A stretch of DNA of 64,000 nt, taken from positions 109,277-173,276 of the IMG/VR virus record IMGVR_UViG_3300012286_000299, one strand, 5' to 3'. The notes under the pieces were generated by a model. The model saw only the letters and a list, made by a program, of their open reading frames with translations. It had not been told where the DNA came from and ran no database searches. This DNA comes from a virus. Taxonomy: Duplodnaviria > Heunggongvirae > Uroviricota > Caudoviricetes. The position numbers were made by a program, and so were the translations under genes. Below, piece after piece: positions 1-64,000 of this stretch (position 1 is its first letter; each line of letters opens with the position of its first letter).

Positions 1-46
1 TGAATATGGTCGTGTTGATTCTTCAAGTACTAAACTAACTAAATCT

Positions 47-1111
47 ATGTCACAATGGGGTTCTATCTACCGTGAAAAAACTAAAAAAGGTTACAAAGAT
101 ATAACTCATTTAGTTACTGAAAAGGTAGAAGATGATTCTACAGATGAAGTAGATGAAGTATTAGCAAAATTAGATGAAGCTAAAGTAAATGCTTTTCTAG
201 ATTTAATGCAAAAGTATACTGATGGGTTAGTTAAAAATACTTATTCGGTTACTTATAAAAGTGTAACAGTTGAGCAAGTTAAAAAAGCACAGGATATCTT
301 AAATGAATTCGATGACATTAATAAAAGCGATGAGAAGGCTGTAAACGAAAAGTTAATCGAGTTATACACTGTTATTCCCCGAAGAATGGGTAAGGTTGGT
401 GATTATTTATTACCAAGATTAGATTTAGATAAAGCCTTAGAAAAAGAACAAGATAACATTGACGCGATGTCTTCTAAAGTTCAAATGTACGAGCAAGAGA
501 AAGAAAACTCTAAACAAAATAAGGATAAAAAAGAGAAACCAAAACAAACAATGTTGGATGTTTTAGGATTATCTAAAATGGTTGAAACTAAATCTAATTC
601 TGATTTAAAGTACTTAATTGATCAAATTGGTGGTAGTAGAAGAGTTGAAGGTATATTTGAATTAGTTAAACCTGAAGAAGATAAATCATTTGATAAGTGG
701 ATGAGTGGGCAGAAAAATGTTCAAACACGAACTTTAATTCATGGAACTAGATGTTCATCAGTATTATCAATTCTTAAACAAGGTTTGAAAATCAGACCTT
801 CAGGTAACTTCCAATTTTCAGGTAAAGTATATGGGAATGGTAATTACTTCTCAGAAGTAGTACAAAAATCCTTAGGTTATACTGGATATGATAATGATAA
901 AATATTATTAGTATACGAAGTACATACAGGTAATCCATTTGTTTATGATGGTTGGTATAGAGGTAATTCATTTACTTTAGATTACAAAAACTTACAACAA
1001 CGTGGATTTGATTCAACTTACGTTAAAGCAGGTAATGGATTATTAAACAGTGAAATTATTGCCTATAAAGAGGAACAATGTAGAATTAAATATATAATTT
1101 GGTTAAAATAA
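47..1111 (+). CDS. PARP-family ADP-ribosyltransferase (helical regulatory domain + ART catalytic domain)
   Basis: LYTVIPRRMG...LLPRLDLDKA resembles the PARP helical regulatory domain (FYTLIPHDFG...PPLLNN). LIHGTRCSSVLSILKQGLKI matches the PARP LLWHGSRxxNxxGILSQGLRI signature. GKVYGNGNYFSE matches GKGIYFAD, LVYEVHTG matches LLGEVALG (H-Y-E triad), and the C-terminal KYIIWLK matches KYLLKLKF. Confidence 0.8.
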   Translation: MSQWGSIYREKTKKGYKDITHLVTEKVEDDSTDEVDEVLAKLDEAKVNAFLDLMQKYTDGLVKNTYSVTYKSVTVEQVKKAQDILNEFDDINKSDEKAVNEKLIELYTVIPRRMGKVGDYLLPRLDLDKALEKEQDNIDAMSSKVQMYEQEKENSKQNKDKKEKPKQTMLDVLGLSKMVETKSNSDLKYLIDQIGGSRRVEGIFELVKPEEDKSFDKWMSGQKNVQTRTLIHGTRCSSVLSILKQGLKIRPSGNFQFSGKVYGNGNYFSEVVQKSLGYTGYDNDKILLVYEVHTGNPFVYDGWYRGNSFTLDYKNLQQRGFDSTYVKAGNGLLNSEIIAYKEEQCRIKYIIWLK

Positions 1112-1139
1112 TAAGAACTTAATAAAAACTATAAGTAAT

Positions 1140-1712
1140 ATGAAAACAAGTAAGATTAACAAAGTGTTTAAAGTAGCAAAAGGTTTGTGTAAAGCAAATA
1201 ACACAGTAACTACTCTAGAAATTAAAAATGAATTGAGAAAAAAATACTCAAAAAGAAATTGGAGACAAGATGAAATTTCTCAAGTTATGGCTGATTTCTA
1301 TTTAGAGGGTAAATTTGATTACTTAGATAATGGTACATTCAGAGTGTATTCATTAGCAGGCACTAACCCAACATCAGCTCCAGCTACACAATCTACTGTA
1401 GTAAATAAAGTTGCAAAAGTAAAAGCACCAAAAGCTCCATTAACTACACAAAGAATTTCACGTACTAAAGCTTTGGATGTTATTCAAAACTCAAATGGTA
1501 AATTCTTCACAGTAACTTTCATTAAAAAAGATGGTTCACAACGTGTAATGAATGGTCAACATACATCAGATATGGGAGTAAGTCCATTAGGTTATATTTT
1601 AGTAAAAGATATGACAGCGGTACGTAAAAAAGAAACTTCAACTGTTAAAAGTGTAAATTTACAAACTATCGAAAGCATTAAATTAAATAATGTGTTGTTT
1701 AAAGTAGATTAA
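1140..1712 (+). CDS. hypothetical protein with a Lys/Ala/Pro-rich linker (possible nucleic-acid binding)
   Basis: ORF followed by a terminator hairpin; KVAKVKAPKAPL linker; no catalytic motif recognised. Confidence 0.55.
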   Translation: MKTSKINKVFKVAKGLCKANNTVTTLEIKNELRKKYSKRNWRQDEISQVMADFYLEGKFDYLDNGTFRVYSLAGTNPTSAPATQSTVVNKVAKVKAPKAPLTTQRISRTKALDVIQNSNGKFFTVTFIKKDGSQRVMNGQHTSDMGVSPLGYILVKDMTAVRKKETSTVKSVNLQTIESIKLNNVLFKVD

Positions 1713-1732
1713 ATTTTAAAAATTATTCAAAG

Positions 1733-1759
1733 AGAGCTTGCTTACGCAAGCTCTTTTTC
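1733..1759 (+). terminator. rho-independent terminator hairpin (agagcttgc-ttac-gcaagctct + T5) fused to the next promoter box
   Basis: 9-bp perfect stem with a 4-nt loop and a T-run that runs into TTCGTATATTTAA. Confidence 0.6.
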
Positions 1760-1769
1760 GTATATTTAA
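1757..1769 (+). promoter_or_regulatory. conserved promoter-like box TTCGTATATTTAA (representative of >30 copies)
   Basis: Same 13-mer, with minor variants, lies 20-45 bp upstream of many start codons across the window. Confidence 0.5.
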
Positions 1770-1793
1770 GTATATTAATTTAAAATAAAGGTT

Positions 1794-2054
1794 ATGAAGT
1801 TTTTAAGATTTCTTTTTGGAGTTCTGATAATGCCTGTAATAGGTTGTTTAGAAATTTTTCTAGCAATAATGTTTCTATGTTGGGCATTTAGTGGATTTGG
1901 GTTAATTATGATAGCTATAGATTATACTGATCATAATCATCATTTTACTTGGGTAGGGTATAGTTTAATGGTTTTAGATGCTATAATATTAATACTGTTT
2001 CTATATGAGCATGTAACAAATGTTTACGAAAAAGTTTATAAAAATCAAAATTAA
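1794..2054 (+). CDS. small hydrophobic membrane protein
   Basis: Two or three predicted TM stretches; promoter box upstream; AAAGGTTATG start context. Confidence 0.55.
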   Translation: MKFLRFLFGVLIMPVIGCLEIFLAIMFLCWAFSGFGLIMIAIDYTDHNHHFTWVGYSLMVLDAIILILFLYEHVTNVYEKVYKNQN

Positions 2055-2059
2055 AAGTT

Positions 2060-2413
2060 ATGTTTAAAAAATTATTCGCTTACAAACCAACAGAGCAAGA
2101 ACAGCAGTTTATAGACATTGTTAAAGATTTATTAAATCATCCTGACACTGTAGTGAGAATGTCTTTTTATTCAAGAAAGTACTTTTTGACTAACGAGAAA
2201 AAGCATTACTATATGATGCTACAATGGCCAAATGTACAAGTAACTAATACTAAGTTTTCATTTTGTAAATCAATGCATCCAAAAGCATATGATATAATTT
2301 TAAAATTAGTACATGATTATATTGAAAAAGATCGTCAAGCGTTAGAAGATCATATTTTTGCAAACGAAAATAAAATGCTTGAACAAGTAAGAACTAAATT
2401 ACAATTAGCATAA
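2060..2413 (+). CDS. hypothetical protein
   Basis: ORF in a tightly packed operon. Confidence 0.55.
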   Translation: MFKKLFAYKPTEQEQQFIDIVKDLLNHPDTVVRMSFYSRKYFLTNEKKHYYMMLQWPNVQVTNTKFSFCKSMHPKAYDIILKLVHDYIEKDRQALEDHIFANENKMLEQVRTKLQLA

Positions 2414-2652
2414 TGTATACAAAAAATATTTACATAGAAGGATTTTTAACTCGTAATGGGTTTAAAAAAATGAATGAAAATGATTTTGCTAATATGAAAT
2501 GTGTTGTAAAAGTTTTTCCCAAATATTATGAAATAGTATTTAATGATGATGAATTTGGGGAAATGACAATGTATACTGATAATATTTCAATACCTCAATT
2601 AGTAGGTATTTTAACTTGGCACGGTTTAATTGATAAAGATTACAATAAATAA
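2413..2652 (+). CDS. hypothetical protein
   Basis: Start/stop overlap (TAATG) with neighbours. Confidence 0.5.
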   Translation: MYTKNIYIEGFLTRNGFKKMNENDFANMKCVVKVFPKYYEIVFNDDEFGEMTMYTDNISIPQLVGILTWHGLIDKDYNK

Positions 2653-2927
2653 TGAGAGTAAAACATAGTAAATTTAAAGATTGTGAATTTGTCGTTAGTG
2701 TTGATACTGATGGTAAAAGTTTTACATTAGTAAAAGATCCTTATCCGGCTTATGATGTTAAACCTGATTACTACATTTATTGGAGAAATATAGGAGAAGA
2801 TATTAGAACAGCAGGAAGAACATTATTACGTACTCCTTCAGGACGTAAAGTATCACAAAGTAGAGCTACTAAAATATTACATAATATGATAGCAGCATCA
2901 AAACAACTAACATTTAGCAAATTATAA
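2652..2927 (+). CDS. hypothetical protein
   Basis: ATGA overlap coupling with neighbours. Confidence 0.5.
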   Translation: MRVKHSKFKDCEFVVSVDTDGKSFTLVKDPYPAYDVKPDYYIYWRNIGEDIRTAGRTLLRTPSGRKVSQSRATKILHNMIAASKQLTFSKL

Positions 2928-3160
2928 TGGCAGCACTATCAGACAACAAATACGATGTATTTAATTGGATTATAAAAGTTTATGATTCATGTGAGAATGT
3001 ATCTCAAATAATAACAACAGAAAAATTAATTCGAAACTTTTATAAAATGTACGACGATTATACTTTGTATGATAAGTTACAGGACTATTATTTCGAAGTA
3101 TCAGAAAGACTACAACAAAAAGTAGATAAAAAGACTAGAAAACAAATACTAAAAGGATAA
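2927..3160 (+). CDS. hypothetical protein
   Basis: ATGA overlap coupling. Confidence 0.5.
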   Translation: MAALSDNKYDVFNWIIKVYDSCENVSQIITTEKLIRNFYKMYDDYTLYDKLQDYYFEVSERLQQKVDKKTRKQILKG

Positions 3161-3163
3161 ATT

Positions 3164-3565
3164 ATGACATTTATACAGAAATACGTAGACTTTATCTTAG
3201 ATAACATCATACAGGATAATATAAGAGTTCAGCTTTACAAACCTTTTGAAGATGGTTCAAGAATGATTACAAAGATAGGACCTACAGTACATTGTAAAGT
3301 AAAGATTGAAGTAATTGAAAAGTATACACGATCTGCTAAACTAAAACTGACCTTTGATAAATACGAAATCGAAGAACTATTCTTCATACCTTTCAGCTCA
3401 AGTCCAGAATCAATTGAAGGTAAGACACGAACTAAAATTGAAAAGATCGTAAATCAAACTTTCATTGACGATAACAGAACTGAGGATATAAAGCAGATGT
3501 ACGAACAACAACACAAGTTATTAGGAGAAGCACTATCAAAAATAGTAGGTAAGAAAAAAATATGA
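3164..3565 (+). CDS. hypothetical protein
   Basis: ORF; overlaps the next ORF by 4 nt. Confidence 0.55.
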   Translation: MTFIQKYVDFILDNIIQDNIRVQLYKPFEDGSRMITKIGPTVHCKVKIEVIEKYTRSAKLKLTFDKYEIEELFFIPFSSSPESIEGKTRTKIEKIVNQTFIDDNRTEDIKQMYEQQHKLLGEALSKIVGKKKI

Positions 3566-3912
3566 AGCTAGATAAACAACTCACAACATTAAATCAAGTT
3601 GCTGGTGCTATGTTTTTAGCCAACTCTAGATTTAAAACACAAGCCCATATATCTTCTCAAATGCTAAATCCTGAATGCAATGTAGATCATGAGGAAAGAG
3701 TTAGATATGAAATAATACAAAATCTATCAAAGCATGCAGTTGATACTTTCTCCAAAGAAATTAAAAAACAACAAGTACATGATGGAGAAGTACATTCACT
3801 TGAATTATTTATATTTCCAACTGAAGCATTAAAACTAGCAGTAGAGTACATTATTTCAGAAATGCCACAATCAGAAATAGACAGAATAAGAACAACACCA
3901 ATTTTTATTTAA
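3562..3912 (+). CDS. hypothetical protein
   Basis: ORF; followed by a promoter box at 3959. Confidence 0.5.
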   Translation: MKLDKQLTTLNQVAGAMFLANSRFKTQAHISSQMLNPECNVDHEERVRYEIIQNLSKHAVDTFSKEIKKQQVHDGEVHSLELFIFPTEALKLAVEYIISEMPQSEIDRIRTTPIFI

Positions 3913-3958
3913 GATTAAGTAAAATAAAATGGAAAAAGTTTGCTTATTTAGATTTTTC

Positions 3959-3971
3959 TTCGTATATTTAA
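3959..3971 (+). promoter_or_regulatory. promoter-like box TTCGTATATTTAA
   Basis: Motif 32 bp upstream of the ATG at 4003. Confidence 0.5.
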
Positions 3972-4002
3972 GTATTATAAATTTAAAAAATAAATAAAAA
4001 TT

Positions 4003-4953
4003 ATGAAAAACATACACATAATACCAACTACAAAGTCAAATAAGTTGTATAAAAATCTATTAACAGATAAATTATTTATTTTAGAAAATTCATTTATGGA
4101 TGTTTCTGAATGTAATAGAGAATATCAAAACATCTACATCACTTCTGATGAAGAAATTAAAGAAGGAGATTATGGATTAATAGTAAATGAAGTATTATCA
4201 TATAGTCAAATGCACAAAAAATGGGGTATACCACAAGGTAAAAAAATCATTCTAACAACAGACCAAGACTTAATCAAAGATGGTGTACAACCTATTGATG
4301 ATGAGTTTTTAGAATGGTTTGTTAATAATCCAAGTTGTGAAAGTGTTGAGATTGAAGAATTATGTGGTGGATGTGGCAGTAATGATGGGGACTGTTGGAG
4401 AAGTAAAGAGTGTAATAAAGGGTATTATAAAAATAAATACAAAATAATCATTTCAAAAAAAGAACCTAAACAAGACATAAACACTTGTAAAAACTTTGAT
4501 AGAGAAATTGGTTGTGATTTAGCAGATTGTCTTTGTGAAAAAGAAGAACCTACTCAAGAACTAGCTAAAACAGAAATTGATTGGTCAGGTTTTCCAAAAT
4601 CAACACAAGAACAAGTTGGTTTTACTGAACCAAATATCATTGATGAATGGTTAGATAAAAATGGTAGTCCAGAAATTGCTAAACAAGTTGATGAAGAAGC
4701 AAAAGAGTTATGTGAACAAGAAACACTTGAAGAAGCTTTGGAAAGATTATCTTTAACAGATACTAAAAAATTAAGTATATTTTTAGATGGAATGAGGTAT
4801 CAACAAGAAAGAAGTTATAGTGAGGAAGAAGTTAAAATAATGTACAGAAGTTTATGGACTCCGAAGGATTTTGGGTTTTATAGTTCTTATGAAATGGAAA
4901 GTAATTTTGAAGACGATTTTAATTTATGGTTTGAACAATTTAAAAAGAAATAA
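4003..4953 (+). CDS. Cys-rich hypothetical protein; paralog of 5706-6194
   Basis: N-terminal ~60 aa and the EEPTQELxKTEIDWSG segment are near-identical to ORF 5706; CGGCGSNDGDCWRSKEC cluster. Confidence 0.6.
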   Translation: MKNIHIIPTTKSNKLYKNLLTDKLFILENSFMDVSECNREYQNIYITSDEEIKEGDYGLIVNEVLSYSQMHKKWGIPQGKKIILTTDQDLIKDGVQPIDDEFLEWFVNNPSCESVEIEELCGGCGSNDGDCWRSKECNKGYYKNKYKIIISKKEPKQDINTCKNFDREIGCDLADCLCEKEEPTQELAKTEIDWSGFPKSTQEQVGFTEPNIIDEWLDKNGSPEIAKQVDEEAKELCEQETLEEALERLSLTDTKKLSIFLDGMRYQQERSYSEEEVKIMYRSLWTPKDFGFYSSYEMESNFEDDFNLWFEQFKKK

Positions 4954-4955
4954 GA

Positions 4956-5191
4956 TGAAACAAACAGCAGTAGAATATTTAGAAAAAGAATTTAATACGT
5001 ATGGAACATTATTAAATGCTGATTTTATAAACGCAAAAGCAATGGAAAAGCAACAACAAGGCTATAGTGAAAATGAAGTTGAATTAATTGCTAATGAAAT
5101 GGTAAATTGGGCTATTGATAATATTGGTAATCCAAACCCTCAAAGTGGTAAAAAGTTTGATGAAGTTTTGGCTAAATATAAAAACAAATAA
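4956..5191 (+). CDS. hypothetical protein
   Basis: Internal ATG directly after the stop of 4003-4953 preferred over the overlapping longer start at 4871. Confidence 0.45.
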
Positions 5192-5196
5192 AAATT

Positions 5197-5547
5197 ATGA
5201 AAACAGAAATTGCAGAATTAGAAATTAACCAACTAAAATCAGAAGGATTAAATTTTGATTATGAGTTTACACAAAAAAATTATCTTAATTACTTAAACTT
5301 GTGTATTGAAAAAGAAGGTTATGATATAAAAACAATTATATCAAAATTAAAACAAAATGAGAAAATTATTTTTTCACTTAATTTAGGTGATAACTTCAAT
5401 GGTTCAAAAGACCAAAAAAAAGGTAGCATTTATTGGAAACACCCACAATATGGTTTGTGCATTAGAGTTCAGTCAAGTGAAAAAAGTTTACAAGAATGGT
5501 CTTATGAATTAGAAAAAACATTTTCCTTAACTCCTTCTAACATATAA
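5197..5547 (+). CDS. hypothetical protein
   Basis: ORF. Confidence 0.5.
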   Translation: MKTEIAELEINQLKSEGLNFDYEFTQKNYLNYLNLCIEKEGYDIKTIISKLKQNEKIIFSLNLGDNFNGSKDQKKGSIYWKHPQYGLCIRVQSSEKSLQEWSYELEKTFSLTPSNI

Positions 5548-5705
5548 AAACAAATAAAATGAATAAACAAAATTTTTTTTTATCCTAAGAAAAATAATTG
5601 GGATATTGGGTGGCCTTGCTCTCCAAGATTTTTTAGTCTTTTAGTTTTAGGTATGACAGTGGTGATTTTAATATTAACTAATAACTTTTAAAAATAAATA
5701 AGATT

Positions 5706-6194
5706 ATGAAAAACATACACATATTATCAACAGATAAACCAAGTAGGTTGTATAGAAATCTATTAACAGACAAATTATTCATTTTAGAAAATTCAGTTAT
5801 GGATGTTTCTGAATGTAATAGAGAATACCAAAACATCTACATCACTAATGATGAAGAAATTAAAGATGGTGATTGGTTTTTAACTCCGATGAATGATTTA
5901 GAATATGCAAATAAGGAATGGATAATTACTATTTCAAAATTTATACCTAAAACTAATTTTAAAAAAATCATCCTAACAACAGACCAAGATTTAGATGGAA
6001 TACAAGCTATTGATTATGAGTTTTTAGAATGGTTTTGTAAAAATAGTAGTTGTGAGTTTGTTGAGGTTCAAAAAGGATTTGCTGATGGAAGTAATTATGG
6101 TTATAACTTTCTTGATTACAAAATAATCATTACAAAAGAAGAACCTACTCAAGAACTTCCTAAAACAGAAATTGATTGGTCAGGACAAAACTAG
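5706..6194 (+). CDS. truncated paralog of the 4003 ORF (N-terminal domain + EEPTQEL...EIDWSG)
   Basis: High identity to ORF 4003 at both ends but lacks the central Cys-rich region; reading frame stops just before a NUMOD-like relic. Confidence 0.5.
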   Translation: MKNIHILSTDKPSRLYRNLLTDKLFILENSVMDVSECNREYQNIYITNDEEIKDGDWFLTPMNDLEYANKEWIITISKFIPKTNFKKIILTTDQDLDGIQAIDYEFLEWFCKNSSCEFVEVQKGFADGSNYGYNFLDYKIIITKEEPTQELPKTEIDWSGQN

Positions 6195-6295
6195 CAGCTG
6201 TACACTTAGGATGTGATCCATCAACAATTACAGCTAATTTAAGAGGAATAACAAAAAAAGGATTCGGTTATATATGGAAAAGAAAAACAACATAG
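6176..6295 (+). pseudogene. out-of-frame relic of a homing-endonuclease NUMOD/IENR-type DNA-binding tail (LAAVHLGCDPSTITANLRGITKKGFGYIWKRK)
   Basis: Open frame without an ATG, shifted one nucleotide from the upstream ORF and overlapping the thyA start; the sequence resembles the C-terminal AARxLGxxxSxIxxxLxGxxKxAxGFxWKY motif of GIY-YIG/HNH homing endonucleases. Confidence 0.4.
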
Positions 6296-7509
6296 ATTCT
6301 CAGTATATTAAGCTACTAGAGGATATTTTAGAAAATGGTATTAAAAAACAAACAAGAAATGGTGAAACTATTTCAGTATTCGGAAGACAAATACGTCACG
6401 ATATGAAAGACGGTTTTCCGTTGCTTACAACCAAGAAAATGCCGTTCAAAACAATCGTAACAGAACTTCTTTGGTTCTTACGAGGTGATACCAATATTAA
6501 GTATTTGGTTGATAATAATTGTCATATTTGGGATGGTGATGCTTATAAGAATTATATAAATACCGCACCACCTACATTAGATGGGAAGTATTTATCACAA
6601 CCAGAATTTATTCATTGGATAAAAACAGATGATGAGTTTGCTAAGAAGTGGGGTGAGTTAGGTCCAATTTACGGTAAGCAATGGAGAGATATTCCTGTAA
6701 TAAAAGATGGAGATGTAGAAGGTCATAAGATATTAAGTAGTATAGACCAAATCCAAAACCTAATCAACGACCTTAAAACAAATCCAGACTCAAGACGATT
6801 AATGGTTAATGCTTGGAATGTTGGAGAATTAGACCAAATGGTTCTTCCACCTTGTCATTATGGATTTCAAGTTTATACTAGAGAGTTGACTAAACAGGAA
6901 CGTTGGATGGCTTATTGTAATAAATGTAATGAATTAAAAACAGAATCAATTATAGGTTCTACCGATGATAAAGTAATGGAAAGTTATTATCAAGAATATA
7001 ACATACCAACACGAGCAATCTCTTTAATGTGGAATCAACGTTCAGTGGATACATTCTTAGGTTTACCATTTAATATTGCTTCTTATGGATTGTTGTTGGA
7101 AATCATTGCTGAAATCGTTAACATGGTTCCTGACCAATTGATTGGTAATCTTGGTGATACACACTTGTATTCAAATCATATTGAACAAGCAAAAGAACAG
7201 ATTGGAAGAGAGCTTAATGAAGATGAGAGATATGAATTAGTAACCCAGCAAATGAGTAAACTAAGAGCGATCAGAGATGAAGATTACATTAATTACAATA
7301 TTCCAACTAGAACAAGACAACCTTATTCTTTACCTAAAGTAAGAATCAATACTGAATTCTGGAACCCTGGTACAGAAGATGGATGTGGAATGGGACCAGG
7401 AACTTATACAAAAGATATAGGTGCTCTTGTAGAAGGAATGGAAGTAAATGATTTTCAAATTGAGGATTATCAATCACATCCAACAATCAAAGCACCCTTA
7501 TCAAATTAA
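6274..7509 (+). CDS. thyA: thymidylate synthase family protein (ThyA fold with two large insertions; dUMP hydroxymethylase not excluded)
   Basis: DGFPLLTTKK, ELLWFLRGDTNI, GELGPIYGKQWR, LPPCHYGFQVY (catalytic Cys), RSVDTFLGLPFNIASY (dUMP-specific Asn retained), DTHLY. Insertions of ~45 and ~60 aa relative to E. coli ThyA. Confidence 0.85.
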   Translation: MEKKNNIDSQYIKLLEDILENGIKKQTRNGETISVFGRQIRHDMKDGFPLLTTKKMPFKTIVTELLWFLRGDTNIKYLVDNNCHIWDGDAYKNYINTAPPTLDGKYLSQPEFIHWIKTDDEFAKKWGELGPIYGKQWRDIPVIKDGDVEGHKILSSIDQIQNLINDLKTNPDSRRLMVNAWNVGELDQMVLPPCHYGFQVYTRELTKQERWMAYCNKCNELKTESIIGSTDDKVMESYYQEYNIPTRAISLMWNQRSVDTFLGLPFNIASYGLLLEIIAEIVNMVPDQLIGNLGDTHLYSNHIEQAKEQIGRELNEDERYELVTQQMSKLRAIRDEDYINYNIPTRTRQPYSLPKVRINTEFWNPGTEDGCGMGPGTYTKDIGALVEGMEVNDFQIEDYQSHPTIKAPLSN

Positions 7510-7513
7510 AAAT

Positions 7514-7735
7514 ATGACACGAACTGAAATACACCCAAACACTTTTATATTTAGTGAAATACATGAATTAGAACCAGTTTCTTTAGAAATGGTGGTTGTG
7601 GATAAACAAGATGTTGTGTTATTTGACCATAAACAAGCAGCAGAACAGTTTTTAAATACTTTCCATGAAAAAGTTTGTGATTATTTTTTAATAGAACTAG
7701 TTGAAATAATTCAACAAACTAGATTAAATAAGTAA
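7514..7735 (+). CDS. hypothetical protein
   Basis: Internal ATG just after the thyA stop preferred over the overlapping start at 7448. Confidence 0.45.
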   Translation: MTRTEIHPNTFIFSEIHELEPVSLEMVVVDKQDVVLFDHKQAAEQFLNTFHEKVCDYFLIELVEIIQQTRLNK

Positions 7736-7740
7736 TTAAT

Positions 7741-8079
7741 ATGAATTTTATAATAGGGTTTTTATTAGGTTTATTGGCACAAGTATTAACTTTTATACAA
7801 TTACAAGGTCAATTCAAGTTTACTTGGATGAGAGAAAATCCATTTTTTGTAGCATTATTAGGATTACCCATTTCTTATTTATTAATTAAATCTGTTAATA
7901 GATTAGTAATACACTTTGATGGTCAATTATGGCCATCAAGGTTAATGGGTTTTTCAATAGGAGCAATAGTTTTTACTTTAATGTCACGTTGGTTATTTAA
8001 TGAACCCTTTACTTTAAAAACTGTTGTTTGTTTAACATTAGCATTTTGCATATTAATGATTCAATTATTTTGGAAATGA
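7741..8079 (+). CDS. membrane protein
   Basis: Several hydrophobic helices. Confidence 0.55.
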   Translation: MNFIIGFLLGLLAQVLTFIQLQGQFKFTWMRENPFFVALLGLPISYLLIKSVNRLVIHFDGQLWPSRLMGFSIGAIVFTLMSRWLFNEPFTLKTVVCLTLAFCILMIQLFWK

Positions 8080-8378
8080 AAAATTTAGAAACATGTCACC
8101 ATTGTGGTGAAGAAAAAGAAAACTGTTATCATGGATTTATAGCAATGACTCTTCCAATTCCTGAAGCAGAAGCTAAAAAGGAAAAATGGGGAGGGAAAGA
8201 ATGGTGGAAAAATTTAGAAAGAACAGATCTTACTAAAGAAGAGATGGAAGAGTTAGATGGACTTTGTACGTATGACCAACTACTAAATACAGTTGGAAGA
8301 GGAGTGCAGTGTGATGATTGTGGAAAAAGAGAAGCAGAACTTTATGAAATATATTATCCAAAAAGTTTGGAATCTTAA
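8076..8378 (+). CDS. zinc-finger protein (CHHCG...CYHG...CDDCG)
   Basis: ATGA overlap with the previous ORF; paired CxxC motifs. Confidence 0.5.
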   Translation: MKNLETCHHCGEEKENCYHGFIAMTLPIPEAEAKKEKWGGKEWWKNLERTDLTKEEMEELDGLCTYDQLLNTVGRGVQCDDCGKREAELYEIYYPKSLES

Positions 8379-8413
8379 AATAAATTTTGTATATTAAATA
8401 AAAAATAAAAGTT

Positions 8414-8590
8414 ATGTTTGATACAATTTTAAAATGGTGGAACAGAAAGTGGAGTAATTGGGAACTTGATACTCCTGATTGTAAAGTATTTAATGATGAT
8501 TCATCAAAACGGCCTTGGCAGATCTACGATAGATTTAAACGTACATCTAATGATGGGTTAGTAGAGTATAAAAAAGTTATTAAATCATGA
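8414..8590 (+). CDS. small protein (58 aa)
   Basis: AAAGTTATG start context; stop overlaps the next start (ATGA). Confidence 0.4.
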   Translation: MFDTILKWWNRKWSNWELDTPDCKVFNDDSSKRPWQIYDRFKRTSNDGLVEYKKVIKS

Positions 8591-8763
8591 GACAAATAAA
8601 CGACCATATGAAAGACGTAGTAGGTATCGAACCCGTACAAAAACCACAACAACCACAACCTTCATTCAATCCTTTAAAATGGAATTGGACAGCAATTATT
8701 ACATGGGCAATAATGGGATTTATTGCTTTCAATATTTTTAAATACTTATTTAGTTTAATATGA
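8587..8763 (+). CDS. small membrane protein (58 aa)
   Basis: ATGA coupling; C-terminal TM helix. Confidence 0.4.
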   Translation: MRQINDHMKDVVGIEPVQKPQQPQPSFNPLKWNWTAIITWAIMGFIAFNIFKYLFSLI

Positions 8764-8924
8764 GATCATTTTACGTTATTGCATTAGCAATTATTTTATT
8801 ACCTATACCTTATTTTACAGGATTACCACAATGGTTAGCTTTAATACCAACTGCTTATTTGGTTTGGATATTTATAACCTCTTCTTGGTATGCTATTAAA
8901 CGTACATTCTTTAACAAAGACTAA
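8760..8924 (+). CDS. small membrane protein (54 aa)
   Basis: ATGA coupling on both sides; two TM helices. Confidence 0.4.
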   Translation: MRSFYVIALAIILLPIPYFTGLPQWLALIPTAYLVWIFITSSWYAIKRTFFNKD

Positions 8925-9403
8925 TGATCTACACAATACAAAAAGGAAGTCATAGGAGTACCTGGTTACCTAAATTTAATACAAATACAATAATAAACTT
9001 TAAGTTTAAATTTTTATCTGATCCTTCATATATTTTAGGTAATAAATTAGATCAAGAAGACACTAACAAAATATTTGGAATATCAGATTCATGGTATCAT
9101 CGTAGACATTCAGTTAGATTAGGTTGGAGATATGATGACAAATTGCAAAAATCTATACTTTGTGTGTATTACTACAGAGATAGTAAACATTATACTCAAG
9201 ATTTAGGTGAAATGTATCAAGATAAAACATATTATGGTTTTATATCAATGTATAAAGATGAGTACATGATAGCATGTTTAGGAGATGTAATAACAATTCC
9301 AAGAACATCAAAATGGTGGGGTCCTCGATATTTATTGTTCCCATACTTTGGGGGACAACAAGTGGCACCAAAACAATTTAAAATAGAATTAACAAACTGG
9401 TAA
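8924..9403 (+). CDS. hypothetical protein immediately upstream of queD
   Basis: ORF coupled to small upstream ORFs; no known motif. Confidence 0.55.
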   Translation: MIYTIQKGSHRSTWLPKFNTNTIINFKFKFLSDPSYILGNKLDQEDTNKIFGISDSWYHRRHSVRLGWRYDDKLQKSILCVYYYRDSKHYTQDLGEMYQDKTYYGFISMYKDEYMIACLGDVITIPRTSKWWGPRYLLFPYFGGQQVAPKQFKIELTNW

Positions 9404-9405
9404 AA

Positions 9406-9882
9406 ATGGGAAAATATCAATCAACAAAATTATTCGAGAACTACTCAGTAGCTATCAGACAATGGAAAGCACAACACTCACATTGTCAATTACTTCACGG
9501 ATATGCTTTAGAATTTAAAGTATGGTTTGAATCAATCGAACCTTTAGAAGAAAATCAATTAGACGAAATGAACTGGATCATGGACTATGGTGGGTTTAAA
9601 GAACAACCACAAGGAAACGGTTTAAAAGCATGGATGGACTATATGTGGGATCATACTCTACTAATCGAGAAAGATGATCCGCAATTAGAAACATTCCAAT
9701 ACATGCAAGAATTAGGTTTGTGTCATTTAAGAGTTATGGATAAGATTGGAGCTGAATCAGCTGCTAAACTAGTCTTCGATAAATTCAATGATGTAATGTC
9801 TAAGAATGGAGGAGGTAGAGTAAAAGTAGTAAAAGTAGAGTGCTGGGAAGCTCCTAAGAATTCATCAATTTATGGAGAGTAA
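9406..9882 (+). CDS. queD: 6-carboxy-5,6,7,8-tetrahydropterin synthase (QueD/PTPS fold)
   Basis: CxxxHG(Y) zinc motif HCQLLHGYALEF; PTPS-like WDHTLL motif; position next to queE and folE. Confidence 0.75.
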   Translation: MGKYQSTKLFENYSVAIRQWKAQHSHCQLLHGYALEFKVWFESIEPLEENQLDEMNWIMDYGGFKEQPQGNGLKAWMDYMWDHTLLIEKDDPQLETFQYMQELGLCHLRVMDKIGAESAAKLVFDKFNDVMSKNGGGRVKVVKVECWEAPKNSSIYGE

Positions 9883-10747
9883 ATTTCTACAAGAGAATGG
9901 TTTTTTCGATGATAATACAGGAAAAATATCTCTAGCAGATAAATTAGAAGGTAAAACAAAACAGTATATGAAATTAAAAAGAATAGAAGATTACAACAAA
10001 ATACTGCCGATAGTAGAAGTCTATACAGCAGTACAATCAGAAGGAAGTAGAGCAGGATATCCTACAGTAGTAATTCGAACAAGTGGCTGTACTCACCGCT
10101 GCTGGTTCGGTGAAGGAGGTTGGTGTGATAGTCCATACACATCAATTCATCCAGAGAAAGGGAAATATTCATTCCAGAATATAATTGAAGCATACGACAG
10201 AAATCCTCACATCACAGAGATGATGTTAACTGGAGGATCACCAACAATGCATCCAGCATTAGTAAACGAATTAACACATTTTGCACATGAAAGAGGAATT
10301 TTTATTACTATGGAAACAGAGGGATCACATTACTTGGAAACAGACTTTCCGATTAATTTACTTAGCATTAGCCCTAAGTTTTCAAATTCAATTCCAGCAT
10401 TGGGAACCCGCACTCCAGGCGGTGACATCGTTGATGAAAAGATGGTTAAACAGCATAACAAACTTAGATTAAATTATGATGCAATGTCTAAGTCAATTGC
10501 GTATCATTCTGATTATCACCTGAAACCAGTGTGGGATGGAGAGGATGAAGGAGCATTGAAAGAGATTATGGCTTGCATTAAAATTCTAGATATTCCAGAA
10601 GACAAAGTTTGGTTCATGCCAGCAGGAGATTCAAGAGAGGCTTTATTCAAATCATATCCTAAAATGTTTGATTGGGTAAGAGATAATGGATATAGATTGA
10701 CTTGGAGACCACACATCATTGCATTTGAAGATAAAAGAGAAGTATAA
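9872..10747 (+). CDS. queE: 7-carboxy-7-deazaguanine synthase-like radical SAM enzyme
   Basis: Cys cluster SGCTHRCWFGEGGWCD with non-standard spacing (QueE variants with inserts are known); LTGGSPT SAM-binding motif; gene context. Confidence 0.65.
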   Translation: MESKFLQENGFFDDNTGKISLADKLEGKTKQYMKLKRIEDYNKILPIVEVYTAVQSEGSRAGYPTVVIRTSGCTHRCWFGEGGWCDSPYTSIHPEKGKYSFQNIIEAYDRNPHITEMMLTGGSPTMHPALVNELTHFAHERGIFITMETEGSHYLETDFPINLLSISPKFSNSIPALGTRTPGGDIVDEKMVKQHNKLRLNYDAMSKSIAYHSDYHLKPVWDGEDEGALKEIMACIKILDIPEDKVWFMPAGDSREALFKSYPKMFDWVRDNGYRLTWRPHIIAFEDKREV

Positions 10748-10803
10748 TATCATTTGGATATTAAAATAGAATTTATTACATTTACCTATTAAAAAAATTA
10801 TAA

Positions 10804-11499
10804 ATGACAGAAAATAGAAAAAAAGTCCACAACGATTTAGAAGTGGTACAAGTGGGATTTGCTAATGGTGTAGCACCTGGATTTCCCCTAAATGAGATTG
10901 AAAAACAAGGTATGATTGAGCAGGCTGCTGAAGCCTATGGTCAGTTTTTAACAGCATTAGGTTGTGATTGGAAAAATGATCCTAATAGTGCTGATACACC
11001 AAGACGTGTAGCTAAAGCCTATGTTAACGATCTATGGAAAGGTAGATATACTCCAATGTCTGAAATTACTTCATTCCCAAGTGATGGTTATGATGGGATT
11101 GTGATTGAAAGAAATATCCCTTTAACATCAATGTGTTCACATCACCACCAAACAATTGGAGGGGTAGTTCATATTGGGTATGTGGTAGGTGAAAATGGTA
11201 GAGTAATTGGTTTATCTAAATTAAACCGAATTGTAGAGCATTTTGGGCGTAGAGGTGCTATTCAAGAACAATTAACCTCTGCTATTCATCAAGCTGTAGA
11301 TAAAATTTGTGAAAATAATAGAGGTGTAATAGTTTCTATTGTTGGTACTCACAATTGCGTTTCTTGTAGAGGTGTTAAGCATCAAGGTGCTTCAATGATT
11401 ACAACTAAAGCATCAGGTGTTTTTATGGAGAATGGAAACTTAGCAAGAGAAGAATTCTTTGATTCAATTAAAATTAATAATGGTAATCATCCAGTATAA
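10804..11499 (+). CDS. folE: GTP cyclohydrolase I
   Basis: MCSHHHQTIGGVVHIGY active-site motif (CxHH); ~230 aa T-fold length. Confidence 0.85.
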   Translation: MTENRKKVHNDLEVVQVGFANGVAPGFPLNEIEKQGMIEQAAEAYGQFLTALGCDWKNDPNSADTPRRVAKAYVNDLWKGRYTPMSEITSFPSDGYDGIVIERNIPLTSMCSHHHQTIGGVVHIGYVVGENGRVIGLSKLNRIVEHFGRRGAIQEQLTSAIHQAVDKICENNRGVIVSIVGTHNCVSCRGVKHQGASMITTKASGVFMENGNLAREEFFDSIKINNGNHPV

Positions 11500-11903
11500 T
11501 GGCTTTAAGAATTCATAATAAAATTTATTTAGGTTGGGATGATATTAATGATTTAATTGATACATTATGTTCAAAAATTATTACTGATCTTCCTAATATT
11601 GATTCAGTTCATGGTATAAAACGCGGTGGGTTAATTCCTGCCGTGTTGGTATCACATAAATTAGGTTTACCGTGGTCTGACGTGATGTTACCTAATACTT
11701 TAGTAATAGATGATATTTGTGATACTGGAGTTACTTTAAAAAATACAGTTGGAACTTATACGGCTGCTTTACATTATAAACCTCATACTTCTTGTTTTAT
11801 ACCTAATATTTATGCCCACGAACATAAAGGTGATGAATGGATTATCTACCCTTGGGAAAGAAAAGATTCAGAATCTATACAAGATTATTTAAAAACAAAA
11901 TAA
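11499..11903 (+). CDS. purine phosphoribosyltransferase of the xanthine-guanine PRTase (Gpt) family, compact form
   Basis: Collinear with E. coli XGPRT: [9 protein letters not shown] vs [29 protein letters not shown] vs [33 protein letters not shown] vs IVIDDLVDTGGTA (PRPP loop); EWIIYPWE vs TWIEQPWD. Start overlaps the folE stop (TAATG). Confidence 0.75.
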   Translation: [134 protein letters not shown]

Positions 11904-11907
11904 AAAC

Positions 11908-12099
11908 ATGGCAAAAACTGAACAAATTCTCCAAATTACAGAAGTTATTTCAAATTTAGGAAAAGATCTTTTATCTGCAAATGAATCTAAAACAAATGCA
12001 TCATCTGAAGATCTACTTTTAATAGAACAAAATATTCAATATCTTGAAACTGTTTTACAAGAACATAAAGATAAACTTCAACAACTTATTTCTGAATAA
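11908..12099 (+). CDS. small hypothetical protein
   Basis: ORF. Confidence 0.45.
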   Translation: MAKTEQILQITEVISNLGKDLLSANESKTNASSEDLLLIEQNIQYLETVLQEHKDKLQQLISE

Positions 12100-12102
12100 T
12101 AA

Positions 12103-12492
12103 ATGACAGAAAATTTTGATCCAAATGCTCCTTCAAGAGGATTAGGTGATACAATTGCTAAATTTACTCATACAACTGGTATAGCTAAAGCTGTAGAAGT
12201 TGTAACGGGTGCTTTAGGAATAGAAGATTGTGGTTGTGGAAGAAGACAAGAATGGGTTAATAATTTAATTCCATATGAGAATCAGCCCAACCATAATGTT
12301 CAATATGATCCTAATAATGCTACAGAAGTAGAAGAAGGGATATATGAGGTAATGTATGAGATCCATGCTACTAAAGAAGGTAATAAATTTGATTACAAAG
12401 TAGGTGAAAAAATTTTGATAAATGAAAATCATTTATTATATTCAAATTGGCCTTATTATATAATGATAGGCGCAGTTAAAAAACAAAATTAA
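12103..12492 (+). CDS. hypothetical protein
   Basis: ORF; DCGCGRR motif. Confidence 0.5.
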   Translation: MTENFDPNAPSRGLGDTIAKFTHTTGIAKAVEVVTGALGIEDCGCGRRQEWVNNLIPYENQPNHNVQYDPNNATEVEEGIYEVMYEIHATKEGNKFDYKVGEKILINENHLLYSNWPYYIMIGAVKKQN

Positions 12493-12501
12493 ATTAAAGT
12501 T

Positions 12502-13026
12502 ATGATTACAAAACCCAATGTACCTTTTATTGACGAGGTAGAAGAATTTAATGCCGTGATGGGCAAACCAAACAATTATGAACCAATTATTCCCGAAAGA
12601 AAAGAGTGGGAGTTCGTGTACAATTTCATCCTTGAGGAACTTGAAGAATATCGAGAAGCTTGCGAAGCAGGAAACATCGTGGAAGTTTTGGATGCTTTGT
12701 GCGATATTACTTATGTTGCCACTGGGAACGGTGCTATGCTACATGGCCTTAAGGGTAAGGTATGGCCGGCATATCAAGAAGTACAAGCTTCAAATTTATC
12801 GAAAGCTTGCCAAACTGAAGACGAAGCTAAAGCAACTGTCATTCAAAGATCGAGTGAACAAGGTGAAGAATGTCATTACGAAAAAGTTGGAGAATATTTC
12901 ATCGTATATCGAACAAGAGATAGAAAAGTAATGAAAAACGTAAATTACTTCAAACCAAACTTAAAACAATTCTTTACAGATAAAGAAATTCAAAAATCAT
13001 ATTTAATACAAATAACAGGAAATTAA
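12502..13026 (+). CDS. MazG-like all-alpha nucleoside triphosphate pyrophosphohydrolase (putative)
   Basis: EELEEYREA ... EVLDALCDI acidic-helix pattern typical of the MazG/HisE NTP-PPase fold. Confidence 0.5.
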   Translation: MITKPNVPFIDEVEEFNAVMGKPNNYEPIIPERKEWEFVYNFILEELEEYREACEAGNIVEVLDALCDITYVATGNGAMLHGLKGKVWPAYQEVQASNLSKACQTEDEAKATVIQRSSEQGEECHYEKVGEYFIVYRTRDRKVMKNVNYFKPNLKQFFTDKEIQKSYLIQITGN

Positions 13027-13041
13027 TTTAAACTAGAAAAC

Positions 13042-13464
13042 ATGACAGCAATACAAGTATTAGGATTAATAGCATTTATAATAGCATTATCAGGTGTATT
13101 AGGGTTCTTATTTCAAGCCGGAAACGACGAAGAAGAAGAAGTTACATTTACTACTCCTGAGTATACTAAAGAAGAACTAGAAAATATTAAAGCTGCTGAA
13201 GCAGAATATAATAAACCTGTAGTAGCCGAAGAACTTGAAGTTACAGAACCTGAATTTGTAGCAAAAGGACTTAGTAGTACACCAGTAGCTCCGGAATTTC
13301 CAAACATAGGAAAGGATCTTACAAAAGTATTCCCACCAGATGCAACTATTAACACAGAAGAAATAGTAGAAACTAAATTGAAAAAGGTAAAAGAACCTAA
13401 ATCAGAGTTTCCAATTGATAAACCAAAGAAAAAAAGAAAATATTATCCTAAAAAAGCAAAATAA
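13042..13464 (+). CDS. membrane-anchored acidic/basic protein
   Basis: N-terminal TM helix, EEEE tract, KKKRKYYPKKAK tail. Confidence 0.5.
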   Translation: MTAIQVLGLIAFIIALSGVLGFLFQAGNDEEEEVTFTTPEYTKEELENIKAAEAEYNKPVVAEELEVTEPEFVAKGLSSTPVAPEFPNIGKDLTKVFPPDATINTEEIVETKLKKVKEPKSEFPIDKPKKKRKYYPKKAK

Positions 13465-13539
13465 TATTAAATAAAGGTTAATTTTACATTATGGACTGAA
13501 TTAATTTAATTATTTTATAATCTGTCCATATTTATATGC

Positions 13540-14085
13540 ATGGATAAAAAAGTATGCAGTAAATGTAAAATTGAAAAAACTTTAGAAGAGTTTTCAATAG
13601 ATTTGTCTACTAAAAGTGGTAGAAAAAGTCAATGTAAAGAATGTAGAAAATTAATTTCTAAAAAGGAATATAAAAGTGATCCTTTATCTCATAATGTTAG
13701 AACTAGTGCTTATTATAAGGATAATAAAGAGTCTACTAGGAAGCAACAACGTGATTATGAAAGAAAACGTTTAAAAGTAGATCCCTTATTTAAATTAGGA
13801 AAATCAATGAGATGTCATTTGTATAGAATATTACAAGGACAAAAATCCATGAGTACTAAAGAATTATTAGGGTATAATGTTGAAGAATTAAAAATTCATA
13901 TTGAATCTCTTTGGGTAGAAGGAATGAATTGGGAAAATTGGGGTAAAGAATGGGAAATTGATCATATTTATCCTCTATCTCAATATTTAAAAGAAGGAGA
14001 AACTAGGCCTAGTATAATTAATAGTCTTAAAAATCTTCAACCTATAAGTAAAATTGAAAATCGAAAAAAATCAAATAAGTTATAA
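13540..14085 (+). CDS. HNH endonuclease (homing-endonuclease-like), paralog of 50911-51546
   Basis: N-terminal CSKCK...CKEC zinc knuckle; C-terminal WEIDHIYP...N...N HNH motif. Confidence 0.7.
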   Translation: MDKKVCSKCKIEKTLEEFSIDLSTKSGRKSQCKECRKLISKKEYKSDPLSHNVRTSAYYKDNKESTRKQQRDYERKRLKVDPLFKLGKSMRCHLYRILQGQKSMSTKELLGYNVEELKIHIESLWVEGMNWENWGKEWEIDHIYPLSQYLKEGETRPSIINSLKNLQPISKIENRKKSNKL

Positions 14086-15812
14086 TGTATAAGAATATTG
14101 TTACGAATTCATTAGGGAAAAATAGATATAAGGTCATTTTATACACTGATGATGGAGTTGAAGAACATGAATTTCAAAATTATGCATATGAAGTGTGTAG
14201 CCAAAACCAGGCTACACATTTTGGTCTAAATGGAGAACCTTTAATGAAAACTACTTATTGGGATAAAACCAATCCCTTTATTCATTATCATGATATGCCT
14301 ATTCATCAAAAATTTTTAATTGATAAATATGGTACTAATGATGAACCCTCAACTACACATCAAGAAATATTTTTTGATATTGAGATTGAAATGGGAGGTG
14401 CTCTTACACCTGAGTACATTAGAAAAGCTCCAAAACCTGTTACTTCAATTGCTTGGTGGCATAAACAAGAAGATAAATGGTATATTTTAATTTTAGATAA
14501 AGATAATAAAATTGAAAAAACTACTATAGAGAATAAATATATTATTCCTGTACCTAACGAAAGAGAATTATTAAATAAGTGGTTAAATTATTTGAACAAA
14601 GTTAACCCTGATATCTTAATTGGCTATAATAGTGATTACTTCGATATACCTTACCTATACTATAGAATACTAAATCAATTAGGTGAACGTAGAGCTAATG
14701 CTTTCTCTCCAATAGGTAAAGTTAAAGAACAAAAACATTCAAATGAATCAGGAATGGTTTTTTGGAATGAAGAACAACCTATAAGAATAGAAGGAATGTA
14801 TTCTTTGGATTACATTCGCTTACATAAAAAATATTCGTTTGCAGATGAACCATCTTATAAATTAGATGCTTTAGGAGAAAAGTATTGTAAATTAGGTAAA
14901 ATTGAATATGAAGGTAGTTTAGACAGATTATTTGAAACTGATAAAGAAAAATTCATTGAATATAACTTTCGAGATGTTGAAATCCTAAAAGCACTTGATA
15001 ATAAATTTAATTATATTAGTTTAACTAAAAATCTAGCTCATAAGGGTAAAATCCATTATGATGATGTTTATCAATCATCTAAAATTCATGATGGAGCTAT
15101 TTCAGCATTCTTATTATCAGAAGATATAATTCCTCCTTCACGAGATAGAAACCCAATTAAAAAAGCTAATTACGCTGGTGGTTATTTGTTTTGTCCTAAA
15201 GCAGGGTTATATCGCTATATGTTTGATGAGGATTTAACTTCACTATACCCATCAATTATTATGTCTCTTAACATTGGTAAAGAAACATTAATAGGTAGAA
15301 TTATTGATTTAAATGATAGAAACAATCATTTAGGTTTAAATGATTTAATAAATGATATTGAAGATAGACCTCGTACTATGGAATGGTTTACTAATAAAGA
15401 TAAGTTCAGTAAAATTGATTGGACTTCTTCTAAAGTAGTTAAACTAATTCAACAATATAATTTGGCTATCTCAGCAAATGGTGTTATCTTTCGTACAGAT
15501 AAAGAGTCTGTATTATCAACTATTCTGAATAAGTGGTTTGATGAAAGGGTTTTATACAAAAATAAAATGAAAGCTGCATATAAAGCAGGAGATACAGTAG
15601 GTGGTGAGAAATATCATTTATTGCAATATACAATGAAAATCTTACTTAATTCACTTTATGGTGCTACAGCATTACCTTCATTTAGATATGGGAATGTAAT
15701 TCTATCAGAAGCAATCACTTTAAGTGGACAACGTATTATTCAAGAATCAGCACTTTGTGCTAACAGACATATGAACAAAGTTATTCGTGGTGAAATTAAA
15801 TTAGAGATATAA
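14085..15812 (+). CDS. family B DNA polymerase, N-terminal part (exonuclease + palm motifs A and B)
   Basis: Exo I FFDIEIE; Exo II YNSDYFDIPYL; motif A DEDLTSLYPSII; motif B KILLNSLYG; ends with a stop before motif C. Confidence 0.9.
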   Translation: MYKNIVTNSLGKNRYKVILYTDDGVEEHEFQNYAYEVCSQNQATHFGLNGEPLMKTTYWDKTNPFIHYHDMPIHQKFLIDKYGTNDEPSTTHQEIFFDIEIEMGGALTPEYIRKAPKPVTSIAWWHKQEDKWYILILDKDNKIEKTTIENKYIIPVPNERELLNKWLNYLNKVNPDILIGYNSDYFDIPYLYYRILNQLGERRANAFSPIGKVKEQKHSNESGMVFWNEEQPIRIEGMYSLDYIRLHKKYSFADEPSYKLDALGEKYCKLGKIEYEGSLDRLFETDKEKFIEYNFRDVEILKALDNKFNYISLTKNLAHKGKIHYDDVYQSSKIHDGAISAFLLSEDIIPPSRDRNPIKKANYAGGYLFCPKAGLYRYMFDEDLTSLYPSIIMSLNIGKETLIGRIIDLNDRNNHLGLNDLINDIEDRPRTMEWFTNKDKFSKIDWTSSKVVKLIQQYNLAISANGVIFRTDKESVLSTILNKWFDERVLYKNKMKAAYKAGDTVGGEKYHLLQYTMKILLNSLYGATALPSFRYGNVILSEAITLSGQRIIQESALCANRHMNKVIRGEIKLEI

Positions 15813-16075
15813 TGGCATTAAAAGGACAATCAATTAGAAACGGGGTTACTATTAATATAAATGGTGTTAAAGCCGAAAAACAATTAGTTATTGATTTATC
15901 TGAAAATTGGGATGAATCACAAGAAAGATTCTTTAAGAAAATGCTTAAACAAGGAGGAAAATGTAAAGTTAATGGAAACTCATTTGAAATTATCCTCAAA
16001 GAAAGATCTGATATAGATTCAAAAGGAAATAGACCTATTAATTTACCACCAGTACCAGGAGAAAGAACATTTTAA
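15812..16075 (+). CDS. intervening small ORF splitting the DNA polymerase gene
   Basis: 264-bp ORF between the two polymerase halves, coupled by ATAATG and TAATATG junctions; no polymerase motif. Confidence 0.45.
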   Translation: MALKGQSIRNGVTININGVKAEKQLVIDLSENWDESQERFFKKMLKQGGKCKVNGNSFEIILKERSDIDSKGNRPINLPPVPGERTF

Positions 16076-16076
16076 T

Positions 16077-17012
16077 ATGAAACATTTAGAAGATACCCCA
16101 TGGTGGATATGTGATGAAGGTGATTTTAATTTTTGTGCTTATGTTGATACAGATTCTAATTATTTCAATGCTGAGCCATTATTGAAACATTTATATCCTG
16201 ATTTTGATGAAAAAACTGATCAAGAAAAAGATGATTTATTAGAGAAAGTAGCTCTTAAGTACCAAGATATTATAACTGAACACTATGATATACTTGCTAA
16301 AGAAGCCTTTAATATTAGTACACACCGATTAGAAATGAAAACTGAGTGTGTTATTCGTTCTGCTTATTTTAGAGCTACAAGACGTTATGCTCAATGGATT
16401 ACTAAAAAAGAAGGTATAGCAAAAGAGGAATTAGACATTAAAGGATTAGAATTTAAAAAAGCTAATTTCCCTAAATATTTTGGAAAGTTTTATCAAGAAA
16501 TTCTTGAATTAATCATTAAAGGTACTTCACAGAGTATTATAGATAAGAAAATTCATGAATTTAGACAAGAAGCAACCTCAACTGATATAGATTTTACCCT
16601 TATAGGTAACCCAACATCAGTTAAAACATTAAATGAGTATATAGCTTCCCACCCTAAACCAGGTAAAATATTATCTGAAATAAAATCAGGAGCTGGTGCA
16701 TCAGTTAAAGCTTCTATCAAACATAATGATTTATTACGATTTTGGCAATTAGATTCAAAACATAGTCAAATAGTACAAGGTGATAAAGTAAAATGGGTTT
16801 ATTTAAAAAATAACCCTTATAATATAGAAGCTATTGCATTTTTAGAATTTGATATGGCTGATAAAATCAAAGACTTCATTAATGAATATATTGATAGAGG
16901 GAAAAGTTTTGAAACTATATTACAGAAAAAACTACAAGGCTTCTATGATGACCTTGAATGGATGTTACCACCAGCAAATCCACTAATACATAAATTTTTT
17001 ACATTCAACTAA
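16077..17012 (+). CDS. family B DNA polymerase, C-terminal part (motif C + thumb)
   Basis: CAYVDTDS (motif C, YxDTDS) 20 aa from the start; spacing to motif B fits an uninterrupted PolB. Confidence 0.85.
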   Translation: MKHLEDTPWWICDEGDFNFCAYVDTDSNYFNAEPLLKHLYPDFDEKTDQEKDDLLEKVALKYQDIITEHYDILAKEAFNISTHRLEMKTECVIRSAYFRATRRYAQWITKKEGIAKEELDIKGLEFKKANFPKYFGKFYQEILELIIKGTSQSIIDKKIHEFRQEATSTDIDFTLIGNPTSVKTLNEYIASHPKPGKILSEIKSGAGASVKASIKHNDLLRFWQLDSKHSQIVQGDKVKWVYLKNNPYNIEAIAFLEFDMADKIKDFINEYIDRGKSFETILQKKLQGFYDDLEWMLPPANPLIHKFFTFN

Positions 17013-17734
17013 TGGATAAAACAATATTAACACAAATAATTGAAAGCTTTTACTTAAATGGATTAACATCTCAAGTTAAATTTAAGGTAAAAAACAACGA
17101 AGCTCACATTAAATTTGCAGTCGACAATAAGGATTGCATAGGAGAAGTTATTGCGCCTATAACTTTAGAAGATTGCGAGATTGGTATTTTTAATACTAGT
17201 CAATTACTTAAATTAATTAATATAACTAATGATTTTATTGATTTAAAATTAGAAAAAAATGGTATTCACTTTTTAAAACTTCATATTAGTGATAACCAAT
17301 TTGATTTATCATATAATTTAAGTGATTTAGGGTTAATTCAAGATCCTGGTGTAGTTCCTAATTTACCTCCTCATGATTTAGAATTTGATATTAATTTTGA
17401 TTTTACTCAAAAATATATTAAAGCACATAACGCATTAGATAAACCACCTCGTTTTGAAATAGGTGTATCTAAAGATTTTAAAAATGATGAAGTTATAAAT
17501 TTCATGATTGGTGAAAAATCATCTTATTCAAATAAAGCAAATTTTGCAGAATCTGGGAAAATTATAAATAAAATAAAACCTATAGCATTTAGTGCTAATA
17601 ACTTTAGAGAAGTAATATCTGTAAATAAAAATGCAGTAGGTAAGGTATGTGTTTATAAAGATGGGTTGTTAAAAATTAATCTAGAAGAAGCAGGAGTAAA
17701 ATCAGAATATTTTCTTGTAGCTTTACATGAGTAG
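17012..17734 (+). CDS. putative sliding clamp (gp45-like)
   Basis: 240 aa; position between polymerase and clamp loader; no strong motif, so called on context only. Confidence 0.4.
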   Translation: MDKTILTQIIESFYLNGLTSQVKFKVKNNEAHIKFAVDNKDCIGEVIAPITLEDCEIGIFNTSQLLKLINITNDFIDLKLEKNGIHFLKLHISDNQFDLSYNLSDLGLIQDPGVVPNLPPHDLEFDINFDFTQKYIKAHNALDKPPRFEIGVSKDFKNDEVINFMIGEKSSYSNKANFAESGKIINKIKPIAFSANNFREVISVNKNAVGKVCVYKDGLLKINLEEAGVKSEYFLVALHE

Positions 17735-17806
17735 TAATATTTATGACAAATGACCTAAGGGCAATTAATAACGAGTAGCAAAAGCACTCACAAAACGTAA
17801 ATCAAT

Positions 17807-18214
17807 ATGAGTACAAAATTTAATGAATTTGACATTCTATTCCACAATTTCTTTTACCCAACAAGTGGATTCGGTTCAGCAGCAACCACAAAACAACCTC
17901 ACCCTTTAAATATCTTTTATGACGATAACGGACTTCACTTTGAAGTAGCGTGTACTGGTCTTACTAAAGATGAGGTAAATGTAGATATCGAGGATGATAT
18001 CTTAAAAATTAGTTATAATAAAGCAGAAGAAGAAAAAGAACTTCATCCTGGAACAATCGTAAGAGGATTGTCTAAAAAATCTTTTAATTTAGGTTATAAA
18101 ATTTCAGCTAAATATGATTTGTCATTAGCACTAGCAAAACTAGAAAATGGTTTGCTAGAAATTTCTATACCTGTAGCTGAAAAAGCAAAACCAAAATCAA
18201 TAAAAATAAAATAA
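17807..18214 (+). CDS. small heat shock protein (Hsp20/alpha-crystallin domain)
   Basis: ACD pattern FEVACTGLTKDEVNVDIEDDILKI ... GLLEISIP. Confidence 0.65.
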   Translation: MSTKFNEFDILFHNFFYPTSGFGSAATTKQPHPLNIFYDDNGLHFEVACTGLTKDEVNVDIEDDILKISYNKAEEEKELHPGTIVRGLSKKSFNLGYKISAKYDLSLALAKLENGLLEISIPVAEKAKPKSIKIK

Positions 18215-18299
18215 AAATCTAAGCCCTTAGGTTAAGTTTTATTTGGAGATTCAAGAAAAATTTATTATATTATATAATAAAAATTTAATTATAAAAGTT

Positions 18300-18602
18300 A
18301 TGGCAAATCCTCAATTCAAAGGTAGACAAAAAGGATCTATCAAAAAAACATCAACAATTTCCGATCCATCATTGGGTAATTTTAAAATTATCGTAGATGA
18401 TGAAAGTTATAATCTAGTTTTAACTGACCCTGAAACTGGAAAGGAAAAAATTATTGGTTATTATACTAGATTAACTAATGCTTTAAAGTATGTAGTTAGA
18501 ACCCAAACAGTTGAGAAAAAACCAACTTATACTATTAAAGAATATATCCAAGAATTAGAAACAGTTTTAAACAATTTAAACAATTTAATTAACAATGAGT
18601 AA
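18300..18602 (+). CDS. hypothetical protein
   Basis: Start chosen at AAAGTTATGGCA (conserved context) rather than 18243. Confidence 0.45.
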   Translation: MANPQFKGRQKGSIKKTSTISDPSLGNFKIIVDDESYNLVLTDPETGKEKIIGYYTRLTNALKYVVRTQTVEKKPTYTIKEYIQELETVLNNLNNLINNE

Positions 18603-18888
18603 ATTAGAATCAAGAGGTGGTAGTATCATCTTAAAACAACTTGAAGAAAATGAAATGAAAGTTGGTAACATCATTATCCCTGATAATGGTCATGAAAAAT
18701 CACTTGTAGCTGAAATTATAGCAGTATCAGATGTATTTAATTGGCATAGAGGAGAATTTGTACCATCAGATCTAAAAATAGGTCAAAAAGTAGTAATCCC
18801 ACCAATGGGAGCACAAAAATTAACATTAGATAATGTAGATTATTTAATCATTTCACAAGAACAAATCCCAGCAATAATAGTAGATTAA
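18595..18888 (+). CDS. groES: co-chaperonin GroES
   Basis: 97 aa; GroES-like mobile loop/beta-barrel pattern (GNIIIPD...IGQKVVIPP); directly precedes groEL. Confidence 0.7.
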   Translation: MSKLESRGGSIILKQLEENEMKVGNIIIPDNGHEKSLVAEIIAVSDVFNWHRGEFVPSDLKIGQKVVIPPMGAQKLTLDNVDYLIISQEQIPAIIVD

Positions 18889-18890
18889 TT

Positions 18891-20531
18891 ATGACAGAAA
18901 CAGTATTTGGACCCGAATTAAAATCAAAACTATTAGAAGGAGTTAGAAAACTCAATAATAGTGTATCATCTACCCTAGGACCAGCAGGTAGAACAGTATT
19001 AATTAAAGGTGAGTATGGTCAATTAACCGTAACTAAAGACGGTGTATCCGTAGCTAAGGCTTTTAAAGAATTAGAAGATCCAGTAGAATCTACAGGTGCA
19101 GAATTAGTACAAAAAGTATCAGTTAAATCCGCAAATGAAGTTGGAGATGGAACAACTACAGGTACTTTATTAACCTATGCTCTTTTAGAAGAAGGTTTAA
19201 AACATGTTAATGCAGGACAAAATGCAGTAGAAATTAAAAAAGGTATTGATGCTGCTGTAGAAGAAATTAAATCCTCACTTAACAATTTAACAGAAGATAT
19301 TTCTGATAACCAACAAATTAAAGAAGTTGCTACTATTTCAGGTAATAACGATGAAGAAATTGGTAATTTAATTGCTACTGCTTTAGAAAAAGTAGGCAGA
19401 GATGGAGTAGTTGCTATTGAAGAGTCTAAATCAGGCGAAACTTCACTTGAAGTTGTAGAAGGTATGCAGTTTGATAGAGGTTACAAATCACCTTATTTTG
19501 TAACTGATAATAATACAATGACAGCTGTATTAGATAACCCATATATTTTAATTTATAATGGTAGAATTACTAACCACCAAGAATTAATTCCAGCTTTAAC
19601 TTTAGCTAACACTGAAAAACGTTCATTATTAGTAGTAGCAGAAGATATTGATGGTGAAGCATTAGCAGTAGCTATTGTTAATAAAATGAGAGGTATTGTA
19701 AATGTTGTTGCTGTTAAAGCTCCTGATTTTGGAGATCGTAGAACAATGGCTTTAGAAGATTTAGCTATTATTACAGGTGGTCAAGTTTTATCTAAAGATA
19801 AGGGGCATAAATTAGAAAAAATTGATGTTAATACCTTAAAACAATGTTTAGGTACATCTCGTACTGCTACAATTGGAAAAGAGAAAACTACTATTGTAGA
19901 TGGTAAAGGTGAAGAAGAAGCTATTACAACTAGAGCTCAAGAAATTAAAAAACAAATTGATGACGCTGGTTCACCATTTGAAAAAGAAAAATTACAAGAG
20001 CGTTTAGGTAAGATGATTGGTGGAGTAGCTATTATTAACGTAGGTGGTAATAGTGAATTAGAAATCAAAGAGAAAAAAGATAGAGTAGAAGATGCTTTAT
20101 TCGCTACAAGAGCTGCTTTAGAAGAAGGTATTGTAGTAGGTGGTGGTACTGCTTTATTATATGCTAGAAAATCTATTACATTTGAAGGTGCAAATGATTT
20201 TGTTTTAGGTAAAAAAATAGTTTATAAAGCTGTAACAGCACCCTTCCAGAAAATTTTAACTAATGCCGGACACGATCTTGTAGAAGTACAATATTTAGGT
20301 TCTAAATTAACTGATTCTGAAAAAGGAAGTAATTGGGCAGGTCTTAATTATAAAGATTTATCAACAATGGATTTCAAATCAGCAGGTATTATTGATCCTA
20401 AAAAAGTAACTCGTATTGCATTAGAAAATGCAGCATCAGTTGCAGGTACAATTTTAACAACTGAATCTGTAATCTACGAGAAAAAAGAAGACAATAAAGA
20501 AGAAATCAATCCTATGCAAGGAATGATGTAA
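18891..20531 (+). CDS. groEL: chaperonin GroEL
   Basis: GPAGRTVLI, VGDGTTTGTLL (ATP site), GGG run near the C-terminus and terminal GMM; 546 aa. Confidence 0.9.
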   Translation: MTETVFGPELKSKLLEGVRKLNNSVSSTLGPAGRTVLIKGEYGQLTVTKDGVSVAKAFKELEDPVESTGAELVQKVSVKSANEVGDGTTTGTLLTYALLEEGLKHVNAGQNAVEIKKGIDAAVEEIKSSLNNLTEDISDNQQIKEVATISGNNDEEIGNLIATALEKVGRDGVVAIEESKSGETSLEVVEGMQFDRGYKSPYFVTDNNTMTAVLDNPYILIYNGRITNHQELIPALTLANTEKRSLLVVAEDIDGEALAVAIVNKMRGIVNVVAVKAPDFGDRRTMALEDLAIITGGQVLSKDKGHKLEKIDVNTLKQCLGTSRTATIGKEKTTIVDGKGEEEAITTRAQEIKKQIDDAGSPFEKEKLQERLGKMIGGVAIINVGGNSELEIKEKKDRVEDALFATRAALEEGIVVGGGTALLYARKSITFEGANDFVLGKKIVYKAVTAPFQKILTNAGHDLVEVQYLGSKLTDSEKGSNWAGLNYKDLSTMDFKSAGIIDPKKVTRIALENAASVAGTILTTESVIYEKKEDNKEEINPMQGMM

Positions 20532-20538
20532 TAAATTT

Positions 20539-20558
20539 GGAGTCTCGAAAGAGACTCC
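20539..20558 (+). terminator. hairpin ggagtctc-gaaa-gagactcc (possible terminator/attenuator, weak T-run)
   Basis: 8-bp perfect stem with a GAAA tetraloop between groEL and the clamp loader. Confidence 0.35.
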
Positions 20559-20573
20559 ATATATTAAAAAGTT

Positions 20574-21485
20574 ATGTTCAATAAAAAACACACTATTTGG
20601 GTAGAAAAATACAGACCAGATACTTTAGAAGGGTATATTGGTAATGAATTTTTTGTAGAGAAATTAAATCAATGGGTAGGAGATAATGATATCCCTCATC
20701 TATTACTTACAGGTCCTGCTGGTACAGGAAAAACAACTGCTGCTAAATTAATAGTAAATAATATTAATTGTGATTTTATCTACATTAATTGTTCAGATGA
20801 AAATGGTGTTGATACTATTAGAGATAAAGTAAAATCGTTTGTTTCCGCTGCTAGTTTTAAACCACTTAAAGTGGTTATAATGGATGAAGCAGATTTCTTA
20901 ACACTTAATGCTCAAGCATCTTTAAGAAACGTAATTGAAACTTATAGTTTAAATGCTCGTTTTATATTTACTTGTAATTTTGTAGAAAGAATTATGGAAC
21001 CAATTCAATCTAGAACAAATATATTTGAATTAATGCCTCCTTCTATGCAAGATGTAGCATTCAAATGTGTTGAAATTTTAGATTTAGAAAAAATTACTTA
21101 TACTAGAGCAGATATAGTAAGAATTGTAAAACAAACTTACCCTGATATTAGAAAGTGTTTAAACTTACTCCAAATATCTATTAGAAATGGAGAATTAATT
21201 GAAAGTAGAACTTCATCTAATTTTAAACAAACCTCTGACCAAGTAATAGAATTACTTAAAACTAAAAACGTTAAAAACTTTACTGCTATAAGACAGTTAG
21301 TAATGGATTCTAATGTTAGAGATTACAACGAGTTATATAGAGTATTATTTGAAAGAGCAGATGAATTTAATGAATCTGCTGTTACTACTCTTATAATAGC
21401 TGATTACCAACACAAATCAATTATGGCACCTGATAAAGAAATTACATTTTGTGCCTGTATCGCTAAATTATTAACAACTAAATAA
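20574..21485 (+). CDS. clamp loader AAA+ ATPase (RFC small subunit/gp44-like)
   Basis: Walker A GPAGTGKTT; Walker B VVIMDEAD; SRT(C)-like motif SRTNIFEL. Confidence 0.8.
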   Translation: MFNKKHTIWVEKYRPDTLEGYIGNEFFVEKLNQWVGDNDIPHLLLTGPAGTGKTTAAKLIVNNINCDFIYINCSDENGVDTIRDKVKSFVSAASFKPLKVVIMDEADFLTLNAQASLRNVIETYSLNARFIFTCNFVERIMEPIQSRTNIFELMPPSMQDVAFKCVEILDLEKITYTRADIVRIVKQTYPDIRKCLNLLQISIRNGELIESRTSSNFKQTSDQVIELLKTKNVKNFTAIRQLVMDSNVRDYNELYRVLFERADEFNESAVTTLIIADYQHKSIMAPDKEITFCACIAKLLTTK

Positions 21486-21487
21486 AA

Positions 21488-21736
21488 ATGGAAGGACAAC
21501 AACCACAAATGAGCTTAGATTTAAGCAAAACAACTCCAATTTTAACTGCTGCTGGCGGTAAAATTTGGCATCAAGGATACCTTTTAAGAAAAGTATCTAA
21601 ATTTATAACTGGTACTAATGAAGACAATGTGCTACCAATCCAAGTATTCTATGATCCAGAAACTGGTGAGATTTTAAAAGATGGTTTACCTGATGAGTTT
21701 AAATTCATTTTAGAAGATGGACAAGAAAATCAATAG
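21488..21736 (+). CDS. hypothetical protein
   Basis: ORF. Confidence 0.45.
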   Translation: MEGQQPQMSLDLSKTTPILTAAGGKIWHQGYLLRKVSKFITGTNEDNVLPIQVFYDPETGEILKDGLPDEFKFILEDGQENQ

Positions 21737-22139
21737 TATATTTGATTGGGTAAAACAAATGTCTTATGATAAAGAATCATGGTCCTCATTTTCGAATGAG
21801 GAGCATGAAATCTTTAGTAATTTTATGGTTAACAAAATAATTTCAATGAATCCTAACTATATTGAGTTAGTAGCTGAAATACAAGAATACCAAATGCCCA
21901 AACAAAAACTATATGAATTTTATTGTAAAACTTTACCTAAACAAAAATTCTTTAACAAATATCAAAAACCCTCTAAACAACAATACCCAAAAGAAGTAAT
22001 AAATTTATTAACACTTTATTATCAAATAAGTACAAGAGAAGTTTTAGATTACTGTAATATCTTAACACAACAAGATATAAAAGATATTTTATTACAATTA
22101 GGTAAAGATGAAAAAGAAATCAAAAAATTACTAAAATGA
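21717..22139 (+). CDS. hypothetical protein
   Basis: ORF. Confidence 0.45.
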   Translation: MDKKINSIFDWVKQMSYDKESWSSFSNEEHEIFSNFMVNKIISMNPNYIELVAEIQEYQMPKQKLYEFYCKTLPKQKFFNKYQKPSKQQYPKEVINLLTLYYQISTREVLDYCNILTQQDIKDILLQLGKDEKEIKKLLK

Positions 22140-22420
22140 GTGATTCAATAAAAAAATTTGAAGAAATGAATGATAGAGAAATGCATTTCACCATTGATGA
22201 TGATGAAAATAATATGGTAATACATCCAAATCACTATGGAGGTAAAGATAACCCTTATGAGGCTATCAAAGTTATAGAAGCTTGGGAAGTAGGATTTAAT
22301 TTAGGTAATACACTTAAATATATTTCCAGAGCAGGTAAAAAAGATAATATAATCCAGGATTTAGAAAAAGCTCTATTTTATTTAGATAGAGAAATCCAAA
22401 ATAGAAAAAAACTTGGCTAA
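22136..22420 (+). CDS. DUF3310-like phage protein
   Basis: NPYEAIKVIEAW...TLKYISRAGKK...KALFYL pattern common in phage DUF3310 proteins. Confidence 0.4.
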   Translation: MSDSIKKFEEMNDREMHFTIDDDENNMVIHPNHYGGKDNPYEAIKVIEAWEVGFNLGNTLKYISRAGKKDNIIQDLEKALFYLDREIQNRKKLG

Positions 22421-23384
22421 ACAAATCCCACCAGTATTAAAGGATCTTAAGAAGGTAATAGTTCCACCCGTCAACTACGAAGTTAATAAGTATATATCGT
22501 ATTCTCAATTAAGTATGTTTTCTAACTGCCCTTTTCAATGGGGTTTGAGATATAGAGATGGCTTTAAAGTATTTGAACCAAGTATACACGCGGTATTTGG
22601 AACAGCATTACACTTAACTCTACAAAACTATTTAACAGTATTGTATGAAGAAAGTGGTGTAGCAGCAGATCATTTAGATATTGAGACAGATTTTAAAAAT
22701 GCTTTAAAAAACGAATACAAACTTACTTTAGAAAAGAATAATAATGTTCATTTTTCTACAGCTGCGGAATTAGCAGAATTTTGTGATGATGGGATTCAAA
22801 TCCTTAATTTCATTAGAGAAAAACGAGCTGCTTACTTTTCTAAAAAAGGTTGGTATTTAGTAGGTTGTGAGTTACCAATTGTTTTGAACCCTATTAAAAC
22901 TCTAGAAAAAGTCTTTATAACAGGTTTTATTGATGTAGTGTTTTACCATGAACCAACTAATACAATTAAGATTCTTGATATAAAGACTTCAACTAGAGGT
23001 TGGGGTGACAAAGAAAAGAAAGATGATGTTAAAGTGACTCAAATACTTCTATACAAAAAGTTCTTTGCAGAACAATATGATTTCCCAATGGATAACATTG
23101 AGGTAGAATTCTTTATTACAAGAAGAAAAGTATATGAAGGTGGAGATTTCCCACAAAAACGAATTCAAGAATTTAAACCTGCTGCAGGTAAAATAAAATT
23201 GAATAAATCTACACAATTATTAGAAGGGTTTTTAAAACAAGTATTTGATTCTGAAGGGAATTACAATATGGCCGAATTAGAGAAAAAACCAAGTAAACGT
23301 AATTGTCATTTTTGTCCTTACAAAAATAATCAAGATTTATGTGATAAAAACGAGGATATTAAAAAAACATTCAAATTTTATTAG
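22413..23384 (+). CDS. PD-(D/E)XK exonuclease with Cas4/RecB-like Fe-S cysteines
   Basis: GFIDVVFY...ILDIKTS (D...D/ExK); N-terminal Cys (SNCPFQW) plus C-terminal CHFCPY...C cluster. Confidence 0.7.
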   Translation: MAKQIPPVLKDLKKVIVPPVNYEVNKYISYSQLSMFSNCPFQWGLRYRDGFKVFEPSIHAVFGTALHLTLQNYLTVLYEESGVAADHLDIETDFKNALKNEYKLTLEKNNNVHFSTAAELAEFCDDGIQILNFIREKRAAYFSKKGWYLVGCELPIVLNPIKTLEKVFITGFIDVVFYHEPTNTIKILDIKTSTRGWGDKEKKDDVKVTQILLYKKFFAEQYDFPMDNIEVEFFITRRKVYEGGDFPQKRIQEFKPAAGKIKLNKSTQLLEGFLKQVFDSEGNYNMAELEKKPSKRNCHFCPYKNNQDLCDKNEDIKKTFKFY

Positions 23385-23425
23385 AGTACATATATTTATA
23401 TATAATAACAATAAAAATATAAATT

Positions 23426-23614
23426 ATGTCACAAAATCAACAATTAACAAGTGTGAAGGTAGACAAAGATATCTTTGAAGCTTTCAAAATTGAGACTATT
23501 AAAACTAAGTTCTCATTACAAAAATTAGCAGATAGGTGTATGCATCTATACTTAACAGACCCTGAATTTCAAAAAATGGTTCACGATCATATGAATTTGG
23601 AATTAGAAAAATAA
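23426..23614 (+). CDS. small hypothetical protein
   Basis: ORF. Confidence 0.4.
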   Translation: MSQNQQLTSVKVDKDIFEAFKIETIKTKFSLQKLADRCMHLYLTDPEFQKMVHDHMNLELEK

Positions 23615-23619
23615 AATTT

Positions 23620-25044
23620 ATGAAAGAAGGTTATATACCAAAAGAACAAAGAAAAAAGATATTATTCATTTGTGATGATATCAGAATGCACTCGGGTGTA
23701 GCTACAATGGCTCGAGAAATAGTTTTAGGAACCTCTCACCATTATAACTGGGTAATAATTGGAGCAGCTATTGATCATCCTGAATCAGGACAAAGATTAG
23801 ACTTATCTGATGCTACTAACAAAGAAACTGGAAATGAGGATACAAATGTAATTATCTATCCTAGTAATGGATATGGAAGTGCTGATTTAATCAGATATAT
23901 GATAAAGAATGAAAAACCTGATGGGTTAATGTTCTTTACGGATCCAAGATATTATGACTGGTTATTTGCTATCGAAAATGAAGTAAGAAAACAAATACCA
24001 ATGATTTACTTAAACATTTGGGATGATTTACCTGCTCCACTTTATAATAGAGCATTCTATGAATCATGTGATGCTTTATTAGCTATCTCAAAACAAACCA
24101 AAAACATTAATGAAATGGTTTTAGGTAAAAAAGCAGATGGTAAAGTTATCTCTTATGTACCTCATGGTATTAATGAAAAAATGTTTTATCCTATAGAAGA
24201 TAAAACACAGTTACAAGAAACTAAGAAAAAATTATTTGGAGATAAAGAATTTGATTTTGTATTATTCTTTAATTCACGTAATATTAGGAGAAAATGTACT
24301 AGTGATTTATTAGCAGCTCATAAAATGTTTTTAGATTCTTTACCTAAAGAAAAAGCTGATAAAATTGCCTTAGTATTACATACACAAGTTGTAGATAATA
24401 ATGGTACTGATTTAGATGCTGTTAGAACTTTATTATTTGGTAAGAAATCAAACATATTCTTTTCAGATCAAAGAATTGATACTGCTGAGTTAAATAGAAT
24501 TTATAATATATCTGATGCTGTAGTATTACCTTCTTCAAATGAAGGATGGGGATTAGCAATAACTGAAGCTATGATGGCTGGTAAAATGATAATCGCTAAT
24601 GTAACTGGAGGTATGCAAGATCAAATGCGTTTTGAGGATGAAAATGGTAAATGGATTGAATTAACACCTGAATTTCCTTCTAATCATTTTGGTACTTATA
24701 AAAAATGTGGTAAGTGGGCTGTACCTGTATTCCCTAATAACATGTCATTAGTAGGTTCACCTATAACTCCTTATATTTGGGATGATAGATTAGATTTTAG
24801 AGACTTAGCAAATGCTATTAATCAGGTTTATGAATTATCTCCTGAAGAAAGAGTAGAAAATGGTAAAGCAGCTAGAGAATGGGTAACTTCTGATGAATCT
24901 GGTATGAGTGCTAGAATGATGTGCAATAATGTAATTAAAGATATTGATTTAACTTTAGAAACATTTAAACCTAAAAAATCATTTGATCTACTTTTAGTAG
25001 AAGATTTGGAACCTCTAGAATTAGTTCATAAATTAACGTATTAA
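23620..25044 (+). CDS. GT-B glycosyltransferase (GT4-like)
   Basis: E-x7-E motif EGWGLAITE; overall GT4 architecture. Confidence 0.65.
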   Translation: MKEGYIPKEQRKKILFICDDIRMHSGVATMAREIVLGTSHHYNWVIIGAAIDHPESGQRLDLSDATNKETGNEDTNVIIYPSNGYGSADLIRYMIKNEKPDGLMFFTDPRYYDWLFAIENEVRKQIPMIYLNIWDDLPAPLYNRAFYESCDALLAISKQTKNINEMVLGKKADGKVISYVPHGINEKMFYPIEDKTQLQETKKKLFGDKEFDFVLFFNSRNIRRKCTSDLLAAHKMFLDSLPKEKADKIALVLHTQVVDNNGTDLDAVRTLLFGKKSNIFFSDQRIDTAELNRIYNISDAVVLPSSNEGWGLAITEAMMAGKMIIANVTGGMQDQMRFEDENGKWIELTPEFPSNHFGTYKKCGKWAVPVFPNNMSLVGSPITPYIWDDRLDFRDLANAINQVYELSPEERVENGKAAREWVTSDESGMSARMMCNNVIKDIDLTLETFKPKKSFDLLLVEDLEPLELVHKLTY

Positions 25045-25102
25045 TTAGATAAGATAAGTTTTCCATTGGGTACATATATTTATTATCATAAATACGTACC
25101 TA

Positions 25103-25774
25103 ATGGATTATCAAAGAATTTACAACCAATTAATAGAAAAAGCTCAAAGTAGAACCTTAGAAGGTTATATTGAAAAACATCATATTATCCCTAAATGTCT
25201 AGGAGGAAGTAATGATAAAGAAAATTTAGTAGAATTAACAGCAAGAGAACATTTTTTATGTCATATGTTACTTTGTGAGATTTATCCTAAAGAAAATAAA
25301 CTAAAACATGCCTTATTTTTAATGTCTATTGGTAAACAAAGGATTAAAGAAAAACATTATGTTGTTGGTTCTAGAGTTTATGAAAGGCTTAAAACTGAAT
25401 ATTCTCAATTTTTAACAGGTAAAAAACAATCACAAGAAACTAAAGATAAAAAGAGTAAAGCTATGTTAGGAATTTGGGAAGATAAAACCCAAGAAGAAAA
25501 ATCTAAGATAGGACAAAAAAGATGGGACACTAGAATCAAAAATGGGACTACTAATATTAAAAGTATTAATAGAAGTAAATCATTAAAGGGTAGAGAAATT
25601 ACATGGGACCGAGGAGTTAATAAAATCATTATTCAATATGATAAACAAAATAACTTTATTAAAGAATGGTCTAGTATATCAGAAGCTCAAAGGCAAATAG
25701 GAGGGGATATTAAAGGTGCTTTAGCAGGGAGGCAAAAAACTGCTGCAGGTTTTATTTGGAAATACAAAAACTAG
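25103..25774 (+). CDS. HNH homing endonuclease with NUMOD-type C-terminal DNA-binding motif
   Basis: HHIIPKCLGGSNDKENLVELTAREH (HNH); C-terminal SISEAQRQIGGDIKGALAGRQKTAAGFIWKY. Confidence 0.75.
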   Translation: MDYQRIYNQLIEKAQSRTLEGYIEKHHIIPKCLGGSNDKENLVELTAREHFLCHMLLCEIYPKENKLKHALFLMSIGKQRIKEKHYVVGSRVYERLKTEYSQFLTGKKQSQETKDKKSKAMLGIWEDKTQEEKSKIGQKRWDTRIKNGTTNIKSINRSKSLKGREITWDRGVNKIIIQYDKQNNFIKEWSSISEAQRQIGGDIKGALAGRQKTAAGFIWKYKN

Positions 25775-25797
25775 TTATTATATTAAAATAAAAAAAA

Positions 25798-27105
25798 ATG
25801 AAAAATACATTTGTGATATCATGTCCCATAGATTGTTATGCAGGGTATGGAGCACGTTCACGTGATTTAGTTAAAGCGTTAATTAATTTAGATAAATACG
25901 ATGTTAAAATAATGCCTCAACGTTGGGGAAATACACCTTGGAGTTTTATTGAAGATCATCAAGAAGAATGGGGATTTTTACAACCACATATTTTAACAGG
26001 TCAGTTAACTCAACAACCTGATATTTGGGCTCAAATAACAGTACCTAATGAATTTCAAGCTATTGGAAAATATAATATTGGAATAACAGCGGGTATCGAA
26101 ACTACTATTTGTGCTCCTCAATGGATTGAGGGTATGAATAGAATGAGTTTAAATTTAGTTTCATCAGAACATGCTAAAAAAGTATTTCAAGATTCTAAAT
26201 TTCAAAAACATGATGAAAGGACTAAACAAGTTGTTGGTGTAATAGAATTAACATCTCCTATTGAAGTATTATTTGAAGGAGTAGATATTGTTAAATACTT
26301 TGCATCTACATTAACTCCTACTTCCGAAATAAAGCAAGCCTTAGATAATGTAAAAGAAGAGTTTGCATTTTTATTTGTGGGTCATTGGCTTCAAGGTGAT
26401 TGGGGTCAAGATAGAAAAGATGTAGGAGGGTTAGTTAGAGTATTCTTAGAAGCCTTTAAAAATAAATCTAAAAAACCTGCTCTTATATTAAAAACAATGT
26501 CAGGTCCAACTAGTATTATAGATAGAGATAATATCTTGAAAAAAATAGACGTTATAAGACAATCTATGCCTACTAAAAACTTACCTAATATTTACTTATT
26601 TCATGGTGAAATATCAGACGATGAAATGAATCAATTATATAACCATTCTAAAGTAAAAGCAATGGTTAGTTTTACTAAAGGAGAAGGATTTGGTAGACCT
26701 TTACTTGAATTTACTCAAACTAAAAAACCAGTTATTGCTTCAAATTGGAGTGGACAATTGGATTTCTTAAACCCTGAATTTACTTCATTAATACCTGGTA
26801 CTTTAACTAATATTCATCCATCTGCTCAAGTTAAGGATATGTTAATTGATGGTTCACAGTGGTTTACAGTAGATTATGGATTTGCTGGTGGTATATTAAG
26901 AGATTATTTTGAAAATTATAAAAAATATCAAGATAATGGTAAACGTTTAGCACATTATTGTAAAACTAATTTCTCATTTGAGAAAATGCAAGAAAAATTA
27001 GATACTATATTAACTGCTAATATACCTGAGTTTCCAAAGCAAGTGCAATTGAAATTACCTCAATTAAAAAAGGTTGAGTTACCTAAATTAAAAAAAGTAG
27101 AATAA
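25798..27105 (+). CDS. GT-B glycosyltransferase (GT4-like)
   Basis: E-x7-E motif EGFGRPLLE; C-terminal ELPKLKK repeats. Confidence 0.6.
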   Translation: MKNTFVISCPIDCYAGYGARSRDLVKALINLDKYDVKIMPQRWGNTPWSFIEDHQEEWGFLQPHILTGQLTQQPDIWAQITVPNEFQAIGKYNIGITAGIETTICAPQWIEGMNRMSLNLVSSEHAKKVFQDSKFQKHDERTKQVVGVIELTSPIEVLFEGVDIVKYFASTLTPTSEIKQALDNVKEEFAFLFVGHWLQGDWGQDRKDVGGLVRVFLEAFKNKSKKPALILKTMSGPTSIIDRDNILKKIDVIRQSMPTKNLPNIYLFHGEISDDEMNQLYNHSKVKAMVSFTKGEGFGRPLLEFTQTKKPVIASNWSGQLDFLNPEFTSLIPGTLTNIHPSAQVKDMLIDGSQWFTVDYGFAGGILRDYFENYKKYQDNGKRLAHYCKTNFSFEKMQEKLDTILTANIPEFPKQVQLKLPQLKKVELPKLKKVE

Positions 27106-27106
27106 A

Positions 27107-27559
27107 ATGAAAGATAAATTATCTATATGCCCACGTTGCGGGAGTGATGCTTGTTATGTCACTCCTGTAAATGAAGTAAAAAACAACTATTTCTGTTTTG
27201 GATGTGGTTTTCAAACAAATGACCTAATGAAAGAAGGTGAATTTGATTTTGAAACATATGAAGAACCATTACCTGAACTATATAAAGATCTTAAAAACAC
27301 TGATTCAGAAAAACGTGTTTGGTATCCAATTACTATTAATATTCAGGATAAAGGAACGGTATTTGCCAATGGAAAAACCAAAGATAATTGGACATGGGCA
27401 GGAGTAAAGGCCGTTGAAGTAAGCGAAGAAGAAAAAGGTAAATTTAAAATACCTGGTACTGAAGATTACTATACTCATAAAACTGATATTAAATCTTTAA
27501 AGAATTATCCACAAGATGATTTTATTGAAGCCCTAGATTATATAGGTTTTTATAATTAA
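27107..27559 (+). CDS. zinc-ribbon protein
   Basis: CPRCGSDAC ... CFGCG. Confidence 0.45.
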   Translation: MKDKLSICPRCGSDACYVTPVNEVKNNYFCFGCGFQTNDLMKEGEFDFETYEEPLPELYKDLKNTDSEKRVWYPITINIQDKGTVFANGKTKDNWTWAGVKAVEVSEEEKGKFKIPGTEDYYTHKTDIKSLKNYPQDDFIEALDYIGFYN

Positions 27560-27562
27560 TAT

Positions 27563-28180
27563 ATGAGAATAAGTTATGCAATTCCTGTTTGTAATGAACA
27601 TGAAGAATTAATGAGATTACTAAGCATCCTCATCACCAATAAAAGAGATGAGGATGAAATAGTAGTTCAATGTGATCAGGGTAATACTACACCTGAAGTA
27701 TATAAAGTATTAGACCAATTTTTTGGTAGAATAAGTGTTATAGAATTTCCATTAAAAGGTAATTTTGCGGCTTTTAAAAATAATTTAAAGAAGCATTGTA
27801 CTGGAGAATGGATTTTTCAAATTGATGCTGATGAATACGTAACTATTGAATTTTTACAAAGTTTACATTTAATTTTACAAGATAATCCTACAACAGAAGT
27901 ATTTTTGCTTCCTAGAATTAATACTGTAGAAGGATTAACTCAAGAGCATATTAATAAATGGAGATGGAATGTAAATGAGAAAGGATGGGTTAACTTCCCA
28001 GATTTACAACCTCGTATACTTCAAAATTCACCTAAAATTAATTGGGGTAATAAAGTACATGAAGTACTAATGGGTCATAGTACATGGTCTACTTTACCAT
28101 TAGAAGATGATTATTGTCTGTATCATCCAAAACATATTGAAAGACAAGAACGACAAAATAATTTATACGATTTATTATGA
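27563..28180 (+). CDS. putative GT-A (GT2-like) glycosyltransferase
   Basis: ISYAIPVCNE N-terminus resembles the GT2 IIPxYN start; DADE acidic motif. Confidence 0.4.
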   Translation: MRISYAIPVCNEHEELMRLLSILITNKRDEDEIVVQCDQGNTTPEVYKVLDQFFGRISVIEFPLKGNFAAFKNNLKKHCTGEWIFQIDADEYVTIEFLQSLHLILQDNPTTEVFLLPRINTVEGLTQEHINKWRWNVNEKGWVNFPDLQPRILQNSPKINWGNKVHEVLMGHSTWSTLPLEDDYCLYHPKHIERQERQNNLYDLL

Positions 28181-29529
28181 TAAAATTTATAATATTTGAT
28201 TTAGATGGTGTTTTAGTAGAAGCCAAAAATATTCATTTTGAAGCTTTAAATGAAGCTTTAGGAAAAAAATATGAAATATCTTGGAATGAACATTTAAGTA
28301 AATATGATGGTTTAAAAACAAATCAAAAACTTGAAATGTTAACTCAAGATAAAGGGTTACCTGTTGCATTATATAAACAAGTTTGGGATGAAAAACAACG
28401 ATTAACTTTACATAAGTTAAAAAACTTACAACCTGATACTCAATTAATGGTTTGTATGGATTCATTAGTACAACAAGGTTATAAATTAGCAGTATGTTCA
28501 AATAGTATACGTAAAACTGTATTAACAGTGTTATCTAAATTAAATATAATTGAAAATTTTGATTTAATATTATCTAATGAAGACGTAAAGAATAGTAAAC
28601 CTCATCCTGAGATTTATTGGAAAGCCATATCACAAATGGGTTTTTTACCTGAGGAAACACTTATTGTTGAGGATTCACCTTATGGTTTACTAGCCGCAAG
28701 CAGGAGTAAAGCTTCTGTAATGAGAGTTGGATCCCCAAAAGATATTTCGTATAATAACATTTATAAATACTTAAACCAAGAAAAAATGAATTTAACACCT
28801 AAATGGAAAGATGACAAATTAAATGTTTTAATTCCTATGGCTGGAGCTGGTTCACGTTTTGAACAAGCAGGTTATACTTTTCCTAAACCTCTAATAGAAG
28901 TAAAAGGTAAACCAATGATCCAAGTTGTAGTTGAAAACTTAAACTTAGAAGCAAATTATATTTATGTAGTACAAAAAGCTCATAGACAAAAATATAACTT
29001 AGATACATTATTAAATCTAATTACACCAGGATGTAAAATTGTAGAGACTGATGGGTTAACTGAAGGAGCAGCATGTACTGCTTTATTAGCTAAAGAATTT
29101 ATAGACAACAATGCTCCATTGTTTTTTGCTAATTCAGATCAATTTGTAGAATGGGACTCAAATGAATTTATGTATAAAATGAATGAAACTAACGCTGATG
29201 GTGGTATTGTTTCATTTACTGCTACTCACCCTAAATGGTCATTTGCTAAAGTTGATGAAAACGGATTAGTAACTAAAGTTGCTGAGAAAAATCCTATTTC
29301 AGATATAGCAACTGTAGGATATTACTACTGGAAACATGGTTCAGATTTTGTTAAATATGCTGAGCAAATGATTGAAAAAAATATAAGAGTAAATAATGAA
29401 TTCTATGTATGTCCTGTATTTAATCAAGCAATTGAAGATTGTAAACAAATCCGAACTTTTAACACTAATGGAATGTGGGGTCTTGGAACACCTGAAGATT
29501 TAAATTATTATTTAGAACATTATGTATAA
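28177..29529 (+). CDS. bifunctional HAD-family phosphatase / sugar-1-phosphate nucleotidyltransferase
   Basis: N-terminal FDLDGVLVE (DxDGxL HAD motif I); central LIPMAGAGSRFEQAGYTFPKPLIEV (GxGxR nucleotidyltransferase loop). Confidence 0.7.
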   Translation: MIKFIIFDLDGVLVEAKNIHFEALNEALGKKYEISWNEHLSKYDGLKTNQKLEMLTQDKGLPVALYKQVWDEKQRLTLHKLKNLQPDTQLMVCMDSLVQQGYKLAVCSNSIRKTVLTVLSKLNIIENFDLILSNEDVKNSKPHPEIYWKAISQMGFLPEETLIVEDSPYGLLAASRSKASVMRVGSPKDISYNNIYKYLNQEKMNLTPKWKDDKLNVLIPMAGAGSRFEQAGYTFPKPLIEVKGKPMIQVVVENLNLEANYIYVVQKAHRQKYNLDTLLNLITPGCKIVETDGLTEGAACTALLAKEFIDNNAPLFFANSDQFVEWDSNEFMYKMNETNADGGIVSFTATHPKWSFAKVDENGLVTKVAEKNPISDIATVGYYYWKHGSDFVKYAEQMIEKNIRVNNEFYVCPVFNQAIEDCKQIRTFNTNGMWGLGTPEDLNYYLEHYV

Positions 29530-30322
29530 ATTACATATAGTAATACCTATTGGAGTAAGTTCACCTGGGACTCCAGTACCTGAATTTTTATTAAATGGTA
29601 TAGAAAGTTTAAAAGAACAAACATTAGATGATATTCTAATTACAGTAGCAGCTGACGAAAATATATCAGATGAATGTAAACAAGTATTAAAAGATACAGG
29701 TGTAAATGTTGAATGGTTTCCTGAGTATTCTTATTTTACTAAAGAAGGAATTTGGGGTAAAATATTTAAATGTTGGGAAAATTATGATTCACAATATGTT
29801 TCATTTCTTCATTATGATGATCTTTGGGAAAGTAATAAAGCTTTAAATCAAATTAATTTTATTGAAAAAAACAATTTAGATGGTTGTTGGTCCCAAGTAT
29901 ATCTTATAAATGATAATAATGAAATTACTAGTGGAGATAGTATGCAAATTAGTAAATTATCTGCTAATTCTGTAGGATATTTAATTCCATGGATGTGTCA
30001 TTCTACTATTATAAAAAAAGATACCATATTAAACTGTGGAATATTAGAATATAGAGAAAAATGGAATTGTGATTTTGAATGGTTATATACTGTATTTTTA
30101 CATAAAATTAAAAACCTAATGAAATGTGAGGATGCTATATTTTTATGGAGACAACATGAAAGTCAAGTATCACACGCTCAAGGGATTAATATGAAAGAAG
30201 ATAATAATCATGTTAAAGAACAAAGAGAACTTGTAGGTTATTCGTTTGATGAAACCATGGAAGATTCTCGTTATGTGATGGAAAATATAAATTTAGAGGA
30301 GATTAAAAAACTATACAAATAA
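29522..30322 (+). CDS. putative GT2-like glycosyltransferase
   Basis: IVIPIG...ESLKEQTLDDILITVAADEN resembles the GT2 N-terminal signature. Confidence 0.4.
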   Translation: MYKLHIVIPIGVSSPGTPVPEFLLNGIESLKEQTLDDILITVAADENISDECKQVLKDTGVNVEWFPEYSYFTKEGIWGKIFKCWENYDSQYVSFLHYDDLWESNKALNQINFIEKNNLDGCWSQVYLINDNNEITSGDSMQISKLSANSVGYLIPWMCHSTIIKKDTILNCGILEYREKWNCDFEWLYTVFLHKIKNLMKCEDAIFLWRQHESQVSHAQGINMKEDNNHVKEQRELVGYSFDETMEDSRYVMENINLEEIKKLYK

Positions 30323-30324
30323 AA

Positions 30325-31011
30325 ATGGAAAATTTAAATCAATATGTAAATATGCTTAATGAAGCATACAAAATGGGAACAAATAACCACCCAGAACACA
30401 ATTCAAATCCTAATTATTGGGGCTTACTTTTAAATAGTATTAAATCAAATCCTGAAAACTGGGATGGGAAAAAAGCACTTGATTTTGGGTGTGGTAAAGG
30501 AAGAAATGTAACTAATATGTTATCTTTAGCTAATTTTGAAAGAGTAGATGGTATAGATGTTAGTGAAGATAATGTTAGATACTGTAAAGAAATATACACT
30601 AATCAACCTTCTGACTTTTATAAAAATTCAGGGGAAGATTTATCTGATTTAAATGATAATGAATATGATTTTGTAATGAGTACTATTGTATTCCAACATA
30701 TTTGTGTACATGAATTAAGATATAAATTAAAAGAAGAAATATATAGAGTATTAAAACCTGGAGGAGAATTTTCATTCCAAATGGGATTTGGACCTATAGA
30801 TTGGAGTGGTAATACAAAACAGAGAACTTACTTTGAAAATGGGTATAACGCTGAAAATTCTAATGGAAGTAATGATGTTCGAGTATCAGACCCACAAGAT
30901 TTAGTTAATGATTTAAGTAAAATTGGTTTTAAAGATATTACTTATTCTGTTGAAGAGCCTTGGGAAGATGGAGGTCATCCTAATTGGATTTATGTAAAAT
31001 GTTTTAAATAA
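30325..31011 (+). CDS. SAM-dependent methyltransferase
   Basis: Motif I ALDFGCGKGRN; motif post-I DGIDVSE; class I MTase length. Confidence 0.6.
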   Translation: MENLNQYVNMLNEAYKMGTNNHPEHNSNPNYWGLLLNSIKSNPENWDGKKALDFGCGKGRNVTNMLSLANFERVDGIDVSEDNVRYCKEIYTNQPSDFYKNSGEDLSDLNDNEYDFVMSTIVFQHICVHELRYKLKEEIYRVLKPGGEFSFQMGFGPIDWSGNTKQRTYFENGYNAENSNGSNDVRVSDPQDLVNDLSKIGFKDITYSVEEPWEDGGHPNWIYVKCFK

Positions 31012-31871
31012 TGAACACTTGTATATTTACAACTCATACCACTTTAAATTTAAAACATGCTGAATACAGTTTGAAGTCCCTATTGGGGCTTCAAAGTGTT
31101 GATGTGATATGGGATAATTTTATAATTTATAATACTCATGATCATGAATTGAGTAACTATGATTTAGTAAATTTAATTAAACAATTTGATGTTAAGAATT
31201 ATATTAAAAACCTTTTAATATTTCCTTATGATTCTGAAATAAATAAAAAAAATTTATTACAAGATATAAGAAATTGGTATGATATAGGATTATCATTAGA
31301 ATTACAAAACACACCAGGTAAAATGTTATGGTTAAAATCAGACTATTGTGTTTCTAATAATTTCAACCAAATATTCTTAGAACATAGTCTTAATAATTGT
31401 ATGTGGTCATTACCTACATTAGGGGCTAAACAAAAAATTAGTTATGACACTATATTAACTAAACTTAATTTACCTGAGTTTACTACATCAGATTTTGAAA
31501 CATATTATAGGGGAGGAGATAATCCTAATAATGAATTATCTAATGAAGAAATATCACCTAATGGAGAAATGGATTATCATCCATCTATAAATTATGTTTC
31601 TCATAATTACGTTCATGATTTTAACTTACATGTTATATCTAATGATACTTTAGAATTAGGTAGAGAATTAGCTTATCATCCTCAAGTATTCGATATGAAT
31701 TCAACATGGGGTGGTCCCCATAATTTATTTTATGGTTTGAAACAAAATGGAGTGTATTTTAGTGGTGAATATAGAGCTTATGGTATCCATATGTTTCATG
31801 AAATAATTTCTGAAAATAGGTTGGAAGACAGAGGAGATGATCGTAAATTACATATAGGAGAAAAATATTAA
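31011..31871 (+). CDS. hypothetical protein in the glycosylation island
   Basis: ORF coupled by ATGA. Confidence 0.45.
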   Translation: MNTCIFTTHTTLNLKHAEYSLKSLLGLQSVDVIWDNFIIYNTHDHELSNYDLVNLIKQFDVKNYIKNLLIFPYDSEINKKNLLQDIRNWYDIGLSLELQNTPGKMLWLKSDYCVSNNFNQIFLEHSLNNCMWSLPTLGAKQKISYDTILTKLNLPEFTTSDFETYYRGGDNPNNELSNEEISPNGEMDYHPSINYVSHNYVHDFNLHVISNDTLELGRELAYHPQVFDMNSTWGGPHNLFYGLKQNGVYFSGEYRAYGIHMFHEIISENRLEDRGDDRKLHIGEKY

Positions 31872-31877
31872 AAAATT

Positions 31878-32312
31878 ATGATACTAATTTCACATAGAGG
31901 GAATACAAACGGGAAGTTTGAATCCTATGAAAATGAACCTAATTACATTGATAAAGCCATATCAGAAGGATATGATGTTGAAATTGATATTTGGTGTATT
32001 GAAGGTCTTTTATTATTAGGACATGATAAACCACAATACGGTATAACACAACATTGGTTAAATGAACGACATGATAAATTATGGATACATTGTAAAAATG
32101 TAGAAGCTGTAGAATGGTTTAACATGATTAAAGGGTTTAATTATTTTTGGCATGAAGAAGATACAGTAACATTGACATCACATGGATTTATTTGGGCTTA
32201 CCCAGGTAAACAACCTATAAAAAATTCAATAGCAGTATTACCTGAAAAATACAATGATAATTTAAATCAATGTATAGGAATATGCTCCGATTATTTAAAA
32301 AATTATAAATAA
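31878..32312 (+). CDS. glycerophosphodiester-phosphodiesterase-like (GDPD-fold) protein
   Basis: ISHRGN...ENT...EIDIW pattern (HR...E...E/D) of the GDPD N-terminus. Confidence 0.4.
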   Translation: MILISHRGNTNGKFESYENEPNYIDKAISEGYDVEIDIWCIEGLLLLGHDKPQYGITQHWLNERHDKLWIHCKNVEAVEWFNMIKGFNYFWHEEDTVTLTSHGFIWAYPGKQPIKNSIAVLPEKYNDNLNQCIGICSDYLKNYK

Positions 32313-32908
32313 TGAAAAACAGAGTTATTTTAGGAGGACCTTTAAGAGGAAATATAAATAACTGGAATAAATTACAAGAATTATTCTCATTATTATCAGC
32401 TGAGGTATACGTGTCATCTTATACAAAATGGGAAAATGTTCCTTTTGAATATCATTATACTCAAACAAAACCCTTTTTAGATTTAACATGTTTTTCTCAA
32501 GGACAACATGTTCACAATGCTAGATATAAAGAACAATGGGAATCATTATATACTTGTTATTCTACCTTTTCTCCATCATTTTCAGAAGATGATATAATCT
32601 TTAAATTAAGAAATGATATATGTTTAGAATCTTCATTAAATATATTATTAGAACTCCAAATAAAAGATAATTACATACACGCTCCCAATACTGAATTTCA
32701 TATGAATTGTCCATTTGATGTGAATGTAGTATGTAATGACCAATTTTATATTTCTAAAAAACCAGTAGCTGATAAGATCTTTAATCTTCCTTATAATTTT
32801 GTATTTGATTCTAATAAAGATTTAGGTATAGAAGCTATTTTACGGGATTATATGTCACAACAAAATATCAATTTAGAAACATTTGAATTTAAATACTCCC
32901 GAGTATGA
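32312..32908 (+). CDS. putative sugar-modifying protein, paralog of 32905-33618
   Basis: Shared N-terminal pattern with the next ORF. Confidence 0.45.
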   Translation: MKNRVILGGPLRGNINNWNKLQELFSLLSAEVYVSSYTKWENVPFEYHYTQTKPFLDLTCFSQGQHVHNARYKEQWESLYTCYSTFSPSFSEDDIIFKLRNDICLESSLNILLELQIKDNYIHAPNTEFHMNCPFDVNVVCNDQFYISKKPVADKIFNLPYNFVFDSNKDLGIEAILRDYMSQQNINLETFEFKYSRV

Positions 32909-33618
32909 AGTTAGCAATTTGCATAAGTGGTCAACCTAGAAATTTTGAACAAGGTTATGAAAGTTTAAAAACTTATTTTTTAGACAAATATGATTGTGAT
33001 ATTTACTTTCATACTTGGAAAATTGATAGTTTTGAATCAACTAATTTTGGTTTTGGTAATCATCAATATAGTTTTGATAGAAATGATTATTATAGTTTAA
33101 ACTTTTTATATCAACCCAAAAATCACATTTTAGAAAATCCTATTATATTTGATAGTAGTGGTTATAAATGTCCAATTTGGAGACAACCACTAAATAATAC
33201 ATTAAGTATGTTTTATTCTATTTATAGATCTTTTCAATTAATTGAAGGGAATTATGATTATATTATAAGAACTAGATTTGATGTAAATTACTCTAAATTT
33301 AATTTGGAGTTTCCAGAAAAAGGTATTATATTACCAGAATGGAATACTGATATTAGAGTTAAATCTAGGGGTTATTATGATGTATTTGCTTTGGGTAAAC
33401 CCGAAGATATGAAAATATATTCACAAGTATTTTCAAATATTATATCTTATGTAACTAATGATGAAGATTTTCTTAACTTCTTAACAGGAGGTTGGCCTGG
33501 ACAAGACTCACCATTAAGAAATGAGTATTTATTAAAATGGCATTTATTAAAAAATAATATAAAAGTAAAAGAATTACCTACATTAGAAATAAAAGCTGAT
33601 GTTGGTTTAATAAGATAA
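32905..33618 (+). CDS. putative sugar-modifying protein (paralog pair)
   Basis: AICISGQPRNFEQGYESL...DIYFHTW similar to 32312 ORF ILGGPLRGNINNW...EVYVSSYTKW. Confidence 0.45.
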   Translation: MKLAICISGQPRNFEQGYESLKTYFLDKYDCDIYFHTWKIDSFESTNFGFGNHQYSFDRNDYYSLNFLYQPKNHILENPIIFDSSGYKCPIWRQPLNNTLSMFYSIYRSFQLIEGNYDYIIRTRFDVNYSKFNLEFPEKGIILPEWNTDIRVKSRGYYDVFALGKPEDMKIYSQVFSNIISYVTNDEDFLNFLTGGWPGQDSPLRNEYLLKWHLLKNNIKVKELPTLEIKADVGLIR

Positions 33619-33619
33619 T

Positions 33620-34534
33620 ATGAAAGGAGTCATAACTATATTTGCATTACCCCAAGAATTAGAAGATTTATCTTTAACATTATATAACCTAAAAAGAAAT
33701 TCAGTTTATTTAGACCCACAAGACAAATATTCAGTAGACATAACATTATGTTTATCAGATGAATTAACAGATTGGAACAGTTCTATATTACCTAAAGATT
33801 ATATTGAACAACGAACTATTGAATTATGTAAAAAGTTTTTAGATTGGTGTGAATATGATTTAAATATTGAAAAAGGAGATAATATATTAGGATGTGTTTC
33901 TCAAAGACGATATAGTTTAAATAAACATCAAGATGCTGATTTTTTTATTTGGTTAGATTGTGATTTTATATTTAAAGATTCAACATTATCCTATATGGCT
34001 ACTGCATATCAAAATATAAAAGATATAGGAACTAATAATTTTATTCTAACCCCTCAATTTGTAAGACAATGGGACACTTCATGGGATGTATTAGTTAATG
34101 AAAAATTTATAAATCACCCTATATGTTACCACGAATCAGCAGATGTTTATATTGATACCCTTCCACAAAATGATGAAATACAAGTTAAACAAATCAATAA
34201 CATTAAATTTGCAGGTGGGTGGTTCACATTAATAACAGGTAAATTATTACAAGAAATAACTATCCCTGAATCTTTAGGCCATTATGGTTTAGAAGATAAT
34301 TTTGTTATTGAGTGTTCTAAAATACTACAACATAAAGGTGTAAATATATCTCAATTTATATTAGACGGACTTGTTATAGGTGAAAGTTATACTCATAGAC
34401 CAAATCAAACTATTAAAAATTTTATTACAAGTAAAAATAGAAAACAAGAATTTACTCAAATAGCACAAGATAATTTTCCAATTGAATTAAATAAATTTTA
34501 TGAAAGAAGTAACAGTAGTATTAACAGCCTGTAA
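33620..34534 (+). CDS. putative GT-A glycosyltransferase (DxD)
   Basis: FFIWLDCDFIF DxD-like motif. Confidence 0.35.
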   Translation: MKGVITIFALPQELEDLSLTLYNLKRNSVYLDPQDKYSVDITLCLSDELTDWNSSILPKDYIEQRTIELCKKFLDWCEYDLNIEKGDNILGCVSQRRYSLNKHQDADFFIWLDCDFIFKDSTLSYMATAYQNIKDIGTNNFILTPQFVRQWDTSWDVLVNEKFINHPICYHESADVYIDTLPQNDEIQVKQINNIKFAGGWFTLITGKLLQEITIPESLGHYGLEDNFVIECSKILQHKGVNISQFILDGLVIGESYTHRPNQTIKNFITSKNRKQEFTQIAQDNFPIELNKFYERSNSSINSL

Positions 34535-35189
34535 TAGGGCAGATTTATTAGAACGAACTTTAGATAGTTTTTTCGAAATGAACACTTATCCTCTTAAACG
34601 TTTTATTATCATTGATGATGGGATGAATTTTGGATGTAATGATTTTGTTAAAGATAAATATGATTTTCCTATTGAATTAATTTATAATGATCCTAAATTA
34701 TATCAAATTAAATCTATTGATTATGCCTATTCTTTAGTTGATACTGAATATATATTTCATATGGAAGAGGATTGGTTATTTCTTAAATCAGGTTTTATTG
34801 AAGATTCAATAGAAATATTAGAACAAGATCCTAACATAGTTCAAGTATGGTTAAGAGGTTTAGATGATAAAACTTTAAATCACCCTTATTCTCCTGATTT
34901 ATATTCTAGTGGTGATAAAAAATTAGTAATGAATTTACCTAATGGAGTATGGGGTGGAATTAGTTTTAACCCGGGATTAAATAGATTAAGTGATTGGAAA
35001 TCATTTGCTAATGGTTATGATGGATGTACTAGATTAACTCCTCCAGAAAACAGTGGTGGTGTAACACTTGAATGTGATATATCATATGAAAACATTCAAC
35101 GAGGTAAAATCACTATGAGATTTGTAGAATCATACATAGAACATATAGGATGGGATAGACATATAATACACGGAATAAATGGAGAATAA
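34500..35189 (+). CDS. GT2 glycosyltransferase
   Basis: VTVVLTACNRADLLERTLDSF...FIIIDDG matches the GT2 N-terminal signature. Confidence 0.65.
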   Translation: MKEVTVVLTACNRADLLERTLDSFFEMNTYPLKRFIIIDDGMNFGCNDFVKDKYDFPIELIYNDPKLYQIKSIDYAYSLVDTEYIFHMEEDWLFLKSGFIEDSIEILEQDPNIVQVWLRGLDDKTLNHPYSPDLYSSGDKKLVMNLPNGVWGGISFNPGLNRLSDWKSFANGYDGCTRLTPPENSGGVTLECDISYENIQRGKITMRFVESYIEHIGWDRHIIHGINGE

Positions 35190-36384
35190 ATTTAATATAA
35201 GCAATATATCAGTTGTTGTACCAAGTTACAATAATTTAGAATACCTTAAATCTTTATATAAATCAGTTAGACAAGTTTCATCTGAAATTGAATTAATAAT
35301 GTTTAGTGATGGTTCAACTGATGGGACTAAAGAATGGTTAGAACAATTAAATGATTCTAATTCAATAATAAAATGTTATAATGAAAGAAAGGGACATACC
35401 TTATTATATGATGAAGGATTTTTATTAGCAACTAAAGAAATCATAGGTATATTACATGCTGATATGATTGTAAATAAGAATTTCTTTAATTCTATTATAA
35501 AACATATTGCTACTAATAATATAGTTTGTGGAACGTGTATAGAACCACCTTTACACCCACCTGGAGGAGAAAAACATATATTAGATCTTGGAATGTATCC
35601 TAATGAATTCAATGAGGATAAATTTAATAGTTTTTGTAATGATAAAGATGTAAATCAAATATCCGAAGGTATATTTGCTCCTTGGTTTTTACTTAAAGAT
35701 GATTATATATCAAAAATAGGTAAACATGATATTATATATGCTCCTTATGGATACGAAGATAGTGATCTATTTACTAGAATGGCTTTAGCTAATTTTAATT
35801 TTATACAAAGTAGAGATGCTTTTGTATATCATTTTACTCAAAGAGGTCATAAATGGACTAAAGGAGTAGGGATAGAAAATAATGATTATCAGTATCAAAT
35901 GGGTAAAACTCGAAAAGAATATATTAGAAAGTTTGGGAGTGATCCTAAATTTGATTTTAATCATAAACCTACCCCTTCACCTAAATATAATATTGCTTAT
36001 GTAGTTAAACATGCAAACATGCAAATAGTAGAAGTATTAGAACCTTGGTGTGATAGACTTTATATTGAAGACAGTATGCAAGTGATTACAGATTCTTATA
36101 GAGAAAAAGAACAACTAAATACCAAGTTTGATTTATCAAAAAGAGTTCTTACATTGGAGTATAATGATCCAAAAGGAGAGAATGACATCGTAGTAGAATT
36201 TGATGCAAAACAATTTACAAATGCCGATTTTGCTTTCTTACAAAGACTTCCTGAGATTATAAAAGATAATGGAGATATAGGTGAATTTGAATTTGATATA
36301 TTTAAAATAACTATCAATTCAATGACTGAATACCAAAATGATTTAATTTATTTTGATAAAAATAATATTTATATTAAAACATAA
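35179..36384 (+). CDS. GT2 glycosyltransferase
   Basis: ISVVVPSYNNLEYLKSL...IMFSDGSTDGT GT2 signature. Confidence 0.7.
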   Translation: MENKFNISNISVVVPSYNNLEYLKSLYKSVRQVSSEIELIMFSDGSTDGTKEWLEQLNDSNSIIKCYNERKGHTLLYDEGFLLATKEIIGILHADMIVNKNFFNSIIKHIATNNIVCGTCIEPPLHPPGGEKHILDLGMYPNEFNEDKFNSFCNDKDVNQISEGIFAPWFLLKDDYISKIGKHDIIYAPYGYEDSDLFTRMALANFNFIQSRDAFVYHFTQRGHKWTKGVGIENNDYQYQMGKTRKEYIRKFGSDPKFDFNHKPTPSPKYNIAYVVKHANMQIVEVLEPWCDRLYIEDSMQVITDSYREKEQLNTKFDLSKRVLTLEYNDPKGENDIVVEFDAKQFTNADFAFLQRLPEIIKDNGDIGEFEFDIFKITINSMTEYQNDLIYFDKNNIYIKT

Positions 36385-36387
36385 ATT

Positions 36388-36834
36388 ATGGAATTTAAAT
36401 TACGAGATTTTTTCTTAAATGAAGAACTTCTTAGAGAAGAAGGTGAACTAAATTATGAAGCCACTTTAGGAGGTGAAAAATTTAGAGTGGTAGTTGATGT
36501 AAATAAAAACCCAACTAAAAAAGGTATCAAGGTTAAATTTTTCCCTGTTAATGAACAAGGAATGGTCCTTAGTAACTTAACACCTGAAGAAATAGATACA
36601 TTACAAAATAGTATTGCAACTGCAGTAACATCAAAATTTACTGATTATGGTTTAGAATTTGATAGAGATACAGATGCCCCTGATAGACAAGCAGCTAATT
36701 TCCAAATCCCATTAGATTCAGTATTTGCTTTTATTAGAGATACAATATTAGGAGGAGGCGAAGAATCAAGTATGGAAACACAACCTACTGAAGTTCCAAA
36801 TGAAATAGGTTATGATGAAGAAGAAAACGCCTAA
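36388..36834 (+). CDS. acidic hypothetical protein
   Basis: ORF. Confidence 0.45.
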   Translation: MEFKLRDFFLNEELLREEGELNYEATLGGEKFRVVVDVNKNPTKKGIKVKFFPVNEQGMVLSNLTPEEIDTLQNSIATAVTSKFTDYGLEFDRDTDAPDRQAANFQIPLDSVFAFIRDTILGGGEESSMETQPTEVPNEIGYDEEENA

Positions 36835-37135
36835 TTTAATTTTAACAAGCTATAGTTTAAGAGGGGTACTAGATACCCTTTTTAATACTGAAATTCAAAA
36901 TGTTTTATATAATGAAACTTTTGAAAGTATTAAAACTGCTTTACAAACTAAAAAACGAGAATGTGTTGTATGTAACATTGGGCAATTAGAAACAACTATA
37001 ACACTTTCTAAATCCAATTGGGAACCTGCTTTAAAATCAATATTAGACTTTTATGTTAAAATAGAAGATTATGATAAATGTTCTCAAATTAACAAATTAA
37101 TACAAGAATTAAATGGAGAAGGAAGTAAAAAGTAA
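36812..37135 (+). CDS. small protein with C-terminal UVR-like motif
   Basis: IEDYDKCSQINKLIQEL; paralog of 38609 ORF. Confidence 0.4.
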   Translation: MMKKKTPNLILTSYSLRGVLDTLFNTEIQNVLYNETFESIKTALQTKKRECVVCNIGQLETTITLSKSNWEPALKSILDFYVKIEDYDKCSQINKLIQELNGEGSKK

Positions 37136-37532
37136 TCTTGAAGAGGGATTTAATAAACTTTTCAACACTACAGTTAATATTAAGAGACAAAAAAAGGATA
37201 AAGAATTAAGAAAAAAAACATTATTCATATCTCTTATTAAACAATATGAAGATGTTATATCTAATTCATTTAAATTATTTGAAGGTTTTGGAATTGATTT
37301 AAAAGATTATGAAGATAATTATCATCAAATCATAGATAAAGTGCTCTTACTAAGTTGGGGTGCTGATGTATATGAAATAATTAATTATTATTTATATGAT
37401 CGTTTCGCTATGGATGGATTACCTAATTGCATTATAGAAGAAGTAGAAGGTGTAGAACAAGAGGTATTTTTAAGTAACCCTGAAGAATTGTATAACTACT
37501 TAGTAAATATAAATCCGAATTTTTTAAAATAA
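37113..37532 (+). CDS. hypothetical protein
   Basis: ORF. Confidence 0.45.
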   Translation: MEKEVKSNLEEGFNKLFNTTVNIKRQKKDKELRKKTLFISLIKQYEDVISNSFKLFEGFGIDLKDYEDNYHQIIDKVLLLSWGADVYEIINYYLYDRFAMDGLPNCIIEEVEGVEQEVFLSNPEELYNYLVNINPNFLK

Positions 37533-37535
37533 GTT

Positions 37536-38192
37536 ATGGGAACTAGAGGTAAAGCCCCTAAAATTTACTCTAAGGAAGATTTGTTACGTTCAATGAAGGT
37601 TACTAAGAGTATCAGAGCAGCTGCTCGATACTTAAACTGTTCATATCAACATATTAAACCTTATTTTAAATCATATCGAGTTGATGACAACGATCCCAAC
37701 TCGCCTACATTATTTGATGTTCATAAAAATCAATTAGGTAAAGGTATTCCTAAATTCCTAAAACATCATGGTAAAGACCCGGATTTACAGAAAATACTAA
37801 CAGGAGAGTTATACACTGAATCATTTAGTATAGACAAATTCAAACGTCGTTTAATTCAGGAAGCTATATTAGCTGAAGAATGTGTTTGTTGTGGATTTAA
37901 AGAACAACGTGTATCAGATTATAGAGTACCCTTATTAATTAATTTTAAAAATGGGAATAAACGAGATTGGAAACGAGAAAATTTAGAATTTCTTTGTTAT
38001 AACTGTTACTTCTTAACAATTGGAGATGTGTTTACTAAAAAACAAACACAGGATATTGAAGATTATAATGAGGGGTATAAAGCAAATCAGGTAACTTGGG
38101 AATTAGATGAATATGCTGAAGAGCATTTCCGTTCACTAGGGTTAATTGATACTCCAAATGAAGAAGATGACTTTGTTTCTTATAATAGATAA
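37536..38192 (+). CDS. HNH-type (C4 zinc) endonuclease-like protein with N-terminal HTH
   Basis: CVCCGF...NGNKRDWKRENLEFLCYNCY; SIRAAARYLNCSYQHI HTH-like. Confidence 0.45.
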   Translation: MGTRGKAPKIYSKEDLLRSMKVTKSIRAAARYLNCSYQHIKPYFKSYRVDDNDPNSPTLFDVHKNQLGKGIPKFLKHHGKDPDLQKILTGELYTESFSIDKFKRRLIQEAILAEECVCCGFKEQRVSDYRVPLLINFKNGNKRDWKRENLEFLCYNCYFLTIGDVFTKKQTQDIEDYNEGYKANQVTWELDEYAEEHFRSLGLIDTPNEEDDFVSYNR

Positions 38193-38213
38193 GTTTGGAA
38201 ATTTAAAATTTTC

Positions 38214-38227
38214 TTCGTATATTATAA
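38214..38227 (+). promoter_or_regulatory. promoter-like box TTCGTATATTATAA
   Basis: Motif 16 bp upstream of the ATG at 38243. Confidence 0.45.
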
Positions 38228-38242
38228 GGTAAATCAAAAATT

Positions 38243-38608
38243 ATGAAAGTAGAAAATAGAGGTAGACAAGCCATAAATGATACTGTTATAAAACAATATA
38301 CTCAAGTATTTAAAGACCACAAAGGTGAAATAACTACTTGGGAATGGGACAAAAACATTCACGCAAATGGTCCTATTAGTGTTACTATTAAAGATCCCTT
38401 CTGGAGTGTTTTTGATAAAAAAGAAAAACAATTAGCTGATCTCTTAGATAGATACGAACCCAAAGGTAACGAGCGCAAACCACGTATTACAAAAGCTGAT
38501 AAAGAATTAATGGAGCAACTAGAATCCGAAATAAATGAAATCTGGTATGACTCATTCCCTGAAGATAGACCCAAAACTAGAAAACCAAGAACACCTAAAA
38601 ACAAATAA
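38243..38608 (+). CDS. hypothetical protein with basic tail
   Basis: ORF. Confidence 0.5.
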   Translation: MKVENRGRQAINDTVIKQYTQVFKDHKGEITTWEWDKNIHANGPISVTIKDPFWSVFDKKEKQLADLLDRYEPKGNERKPRITKADKELMEQLESEINEIWYDSFPEDRPKTRKPRTPKNK

Positions 38609-38920
38609 ATGAAAGCCAAAAAAATGACCTTAAGGGATTTAGATGAACTAATTGATTTCTCTGAAAATGAACCTGATCAAATTCATAATCAGACCTACAA
38701 AATGTTAAACCAAGAATGGAATAAGAATAAAAAATTCTCCATAGTTGACTTGTTTGTAGTTGAATTAACTGATGATGATGAAATGGAAGAGGTTATTTTA
38801 ACAGTTCAAGAACATGAATGGGAACGAGCCTTAGAATTAGGATTAGAACATTTTGAATCAGTTGAAAATTATGAAATGTGTGCTAAAGTTAAAAAATTAT
38901 TAGAAACAATTACTTTATAA
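38609..38920 (+). CDS. small protein with C-terminal UVR-like motif
   Basis: VENYEMCAKVKKLLETI. Confidence 0.45.
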   Translation: MKAKKMTLRDLDELIDFSENEPDQIHNQTYKMLNQEWNKNKKFSIVDLFVVELTDDDEMEEVILTVQEHEWERALELGLEHFESVENYEMCAKVKKLLETITL

Positions 38921-38952
38921 TATTTATATCATATAATTTAAACTAATATAAA

Positions 38953-39429
38953 ATGAATAACGACTTTAACTTAAAACAATTCCTTACTGAAGGAAAATTA
39001 TTGAAAGAAAGTAAAGAAACTTTTAATACTCCTGAAGATTTAGCTGATTTTCTTAATCAGCATAAAGAAGAATTCTTTAATGAATTTAATACAGATGTTA
39101 TAATGTATGTAGTAGATGCCTTTGGGCCATTTGACGTTGATGGTGAAAATATAGATAACGAATGGGTTGAGGATCACTGGGATCATGAAAATATTAAAAA
39201 TTTTATTAAAAAATATTGGATGAAACCTGAAATGAAATTTGAAGTTGTAGATTTAGATACAGCAGAGGGTAATTTTCCTATAGTAAGTATATCTTGGCCC
39301 GGGTCCGATACTGATGTAGATATGTCAGGATATACATGGTTCCAAAATACTCCTGATACTGATACATCTTTTGGAGGTGATAAAACTGTAAACTTTTTAG
39401 GTAGAAAATTTTGGTATGATTATAATTAA
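38953..39429 (+). CDS. hypothetical acidic protein
   Basis: ORF; hairpin ggctccctaagggagcc downstream. Confidence 0.5.
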   Translation: MNNDFNLKQFLTEGKLLKESKETFNTPEDLADFLNQHKEEFFNEFNTDVIMYVVDAFGPFDVDGENIDNEWVEDHWDHENIKNFIKKYWMKPEMKFEVVDLDTAEGNFPIVSISWPGSDTDVDMSGYTWFQNTPDTDTSFGGDKTVNFLGRKFWYDYN

Positions 39430-39507
39430 ACTAAAATTTACATATAAAAATTTGGCTCCCTAAGGGAGCCTTTGTATATTTAACATTATAAATTTAAAAC
39501 AATAAAA

Positions 39508-39711
39508 ATGAGTTATTTCCAAGTAAACGTGTCTATTATAGACACAAATGACAAAGGTAAACAAACTAAAGTTACCGAACAATACCTAGTTGACGCTGTA
39601 AGTGTAACTGATGCCGAAGTAAAAGTTACTAAAATGTACGAAGACGAAGGTGGAAGCGTTGATTTCCAAGTTAAAAGTGTTAAGGAAACTAAGATCTTAC
39701 AGGTAATTTAA
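39508..39711 (+). CDS. small hypothetical protein
   Basis: ORF. Confidence 0.45.
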   Translation: MSYFQVNVSIIDTNDKGKQTKVTEQYLVDAVSVTDAEVKVTKMYEDEGGSVDFQVKSVKETKILQVI

Positions 39712-39747
39712 TACCCGTCCCTATTTATATCCCTCCATATATACGCC

Positions 39748-39951
39748 ATGAAACACCTATTTAAACACAACGACAAACTCTATGTTATCATACGCGATAT
39801 GGCTATGCACAATTTTGAAAACAAAAATGGTAGCATTAACATGGAGGTACTCAAAGCATGGAGGGATCATATGGGGTGCGATCACGTTTTAAGACACAAC
39901 GACCGTTATTTATTAGTACAAACAATACAAGACGCAATAATAGAAGAATAG
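39748..39951 (+). CDS. small hypothetical protein
   Basis: ORF. Confidence 0.45.
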   Translation: MKHLFKHNDKLYVIIRDMAMHNFENKNGSINMEVLKAWRDHMGCDHVLRHNDRYLLVQTIQDAIIEE

Positions 39952-39953
39952 TT

Positions 39954-40157
39954 ATGGCAAGTGAATTTATAAATCACATGAAGGGTAAATACCCGGAATT
40001 AGATATAGACACGATTGTTAAATTAGTTAACCAAAATGTTAACAGTATTCAAACTCATACTAAAAATCCTAACAAACAAATATCTGTTCCATTAGGATGT
40101 GACATGAATAAAAATTTGATAATCAAAACTATTTCAGAATATTTAAAAAAAGATTAA
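39954..40157 (+). CDS. small hypothetical protein
   Basis: Start chosen at AGTTATGGCA rather than the overlapping start at 39858. Confidence 0.4.
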   Translation: MASEFINHMKGKYPELDIDTIVKLVNQNVNSIQTHTKNPNKQISVPLGCDMNKNLIIKTISEYLKKD

Positions 40158-40158
40158 A

Positions 40159-40410
40159 ATGAAAACAGTAATTAAATACGGAGCAGCATGGTGCGGGCCT
40201 TGTAAGGTTTATGCCCCTAAATTTGCTCAAGCACAAAGTGAAATTTCAGGAGTTAATTTCCAATCAGTAGATGTTGATTCGGGTGATCCAAGAATTGTTG
40301 AACATGGAATTAGAAACGTTCCTACTACAGTGGTAATTGATGAGAATGGAAGCGTTCGTAAACAAACAGGTGTTATGAGTGTAGACCAATTAAGAGCGTT
40401 CATAGGGTAA
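40159..40410 (+). CDS. thioredoxin
   Basis: WCGPC active site; 83 aa. Confidence 0.8.
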   Translation: MKTVIKYGAAWCGPCKVYAPKFAQAQSEISGVNFQSVDVDSGDPRIVEHGIRNVPTTVVIDENGSVRKQTGVMSVDQLRAFIG

Positions 40411-40434
40411 TATTTATTACCATACACTAAACTT

Positions 40435-41658
40435 ATGGCTCAATTAAAAGATATATTACCTCAAATACCTAAAGATGAATTAGCGATTTTAAAATCATTA
40501 AATCAGGAATTAGGAAAAGAATTAACAGAAGCAACTGCTAAAGAAACTGCTCAAGCTGTTAAAACAATAATTAAAGGATGGAAAGGTTGGTCACAGGCCA
40601 TGTTAGCAGCAATGCTATTAACACCAAATATATCTAATGCCTTAGAGACATACGCACCTGATACTTTAGATGCAATTAAAACTGAAATATCAGGAGAAAA
40701 ATCAAGTGAAATTAAAGGTAACCCAACTGCTGTTAAAACAGTAGACTTCTCACAAACCTTTTCTTCAGGGCAATCAGAAATTGTTAATAAACAAGTTATA
40801 CTTGAGAAAGTTAATGATTTGAAAAAATGGATAAGTGAAAATAAAACTAAACCATTTAAAATTGTAATCACAGCTAGCGAATCAAGAGTACCAAATCAAG
40901 CAGGATTTGAAGAAGGTGAATTGGCTCAAGCAAGAGGTGAAGCAATTAAAGCCGTAGTTGACAATTTAGGAGCACAAGATGTTGAAATCAAATCATTAGT
41001 AGGTGGACCTGCTTGGGATGGTAAAAACAAAGATGATGTTAAATATACTAAACACCAATACATTAAAGTTAGTATAGTAATTGATACAGAAAGTATCTGT
41101 ACTATGAATAGTATTGATGATACAGGTAAACAAGGTAATTCAACCAACAACTTTAGAACATATGATGAGTATCTAAGTGGAGATGGTAATATAACACTTC
41201 ATACAGGAACAATACCTGATAGAATGATTGTATTGGATGAAAATGATAATATCACACACGATACAGGATATGTAGCAACTGATGAGACTAATGCTCAAAG
41301 TGGGTATCAAGAATGGAATTACGTTCCAATTTATGTTTTAAAATTAACTAAATTGAAATCTAATCAAACTGTAATGGGATCAAATGTAGAAACCATTAAA
41401 GTAACATCTTATGAAGATTTAGTTAACAAAATGTTAAAACCAGGAGCTAAACAAGCTAAAAGTGATACTGTAGATAAAGCATTAGAAGAGTTAAAATCAA
41501 TGGTTGAAAGTGGGGTTAAAGAATTTGTTATTTATAAAGTAGGAACAGGTGATTTAAAAGTCGAGTTCATGAATAATAAAGGAGATACTAAAGTGCAAAT
41601 ATTCTCACCCGTTGGTAAAACAGGGTTCAGTTTAAAAGGACAATGTACTAGAATATAA
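40435..41658 (+). CDS. hypothetical protein (407 aa)
   Basis: ORF followed by hairpin + promoter box. Confidence 0.55.
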   Translation: MAQLKDILPQIPKDELAILKSLNQELGKELTEATAKETAQAVKTIIKGWKGWSQAMLAAMLLTPNISNALETYAPDTLDAIKTEISGEKSSEIKGNPTAVKTVDFSQTFSSGQSEIVNKQVILEKVNDLKKWISENKTKPFKIVITASESRVPNQAGFEEGELAQARGEAIKAVVDNLGAQDVEIKSLVGGPAWDGKNKDDVKYTKHQYIKVSIVIDTESICTMNSIDDTGKQGNSTNNFRTYDEYLSGDGNITLHTGTIPDRMIVLDENDNITHDTGYVATDETNAQSGYQEWNYVPIYVLKLTKLKSNQTVMGSNVETIKVTSYEDLVNKMLKPGAKQAKSDTVDKALEELKSMVESGVKEFVIYKVGTGDLKVEFMNNKGDTKVQIFSPVGKTGFSLKGQCTRI

Positions 41659-41662
41659 AAAG

Positions 41663-41695
41663 AGGCTTGTTAATTCAAGCCTTTCTTCGTATATT
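41663..41695 (+). promoter_or_regulatory. terminator hairpin (aggcttg-ttaatt-caagcct) fused to promoter box TTCTTCGTATATT
   Basis: The T-run of the terminator is the 5' end of the promoter motif. Confidence 0.5.
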
Positions 41696-41718
41696 ATATC
41701 AAATTAAAATAATAAGTT

Positions 41719-42327
41719 ATGGAAGTTAAAATCTACAGAGAGCCTGAAAATGAAGCTCTAATATTGGATGAAGAACAATTAGCAGAATATCATGAATTAA
41801 CTGCTGAGTTGGGTCTTCAAGTTGTTGATCAGCAAGAACAAAAAGTACCAAACGTTTATACATTTCTAAACTCTGCTATGACTAAACAATTACATGCTAT
41901 ATGTCCTAGACATTTAAAAGTGGAAGAGTATAAAAAATCTACTATACCTGTAGAGGTATTGAAAGTGTTAAAGTTTGCTAAAGAACAAAACATGTATGAA
42001 GGTTATGAAATTTGGTATAATGATGTTGAACCAGATCCACTGTTAATTGGATGGAATTATTCAAATGATAGAGCTAGAGAAAACAATTATGATTGGCAAA
42101 AAGATAGATTCTTAATGGCTCGTTGGGGTGATTGCGCTATGGAATTACCTGAATTACTACAAGTAGGATTTGATAAGTTAAAACAAGAATTAATTGATAA
42201 AGCTAAACAAGCCATATCAACTTGCAAATCAGTAATAGAAGACCCTGACATGTATGTTAGAAAAGTGTTGAGTGATCAATCTGCTAACATCGATTTAACT
42301 ACTACTTCATCAAACACAATTTATTAA
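41719..42327 (+). CDS. hypothetical protein
   Basis: ORF. Confidence 0.5.
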   Translation: MEVKIYREPENEALILDEEQLAEYHELTAELGLQVVDQQEQKVPNVYTFLNSAMTKQLHAICPRHLKVEEYKKSTIPVEVLKVLKFAKEQNMYEGYEIWYNDVEPDPLLIGWNYSNDRARENNYDWQKDRFLMARWGDCAMELPELLQVGFDKLKQELIDKAKQAISTCKSVIEDPDMYVRKVLSDQSANIDLTTTSSNTIY

Positions 42328-42328
42328 T

Positions 42329-42925
42329 ATGAAATTCAAATCACAACAAGCTTTTAATTATCACGAATTAAAAGGGTTATATCCTTACATTAAAGGTACA
42401 AAAGGTTTTATAGCAGGAGGATGCTTCAAAGACATATTTGCAGGTAACAAAGCTAGAGACATTGATGTTTTCTTTGAAAATGAAAGCGACTATAAAAAGG
42501 CTGTAAAACTTTATAAAACCAAAAATAATTTTAAGAAAATATACTCAAACGACAACTGTACAGGGTATAGAGATCTTAAAAACAATGTTGGAGTTGAATT
42601 AGTTAAATCAATATTTGGAACACCTGAAGCGGTGTTGGAGCAATTCGATTTTACTATTGTAAAAGCAGCTTACTATAACCCACCTACAGACGAGCAAGAA
42701 ATTCAATTCATATTTCACCCTGACTTTTTTGAGCATTTGCTTCTTAAAAGATTAGTTTTAGATGATGCTATACCTAGAGCTGTAGCAACACTTAACAGAA
42801 GTTGGAAATATGCTGCTTATGGATTTGGGTTGTGTAGAGAAAGTAAAGTTAAATTATCAAATGAGATTATCAACAAAGGAGTTGTTGATGACATTAATGG
42901 AGATTTATATTTTGGATATGACTAA
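42329..42925 (+). CDS. Pol-beta-superfamily nucleotidyltransferase, paralog of the CCA-adding-enzyme head domain
   Basis: AGGCFKDIFAGNKARDIDVFF parallels GGCVRDRLLGVKTKDIDFVF of ORF 43443 (GGxxxDxxxGxxxxDxD). Confidence 0.5.
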   Translation: MKFKSQQAFNYHELKGLYPYIKGTKGFIAGGCFKDIFAGNKARDIDVFFENESDYKKAVKLYKTKNNFKKIYSNDNCTGYRDLKNNVGVELVKSIFGTPEAVLEQFDFTIVKAAYYNPPTDEQEIQFIFHPDFFEHLLLKRLVLDDAIPRAVATLNRSWKYAAYGFGLCRESKVKLSNEIINKGVVDDINGDLYFGYD

Positions 42926-42944
42926 TAAAATATATAGAATGTAT

Positions 42945-43403
42945 GGGTTAGTTCCATACAATATTAGCCCAATTCAGCAAGCTATTCAATATGGACATGC
43001 AGTTGTTGAGTATTTGAACAGTTATTTTAATGAACCTGACTGTACTGAGTGGAGATTGAATGATAAAACATTTATTATCTTAAATGGGGGTACAACTAAC
43101 AAATCATATTCAGAGTTTGGTACATTAAATAAACATCAACAGACGTTAAAATTTGCTGGAGTACGTAATGCTAGTTTTTTTGAACCTGATTTAGGAAATC
43201 AATTAACAGCAGTTGTCTTCTTGGTTGATGAAAGAGTTTATGATAAAAAGATGTGGCCTGATTATAATGGGTTATGTTACATGGATGGAACACCTGATGA
43301 AACAGAGTATTATACTTGGAAAATGCAATTTGCTGAAACTGAAGAAGAAGTAAACCAAATATTATTTTTAAGAGATTTCTTAAAACAATTTAGATTGGCT
43401 TAA
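42945..43403 (+). CDS. hypothetical protein (weak peptidyl-tRNA-hydrolase-2-like AQ.GHA pattern)
   Basis: Internal ATG after the 42329 stop preferred over the overlapping start at 42810; the functional resemblance is weak. Confidence 0.35.
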   Translation, partial: GLVPYNISPIQQAIQYGHAVVEYLNSYFNEPDCTEWRLNDKTFIILNGGTTNKSYSEFGTLNKHQQTLKFAGVRNASFFEPDLGNQLTAVVFLVDERVYDKKMWPDYNGLCYMDGTPDETEYYTWKMQFAETEEEVNQILFLRDFLKQFRLA

Positions 43404-43442
43404 CTAAAAATTCTTCGTATATTAAATCAAAATTAAAAGGTT

Positions 43443-44180
43443 ATGCCAAAATTATTTAAAGTAGGAGGATGTGTTAGAGATAGGTTGCTAGGAGTAAAGA
43501 CAAAAGATATTGACTTTGTATTTGTTCTAGATGATCTAAACAAAACAGTTGAAGAAGGATTTCAAGAGATGAAATCTTGGATGGAGAATGAAGGATTTAC
43601 AATATTCCTATCAGTCCCTGAAATGTACACAATCAGAGCTAAATTCCCACCTGACCATAAATTCGCTAAATTAGATGCTGACTTTGTAATGGCTCGTAAA
43701 GAAACTGGTTATGAAGAAGGAACAAGACGTCCTGTTTTAGAATTAGGAACTCTTGAAGATGATTTGGTTCGTAGAGACTTCACAGTTAATGCTATGGCTG
43801 AGGATGAGGATGGAAACATTATTGATATGTTCAATGGATTAGAAGATTTAGATTTTATGTTACTTCGTACTCCATTAGATCCAAAAGATACATTCATGGA
43901 TGATCCTTTGAGAATCTTACGTGCATTGAGATTTGTAATTACAAAAGGATTTACAATGTACGTAGATGTTTGGGAAGCAATACAACAACCACACATCCTA
44001 GCCAAACTAACTCAAACTGTAAGCAGTGAGAGAATAAGAGAAGAGGTATTAAAGATGATGGCTGTAGATACTCCAAGAACAATTCGATTGTTAATAGATA
44101 TTGATAATGAAGTGCCAGGATTTTTAGAAGTAGTATTCAAAGAAGGATTGTGGTTAAAACCAACATTTGAAAAAATATAG
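43443..44180 (+). CDS. tRNA nucleotidyltransferase/poly(A) polymerase family protein (CCA-adding-enzyme-like head+neck)
   Basis: FKVGGCVRDRLLGVKTKDIDFVFV class-II NTase signature; RDFTVNAM motif. Confidence 0.7.
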   Translation: MPKLFKVGGCVRDRLLGVKTKDIDFVFVLDDLNKTVEEGFQEMKSWMENEGFTIFLSVPEMYTIRAKFPPDHKFAKLDADFVMARKETGYEEGTRRPVLELGTLEDDLVRRDFTVNAMAEDEDGNIIDMFNGLEDLDFMLLRTPLDPKDTFMDDPLRILRALRFVITKGFTMYVDVWEAIQQPHILAKLTQTVSSERIREEVLKMMAVDTPRTIRLLIDIDNEVPGFLEVVFKEGLWLKPTFEKI

Positions 44181-44182
44181 TT

Positions 44183-44404
44183 ATGGAGAATTTTAGATTA
44201 CAAGCACTAGAAAGACGTGCTGAGGAACTAGTATTGGAATTAAGGGAACAAGGATTAATCAATCCAGATTTTGAATTGATCGGAGCAATAATATTTAATA
44301 AGTATAAGGGCTCTGAAGATAGGTTTAATGACCTTATTGGTAATATTGTAGAATTGAGAAAAGAAGCAGAAGACTTCCTTAAAAAACTAAAAGATGATAA
44401 ATAA
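44183..44404 (+). CDS. small coiled-coil protein
   Basis: ORF. Confidence 0.4.
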   Translation: MENFRLQALERRAEELVLELREQGLINPDFELIGAIIFNKYKGSEDRFNDLIGNIVELRKEAEDFLKKLKDDK

Positions 44405-44996
44405 TATAGAACAAATAAAAGGATTGCTTCATTTTGAAGCACCAGGTGATTTTTATATGTTATACGTTTTTAAACGTAAGAAAGATCAGCCTGAAGGTGA
44501 AAGAGATAATCATCAATCAGTACGAACAATTAAGACATACTGTATTGAAAGTATCGATCACTTGGAAAGACGTTATGATGAGATCATACAACTGTGTGAA
44601 ATGTTTAAAGCAAGAGCTTATATTCACGTACAGAAACAGAACCATGCAGATGTATCATTGGAAATGATGATGGCACTTGCTCAACGTATTAAGAACGGAC
44701 AGCCAAATCAAAAAGGTTTATTCGATTCTGTTGTAGGTCAAATCAAGACTCAAGAAAAGAGATGGATTGTTGACATTGATACAAAAGATTTTGACTATGT
44801 GAAGAATGTACATGACTTTATCAATACTTTACAACCTGCAGGGCATAAAACTGAAGCTATTGTACCTACTAAGAATGGTTGTCATTTAATTACTTGTAAG
44901 TTTAATGTAATGGAATTTGCAAAACAATTCCCGGATGTTGATATACAGAAAAAGAATCCAACTTTATTATACTATCCTGATAGTTTGGATTTTTAA
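44394..44996 (+). CDS. hypothetical protein (possible phosphoesterase, HxTx motif)
   Basis: AGHKTEA HxTx-like motif; context among tRNA-related genes. Confidence 0.4.
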   Translation: MINNIEQIKGLLHFEAPGDFYMLYVFKRKKDQPEGERDNHQSVRTIKTYCIESIDHLERRYDEIIQLCEMFKARAYIHVQKQNHADVSLEMMMALAQRIKNGQPNQKGLFDSVVGQIKTQEKRWIVDIDTKDFDYVKNVHDFINTLQPAGHKTEAIVPTKNGCHLITCKFNVMEFAKQFPDVDIQKKNPTLLYYPDSLDF

Positions 44997-45037
44997 ATTA
45001 AACTTCGTATATTTAATCAAATAAAAAGATAAAGGTT

Positions 45038-45490
45038 ATGAAATTAAAAGAAAAGTTATTTGCTGACTTCATCACAGCAATGAAAGCTAAAGATGAAGTA
45101 GCTAAATCTGCCTTAAGTAGTGTTAAAGCCAAAATTATTGAAGCTGAAAAAGCAGCTGGTAATTGGGAACCTACAGATAGTGAAGTGTTAAAGATTATAA
45201 TCAAAGCTATTAAACAACGTGAAGAATCACAAGCTATATTTTTTAGTTCAGGCAGGATTCAACTTTCAATAGACGAAGCCAATGAAGCATCTGTACTGAG
45301 AAATTATTTACCCCAACAAATGACTGAAGTTGAAATTGAAAATGCAATACGCACAATTTCATCTGATATAATTGGTGTTGTTAATAATATGCAGGCCCTG
45401 AAAGGTAAAGTTATTGGTGAATTCAATAAACAATATAATGGGCAAGCTGATATAAATTTGGTAAAGCAAATTGTAGAGCGTATATTATGA
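45038..45490 (+). CDS. GatB/YqeY-domain protein
   Basis: ~150 aa; YqeY pattern (KAKD...LSxVKAKIIEAEK...VLRNYLPQQMTE...ALKGKVIGEF). Confidence 0.6.
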   Translation: MKLKEKLFADFITAMKAKDEVAKSALSSVKAKIIEAEKAAGNWEPTDSEVLKIIIKAIKQREESQAIFFSSGRIQLSIDEANEASVLRNYLPQQMTEVEIENAIRTISSDIIGVVNNMQALKGKVIGEFNKQYNGQADINLVKQIVERIL

Positions 45491-45666
45491 AAACAGTTTT
45501 AAGATTAATAAGTCGTGAGGGTAGTGACTTCATTGAAGTCCCAAACCCTTATAATATGACTCCAAGAAAAGACGATAATTTCGTTTGGAAAGAAAAATGT
45601 TATGTAGTTGATTGGGTTGAGTTTGATTTTGACACAAACACACTTTATATAATTTCAGTAAAATAA
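45487..45666 (+). CDS. small protein (59 aa)
   Basis: ATGA overlap with the YqeY stop; fills the gap before the ligase. Confidence 0.35.
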   Translation: MKTVLRLISREGSDFIEVPNPYNMTPRKDDNFVWKEKCYVVDWVEFDFDTNTLYIISVK

Positions 45667-45668
45667 TT

Positions 45669-46790
45669 ATGACAAAATTTCCAGCGTTGTATAAACGTTC
45701 AAACAGTAAAGACCACATTAATGAGTGGCAAATCGAAGTTGATGGTTGTATGTTTAGAACTACAACTGGGTTTGTAGGTATGAAAATGTTTACAGGCGAT
45801 TGGACAGTATGTTCTCCTAAAAATATTGGGAAGAAAAACGGAACCACTGCAGAACAACAAGCATTAGCTGAAGCTCAAGCGCTATGGCAAAAACGTAAAG
45901 ATTTAGGTTATTGGGAGGACGTTAATGACTGTGATAAGAAAGTATTCTTCCAACCTATGTTGGCACAAGACTATGATAAACGTAAAGGTAAAATCAAATA
46001 CCCTATCTTATCACAACCTAAATTAGATGGTGTTAGATGTGTCATTAAATCAGACGGAATGTGGTCTCGTAATGGTAAAGAAATTATATCTGCACCACAT
46101 ATATTTGAGAATCTAAAGCATATCTTCGAGAGTCAACCTGACCTAGTGTTAGACGGTGAGTTATATACTTCAGATAGGAGCGTTGATTTTAACACAATTA
46201 TTTCATGTGTTAGAAAGACAAAACCAACACAAGATGATTTAGATATGTCACAACAATACATAGAGTATTGGATGTATGATATAGTAAATGATAAGGATCA
46301 AGGTTATGAAGAGCGATATGAAGATTTAATTGACTTGATGTTGAATTACAAATTAGATACTTTATTGTTTCATGTAGTAGCTACTTATGAACTGCCTGAT
46401 GAAAAACACGTTATTGACCAGTTAAGTCATTACCTTGAACAAGGTTTTGAAGGGCAAATACTACGTGAATGTAATTCGTTTTATGAAAATAAACGCTCAA
46501 ATGGTTTATTAAAGCATAAAATATTTCATGATGAAGAATTTAAAATTCTAGCTATCAATGAAGGTGTAGGTAAATTTGCTAATAAAGCTGCTACAATGTC
46601 GTTTCAAACATCAATTGGTGTTAAATTTGATGCTACTATTAATGGTACTATGGCTTATTTAGAAGAAATTTGGGCTAATAAAGACAATTTAATAGGTAAG
46701 TTAGCAACTGTTAAGTATTTTGAAGAAACTACTGATGGTTCACTACGTTTTCCTAAAGTAATTAATATTGATAGAGCTAGTTATGAATAA
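45669..46790 (+). CDS. ATP-dependent DNA ligase
   Basis: Motif I KLDGVRC; DGELY (III); EGQILR (IV); LLKHK (V). Confidence 0.85.
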   Translation: MTKFPALYKRSNSKDHINEWQIEVDGCMFRTTTGFVGMKMFTGDWTVCSPKNIGKKNGTTAEQQALAEAQALWQKRKDLGYWEDVNDCDKKVFFQPMLAQDYDKRKGKIKYPILSQPKLDGVRCVIKSDGMWSRNGKEIISAPHIFENLKHIFESQPDLVLDGELYTSDRSVDFNTIISCVRKTKPTQDDLDMSQQYIEYWMYDIVNDKDQGYEERYEDLIDLMLNYKLDTLLFHVVATYELPDEKHVIDQLSHYLEQGFEGQILRECNSFYENKRSNGLLKHKIFHDEEFKILAINEGVGKFANKAATMSFQTSIGVKFDATINGTMAYLEEIWANKDNLIGKLATVKYFEETTDGSLRFPKVINIDRASYE

Positions 46791-47163
46791 GTTTATATTA
46801 ACAATATTATTAATGAGCAGTATGTTGTGTACTGCTCAGTTTTTTAACAGTGATTTAGATAGAAGATATTTTTATCATTGGGAATCAGTTAATCCACAAC
46901 AGAATGATATGGAAATTATTATTCATAGAGAAAGTGGTAAAGCTAGGGTAACTGAAATTAAATTTGAGAAAGAAGGTAAATTAGGACAAGCTGTTGTTTA
47001 TACTACAGTTTATGTTTGTAAAAATAGAAAAGGTAAAATGGTAGTTGAAACTATTGATCCATCTACATTACAAATCATAGATAGTGAGTATATTCTCACT
47101 AAGGATAAAAAGTTATTGAGAATAACACAAAACGATACTATTACATTTCAAAGGCGATATTAA
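46783..47163 (+). CDS. secreted protein (signal peptide)
   Basis: MNKFILTILLMSSMLCTAQ signal peptide; start overlaps the ligase stop. Confidence 0.5.
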   Translation: MNKFILTILLMSSMLCTAQFFNSDLDRRYFYHWESVNPQQNDMEIIIHRESGKARVTEIKFEKEGKLGQAVVYTTVYVCKNRKGKMVVETIDPSTLQIIDSEYILTKDKKLLRITQNDTITFQRRY

Positions 47164-47433
47164 ATGGAAAAAACAGGTAATACTGAGAAACTCAAATACA
47201 CATTTGAAACTGCAGCTAATTTAGAAGTGTTTATGCCTAATTTAAACGATTGGTATAGAGTTACAGCAAGAGAATTTCGCTCATTTAATGGAAAAAGACG
47301 TATAAACAACGTTGAGTATAATGGTGATATATACTTGTATGGAACCAATAAATTAATCGATTTAAACACAGAGATTCAAGGGAAAATAGCAGGTTATAGT
47401 TGGGTTTCTAAAAGAAGAGCAGGAGAGGATTAG
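47164..47433 (+). CDS. hypothetical protein
   Basis: ORF. Confidence 0.45.
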   Translation: MEKTGNTEKLKYTFETAANLEVFMPNLNDWYRVTAREFRSFNGKRRINNVEYNGDIYLYGTNKLIDLNTEIQGKIAGYSWVSKRRAGED

Positions 47434-47484
47434 AATTATTAAAACTTTCTTCGTATATTTAAGTATAATTTTAAAAATAAAATA

Positions 47485-47679
47485 ATGTTAGAAAAAATTG
47501 GAACAGTTATTGGATTATTAGTTGTAGTAGCAGTATTATTGGCTTGGCCAGTCCAGTTACTATGGAATGGTTGTTTAGTTGGAGCAGTTGATGGAGTACA
47601 TCCAATTGGCTTTTGGCAAGCAATGGGGTTAAATTTCTTGTTTGGTATGTTATTTAAATCATCTAGTTCAAGTAAGTAA
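47485..47679 (+). CDS. small membrane protein
   Basis: Promoter box at 47450; TM helices. Confidence 0.5.
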   Translation: MLEKIGTVIGLLVVVAVLLAWPVQLLWNGCLVGAVDGVHPIGFWQAMGLNFLFGMLFKSSSSSK

Positions 47680-47897
47680 TGAGTGGTAAAATAACAAAAA
47701 TTCAGGAAAAAGTACCTCAAGAGACTACACTACCTGATGGAACATATACCGGAACGTGGGGTGGATACACCATTGACGTTAGGTACAAGGACAAGTCTTA
47801 TGAACTTACTACTGAAGAAGGAGTAAGAGGAATGGGATTCAAAGTAGTAGTTCATATTGTGGACGGAGTAGCAACATTCACATCAACAAATAATTAA
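47679..47897 (+). CDS. hypothetical protein
   Basis: ORF. Confidence 0.45.
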   Translation: MSGKITKIQEKVPQETTLPDGTYTGTWGGYTIDVRYKDKSYELTTEEGVRGMGFKVVVHIVDGVATFTSTNN

Positions 47898-47899
47898 TT

Positions 47900-48133
47900 A
47901 TGAAGATATCAACAGGATGGAAAATAATATTATATGCTTTTGCAGTAATATTACTAATACAGGGTTTGGATTTATCATATTATTTGATGAATCAAAAAGA
48001 TAGTTACTTAGCTAACTTAGGGATAATAGCCTTAGTAGCAAATATTGCAGCTATAGGATATTGTTTAGTGCAAATAGTAACAAATGCTTTACAACACATT
48101 AAAGAACAAATTAAAAAAGAAGAACAGCCATGA
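47900..48133 (+). CDS. small membrane protein
   Basis: Two TM helices. Confidence 0.5.
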   Translation: MKISTGWKIILYAFAVILLIQGLDLSYYLMNQKDSYLANLGIIALVANIAAIGYCLVQIVTNALQHIKEQIKKEEQP

Positions 48134-48501
48134 TTATATTATTTTTATTAGTAATAGCTTTAGTTATAGGAATTATAATAGAGTGTATAAACATGGCTGA
48201 ACATGGAACACCCGCTAAAGATTCTGACATTTTAGAGATGTTAGAGAATTGTGAATCAAGTTATGAAGTAGAAAAAAAATGGAATGACAAATTCAAACTA
48301 AAAGCATCATATAGAACATTAGCACCTACTATACATCAAACACAGTATAGTGTTATATTTCCATATTATATAAGTGATGTAGGTGTTATTCCTATCTGGT
48401 ATAAGTCAGCAGGTAGAATTAGAAAAATATTTGAGGAAAAGATCTCTGCCTCAAAATATGATGTAACAAAGAGAGATAAATTAGGTTTAAATAAAAAATA
48501 A
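48130..48501 (+). CDS. membrane-anchored hypothetical protein
   Basis: N-terminal TM. Confidence 0.45.
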   Translation: MIILFLLVIALVIGIIIECINMAEHGTPAKDSDILEMLENCESSYEVEKKWNDKFKLKASYRTLAPTIHQTQYSVIFPYYISDVGVIPIWYKSAGRIRKIFEEKISASKYDVTKRDKLGLNKK

Positions 48502-48504
48502 GTT

Positions 48505-48861
48505 ATGATGATATTATTAATAATATTAGGAGTTATATGGATTGCTGGTACAATAGCATCATTTAGTAGTTTTAAATACTATAAATCAACTTACCAAAAA
48601 TTAGTAAATGGTAATGTTGTGTTTAATTATAAATCAAGTGGGTTATATTGGTTTTGTGAACCTTCAAATAAAGATAAATATATAGATGATGTTGTATTTT
48701 TTACACATCTTGATGGGACTATAAGTGATATAAAAGTAGGAGATGGAGAATATATACATGGGGGTGTATTATCATATATGAGCCCTTATTCACTTTACTG
48801 GTTGTTCAAGTATAAAAATTGGTTTAAAGAAAATAAAGCTAAATTTGATTCTATAAAATAA
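48505..48861 (+). CDS. membrane-anchored hypothetical protein
   Basis: N-terminal TM. Confidence 0.45.
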   Translation: MMILLIILGVIWIAGTIASFSSFKYYKSTYQKLVNGNVVFNYKSSGLYWFCEPSNKDKYIDDVVFFTHLDGTISDIKVGDGEYIHGGVLSYMSPYSLYWLFKYKNWFKENKAKFDSIK

Positions 48862-48901
48862 TTTTCGTATATTTAATTATAATTTTAAACAAATAAAGTT
48901 T

Positions 48902-49156
48902 ATGACAACGTACAAACACATTCGTACAGGTAGAGTAATTACCGAATCAGATTACAGAAGATTAAGTTCATACGAACAAAGAGACTATTCATACAATGGA
49001 AGCTCTTCATCAACATCAGACAGTTCAGGAGATTTTTTAACATCAGCAGCTATTGGTTATGCAACTGATAATGCTTTGTTAGGAGGTGCACTTGGAGGAG
49101 ATATGCTTGGAGGTATTGTAGGTGATCTTTTAGATGGTGACGGAGGATTATTCTAA
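48902..49156 (+). CDS. Gly-rich small protein
   Basis: Promoter box at 48864; GGALGGDMLGGIVGD tail. Confidence 0.45.
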   Translation: MTTYKHIRTGRVITESDYRRLSSYEQRDYSYNGSSSSTSDSSGDFLTSAAIGYATDNALLGGALGGDMLGGIVGDLLDGDGGLF

Positions 49157-49443
49157 TGAAAAAAGTACTATTAGCATTACTGTTAGTTATAAGTATAGCT
49201 AGCTGTAATAAGGCTGAAGAAGCAAAAGATACAGGTAATACACAACAAGAACAAGTAGCTTGGGATTTAGACACAACTACATATGATGCTGTTGACGTAG
49301 ATGAAACTTCAGAAGATGAAGTATCTAATGGTCCCACAGAATGGATTTGGGACGGTAGTCAATTCGATACATTATATGTTGGAGCTACTTTAAGAATCTC
49401 AAACATTGATGGAGATAAAGTTTATTTAGTTATGTCAAAATAA
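49156..49443 (+). CDS. lipoprotein
   Basis: LLLVISIASCNK lipobox. Confidence 0.55.
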   Translation: MKKVLLALLLVISIASCNKAEEAKDTGNTQQEQVAWDLDTTTYDAVDVDETSEDEVSNGPTEWIWDGSQFDTLYVGATLRISNIDGDKVYLVMSK

Positions 49444-49567
49444 ATTTGATTATATAAATTTTTCTTCGTATATTAAATCATTAGAAATTTAAAAATTAAG
49501 GTTGATACTACCTTTGCAAAAATAGTATTAGATAAATAAAAACAAGTTATAAATTAAAAACAAAAAA

Positions 49568-50407
49568 ATGAAGAAAATTTTAGGTATTTTAGGAGCGATT
49601 GTATTAATTTTCGCAATGTTTAGTTCATGTGATGTGGTAAATGCCGGTCACGTAGGGGTTAAGGTTGATATGTTTGGTTCCGGTAAAGGAGTACAGAATG
49701 TAACAGCATGTACAGGATGGGTATTTTACAACCCAATCACAACAAAGGTATATGAGTTCCCAACTTATATCCAGCATAAAGAGTATAAGAAAACAGAAGA
49801 TGGAGATAATTCATTTACTGTAAATACTAAAGACGGGTCTGAGTTTAGAGTGTCACCTATACTAAATTATTCAGTTAATCCTGATAAAGCACCTTCAATC
49901 TTTGCTAAATATAGACGTACATTACCTGAATTAGAGGAAGGATTTTTAAAGACTGCTATTTATGATGCATTTAGATTAGCAACAAATAAATATTCAGCTG
50001 AAGAATTAATATCTAATCGAGCTAAATTTGAAGTTGAAGTACGTAAATTATTAGAAGCACAAATTGTTAAAGAAGGATTTATTGTTAATCAATTTACATC
50101 TAATTTAGAATATCCAACATCATTTAAGAATGCTATTAATGCTAAGAATAATGCAGTACAAGCTGCTTTAACAGCTGAGAATCAAGTTAAAACAGCTGAA
50201 GCACAAGCTAAAATTAAAGTAGCACAAGCAGCTGGTAACGCTGAAGCATTACTTACAAATGCACGAGCTGAAGCTGAATCTAATAAATTAAGATTATCAA
50301 CATTGACTCCAATGCTATTACAACAACAATGGATTGAAAAGTGGGATGGTGCATTACCAACTACACAGTTAGCATCAGGTGCTAATACAATGTATGGTTT
50401 GAAGTAA
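49568..50407 (+). CDS. SPFH/band-7 (prohibitin-like) membrane protein
   Basis: N-terminal signal/lipobox (FSSCD); band-7 core; Ala/Glu-rich coiled-coil tail AQAKIKVAQAAGNAEALL. Confidence 0.65.
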   Translation: MKKILGILGAIVLIFAMFSSCDVVNAGHVGVKVDMFGSGKGVQNVTACTGWVFYNPITTKVYEFPTYIQHKEYKKTEDGDNSFTVNTKDGSEFRVSPILNYSVNPDKAPSIFAKYRRTLPELEEGFLKTAIYDAFRLATNKYSAEELISNRAKFEVEVRKLLEAQIVKEGFIVNQFTSNLEYPTSFKNAINAKNNAVQAALTAENQVKTAEAQAKIKVAQAAGNAEALLTNARAEAESNKLRLSTLTPMLLQQQWIEKWDGALPTTQLASGANTMYGLK

Positions 50408-50473
50408 TAAAAATACTCAAAGAGGGGCTTGTTAATACAAGCCTTTCTTTGTATATTAAATCAAATAAAATAT

Positions 50474-50656
50474 ATGCCTCAAAAATATTATCAAGTACTG
50501 TTAAAAACAGGAAAAACACACCCATCACTTTATATTAATCTTCAAACAGCAATTAAAAAAGTAGGAGTAGAAAATATAAAAGAAATCAAAGAAATTAGAG
50601 CAGAATTAGTTAATGCCAAGTACAACGAAATAGTAGGAACAATCAATATAGAATAG
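50474..50656 (+). CDS. small hypothetical protein
   Basis: Promoter variant TTTGTATATTAAA at 50448; start at ATATGCC preferred over the overlapping start at 50429. Confidence 0.4.
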   Translation: MPQKYYQVLLKTGKTHPSLYINLQTAIKKVGVENIKEIKEIRAELVNAKYNEIVGTINIE

Positions 50657-50857
50657 TATGTCTAAAAACTCAGCAAAATCAAATTACGAACAATTAATGG
50701 CATGGTTACCAACATTGAATGCACCAAAATTAAAAGTAGAACAATCTTCTACTAAGTTTTCAAAATCTACATATTACAAAGAAAAAGGTGTAAAGTAATA
50801 TAAAATATTAATATTTATAGGTATAGTGTCGGACCTATAATATAAAATATTAATTTA

Positions 50858-50909
50858 AAGCTTATGGTGAGTAGAGAGTCCGACCTCGAAAACCTAAGCT
50901 TTTATTTTT
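50858..50909 (+). terminator. structured hairpin (aagcttatggt ... acctaagctt) + T-run
   Basis: 10-bp stem with a bulge enclosing a ~27-nt loop, followed by TTATTTTTT; immediately upstream of the HNH gene at 50911. Confidence 0.45.
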
Positions 50910-50910
50910 T

Positions 50911-51546
50911 ATGGAAACCAAGGAATGTAAAGTTTGTAAAAATGAAAAAACATTAAATAATTTTAGTAAAAATCAAAAATCTATTGATGGGTTACATTAT
51001 AAATGTAAGGAATGTGTTAAAGAATATAATAAACATCATTACCAAAATAATGAGGAATCTATTAAAAATTATCACCAAAAATGGAGAGAAGATAATTTTA
51101 GTTATTTTAAAGATTACTATCAAAATAATGAGGAATACCTTAAAGGTAAAAATAAAGATTGGAGAGAAAATAATAAGGAAATGTTTAAAAATTATCAAAA
51201 AAACTATTCTAAATATAGGTTACAAAATGATCCTGTTTTTAAATTCAAATTTAATGTTAGAAATTTAATCAAGGGGTCTTTTAAAAGAGCTTGTAATGGT
51301 TTATTTCCTAAAACAGCAAAATCTATAGATATATTAGGATGTAATTTTGAATATTTTATTCAACATATACAATCTCAATTTACAGAAGGTATGACTTTAG
51401 AAAATTATGGTAAATGGCATTTAGACCATATTATACCCATATCAAAAGCACAAACCGAGGAAGATATTATAAAATTAAATCATTATACTAATTTTCAACC
51501 CTTATGGGCTATTGATAATTTAAAAAAAGGAAATAAAATTAAATAA
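50911..51546 (+). CDS. HNH endonuclease (paralog of 13540-14085)
   Basis: CKVCKNE...CKEC zinc knuckle; GKWHLDHIIPISK...N...N HNH motif. Confidence 0.75.
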   Translation: METKECKVCKNEKTLNNFSKNQKSIDGLHYKCKECVKEYNKHHYQNNEESIKNYHQKWREDNFSYFKDYYQNNEEYLKGKNKDWRENNKEMFKNYQKNYSKYRLQNDPVFKFKFNVRNLIKGSFKRACNGLFPKTAKSIDILGCNFEYFIQHIQSQFTEGMTLENYGKWHLDHIIPISKAQTEEDIIKLNHYTNFQPLWAIDNLKKGNKIK

Positions 51547-51553
51547 ACAACTA

Positions 51554-51730
51554 ATGACTGAAAGAAAACAAATTATTCAGCAAGTAAAAGAGTTAGGTAT
51601 CAAAACTGATAAACCTGCTCATATGTGCACTACATCTTATCTTAAAGGGTTATTACCTAAAGAAGAAGTTAAACAAGAAGAAGTTAAAATTGGGTTTTTT
51701 AAGAAGGTTTTAAGAGGATTAGGCTTTTAA
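51554..51730 (+). CDS. small protein sharing the N-terminal domain of ORF 59038
   Basis: QVKELGIKTDKPAHMCTTSYL vs EVKKLGLTTEKPAHQCKTDYL. Confidence 0.4.
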   Translation: MTERKQIIQQVKELGIKTDKPAHMCTTSYLKGLLPKEEVKQEEVKIGFFKKVLRGLGF

Positions 51731-51777
51731 AGCCTTTCTTCGTATATTAAAGCATTATTAATTTAAAAATAAAGGTT

Positions 51778-52575
51778 ATGAGTTTAAAAGCATTATCAAA
51801 AGGGGAATTAGCAGCATTAGCTCCTCAAACATTCAATCATGAAATCGGTTCTAATTTAACTGATAAGTATGTTCATATTCCAACTGATACCATAGTTGAT
51901 GATATGGAAGCGTTAGGTTGGTTTCCGTATGATGTAAAAACAGTTAGAGCAAGAAAGAAAAATGCTCAAACTGCTAAACATTTAATTCAGTTTTTTAACC
52001 CAAATATTGTTATTAATAACGAAGAAGGTGAAGCTGATATGCACCCAACACTATTACTTATCAATTCACATGATGGCTCTACAGCGGTTAGATTTGAAAT
52101 GGGTGTGTTTAGAATGATTTGTGAAAATGGTTTAGTAATCAAATCACAGGATTTCGGTGGATTCAGAATGAGACACATGGGTTATACCTTTGAAGATTTA
52201 CGTCAGTACATTAATCAATTGGTTGAAACACTACCAACTGTAGTTGCTAACCTGAATAAGTTTTCACAAGTATTAATGACACCTGAGCAACAACACGATT
52301 TCGCTGTTAAAGCAGTTGCAGCTCGTTTTGGTGAAGATAAACAATTGTCAGATGAGGCTATTAAAGATTTATTATTAGCAGAACGTAAAGAGGATATTGG
52401 TGATAATGTTTGGGTTGTATTAAATCGTGTTCAAGAAAAATTAACAAGTGGTGGTTTTAGTTACTTGGGTGTTAAAGGTAAACCAAGAAAAGCACGAGCT
52501 GTTAAAAATTTCACACAGGATGTTGAAATGAACTCCAAATTGTGGGAATTAGCTGAAACATATTTAATTAACTAA
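51778..52575 (+). CDS. hypothetical protein (265 aa)
   Basis: Promoter box at 51739; ORF followed by a GC-rich terminator hairpin. Confidence 0.55.
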   Translation: MSLKALSKGELAALAPQTFNHEIGSNLTDKYVHIPTDTIVDDMEALGWFPYDVKTVRARKKNAQTAKHLIQFFNPNIVINNEEGEADMHPTLLLINSHDGSTAVRFEMGVFRMICENGLVIKSQDFGGFRMRHMGYTFEDLRQYINQLVETLPTVVANLNKFSQVLMTPEQQHDFAVKAVAARFGEDKQLSDEAIKDLLLAERKEDIGDNVWVVLNRVQEKLTSGGFSYLGVKGKPRKARAVKNFTQDVEMNSKLWELAETYLIN

Positions 52576-52581
52576 TAATAA

Positions 52582-52624
52582 AGGGCCTGGAATAGGGCCC
52601 TTTAAATTTTCTTCGTATATTTAA
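52582..52624 (+). promoter_or_regulatory. terminator hairpin (gggcc-tggaata-gggccc) fused to promoter box TTCGTATATTTAA
   Basis: Same terminator-promoter module as at 41663, 51721 and 62325. Confidence 0.5.
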
Positions 52625-52637
52625 TAAAATAAAGGTT

Positions 52638-53075
52638 ATGACAAGAATTAATGCATTCATACCAGTTGAGGATTTATCAAACAAACATTTGATAGCTGAA
52701 CACAGAGAGATAAAACGTATACCTAATCACGTAGCTAAACATTTTAGTAAAATGTCTCTATCAAAAATACCTAAACAATTTACGCTTAATACTGGTCACG
52801 TTACTTTCTTCTTTGATAAAGGGCAATTTACCTATGAAAGGTATAAGCAGCTTTATGAAGAGTGTAAAAAAAGAGGGTTCAATATCACTTATTATGGACA
52901 TGCTTGGGATGTTTATAAAGATAAACCTGATGTTTGGAATAAAGATTTAAACGTAACATCACAAGAAAAAATACGCATACAAACCCTAATTAAAGATAGA
53001 ATTAGGAGTAATGAAAAAATAGCCCTTGAAAAAAAGTTAGCAAAAAAGTTAAGTAAATCTATTTTGGATTTATAA
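52638..53075 (+). CDS. denV: pyrimidine dimer DNA glycosylase/AP lyase (T4 endonuclease V family)
   Basis: Collinear with T4 endoV: [28 protein letters not shown] vs [41 protein letters not shown]...[11 protein letters not shown] vs GAGHVTFFYDKLEF...IAECLKRGFNI. Confidence 0.85.
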   Translation: [145 protein letters not shown]

Positions 53076-53116
53076 AATAATCTTCGTATATTTAATTATA
53101 ATTAAAAATAAAGGTT

Positions 53117-53350
53117 ATGACATCACAAATGAATGAATACCATACTACTTTAAATAAGGTAGAAGAAATTATCACAATGTTAAGAAGTTTAACTCATAAA
53201 GGTGATTGTGTTGATGGAGAGACAATGCAATACATACTTGAACAGGTAGGTATGCAAGACCAAATGTTAAGACAACTAATGATGTCTATGCCTTATGATG
53301 AGGTTGAGTACATAATGGAAGAAAGAGCAATCTTTGAAAACAATAAGTAA
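53117..53350 (+). CDS. small hypothetical protein
   Basis: Promoter box at 53083. Confidence 0.45.
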   Translation: MTSQMNEYHTTLNKVEEIITMLRSLTHKGDCVDGETMQYILEQVGMQDQMLRQLMMSMPYDEVEYIMEERAIFENNK

Positions 53351-53625
53351 TGATAGTAGAACTATACACAATAGCATTTCCACATAATGGGGAAATAGTG
53401 TCTGAATTACACACATTCGATTCAGAAGATGAAAGTGATTTATTTGCTGTAATAGAGTATTTGGAAGAAGATGGAATTGATAGAGATGAAATGTCTCAAG
53501 ATGAATTTGAAACTGCTTGTAGAAAATGGTTATTTGAAGATGAAGTAGCATCTTGGGGACAAGCATTTGTTAATTGCATAGTTGTAACTAAAGAACAGTT
53601 AAAAAGAATTAAAAATATACAATAA
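53350..53625 (+). CDS. acidic hypothetical protein
   Basis: ATGA overlap. Confidence 0.45.
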   Translation: MIVELYTIAFPHNGEIVSELHTFDSEDESDLFAVIEYLEEDGIDRDEMSQDEFETACRKWLFEDEVASWGQAFVNCIVVTKEQLKRIKNIQ

Positions 53626-53628
53626 GCT

Positions 53629-53991
53629 ATGGATAATAATTGGAAACCCGGAGACATTGGTATTTGTATCAATACAGGAAAACTACCTCATCAAAAAAAT
53701 GGTACAAACTTACCACCATTAAGACTTAAGGCAGAATATCTAGTTCAAAATGTTTCAAATTGTGGATGTGGTCTAATAGTGTTAGATGTAGGTTTTGGCT
53801 TAACTGACGGCAAAGGTGTAAATTGTAGTTGTGGAGCAACTACATCACCAGCAACCGGAATTAGATGGATAGCAGCTGAAAGATTAGTTAAGAAACAAAC
53901 TAAAAGTGAAATTGAATCGCAAATTGAAGAAGCAGTTGCTAATGAAAATTATGAGTTAGCTCCGGAATTAACAAAAAAATTAGAACAATAA
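53629..53991 (+). CDS. hypothetical protein
   Basis: ORF. Confidence 0.45.
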   Translation: MDNNWKPGDIGICINTGKLPHQKNGTNLPPLRLKAEYLVQNVSNCGCGLIVLDVGFGLTDGKGVNCSCGATTSPATGIRWIAAERLVKKQTKSEIESQIEEAVANENYELAPELTKKLEQ

Positions 53992-53997
53992 AAGGTT

Positions 53998-54396
53998 ATG
54001 AAAAGAGTAATAGTTAAGTACAAAGATAGTGAACAAACACTAATTTATCACATTGTTAGTTTTAAAAACGACAAACGTCAAATTCTAGTTGAGGATGTAA
54101 AAGAATTCTTAGCAAACCCAAGAGTAGAATCATACGAAATCATAGACATGTCAGGGCGATCATCGAATTCTGATGGTGAAGGTAAAGTATACGAATCGAA
54201 GTACGAACGGGAAAATAATAACTTACCTAAAATAATCGCTAATGAGGTAATACAAGTTGCTACATCATTAAAAGGTTGTACTAAGGAAACCATTGATAAA
54301 TGGAACCAACATCTTGATTTTGACTTACATGAAAAGTTAAATGGTGAATACGGTTTTACAGGCGCCAAAAGATTATATAATATCTTTGGATTGTAA
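53998..54396 (+). CDS. hypothetical protein
   Basis: ORF. Confidence 0.45.
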   Translation: MKRVIVKYKDSEQTLIYHIVSFKNDKRQILVEDVKEFLANPRVESYEIIDMSGRSSNSDGEGKVYESKYERENNNLPKIIANEVIQVATSLKGCTKETIDKWNQHLDFDLHEKLNGEYGFTGAKRLYNIFGL

Positions 54397-54729
54397 AATA
54401 TAACTTCGTATATTAAAGCATAATTAAAATATAAATTATGAAAGATTTTGCAGATTGCGGGTTTTATTTTGCAATGGGATGTTGTCTCTTTGCTTGTGGT
54501 GTAATGGTGAGTGCACTAATTTTTAGAATGTTTAAAGATTTATTTAGATAATTATGAGTTTAGTAAGTAATTGTTGTGGTGCGTATTCAGAATATGCTGA
54601 GGACATAGACATTTGTCCTGATTGTCTTGAACATTGTGAATTCGAAGATGATGAAGAAGATGAAGATTAAATAAATTTGTTTTATTAAAATTTACTTAGT
54701 ATATTAAATCATAATTAAAATAATAAGTT

Positions 54730-54933
54730 ATGTTTAAAACGGAAAAAGCAAGAGATTTATTTAGTCAATTATTGGATGTTAATTGGAAAATTGACAATAA
54801 AGAATATCGTTCACCTGAAGAACGAATTGAATTGAATGCCCAATACCGTAAGTTATATGATGAACTTATGTTAGAGATGGGTACAGAAGAGTTCACCAAA
54901 TTCATGGAAATGGGTCACAAATTGTTTAATTAA
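54730..54933 (+). CDS. small hypothetical protein
   Basis: Promoter variant TTAGTATATTAAA at 54696. Confidence 0.4.
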   Translation: MFKTEKARDLFSQLLDVNWKIDNKEYRSPEERIELNAQYRKLYDELMLEMGTEEFTKFMEMGHKLFN

Positions 54934-54943
54934 AATAAAGGTT

Positions 54944-55132
54944 ATGATATTACAGGTAATTAACACCAAAAAGGAAAAACACAATCAAATTCGTACAACT
55001 AAGGAAACTTTATTTCAAGACCTTAAAACTCAAGGTTGGGCAGTCCAAGATTGTAAAGTAACAGAACTAAATGAGGCTTTAGTAAACACTGTATATCGTG
55101 GTACTGATGGTAAAAATTCATTAAAACGTTAA
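54944..55132 (+). CDS. small hypothetical protein
   Basis: AAAGGTTATG context. Confidence 0.4.
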   Translation: MILQVINTKKEKHNQIRTTKETLFQDLKTQGWAVQDCKVTELNEALVNTVYRGTDGKNSLKR

Positions 55133-55297
55133 AATATGGTAGTATTATTAGCACAACTTGTATTAATGGGTATAAATTTATATCTAGCAAAAGTACAAAC
55201 AGAACAGGGTAGAAATCCAGCAATACAATATTTTGTTGCAGGAATGTGTTTTATGGGTGCAATTGATGCACTTATTAAATTACTTTAGTAAGGCAAT

Positions 55298-55366
55298 AGT
55301 CAGGTAGTGTAATGGTAGCACCCGGAGGTCACACTTCTAGAACAGGTTCGAATCCTGTCCTGACTA
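55298..55366 (+). tRNA. tRNA-like element (69 nt), non-canonical: acceptor AGTCAGG/CCTGACT, D-arm GTGT-AATGGTA-GCAC, T-arm ACAGG-TTCGAAT-CCTGT; possible 4-bp anticodon stem with loop GUCACAC (anticodon CAC?)
   Basis: Perfect 7-bp acceptor stem and canonical T-loop GTTCGAATC, but no canonical 5-bp anticodon stem; a 2-nt D/anticodon spacer and a 3-nt variable loop are required. Confidence 0.4.
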
Positions 55367-55482
55367 CAAAGTAATGCCTGGCGAAGTTGTCAAAACCGGG
55401 ATGAAGCAGAATTGTAAATAAAACACGCGAGTGTATAATGACAGATGGGATACACAAAAGTTACAATTAGAATTACTTAAAC

Positions 55483-55582
55483 AGTCAGGTGGCACTGAAG
55501 GTAGAGTGCTCCATAAAATAAGCAATAAGTGGTAATATGGTACCAATACTTATAGCCTTAGGTTCGAATCCTGTCCTGACTA
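55483..55582 (+). tRNA. second tRNA-like element (100 nt) with the same acceptor stem and T-arm, a D-arm (GCAC-TGAAGGTAGA-GTGC) and a ~50-nt insert forming a long hairpin
   Basis: 5' end and the last 24 nt match element 1 exactly apart from one base in the T-stem; the central region does not fold into a standard anticodon arm. Confidence 0.35.
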
Positions 55583-55932
55583 CTATAACAATATAAGTGT
55601 TTCATAACCACTTATTATTTTTAATTATGCCCGTAATTAGCCCCGAAAGGGGCTATTACTTTATTTGGAGGGTATAAATTAAATTCGTATATTTATTACA
55701 AATAAAATAAAATGAAAGTAGTACAATTCACATTACAGGAAAGATGGGCTGCATCAAAGCACATGGTTCAAAAGAACAAGAAAAAATACAATAGGGAAAA
55801 AGATAAAAGAGAAAATAGGGAGGCTGGTAAGTCTCCTTACTTCATTTAATATATTTATAAGGGTCCTTATTTAGTTTCTTTGAGTGTTTAAAACTAATTC
55901 GTATATTAAAGTATAATTAAAAAATAAAGGTT

Positions 55933-56202
55933 ATGAATAAAATTGAAATAGAAGGTAAAGTTTATGAGCAAATTGAACAAAAATCTTCTAATAATGGGGT
56001 AAGTAAAAAAATGCTAGGAATGTTAGCTATGGCACAAGCTATGTATAACTTATCTTTTGGTGGTTCCAATTATAGCCGACAAAGACCCTCTGTAAATATA
56101 GTTGAAGAGTTCCGACTAATACAACAAAAGAAAAGTAAATTAAATCGTTCTGATAGGGACTGGGTTATATATCAATTTAATAGAAATTTTAAAGAAGTAT
56201 AA
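55933..56202 (+). CDS. small hypothetical protein
   Basis: Promoter box at 55898. Confidence 0.45.
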   Translation: MNKIEIEGKVYEQIEQKSSNNGVSKKMLGMLAMAQAMYNLSFGGSNYSRQRPSVNIVEEFRLIQQKKSKLNRSDRDWVIYQFNRNFKEV

Positions 56203-56206
56203 GGTT

Positions 56207-56524
56207 ATGAATTTAGATTTTGACTTAATTAGAAGTGAGGTATTAGTAGCACGTAAGGAAGATAGTCCTAACGATTGCCCTTCCACAAATGTTGAAGAAC
56301 TTTCTGAAAATATAAAATATTTACTTGAAGAGCTTCCTATAATGAATTTATCTAATATTGAAGACCTCGATGAGGATGAATTCAGTTTATTTGATGATTA
56401 CTTTGAGGATGAACAATTCTGGATATTGATTTGGAAAGGCAGAACATTCTTTGTAGATACTCAAGGGTATTCCTATGCAAGATATTGTGGTGAATTAATT
56501 AATTATAATGAAGTTGAGGGTTAA
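56207..56524 (+). CDS. acidic hypothetical protein
   Basis: AAGGTTATG context. Confidence 0.45.
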   Translation: MNLDFDLIRSEVLVARKEDSPNDCPSTNVEELSENIKYLLEELPIMNLSNIEDLDEDEFSLFDDYFEDEQFWILIWKGRTFFVDTQGYSYARYCGELINYNEVEG

Positions 56525-56566
56525 AATTAACTTAGTATATTAAAGTATATTAATAATTAAAAAGTT

Positions 56567-56761
56567 ATGGCAAGTAAGATATTAATGTATAATGATGTAA
56601 CCGGGGAAGTAGTAGCTACTACTGCTAGTCTTGAAGGGCATAAGTTTGCAAACTTCATTGAAAAAGGATTTAAACCTATTTGTATAGCTTACCCTGTAAG
56701 TTACTCAGTAGCTGTAGAATCCTATACTGAAGAAAAACATGTAAGGTTAACTAAAAAATAA
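56567..56761 (+). CDS. small hypothetical protein
   Basis: Promoter variant at 56532. Confidence 0.4.
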   Translation: MASKILMYNDVTGEVVATTASLEGHKFANFIEKGFKPICIAYPVSYSVAVESYTEEKHVRLTKK

Positions 56762-57136
56762 GATTATGACACAATTTGAAAAAAATTCTTTATCAATAGC
56801 AAAAGAACTAATTGAATTAAAATTTAAGGTTCAAGTTATTGCAATAGATTTTGAAGATGGTTCGGGAAGAAATTTTATTGTAACTACAAAGGATAATCCT
56901 TTAAAGAAAAGATTTGTTAAATTTTAAATAAGGTTATGACACAGTTTGAAGAAAACAACCCTAAGGAATTAAAGAAATTTATTTCCGAGTTAGACAATCT
57001 TATAGATGAATTTCACCCTAACATATATCTAATTGATGATGTGTTTAAAGGGGTAGAAATTATAAGAAACGCTATTAAGGAAGTGATTGCTGAGAAATAA
57101 CTTCGTATATTTAAGCATAATTAAAATAATAAAGTT

Positions 57137-57382
57137 ATGGCAAGAGGAGAAGGAACAATTACCTATGATGGTGTAGAAATTGATATTGAATTCCAATATG
57201 AACCTTTAGTAAGAGGTAGAATGTGGATGGACAATGGTGACCCAGGTTACCCTGATGAAGGAGGTGAATTCTATATTGAAAAAGCATTCATTGGAGGGCA
57301 AGATGTAACTGATTTACTTGGTGAAGACAAGCTAGAATCAATAGCTGAAGCCTATCAAGAAAAACATGGTGGGGAATATTAA
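57137..57382 (+). CDS. small hypothetical protein
   Basis: Promoter box at 57102. Confidence 0.45.
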   Translation: MARGEGTITYDGVEIDIEFQYEPLVRGRMWMDNGDPGYPDEGGEFYIEKAFIGGQDVTDLLGEDKLESIAEAYQEKHGGEY

Positions 57383-57446
57383 TTCCCTGTCGTGTTTATT
57401 ATAAATTTACCTCGTATATTAAAGCATAATTAAAATAAGAAAAGTT

Positions 57447-57842
57447 ATGAGTGCTGAATCAATTAAAATTGCATTTATTAAATTAAATGCTGCTGATAAA
57501 ATTAAAGTAAGGGCTTATATAAAATCCCTTAGTGAATCTTATAAGAAACCACCCTTAAAAGTTAAGGAATATAAAGTTAATACTATAACGGGTGCACTCA
57601 AACATACCCTATCCTCAATGGGGTGTGATATTGAAAATAAATATACATTTTCAGATAATCGTACCATTGGAATCAGTGTTAAAATATGTAACTTAAAACT
57701 TACAAAATCCCAGGAACAAGAAGTGAAATCTAAAATGGAAAACTTGGGGTACACTTACCACAGTATAAAAAGACCTTCACATAATCATGGTTCACCATAT
57801 TATAGAGATACTTTTAAGGGTACAAGATTTCATTTTTCTTAA
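57447..57842 (+). CDS. hypothetical protein
   Basis: Promoter variant CTCGTATATTAAA at 57411. Confidence 0.45.
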   Translation: MSAESIKIAFIKLNAADKIKVRAYIKSLSESYKKPPLKVKEYKVNTITGALKHTLSSMGCDIENKYTFSDNRTIGISVKICNLKLTKSQEQEVKSKMENLGYTYHSIKRPSHNHGSPYYRDTFKGTRFHFS

Positions 57843-57868
57843 AATAGTTAAGGTATAGTGAGGTATAA

Positions 57869-57897
57869 ATTAACTTCGTATATTAAGGCATAATTAA
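57869..57897 (+). promoter_or_regulatory. extended promoter module GAGGTATAAATTAACTTCGTATATTAAGG
   Basis: Nearly identical 29-40-mer recurs at ~55664, 58223, 58582, 59808, 60679, 61137 and 62690. Confidence 0.5.
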
Positions 57898-57913
57898 TTA
57901 AAACATTAATATA

Positions 57914-58222
57914 ATGGATTACGGAAAAAAGTATTTCACTAACAACAATAAATTTGGTGTTGGTAGAGTTGAGACAATGAGGTTAGTTAATCAACCTGAA
58001 ATTTTGAATTTCATAACTCACAATCCTGGAAGAACAGAACTACAAATTATGGAGCAGTTGTATAATTACCCTAATTATGTAGGTATATTTCAGGAAAGTA
58101 ATAAAAAGTATGCTGACCGATTAAGAGCATTACTTCATAGTGGGAAAATATCCCGAGTTAAAGCTAGAACCATAGATGGGCCTCGTTTTATATATTTCTC
58201 AATATATGAGAAAAAGGCATAG
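57914..58222 (+). CDS. hypothetical protein
   Basis: ORF. Confidence 0.45.
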   Translation: MDYGKKYFTNNNKFGVGRVETMRLVNQPEILNFITHNPGRTELQIMEQLYNYPNYVGIFQESNKKYADRLRALLHSGKISRVKARTIDGPRFIYFSIYEKKA

Positions 58223-58274
58223 TAAGGTATAAATTAACTTCGTATATTAAGGCATAATTAAAATATTAAATGTT

Positions 58275-58571
58275 ATGAGTAAGTATGTAGAATTAATGAA
58301 TAACCCACCTAAATTAACTATTAAGGAGGGTGCTCGAGAAGTAGTGTTTAAAACCATAGCAAGTATGTGTGATAATGTTCACTACATTACATTCAAGAAA
58401 AATAATGAAGGTGACTTCAAAATGAGCGGTAATGGGTTTTCACTCTCAAACTGGGGAATGAAACATACACCTCAAGAGATTGAGTGGGAAGCAGATGAAA
58501 ACCTATGGGGAGGGGTTATTGCAATGGTTAATTCAGGTTATGAAGTTATTGAATCTGTAGTAAGTAGATAA
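58275..58571 (+). CDS. hypothetical protein
   Basis: ORF. Confidence 0.45.
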   Translation: MSKYVELMNNPPKLTIKEGAREVVFKTIASMCDNVHYITFKKNNEGDFKMSGNGFSLSNWGMKHTPQEIEWEADENLWGGVIAMVNSGYEVIESVVSR

Positions 58572-58637
58572 TAAGGCATTTTGAGGTATAAATTAACTTC
58601 GTATATTAAAGTATAATTAAAATAAATAATTAAGGTT

Positions 58638-58952
58638 ATGACAAAAACACAAACAGTAGACTTATTAAAAAGTCAATTGCCAGGATTTTATTCCGCAGAA
58701 CAAGTAATCAATCTAATTGAGAAGATGGAGGACACTCCAAAAATTACTCAGGAACACATTAAAGAAATTGCAAGAAGTATCATGAATGATATTGAAAGCG
58801 AGGCACAAAGAGGTCACATTGTCAGTAATGACGAGGTTGAATTTGACTTAAGACACAGAGAAATTGAAGTGACTGACGTTCCAATTAACTTTGATACCAT
58901 CAGAGAGTGTATTGAAGAAGGTCTATCAAATGCCTTTGAAGAAGAAGAATAA
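58638..58952 (+). CDS. acidic hypothetical protein
   Basis: ORF. Confidence 0.45.
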   Translation: MTKTQTVDLLKSQLPGFYSAEQVINLIEKMEDTPKITQEHIKEIARSIMNDIESEAQRGHIVSNDEVEFDLRHREIEVTDVPINFDTIRECIEEGLSNAFEEEE

Positions 58953-59037
58953 ATCAAGGTAGTTGAGGGACAAAAATAAATTCGTATATTTAAAACATAT
59001 TAATAATAAAAAAGTTTAATTTTAAAATTTAAAGGTT

Positions 59038-59499
59038 ATGAACAGAATTGAAATCATTGCAGAAGTAAAAAAATTAGGTTTAACAACAGAAAAACCTGCG
59101 CACCAATGTAAAACTGATTACTTACAACAAGTATTAGATGCACACTATGCAACTAGTGTTGAAGTAAAACAGAAAGGTAGACCTGTGAATGAAAACAGTG
59201 AACGCCAAAAACGACTTGCTGAATTAGAAGCAAAACGTGAAGCAGGTGAACTACGTAAAGGTAGACCAGTAGTGGAAGGTAGTGCTCGTCAAGTGAGATT
59301 ATCACTTAAAGGTACATTGCCATTAGGTAGAAAACCAAATCCTGAAAGCGCTGCTTACAAACGTAAAATGGAATTGGAAGCAAAACGTGCTGCGGGTGAA
59401 CTAAAAAGAGGTAGACCAGCACAAGTAAAAGAAGCAGCTGAACCAGTAGCAGCTCAAGTAGAAGCGCCTGCAGCAGCAGAGCCACAAACTGAAGTATAA
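59038..59499 (+). CDS. AT-hook-like DNA-binding protein with internal repeats
   Basis: Four GRP-containing motifs (KGRPV, KGRPVV, GRKPN, RGRPAQ) and repeated ELEAKRxAGEL units; GC-richer codon usage than the neighbours. Confidence 0.55.
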   Translation: MNRIEIIAEVKKLGLTTEKPAHQCKTDYLQQVLDAHYATSVEVKQKGRPVNENSERQKRLAELEAKREAGELRKGRPVVEGSARQVRLSLKGTLPLGRKPNPESAAYKRKMELEAKRAAGELKRGRPAQVKEAAEPVAAQVEAPAAAEPQTEV

Positions 59500-59568
59500 G
59501 AATTAATTACAGAAAAGGGACATGACGATTAGTTATGTCCCTTACTTTAACCCTTAATCAGTATATAT

Positions 59569-59805
59569 TTGAAAAGACATACAGTAATTAGCAAAAAATA
59601 TGTTGAAACCTACAAAAATTACCCTAAAGCAAAACCCAAACCACAATATATAATTGGGTGTGTTTATTATGGAAGAAACCGCTCAAATCATTTAAAATTA
59701 GGCATACTAACCTTATTTGGTGATAGGGTATCAACTTTAAAAACTAAAGATGGTAAATTGGTTAAAGTTAAAAATAACACTCTAAAAAGCGCTCAAACAG
59801 GGTAG
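59569..59805 (+). CDS. small basic protein
   Basis: ORF; duplicated exactly at 60440-60676. Confidence 0.45.
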   Translation: MKRHTVISKKYVETYKNYPKAKPKPQYIIGCVYYGRNRSNHLKLGILTLFGDRVSTLKTKDGKLVKVKNNTLKSAQTG

Positions 59806-60055
59806 TTTGAGGTATAATTTAACTTCGTATATTAAAGTATAATTAATAAATACATTATTATGGTAAAAGTAGTTAAATCAGGCATCACATATTATGAGGT
59901 AAATTTAGGTAGTATATCTCTAATTGCATTTGAACCACAGGAATTAGTTATTAGCAACAGAAAAACCTGCGCACCAATGTAAAACTGATTACTTACAACA
60001 AGTATTAGATGCACACTATGCAACTAGTGTTGAAGTAAAACAGAAAGGTAGACCT

Positions 60056-60370
60056 GTGAATGAAAACAGTGAACGCCAAAAACGACTTGCTGAATTAGAA
60101 GCAAAACGTGAAGCAGGTGAACTACGTAAAGGTAGACCAGTAGTGGAAGGTAGTGCTCGTCAAGTGAGATTATCACTTAAAGGTACATTGCCATTAGGTA
60201 GAAAACCAAATCCTGAAAGCGCTGCTTACAAACGTAAAATGGAATTGGAAGCAAAACGTGCTGCGGGTGAACTAAAAAGAGGTAGACCAGCACAAGTAAA
60301 AGAAGCAGCTGAACCAGTAGCAGCTCAAGTAGAAGCGCCTGCAGCAGCAGAGCCACAAACTGAAGTATAA
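60056..60370 (+). pseudogene. 5'-truncated duplicate of the AT-hook gene (C-terminal 104 codons)
   Basis: Lies in the second repeat unit; lacks the N-terminal 49 codons and the upstream promoter box. Confidence 0.4.
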
Positions 60371-60439
60371 GAATTAATTACAGAAAAGGGACATGACGAT
60401 TAGTTATGTCCCTTACTTTAACCCTTAATCAGTATATAT

Positions 60440-60676
60440 TTGAAAAGACATACAGTAATTAGCAAAAAATATGTTGAAACCTACAAAAATTACCCTAAAG
60501 CAAAACCCAAACCACAATATATAATTGGGTGTGTTTATTATGGAAGAAACCGCTCAAATCATTTAAAATTAGGCATACTAACCTTATTTGGTGATAGGGT
60601 ATCAACTTTAAAAACTAAAGATGGTAAATTGGTTAAAGTTAAAAATAACACTCTAAAAAGCGCTCAAACAGGGTAG
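60440..60676 (+). CDS. duplicate copy of 59569-59805
   Basis: Identical sequence in the second repeat unit. Confidence 0.45.
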   Translation: MKRHTVISKKYVETYKNYPKAKPKPQYIIGCVYYGRNRSNHLKLGILTLFGDRVSTLKTKDGKLVKVKNNTLKSAQTG

Positions 60677-60864
60677 TTTGAGGTATAATTTAACTTCGTA
60701 TATTAAAGTATAATTAATAAATACATTATTATGGTAAAAGTAGTTAAATCAGGCATCACATATTATGAGGTAAATTTAGGTAGTATATCTCTAATTGCAT
60801 TTGAACCACAGGAATTAGTTATTAGAATGGTAAACATGAATATATCACTAAACTAATAAAGGTT

Positions 60865-61128
60865 ATGACGGAAAAATCAACTCAACAAGCGGCAAACGTT
60901 GCCAAAATAGGATTAATTATTTTATGGGCGGCATTCATGTATTCCCTAACATCATGTGGTTCACAATGTTCAAGAACAAAACGTTATTGGAGAAACCATA
61001 GATGTGTCGAGGTGAAAACCCAAAAATCAATCAACAGGGCAAGAAGATCATTGGATAGAAGAATACAATCAGCACAACAACAGTATGCTATTGTCAACAA
61101 TGAAATCATAATGTTTGAAAATTATTAG
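60865..61128 (+). CDS. small membrane-anchored protein
   Basis: AAAGGTTATG context. Confidence 0.4.
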   Translation: MTEKSTQQAANVAKIGLIILWAAFMYSLTSCGSQCSRTKRYWRNHRCVEVKTQKSINRARRSLDRRIQSAQQQYAIVNNEIIMFENY

Positions 61129-61192
61129 TGGTCGTTTGAGGTATAAATTTACTTCGTATATTTAAGCATATTAATAATTAAAATATAATGTT

Positions 61193-61375
61193 ATGAAATT
61201 TAATGGTTTTGAAAAGTACTTAATTATACAAGGGTTAAATATAGTTAAGGAACAAGCTAAAACTGAAATACGTGAAGCTATAGCCAAAGGTGAAATGCCT
61301 ATTATGACGGAAGATTTCATTGATATAACTGTGAAAGAAGCCCTAGACAAATTAAATAAATTAACTGTAGAATAA
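61193..61375 (+). CDS. small hypothetical protein
   Basis: Promoter box at 61153. Confidence 0.4.
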   Translation: MKFNGFEKYLIIQGLNIVKEQAKTEIREAIAKGEMPIMTEDFIDITVKEALDKLNKLTVE

Positions 61376-61377
61376 TT

Positions 61378-61563
61378 ATGGTAGCTAAAGTAAGAGAATA
61401 CTTCAGACAAAACTATGGACACGTGTACTTTGATGACATTAGTGATTCATTTATTGAAGAATACATGTCACGTTCCTACGTAGTCTCATTATCATTTGAA
61501 ATGCAAATGGACTGTTTGTATGATGCAGTCATGTCACAATCAATGGTTGATTATGACGAATAA
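61378..61563 (+). CDS. small hypothetical protein
   Basis: TAATTATG coupling. Confidence 0.4.
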   Translation: MVAKVREYFRQNYGHVYFDDISDSFIEEYMSRSYVVSLSFEMQMDCLYDAVMSQSMVDYDE

Positions 61564-61634
61564 AAAATTAATTATGGTATGTGAGGGTTAAATATAACCT
61601 CGTATATTTAAGTATAATTAATAAATAAAACATC

Positions 61635-61901
61635 ATGACAAAAGAGGAATTTATAGCAGGAACACCGTTCTATGTAGGTAAAAAAAGATACAGAGGTGAA
61701 TCAACACACTATTATGACCCAAAAATAGGTTGTATTTGTAAACAAAATAGATCTTCGGCCGATGAAAGAATTGTACTTGAAGATTATGCTTGCAATATTA
61801 AAAAAGTAGGTAGATTAGGGTTCGAAGGGTTCACTCATGTAATGAATAAACAAGTGAATGTTAAATATAAATTTGAGCATTTGAGTGTATTTGAGGGTTA
61901 A
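61635..61901 (+). CDS. small hypothetical protein
   Basis: Promoter variant at 61599. Confidence 0.45.
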   Translation: MTKEEFIAGTPFYVGKKRYRGESTHYYDPKIGCICKQNRSSADERIVLEDYACNIKKVGRLGFEGFTHVMNKQVNVKYKFEHLSVFEG

Positions 61902-61950
61902 GATTAGCTTCGTATATTAAGGTATAATTAATAATAAAAACATAAAGGTT

Positions 61951-62316
61951 ATGAAAAAAGTTGTAAAAAAAGCATCACAGGTTAAGGTATCTATTACCCA
62001 CAAAACATTAATGGTGAATTTCGAGTTCCCAATTGTAGTAGGACAAGTTAAGATAATTGCTATTGGTCTAGCTCATGTTTATAAGGGTGATGAATCAGGA
62101 CAAATTGAAGCAGATATCGATTTTATGGATTATGGGGAAACAACCTATATGGACATGCCTGTTGAGGGGTATGAGGGTGTGAAAAAGTTAAAGGAAATGC
62201 ACAAAGGATTTGGTATTGACTTAGGTACCCTAATTGATAATGAATTCAATAAGGTTGTAACAGAGGAATTCAAAACCGAATTCCTAAAACAATTCGACGT
62301 TAGAATGTTTGAATAA
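61951..62316 (+). CDS. hypothetical protein
   Basis: Promoter box at 61919; terminator hairpin downstream. Confidence 0.45.
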   Translation: MKKVVKKASQVKVSITHKTLMVNFEFPIVVGQVKIIAIGLAHVYKGDESGQIEADIDFMDYGETTYMDMPVEGYEGVKKLKEMHKGFGIDLGTLIDNEFNKVVTEEFKTEFLKQFDVRMFE

Positions 62317-62324
62317 TAAAAATA

Positions 62325-62366
62325 AGCCCCGGAATGGGGCTTATAAATTTTACTTCGTATATTTAA
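62325..62366 (+). promoter_or_regulatory. terminator hairpin (agcccc-ggaat-ggggct) fused to promoter box TTCGTATATTTAA
   Basis: Terminator-promoter module. Confidence 0.5.
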
Positions 62367-62387
62367 GTATAATTAAAAATTAAGGTT

Positions 62388-62705
62388 ATGTTAAATACAA
62401 CTTATTTAGGAAGAGAAATCACTAGACGTGATAATGTTAAAGTAGAAGGTACATTCCAATCATTTTATGAGGCATCAAAACGTTTGATGGGGATGGGTTA
62501 TATAATGGGAAGCATGTGTGGAGATGAACCAATAGGGTTTGCCGATGCAGACAAATACGAGTATATTGCCAAATGGAGAAACATTGACCCGAGCGATAGA
62601 GTAAAAGTGGACGGGGTAATGATCAGTAGTGACTGGAGAGAGGGTAGTGTTGAAATAATATGGTTTAAAGAGCCATTAAATAAGGCAGTAGCGGGTATAA
62701 ATTAA
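62388..62705 (+). CDS. hypothetical protein
   Basis: ORF. Confidence 0.45.
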   Translation: MLNTTYLGREITRRDNVKVEGTFQSFYEASKRLMGMGYIMGSMCGDEPIGFADADKYEYIAKWRNIDPSDRVKVDGVMISSDWREGSVEIIWFKEPLNKAVAGIN

Positions 62706-62742
62706 CTTCGTATATTGAGGTATAATTAAAAAAGTAAACGTT

Positions 62743-63087
62743 ATGGTAAAAGAAATTACTGCAATAGATAAACTGATTGCTATTGAGGAAATGCTTGTTA
62801 AAATGAGGTATGACACTACAGGAATGAGTGTGAGCCAAGCACTGGAAATAATGAAGGCAACGGTAAAGGCTATTGATAAAGCAAAATTACCCTCAAACAC
62901 GATTTACCCTATGACACGAGACGATTTATACAAAATAATGGATTCAGAAAACTATACGGTGGACGAGATCAAAGATTCAGTGTATATGGGGAACAGAATA
63001 ACCACTATATTGGAGAATGAGGACGTGGAGATAGATGACGAACAGGTAAAGGTGTTGGTGGTAGAGTACCAAAATGCTAGAGCATAG
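62743..63087 (+). CDS. hypothetical protein
   Basis: ORF. Confidence 0.45.
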   Translation: MVKEITAIDKLIAIEEMLVKMRYDTTGMSVSQALEIMKATVKAIDKAKLPSNTIYPMTRDDLYKIMDSENYTVDEIKDSVYMGNRITTILENEDVEIDDEQVKVLVVEYQNARA

Positions 63088-63231
63088 TAATGTTAAACCA
63101 TTCCAATATCTAAAGATATCGTAATGTGGAAACTTATTCCTAGTATATTGGGGTAACGGACAAATGTTCCGGCGGTAACGCTTAATAGTATAGTTGTATG
63201 TGGAAATTGGGTTAAATTGGGGTGGATAATA

Positions 63232-63257
63232 GGGCAGGGTCTCCGCTCCCCTGCCCC
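63232..63257 (+). other. GC-rich hairpin gggcaggg-tctccgctc-ccctgccc inside a 280-bp non-coding gap
   Basis: 8-bp G/C stem in an otherwise AT-rich genome; no ORF from 63090 to 63370. Confidence 0.4.
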
Positions 63258-63370
63258 GTTATGGAATAACTTTCCTCCCTACCTCCCTTGTATATACAAT
63301 TTTTAATGGAACTAGGTGGAACAAATCAACTTCGTATATTATAGTATATTAATAATTAAACAACTATATT

Positions 63371-63553
63371 ATGATAAAGTTTGAGGTTTACCCAAGTGTT
63401 AGATTACAAGCACACCAATTGTTAATCAATTCGAACCGTTTGAAAAGTGTATTTTATAATACTGGAAATACTTTCCTAATTGACCCCGTTGATTTACCTC
63501 GTTGTAAGGAAATACTTACCAAACGAATGATTAAATTAAAGGTAGTTAATTAA
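63371..63553 (+). CDS. small hypothetical protein
   Basis: Promoter box at 63331. Confidence 0.4.
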   Translation: MIKFEVYPSVRLQAHQLLINSNRLKSVFYNTGNTFLIDPVDLPRCKEILTKRMIKLKVVN

Positions 63554-63618
63554 GGTAATAGGGGAATAAAAATCCCTTCGTATATTATAGTATAATAAAA
63601 AATATAAAATTAAAGGTT

Positions 63619-63855
63619 ATGAAAGCTAAAGTACAAATTAAATCAGTGTTCGAACAAATTGCAGGTAAAGTATTTACCATGACCAATGTTACCCAAGCCA
63701 AAGAGTATATCACTGAATTTATTACCAGTAAAGGTATTGATGGTACCGACAAACAAACCATCGTTAATAACGTTAATAAATGTACCTCAATTGCACAACT
63801 ACAACGTTACGTGTGTAATTCATTATTAATGTATGAGGGTATGGGTATCAGTTAA
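63619..63855 (+). CDS. small hypothetical protein
   Basis: Promoter box at 63577. Confidence 0.45.
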   Translation: MKAKVQIKSVFEQIAGKVFTMTNVTQAKEYITEFITSKGIDGTDKQTIVNNVNKCTSIAQLQRYVCNSLLMYEGMGIS

Positions 63856-63885
63856 TACCCCGCTATTACCCACATTCCCACCGCA

Positions 63886-63930
63886 GGGACCCAGGCTTTA
63901 CAGCCCCGGGTCCCTTCTTTGTTTTTCTTT
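63886..63930 (+). terminator. rho-independent terminator (gggaccc...gggtccc + TTCTTTGTTTTTCTTT)
   Basis: 7-bp G/C stem plus a long T-rich tract after the last gene. Confidence 0.55.
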
Positions 63931-64000
63931 CCCTTTTCGTCCGAATTCGGTCCGCATGCGGATCGGCACGGGTTGCCCACGCGGCGTTGCTGTCCATAAA

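Follow-up and report, generated by a model that had tools for sequence, protein, structure and literature searches.

Mycobacteriophages and giant viruses build glycans with glycosyltransferases of their own. From T4-like cyanophages and pelagimyophages (P-SSM2, S-SM2, S-CAM9, S-SCSM2R) 'LPS / cell-wall modification' clusters are known, and published work on cyano- and pelagimyophages describes polymorphic clusters of a comparable kind (PMC7824862, PMC7029224, PMC12801897). The arabosyl-5-hydroxycytosine cluster of RB69 and DLP3 resembles the locus analysed here in combining a GT4-like GT-B enzyme with a HAD protein and a nucleotidyltransferase for NDP-sugar synthesis among DNA-metabolism genes (PMC13326640). 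Flavobacterium phage immuto and Microcystis phage Mel-JY01 share with our phage the order PD-(D/E)XK nuclease, small ORF, GT4, GT4, zinc-ribbon protein, GT2, variable middle and 400-aa GT2, with identities of 42-60%. As here, their block has GroES/EL, DUF3310 and an HNH gene in its genomic neighbourhood; the polymerase, however, is of family A in immuto and a split family B enzyme in our phage.

The phage is an uncultured relative of immuto that is also related to Mel-JY01, and we analysed a stretch of 64,000 nt of its DNA (the window). At positions 23620-36384 the window contains 17 ORFs, all on the + strand, and the packing is operon-like as the junctions run from -35 to +58 nt. The following features were assigned, with Pfam matches being counted as supported if they exceeded the curated cut-offs:

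22413..23384, + strand: PD-(D/E)XK nuclease (Pfam PDDEXK_1, E 2e-19), conserved left neighbour of the island
23426..23614, + strand: conserved small protein of 62 aa, in every case encoded immediately before the first GT4
23620..25044, + strand: GT4a, GT-B glycosyltransferase of 474 aa (Pfam Glycos_transf_1, E 1e-12, 48.2 bits), left frame
25103..25774, + strand: free-standing HNH/NUMOD1-like homing endonuclease (Pfam HNH, 19.6 bits at a cut-off of 21.4; NUMOD1 weak)
25798..27105, + strand: GT4b, GT-B glycosyltransferase of 435 aa (Pfam Glycos_transf_1, E 1.4e-8, 34.9 bits), left frame
27107..27559, + strand: zinc-ribbon protein of 150 aa with Cys pairs conserved in 15 aligned homologues, frame member
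27563..28180, + strand: GT2 (GT-A) glycosyltransferase of 205 aa (Pfam Glycos_transf_2, E 2e-11, 44.5 bits), end of the left frame
28177..29529, + strand: 450-aa fusion of a HAD domain (residues 1-~200; HAD_2, E 1e-31, 110.4 bits) and a sugar-1-phosphate nucleotidyltransferase (residues ~215-450; NTP_transferase, E 7e-13, 49.1 bits)
29522..30322, + strand: GT2 glycosyltransferase of 266 aa (Pfam Glycos_transf_2, E 2e-7, 31.5 bits), variable cassette
30325..31011, + strand: class I SAM-dependent methyltransferase (Pfam Methyltransf_11, E 3e-18, 66.6 bits), variable cassette
31011..31871, + strand: 286-aa ORF, variable cassette, in 8 loci at 81-86% identity
31878..32312, + strand: minimal GDPD-fold protein of 144 aa, near-universal partner of the fusion
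32312..32908, + strand: 198-aa protein, a divergent paralogue of the GT-A-like DUF7796 protein (74% probability and E 3e-5 over 177 columns when aligned with the 32905 family by hhalign)
32905..33618, + strand: DUF7796 protein with the GT-A nucleotide-sugar transferase fold, 237 aa, frequent partner of the fusion
33620..34534, + strand: 304-aa ORF with a conserved DxD-like motif, in 20 loci, in relatives often directly upstream of the fusion
34500..35189, + strand: GT2 glycosyltransferase of 229 aa (Pfam Glycos_transf_2, E 4e-12, 46.8 bits), variable cassette, in 7 loci
35179..36384, + strand: 401-aa GT2 glycosyltransferase that has an additional domain at its C-terminus (Pfam Glycos_transf_2, E 1e-18, 68.3 bits), right frame

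A first-pass annotation made from the sequence had described a contiguous island of glycosylation genes that includes a fusion enzyme for sugar activation, and Pfam, NCBIfam and PDB matches support this description; its ORF coordinates all agree with those of the mechanically called ORFs. The profile searches placed the GT4 and GT2 ORFs in glycosyltransferase families (Glycos_transf_1 and Glycos_transf_2), giving two GT4 (GT-B) enzymes and four Pfam-supported GT2 enzymes, accompanied by the DUF7796 protein and its paralogue, the methyltransferase, the GDPD-fold protein, the zinc-ribbon protein, the weakly scoring HNH ORF and the fusion. Two ORFs remained without family: ORF 31011 gave no match in Pfam, PHROG or NCBIfam, and ORF 33620 none among families or in the PDB. 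The relationship of ORF 32312 to its paralogue 32905 was not significant in BLASTP. The island also lies inside the replication region, as had been stated, with PolB, GroES/EL, the clamp loader and the nuclease upstream and a CCA-adding enzyme and DNA ligase downstream. These replication and nucleotide-metabolism neighbours are probably early or middle genes, and the window contains no structural genes.

Comparison with relatives divides the island into a conserved frame and an exchangeable cassette. The frame, which brackets the cassette, consists of the ribbon-helix-helix-like 62-aa ORF, GT4a, GT4b, the zinc-ribbon protein and GT2 27563 on the left and the 401-aa GT2 on the right. In immuto GT4a, GT4b, the zinc-ribbon protein and the two frame GT2 enzymes are syntenic at 47-60% identity: GT4a is 60% identical to gp181 (about 40% to Mel-JY01, 27% to Rhodothermus phage RM378), GT4b 57% to gp180 (47% to Mel-JY01), the zinc-ribbon protein, which has only weak Pfam Zn-ribbon matches, 47% to gp179, GT2 27563 54% to gp178 (41% to Mel-JY01), and GT2 35179, present in 17 loci, 48.5% to gp169. 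The C-terminal part of GT4b also weakly matches actinophage glycosyltransferases. The 62-aa protein, found in immuto at 45% identity, shows a strand-helix-helix pattern in an alignment of 16 homologues, and with Omega_Repress (E 0.077) as sole, weak family match it is possibly a ribbon-helix-helix DNA binder. The nuclease is syntenic in immuto (42% identity), Mel-JY01 (40%) and 28 IMG/VR loci and probably represents context outside the pathway. HNH ORF 25103 bears an HH..N..H motif and is absent from the equivalent site in most relatives, where GT4a and GT4b are directly adjacent (e.g. L003 and L004), marking it as an intruder between them.

The cassette between the frame genes is a swappable set of sugar-pathway genes. 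Here it comprises the fusion and the mini-GDPD as a supply module, two GT2 and two DUF7796-type proteins, the methyltransferase, probably a sugar O- or N-methylase, and the two family-less ORFs. GT2 29522 recurs in only 1 of 80 related loci and the methyltransferase in 6-7, and cassettes differ even among phages whose fusion is 95-96% identical to ours. The two frame GT2 genes are 5.0 to 12.5 kb apart. In the 80 loci we counted 415 protein clusters, including epimerase/dehydratases, DegT aminotransferases, GT10-like enzymes, FkbM methyltransferases, GNAT acetyltransferases and a GT60-type PF11397 enzyme. In immuto the middle genes are wholly different: they encode the aminotransferases (two, of WecE type), acetyltransferase and epimerase of an amino-sugar pathway, and neither the fusion nor the mini-GDPD is among them. 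The first-pass annotation had called the composition unusual for a lytic-phage replication block, which overstates the case, as the arrangement is a conserved trait of the lineage and comparable polymorphic clusters are published (PMC7824862, PMC7029224, PMC12801897).

The fusion is a putative NDP-sugar supply enzyme, in which D8, D10, H20 and K73 are invariant. It has 421 relatives in IMG/VR and at least 8000 protein clusters, and together with the mini-GDPD it forms a very widespread module in aquatic phages, cultured cyanophages included. Its proposed architecture was borne out by the HAD_2 and NTP_transferase matches, but the analogy drawn to GmhB+HddC in NDP-heptose synthesis was not. The best NCBIfam matches of the HAD half are PGMB-YQAB-SF and bPGM (91 bits for bPGM, below its cut-off of 189), and GmhB is not among the best 25, so that we rejected a GmhB-type HAD; by these matches the domain belongs to the capped beta-PGM/YqaB subfamily and is of beta-phosphoglucomutase type. 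The C-terminal half has 4evw as best PDB match and only marginal similarity to HddC (E 8e-5). As the HAD is of the beta-PGM/YqaB kind and profile searches found neither a GmhA-type isomerase nor a sugar kinase in the island, the NDP-heptose analogy is unsupported.

DNA had been named as a possible target of the sugars. The transferases would then decorate a modified base of the phage DNA, as in T4 (glucosyl-hmC) or RB69 and DLP3 (arabinosyl-5-hydroxycytosine), and thereby evade restriction, a reading that we regard as very improbable. It draws on the known DNA arabinosyltransferases, GT4-like GT-B enzymes that have a nucleotidyltransferase and a HAD phosphatase as companions (PMC13326640), on the position of the island among DNA-metabolism genes next to a nuclease, on the 7-deazaguanine precursors that the phage makes with FolE, QueD and QueE, and on the presence of a MazG-like pyrophosphatase. 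However, ThyA, for which the window holds a single homologue, keeps L143, C146, D169 and N177 and, by the residue criteria of PMC13326640, is therefore no synthase of hmC/hmU or 5hoC but an ordinary thymidylate synthase. Immuto has the same conserved frame of glycosyltransferases, yet LC-UV-MS of its virion DNA gave normal dA, dC and dT plus the deazaguanine fdPreQ1, with no glycosylated nucleosides reported (PMC10516641), and preQ1-type bases offer no hydroxyl group to glycosylate. The normal nucleosides of immuto and the ordinary ThyA thus disfavour DNA as target. Moreover, up to about ten transferases, together with the aminotransferases, epimerases and methyltransferases of the relatives, are many more than would match known DNA modifications, which have one to three sugars. 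The RB69/DLP3 system requires three components that are absent here, namely a D169N ThyA homologue, an arabinose-5-phosphate isomerase and a nucleotidyltransferase-fused kinase domain, and its HAD is GmhB-like whereas ours is beta-PGM-like; tblastn against 50,697 phage records gave no RB69-type match to the fusion.

The product of the island is most likely a sugar coat that varies between strains, and not DNA modified with sugars, and we tentatively favour a glycan built by cytoplasmic glycosylation of phage (virion) proteins. Soluble phage proteins would assemble a complex, strain-variable heteroglycan in the cytoplasm of the infected cell. The HAD domain, working as a mutase on a common sugar-6-phosphate or else as a phosphatase on a bisphosphate, would yield a sugar-1-phosphate, which the fused nucleotidyltransferase would convert to an NDP-sugar. 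The frame transferases would begin the glycan on a phage-supplied acceptor, most likely one or more virion proteins and not DNA, and cassette enzymes would lengthen and methylate it, resulting in a glycan-coated particle whose outer sugars differ among close relatives. A soluble pathway is suggested by the hydrophobic 19-mers of all island proteins, which stay below the transmembrane threshold, and by the absence of any recurring flippase-, polymerase- or initiating-transferase-like family among 1397 ORFs of relatives. In immuto and Mel-JY01 the frame is as well conserved as replication genes. A phage-intrinsic acceptor is favoured because the frame is 40-47% identical to that of Mel-JY01, whose host belongs to another phylum, as compared to 34-37% for PolB and the clamp loader. 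The DUF7796 fold has its best viral matches in, among others, Catovirus, chlorovirus MT325, Tupanvirus, Fadolivirus and CroV, and giant viruses of that sort glycosylate their own capsids and fibrils; as they infect eukaryotes, which have no LPS, this points, by association only, to virion glycosylation. To our knowledge there is no precedent for it in phages of Gram-negative aquatic bacteria, the hosts here.

Alternatively, the soluble transferases might work on lipid-linked intermediates of the host (Und-PP-sugars or LPS core) at the cytoplasmic membrane face, with host flippase and ligase exporting the altered glycan. The surface of the infected cell would change, so that superinfection would be blocked or progeny kept from adsorbing to debris. 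We consider this possible, though somewhat less probable than virion glycosylation, and we know of no experimental precedent in a strictly lytic phage. Proteins without transmembrane segments are compatible with it, since the glycosyltransferases of O-antigen synthesis are usually soluble or peripheral, and variable cassettes could follow host glycan diversity. Bacterial homologues of both fusion halves sit in operons for cell-surface polysaccharides that also carry WecG/TagA, GT4 and GT2 genes, and the island lies among probable early or middle genes, fitting an early function, and not, like its actinophage counterparts, beside genes for capsid or tail; both observations support surface remodelling and speak against a virion target. 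Conversely, neither the island nor the 80 related loci contain an initiating phosphoglycosyl transferase, flippase, polymerase, ABC exporter or ligase, and the DUF7796 family occurs in giant viruses of eukaryotes too. It also speaks against remodelling that phages of Bacteroidota and of Cyanobacteria, two groups with different envelope glycans, conserve the frame transferases as well as replication proteins, but this conservation across host phyla might also reflect a universal host acceptor, for example Und-PP-GlcNAc. Surface remodelling is the standing hypothesis for the polymorphic clusters of cyano- and pelagimyophages (PMC7824862, PMC7029224, PMC12801897), and the interpretation of similar cyanophage clusters as diversifying host O-antigen or capsule (PMC7824862, PMC7029224) counts against the virion reading.

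It is unlikely that the product is a soluble or lipid glycoconjugate unattached to virion, DNA or host polysaccharide, be it a glycolipid, a glycoside resembling compatible solutes or a secondary metabolite formed during infection. HAD phosphatases complete glucosylglycerol- and mannosylglycerate-type pathways, and the GDPD fold implies glycerophosphodiester chemistry, the protein in this case providing glycerol-3-phosphate or a related alcohol phosphate. GT4a weakly matches the small-molecule and lipid transferases MshA, BshA and monoglucosyl-diacylglycerol synthase in NCBIfam, but these matches are generic and score well under the cut-offs of the families. Exchangeable cassettes comprising a dozen transferases and modifying enzymes do not resemble the pattern of a single small metabolite, and no lipid-handling or export genes are present.

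Among the known systems, bacterial O-antigen and capsule loci likewise place conserved flanks around exchangeable genes for NDP-sugar synthesis, glycosyl transfer and modification, and homologues of the fusion halves occur in them; unlike these loci, the island is encoded by a lytic-type phage and has no initiating transferase, Wzx/Wzy or ABC exporter. The phages S-CAM9, S-PRM1, S-8S55, DSL-LC03 and B3/B23 share the fusion (55-60% identity), the mini-GDPD (44-51%) and a DUF7796-like gene within glycosyltransferase clusters, which, like the island, are polymorphic between related phages (PMC7824862). Cyanophage clusters differ in lying in a hyperplastic region near tRNA, hli and psbA and in having no GT4-GT4-zinc-ribbon-GT2 frame, and S-SM2-type clusters additionally carry isomerases, kinases, transketolase and aldolase. 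The capsid and tail-tube O-glycans of mycobacteriophages and the capsid or fibril glycans of chloroviruses and mimiviruses are made, as the glycan of our phage would be, by soluble virus-encoded GT-A and GT-B enzymes with virus-encoded sugar activation, sugar methylation and no membrane export. The responsible genes of actinophages, in contrast to ours, lie beside structural genes. With giant viruses our phage has the DUF7796 fold in common (Catovirus, chlorovirus, Tupanvirus and CroV proteins). The island is thus a phage glycan gene cluster of an already described kind.

The window is a low-GC (~29%) phage segment with virtually every gene on the plus strand, and between 23620 and 36384 it holds 17 ORFs that at their junctions overlap by up to 35 nt or are separated by no more than 58 nt. 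The first-pass annotation had proposed a glycosylation island here, inside the replication region, and our profile searches bear this out with corrections: two ORFs exceed the gathering threshold of PF00534 in their C-terminal Rossmann domain, which defines GT4 membership, four match PF00535 above its gathering threshold, which defines GT2 membership, and both a methyltransferase and the predicted fusion of a HAD domain with a sugar nucleotidyltransferase, encoded by a single ORF, are present. The setting is likewise as described, with a split PolB, GroES/EL, a clamp loader and a PD-(D/E)XK nuclease upstream of the island and a CCA-adding enzyme and a DNA ligase downstream.

ORFs of the island and their assignments (named by start coordinate)
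23620 (+): GT4 / Glycos_transf_1, GT-B type (GT4a); Pfam PF00534, 48.2 bits, cut-off 26.4
25103 (+): HNH endonuclease, HNH motif present; 19.6 bits, under the cut-off of 21.4
25798 (+): GT4 / Glycos_transf_1, GT-B type (GT4b); Pfam PF00534, 34.9 bits, cut-off 26.4
27107 (+): zinc-ribbon protein
27563 (+): GT2 / Glycos_transf_2, GT-A type; Pfam PF00535, 44.5 bits, cut-off 23.3
28177 (+): HAD_2 + NTP_transferase (the fusion); Pfam
29522 (+): GT2 / Glycos_transf_2, GT-A type; Pfam PF00535, 31.5 bits, cut-off 23.3
30325 (+): class I SAM methyltransferase; Pfam
32312 (+): probable paralogue of 32905, by profile-level kinship only (hhalign, 74% probability, E 3e-5)
34500 (+): GT2 / Glycos_transf_2, GT-A type; Pfam PF00535, 46.8 bits, cut-off 23.3
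35179 (+): GT2 / Glycos_transf_2, GT-A type; Pfam PF00535, 68.3 bits, cut-off 23.3

The HNH endonuclease called earlier at 25103 holds up by its motif and by the empty site in most relatives, as expected for a homing endonuclease, but its profile score is sub-threshold. ORF 32312 and ORF 32905, the latter encoding a DUF7796 protein, gave no significant match to each other in BLASTP. ORFs 31011 and 33620 could not be linked to any family in an all-against-all hhalign comparison, 33620 reaching a probability of only 1% with DUF7796, and profile searches with the families of 32905 and 33620 against PDB sequences gave no match. A reading of ORF 22413 as a T4 gp47-like exonuclease, by which the position of the island would parallel that of T4 alpha-gt, was dropped as the ORF encodes the PD-(D/E)XK nuclease.

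Directly 5' of GT4a a 62-aa ORF (23426-23614, +) with a strand-helix-helix pattern is found in all relatives examined, including the cultured Flavobacterium phage immuto; it possibly encodes a ribbon-helix-helix regulator. Promoter and terminator scans were uninformative on expression timing and host: the T4 late-promoter motif TATAAATA occurs 17 times in the window with 21.7 matches expected, the Bacteroidetes-type pattern TTTG-N-TAnnTTTG 8 times with 6.3 expected, and no count of the sigma-70 and terminator scan exceeded the shuffled expectation. The first strong terminator-like site 3' of the island is a perfect GC-rich hairpin with a T-rich tail (GGCTCCC-TAA-GGGAGCC, 39454-39470), and a further terminator-like site lies 3' of GroEL (20538-20559).

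When the island was compared by megablast with 50,697 phage records, there was no nucleotide-level match, so relatives were sought by protein similarity. PolB is at most 34% identical to that of any cultured phage. Immuto shares with the window phage the whole frame, i.e. the conserved genes on either side of the variable middle of the island, with identities of 42% for the nuclease, 45% for the 62-aa ORF, 60% for GT4a, 57% for GT4b, 47% for the zinc-ribbon protein, 54% for GT2 27563 and 48.5% for GT2 35179; GroEL (53%), a DUF3310 protein (73%) and the HNH protein 37536 (43%) are also shared. The MazG-like pyrophosphohydrolase (12502-13026, +) is 88% identical to immuto gp208, other shared genes being 40-60% identical, and this similarity suggests either recent exchange or very strong constraint. 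Phages of the immuto group have genomes of 155-190 kb and a regular polymerase of family A, B or C (PMC11348598), so a PolB-bearing relative fits. Microcystis phage Mel-JY01 is syntenic with the window over PolB, clamp loader, nuclease, GT4a, GT4b and a GT-A gene. Its PolB is one gene, whereas that of the window is split over two ORFs (14085-15812 and 16077-17012, +) with an 87-aa ORF (15813-16076) between the halves and a His-Me finger endonuclease-like ORF (13540-14085) just 5' of them.

ORF 47-1111 (+, 354 aa), labelled 'polymerase' in PHROG 23333, was considered as divPolA1 of the immuto group, which is ruled out by its poly(ADP-ribose) polymerase catalytic domain (Pfam PARP, E 1e-16); it is thus a predicted phage-encoded PARP-like ADP-ribosyltransferase. 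The CCA-adding tRNA nucleotidyltransferase (43443-44180, +) has a second nucleotidyltransferase-like ORF (42329-42925) upstream and the DNA ligase (45669-46790) downstream. A tRNA-like gene (55298-55367, +; Rfam tRNA, 44.8 bits) was returned by ARAGORN as 'tRNA-???' with a two-base anticodon, i.e. an abnormal anticodon loop.

Mapping of the window proteins onto 80 IMG/VR loci, which were retrieved with the fusion protein as query and comprise 415 protein clusters, resolved the island into frame and cassette. The left frame (nuclease, 62-aa ORF, GT4a, GT4b, zinc-ribbon protein, GT2) and the right frame (401-aa GT2) are kept across relatives, whereas the middle section, the cassette, differs even where the fusion protein shares 95-96% identity with that of the window, and in relatives the two frame GT2 genes lie 5.0 to 12.5 kb apart. 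Recurrent cassette families are NAD-dependent epimerase/dehydratases (37 loci) and DegT aminotransferases (26 loci), alongside GT10-like proteins, FkbM methyltransferases, WavE-like proteins, GNAT acetyltransferases and a PF11397 (GT60-type) transferase; in immuto the middle section is an amino-sugar pathway without the fusion. Between 31000 and 35000 the GC content falls to ~0.255 and the AT skew to ~0.04 (flanks: 0.28-0.30 and 0.10-0.15), a composition shift that coincides with the cassette and is consistent with exchange. The frame is no ordinary accessory region: its proteins are 40-47% identical between the window and Mel-JY01, as compared to 34-37% for PolB and clamp loader.

The N-terminal half of the fusion (450 aa) is a capped HAD domain of the beta-phosphoglucomutase/YqaB type, with PGMB-YQAB-SF and bPGM as best NCBIfam models and beta-PGMs and capped sugar phosphatases as PDB matches. 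It carries the DxDG nucleophile/acid-base motif and motifs II-IV, and D8, D10, H20, K73, K141, E165 and D166 are invariant in 11 of 11 diverse fusions. Aligned with L. lactis beta-PGM, it is 29% identical over 198 aa and has counterparts of His20 and Lys76 (K73). No Arg of the fusion cap, which contains an invariant D44-G45-L46-x-T48, aligns with Arg49 of the beta-PGM cap, the residue that binds the distal phosphate, and the domain scores 91 bits against the cut-off of 189.4 of the beta-PGM equivalog TIGR01990. Since it lacks an Arg49 equivalent and stays far under this cut-off, it is predicted to act as a sugar phosphatase or as a mutase on a different sugar phosphate.

The C-terminal half carries GxGxR, the signature of nucleotidyltransferases. 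Among solved structures it comes closest to 4evw, an uncharacterised NDP-sugar pyrophosphorylase of V. cholerae (E 7e-17), and the HddC structures 5xhw and 6jq8 match marginally, over residues 216-335 only (E 8e-5 to 2e-4). The earlier likening of the fusion to GmhB plus HddC of NDP-heptose synthesis is not supported: no GmhB model is among the best 25 NCBIfam matches, the HAD domain is not of the capless GmhB/histidinol-phosphatase type, and among the 17 island ORFs, searched for a sedoheptulose-7-phosphate isomerase and an anomeric kinase, there is no SIS isomerase or sugar kinase. In cyanophage S-SM2, in contrast, isomerase and kinase genes do accompany a related nucleotidyltransferase.

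A second enzyme travels with the fusion. ORF 31878 encodes a 144-aa protein, mini-GDPD, whose catalytic residues (His-Arg, Glu-Asn, Glu-x-Asp and His-Asp, in the N-terminal half) align to the GDPD 7e0v, with H6, R7, E18, N19, E35, D37 and H49 invariant in 21 and in 30 homologues; it is no full GDPD in the sense of a complete (beta/alpha)8 barrel of at least ~220 aa with a Pfam GDPD match. Mini-GDPD directly adjoins the fusion in 37 of 67 loci and lies within 3 kb in 63 of them. The commonest transferase neighbour of the fusion, S-CAM9 included, is a DUF7796-like gene. The best viral matches of the DUF7796 fold come from cyanophages and from Catovirus, a chlorovirus, Tupanvirus, Fadolivirus and CroV. 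Fusion, mini-GDPD and DUF7796 protein form a very widespread module: the fusion has 421 relatives in IMG/VR and at least 8000 protein clusters, mini-GDPD 3355 protein clusters, and the cultured cyanophages S-CAM9, S-PRM1, S-8S55, DSL-LC03 and B3/B23 carry the fusion at 55-60% identity together with mini-GDPD.

Scanning contigs of cellular genomes with the fusion yielded for the most part contigs of phages that had been binned into MAGs or SAGs (Prochlorococcus, Flavobacteriaceae, Patescibacteria). L097 (Myxococcales) and L098 (Cellvibrionales) alone look truly bacterial, and in both of them HAD and nucleotidyltransferase are encoded by individual genes, within operons that also contain WecG/TagA, GT4 and GT2 genes. 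Contigs filed as bacterial or archaeal (L083-L091; Prochlorococcus, Flavobacteriaceae, Micrarchaeota and others) have both the phage fusion and mini-GDPD, and L092 (NHDW01000006.1, 305 kb, binned as Methylococcaceae TMED69) has in addition the nuclease-GT4-GT4 frame; all seem to be of phage origin and to have entered the cellular genomes by mis-binning or co-sorting. In L088 (DHWA01000006.1, 'Patescibacteria group bacterium UBA5194', GC 21.5%) the fusion homologue (10001-11344) contains 19 in-frame TGA codons, and the longest ORF of the locus grows from 145 to 725 aa once TGA is read as sense (table 4 as proxy). As these codons fall on conserved glycine positions (DxD*VL, PMA*AGSRF), they point to UGA=Gly, genetic code 25.

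Which acceptor the island serves was judged from several lines of evidence. Hypermodification of DNA with sugars, raised by the first-pass annotation, is disfavoured. A DNA-glycosylating phage is expected to encode a ThyA homologue retuned for hmC, hmU or 5hoC, and N177D, D169N and a change of L143 mark the hmC/5hoC synthases (PMC13326640); the ThyA found in the 64-kb window keeps L143, C146, D169 and N177. This thymidylate synthase (6274-7509, +) reaches 411 aa by four insertions relative to E. coli ThyA and retains all catalytic and specificity residues. Furthermore, LC-UV-MS of virion DNA from the frame-sharing relative immuto gave dA, dC, dT and, in place of all dG, fdPreQ1; a glycosylated nucleoside is not reported (PMC10516641). 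By analogy with immuto, the core probably does not glycosylate DNA, nothing supports DNA as target of the fusion cassette, and DNA modification as the role of the island is very improbable. The window also contains genes for 7-deazaguanine precursors (QueD (PTPS), a QueE-like radical SAM protein and FolE, 9406-11499, +); no DpdA, QueC or QueF was seen within it.

For clusters of cyanophages, published work prefers remodelling of the host surface (PMC7824862; PMC7029224; PMC12801897), and as O-antigen transferases are themselves soluble, phage enzymes could use lipid carriers and exporters of the host. Loci of the Wzx/Wzy or ABC type, which export a polysaccharide, encode polytopic membrane proteins, namely an initiating polyprenyl-phosphate transferase, a flippase or exporter, and a polymerase. 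In the island all proteins lack a transmembrane segment (top 19-residue hydropathy ≤1.38 in all), and no recurrent polytopic family resembling a flippase, polymerase or initiating transferase occurs in the 1397 ORFs of the 80 related loci. We regard host-surface remodelling as a serious rival, somewhat less likely than the explanation preferred below, and a soluble or lipid glycoconjugate as product as improbable.

Several observations argue, if indirectly and by analogy, for an acceptor that the phage itself may supply, although structural genes are absent from the window. The frame is kept between phages with hosts in different phyla (immuto, Mel-JY01). The giant viruses named above have eukaryotic hosts, in which LPS is lacking, and glycosylate their own particles using cytoplasmic enzymes; the DUF7796 fold in these viruses points in the same direction. 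So do mycobacteriophages, for which PMC12619734 summarises glycans on capsid and tail-tube subunits.

As an explanation of the whole island we tentatively prefer a strain-variable glycan on virion proteins. The HAD domain would yield a sugar-1-phosphate, which the fused nucleotidyltransferase would turn into an NDP-sugar; frame transferases would prime a phage protein, and cassette enzymes would extend and methylate the glycan, so that virions might differ between strains. A more specific and rather speculative version of the virion-glycan reading makes the island an O-antigen-like 'serotype locus' of the virion, in which a lineage-wide GT4-GT4-GT2 core glycan on particle proteins is capped by rapidly exchanged sugar cassettes, and the cassette is fed by a kinase-free route in which a beta-PGM-type mutase is fused to a nucleotidyltransferase and assisted by a GDPD-fold enzyme of half size. 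In this version, the kinase-free NDP-sugar route (fusion plus mini-GDPD) would be one of the auxiliary modules that are most widespread in aquatic phages, with its DUF7796 partner common to giant viruses.

In many large phages of aquatic habitats, GT-rich islands account for 5-8% of the genome; the product has been demonstrated for none of these islands. Polymorphic clusters of GT and NDP-sugar genes have been on record since the first cyanomyophage genomes, and their polymorphism between relatives has been reviewed (PMC7824862); moreover, the immuto block is already annotated in GenBank and the fusion in cyanophage records, so the island belongs to an already known kind. New are the definition of a conserved core and a swappable middle for the island of one widespread lineage, the evidence against DNA as acceptor of the core, the recognition of the trio as a very widespread module linked to giant viruses, and the identification of cultured immuto as a system that permits a direct determination of the acceptor. 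Fusion and mini-GDPD are an abundant enzyme pair, with thousands of protein clusters in flavobacterial, cyanobacterial and other phages, one of them apparently reading UGA as glycine. If the product is a virion coat, phage particle glycosylation would extend from actinophages to phages of Gram-negative aquatic bacteria, and phages would have their own version of serotype variation.

The island shares features with known systems. With Wzx/Wzy- or ABC-dependent polysaccharide loci it has in common conserved flanks around an exchangeable NDP-sugar/GT cassette. With virion-glycosylating viruses it shares virus-encoded transferases that are predicted to be soluble, its own sugar activation by the fusion, and the DUF7796 fold.
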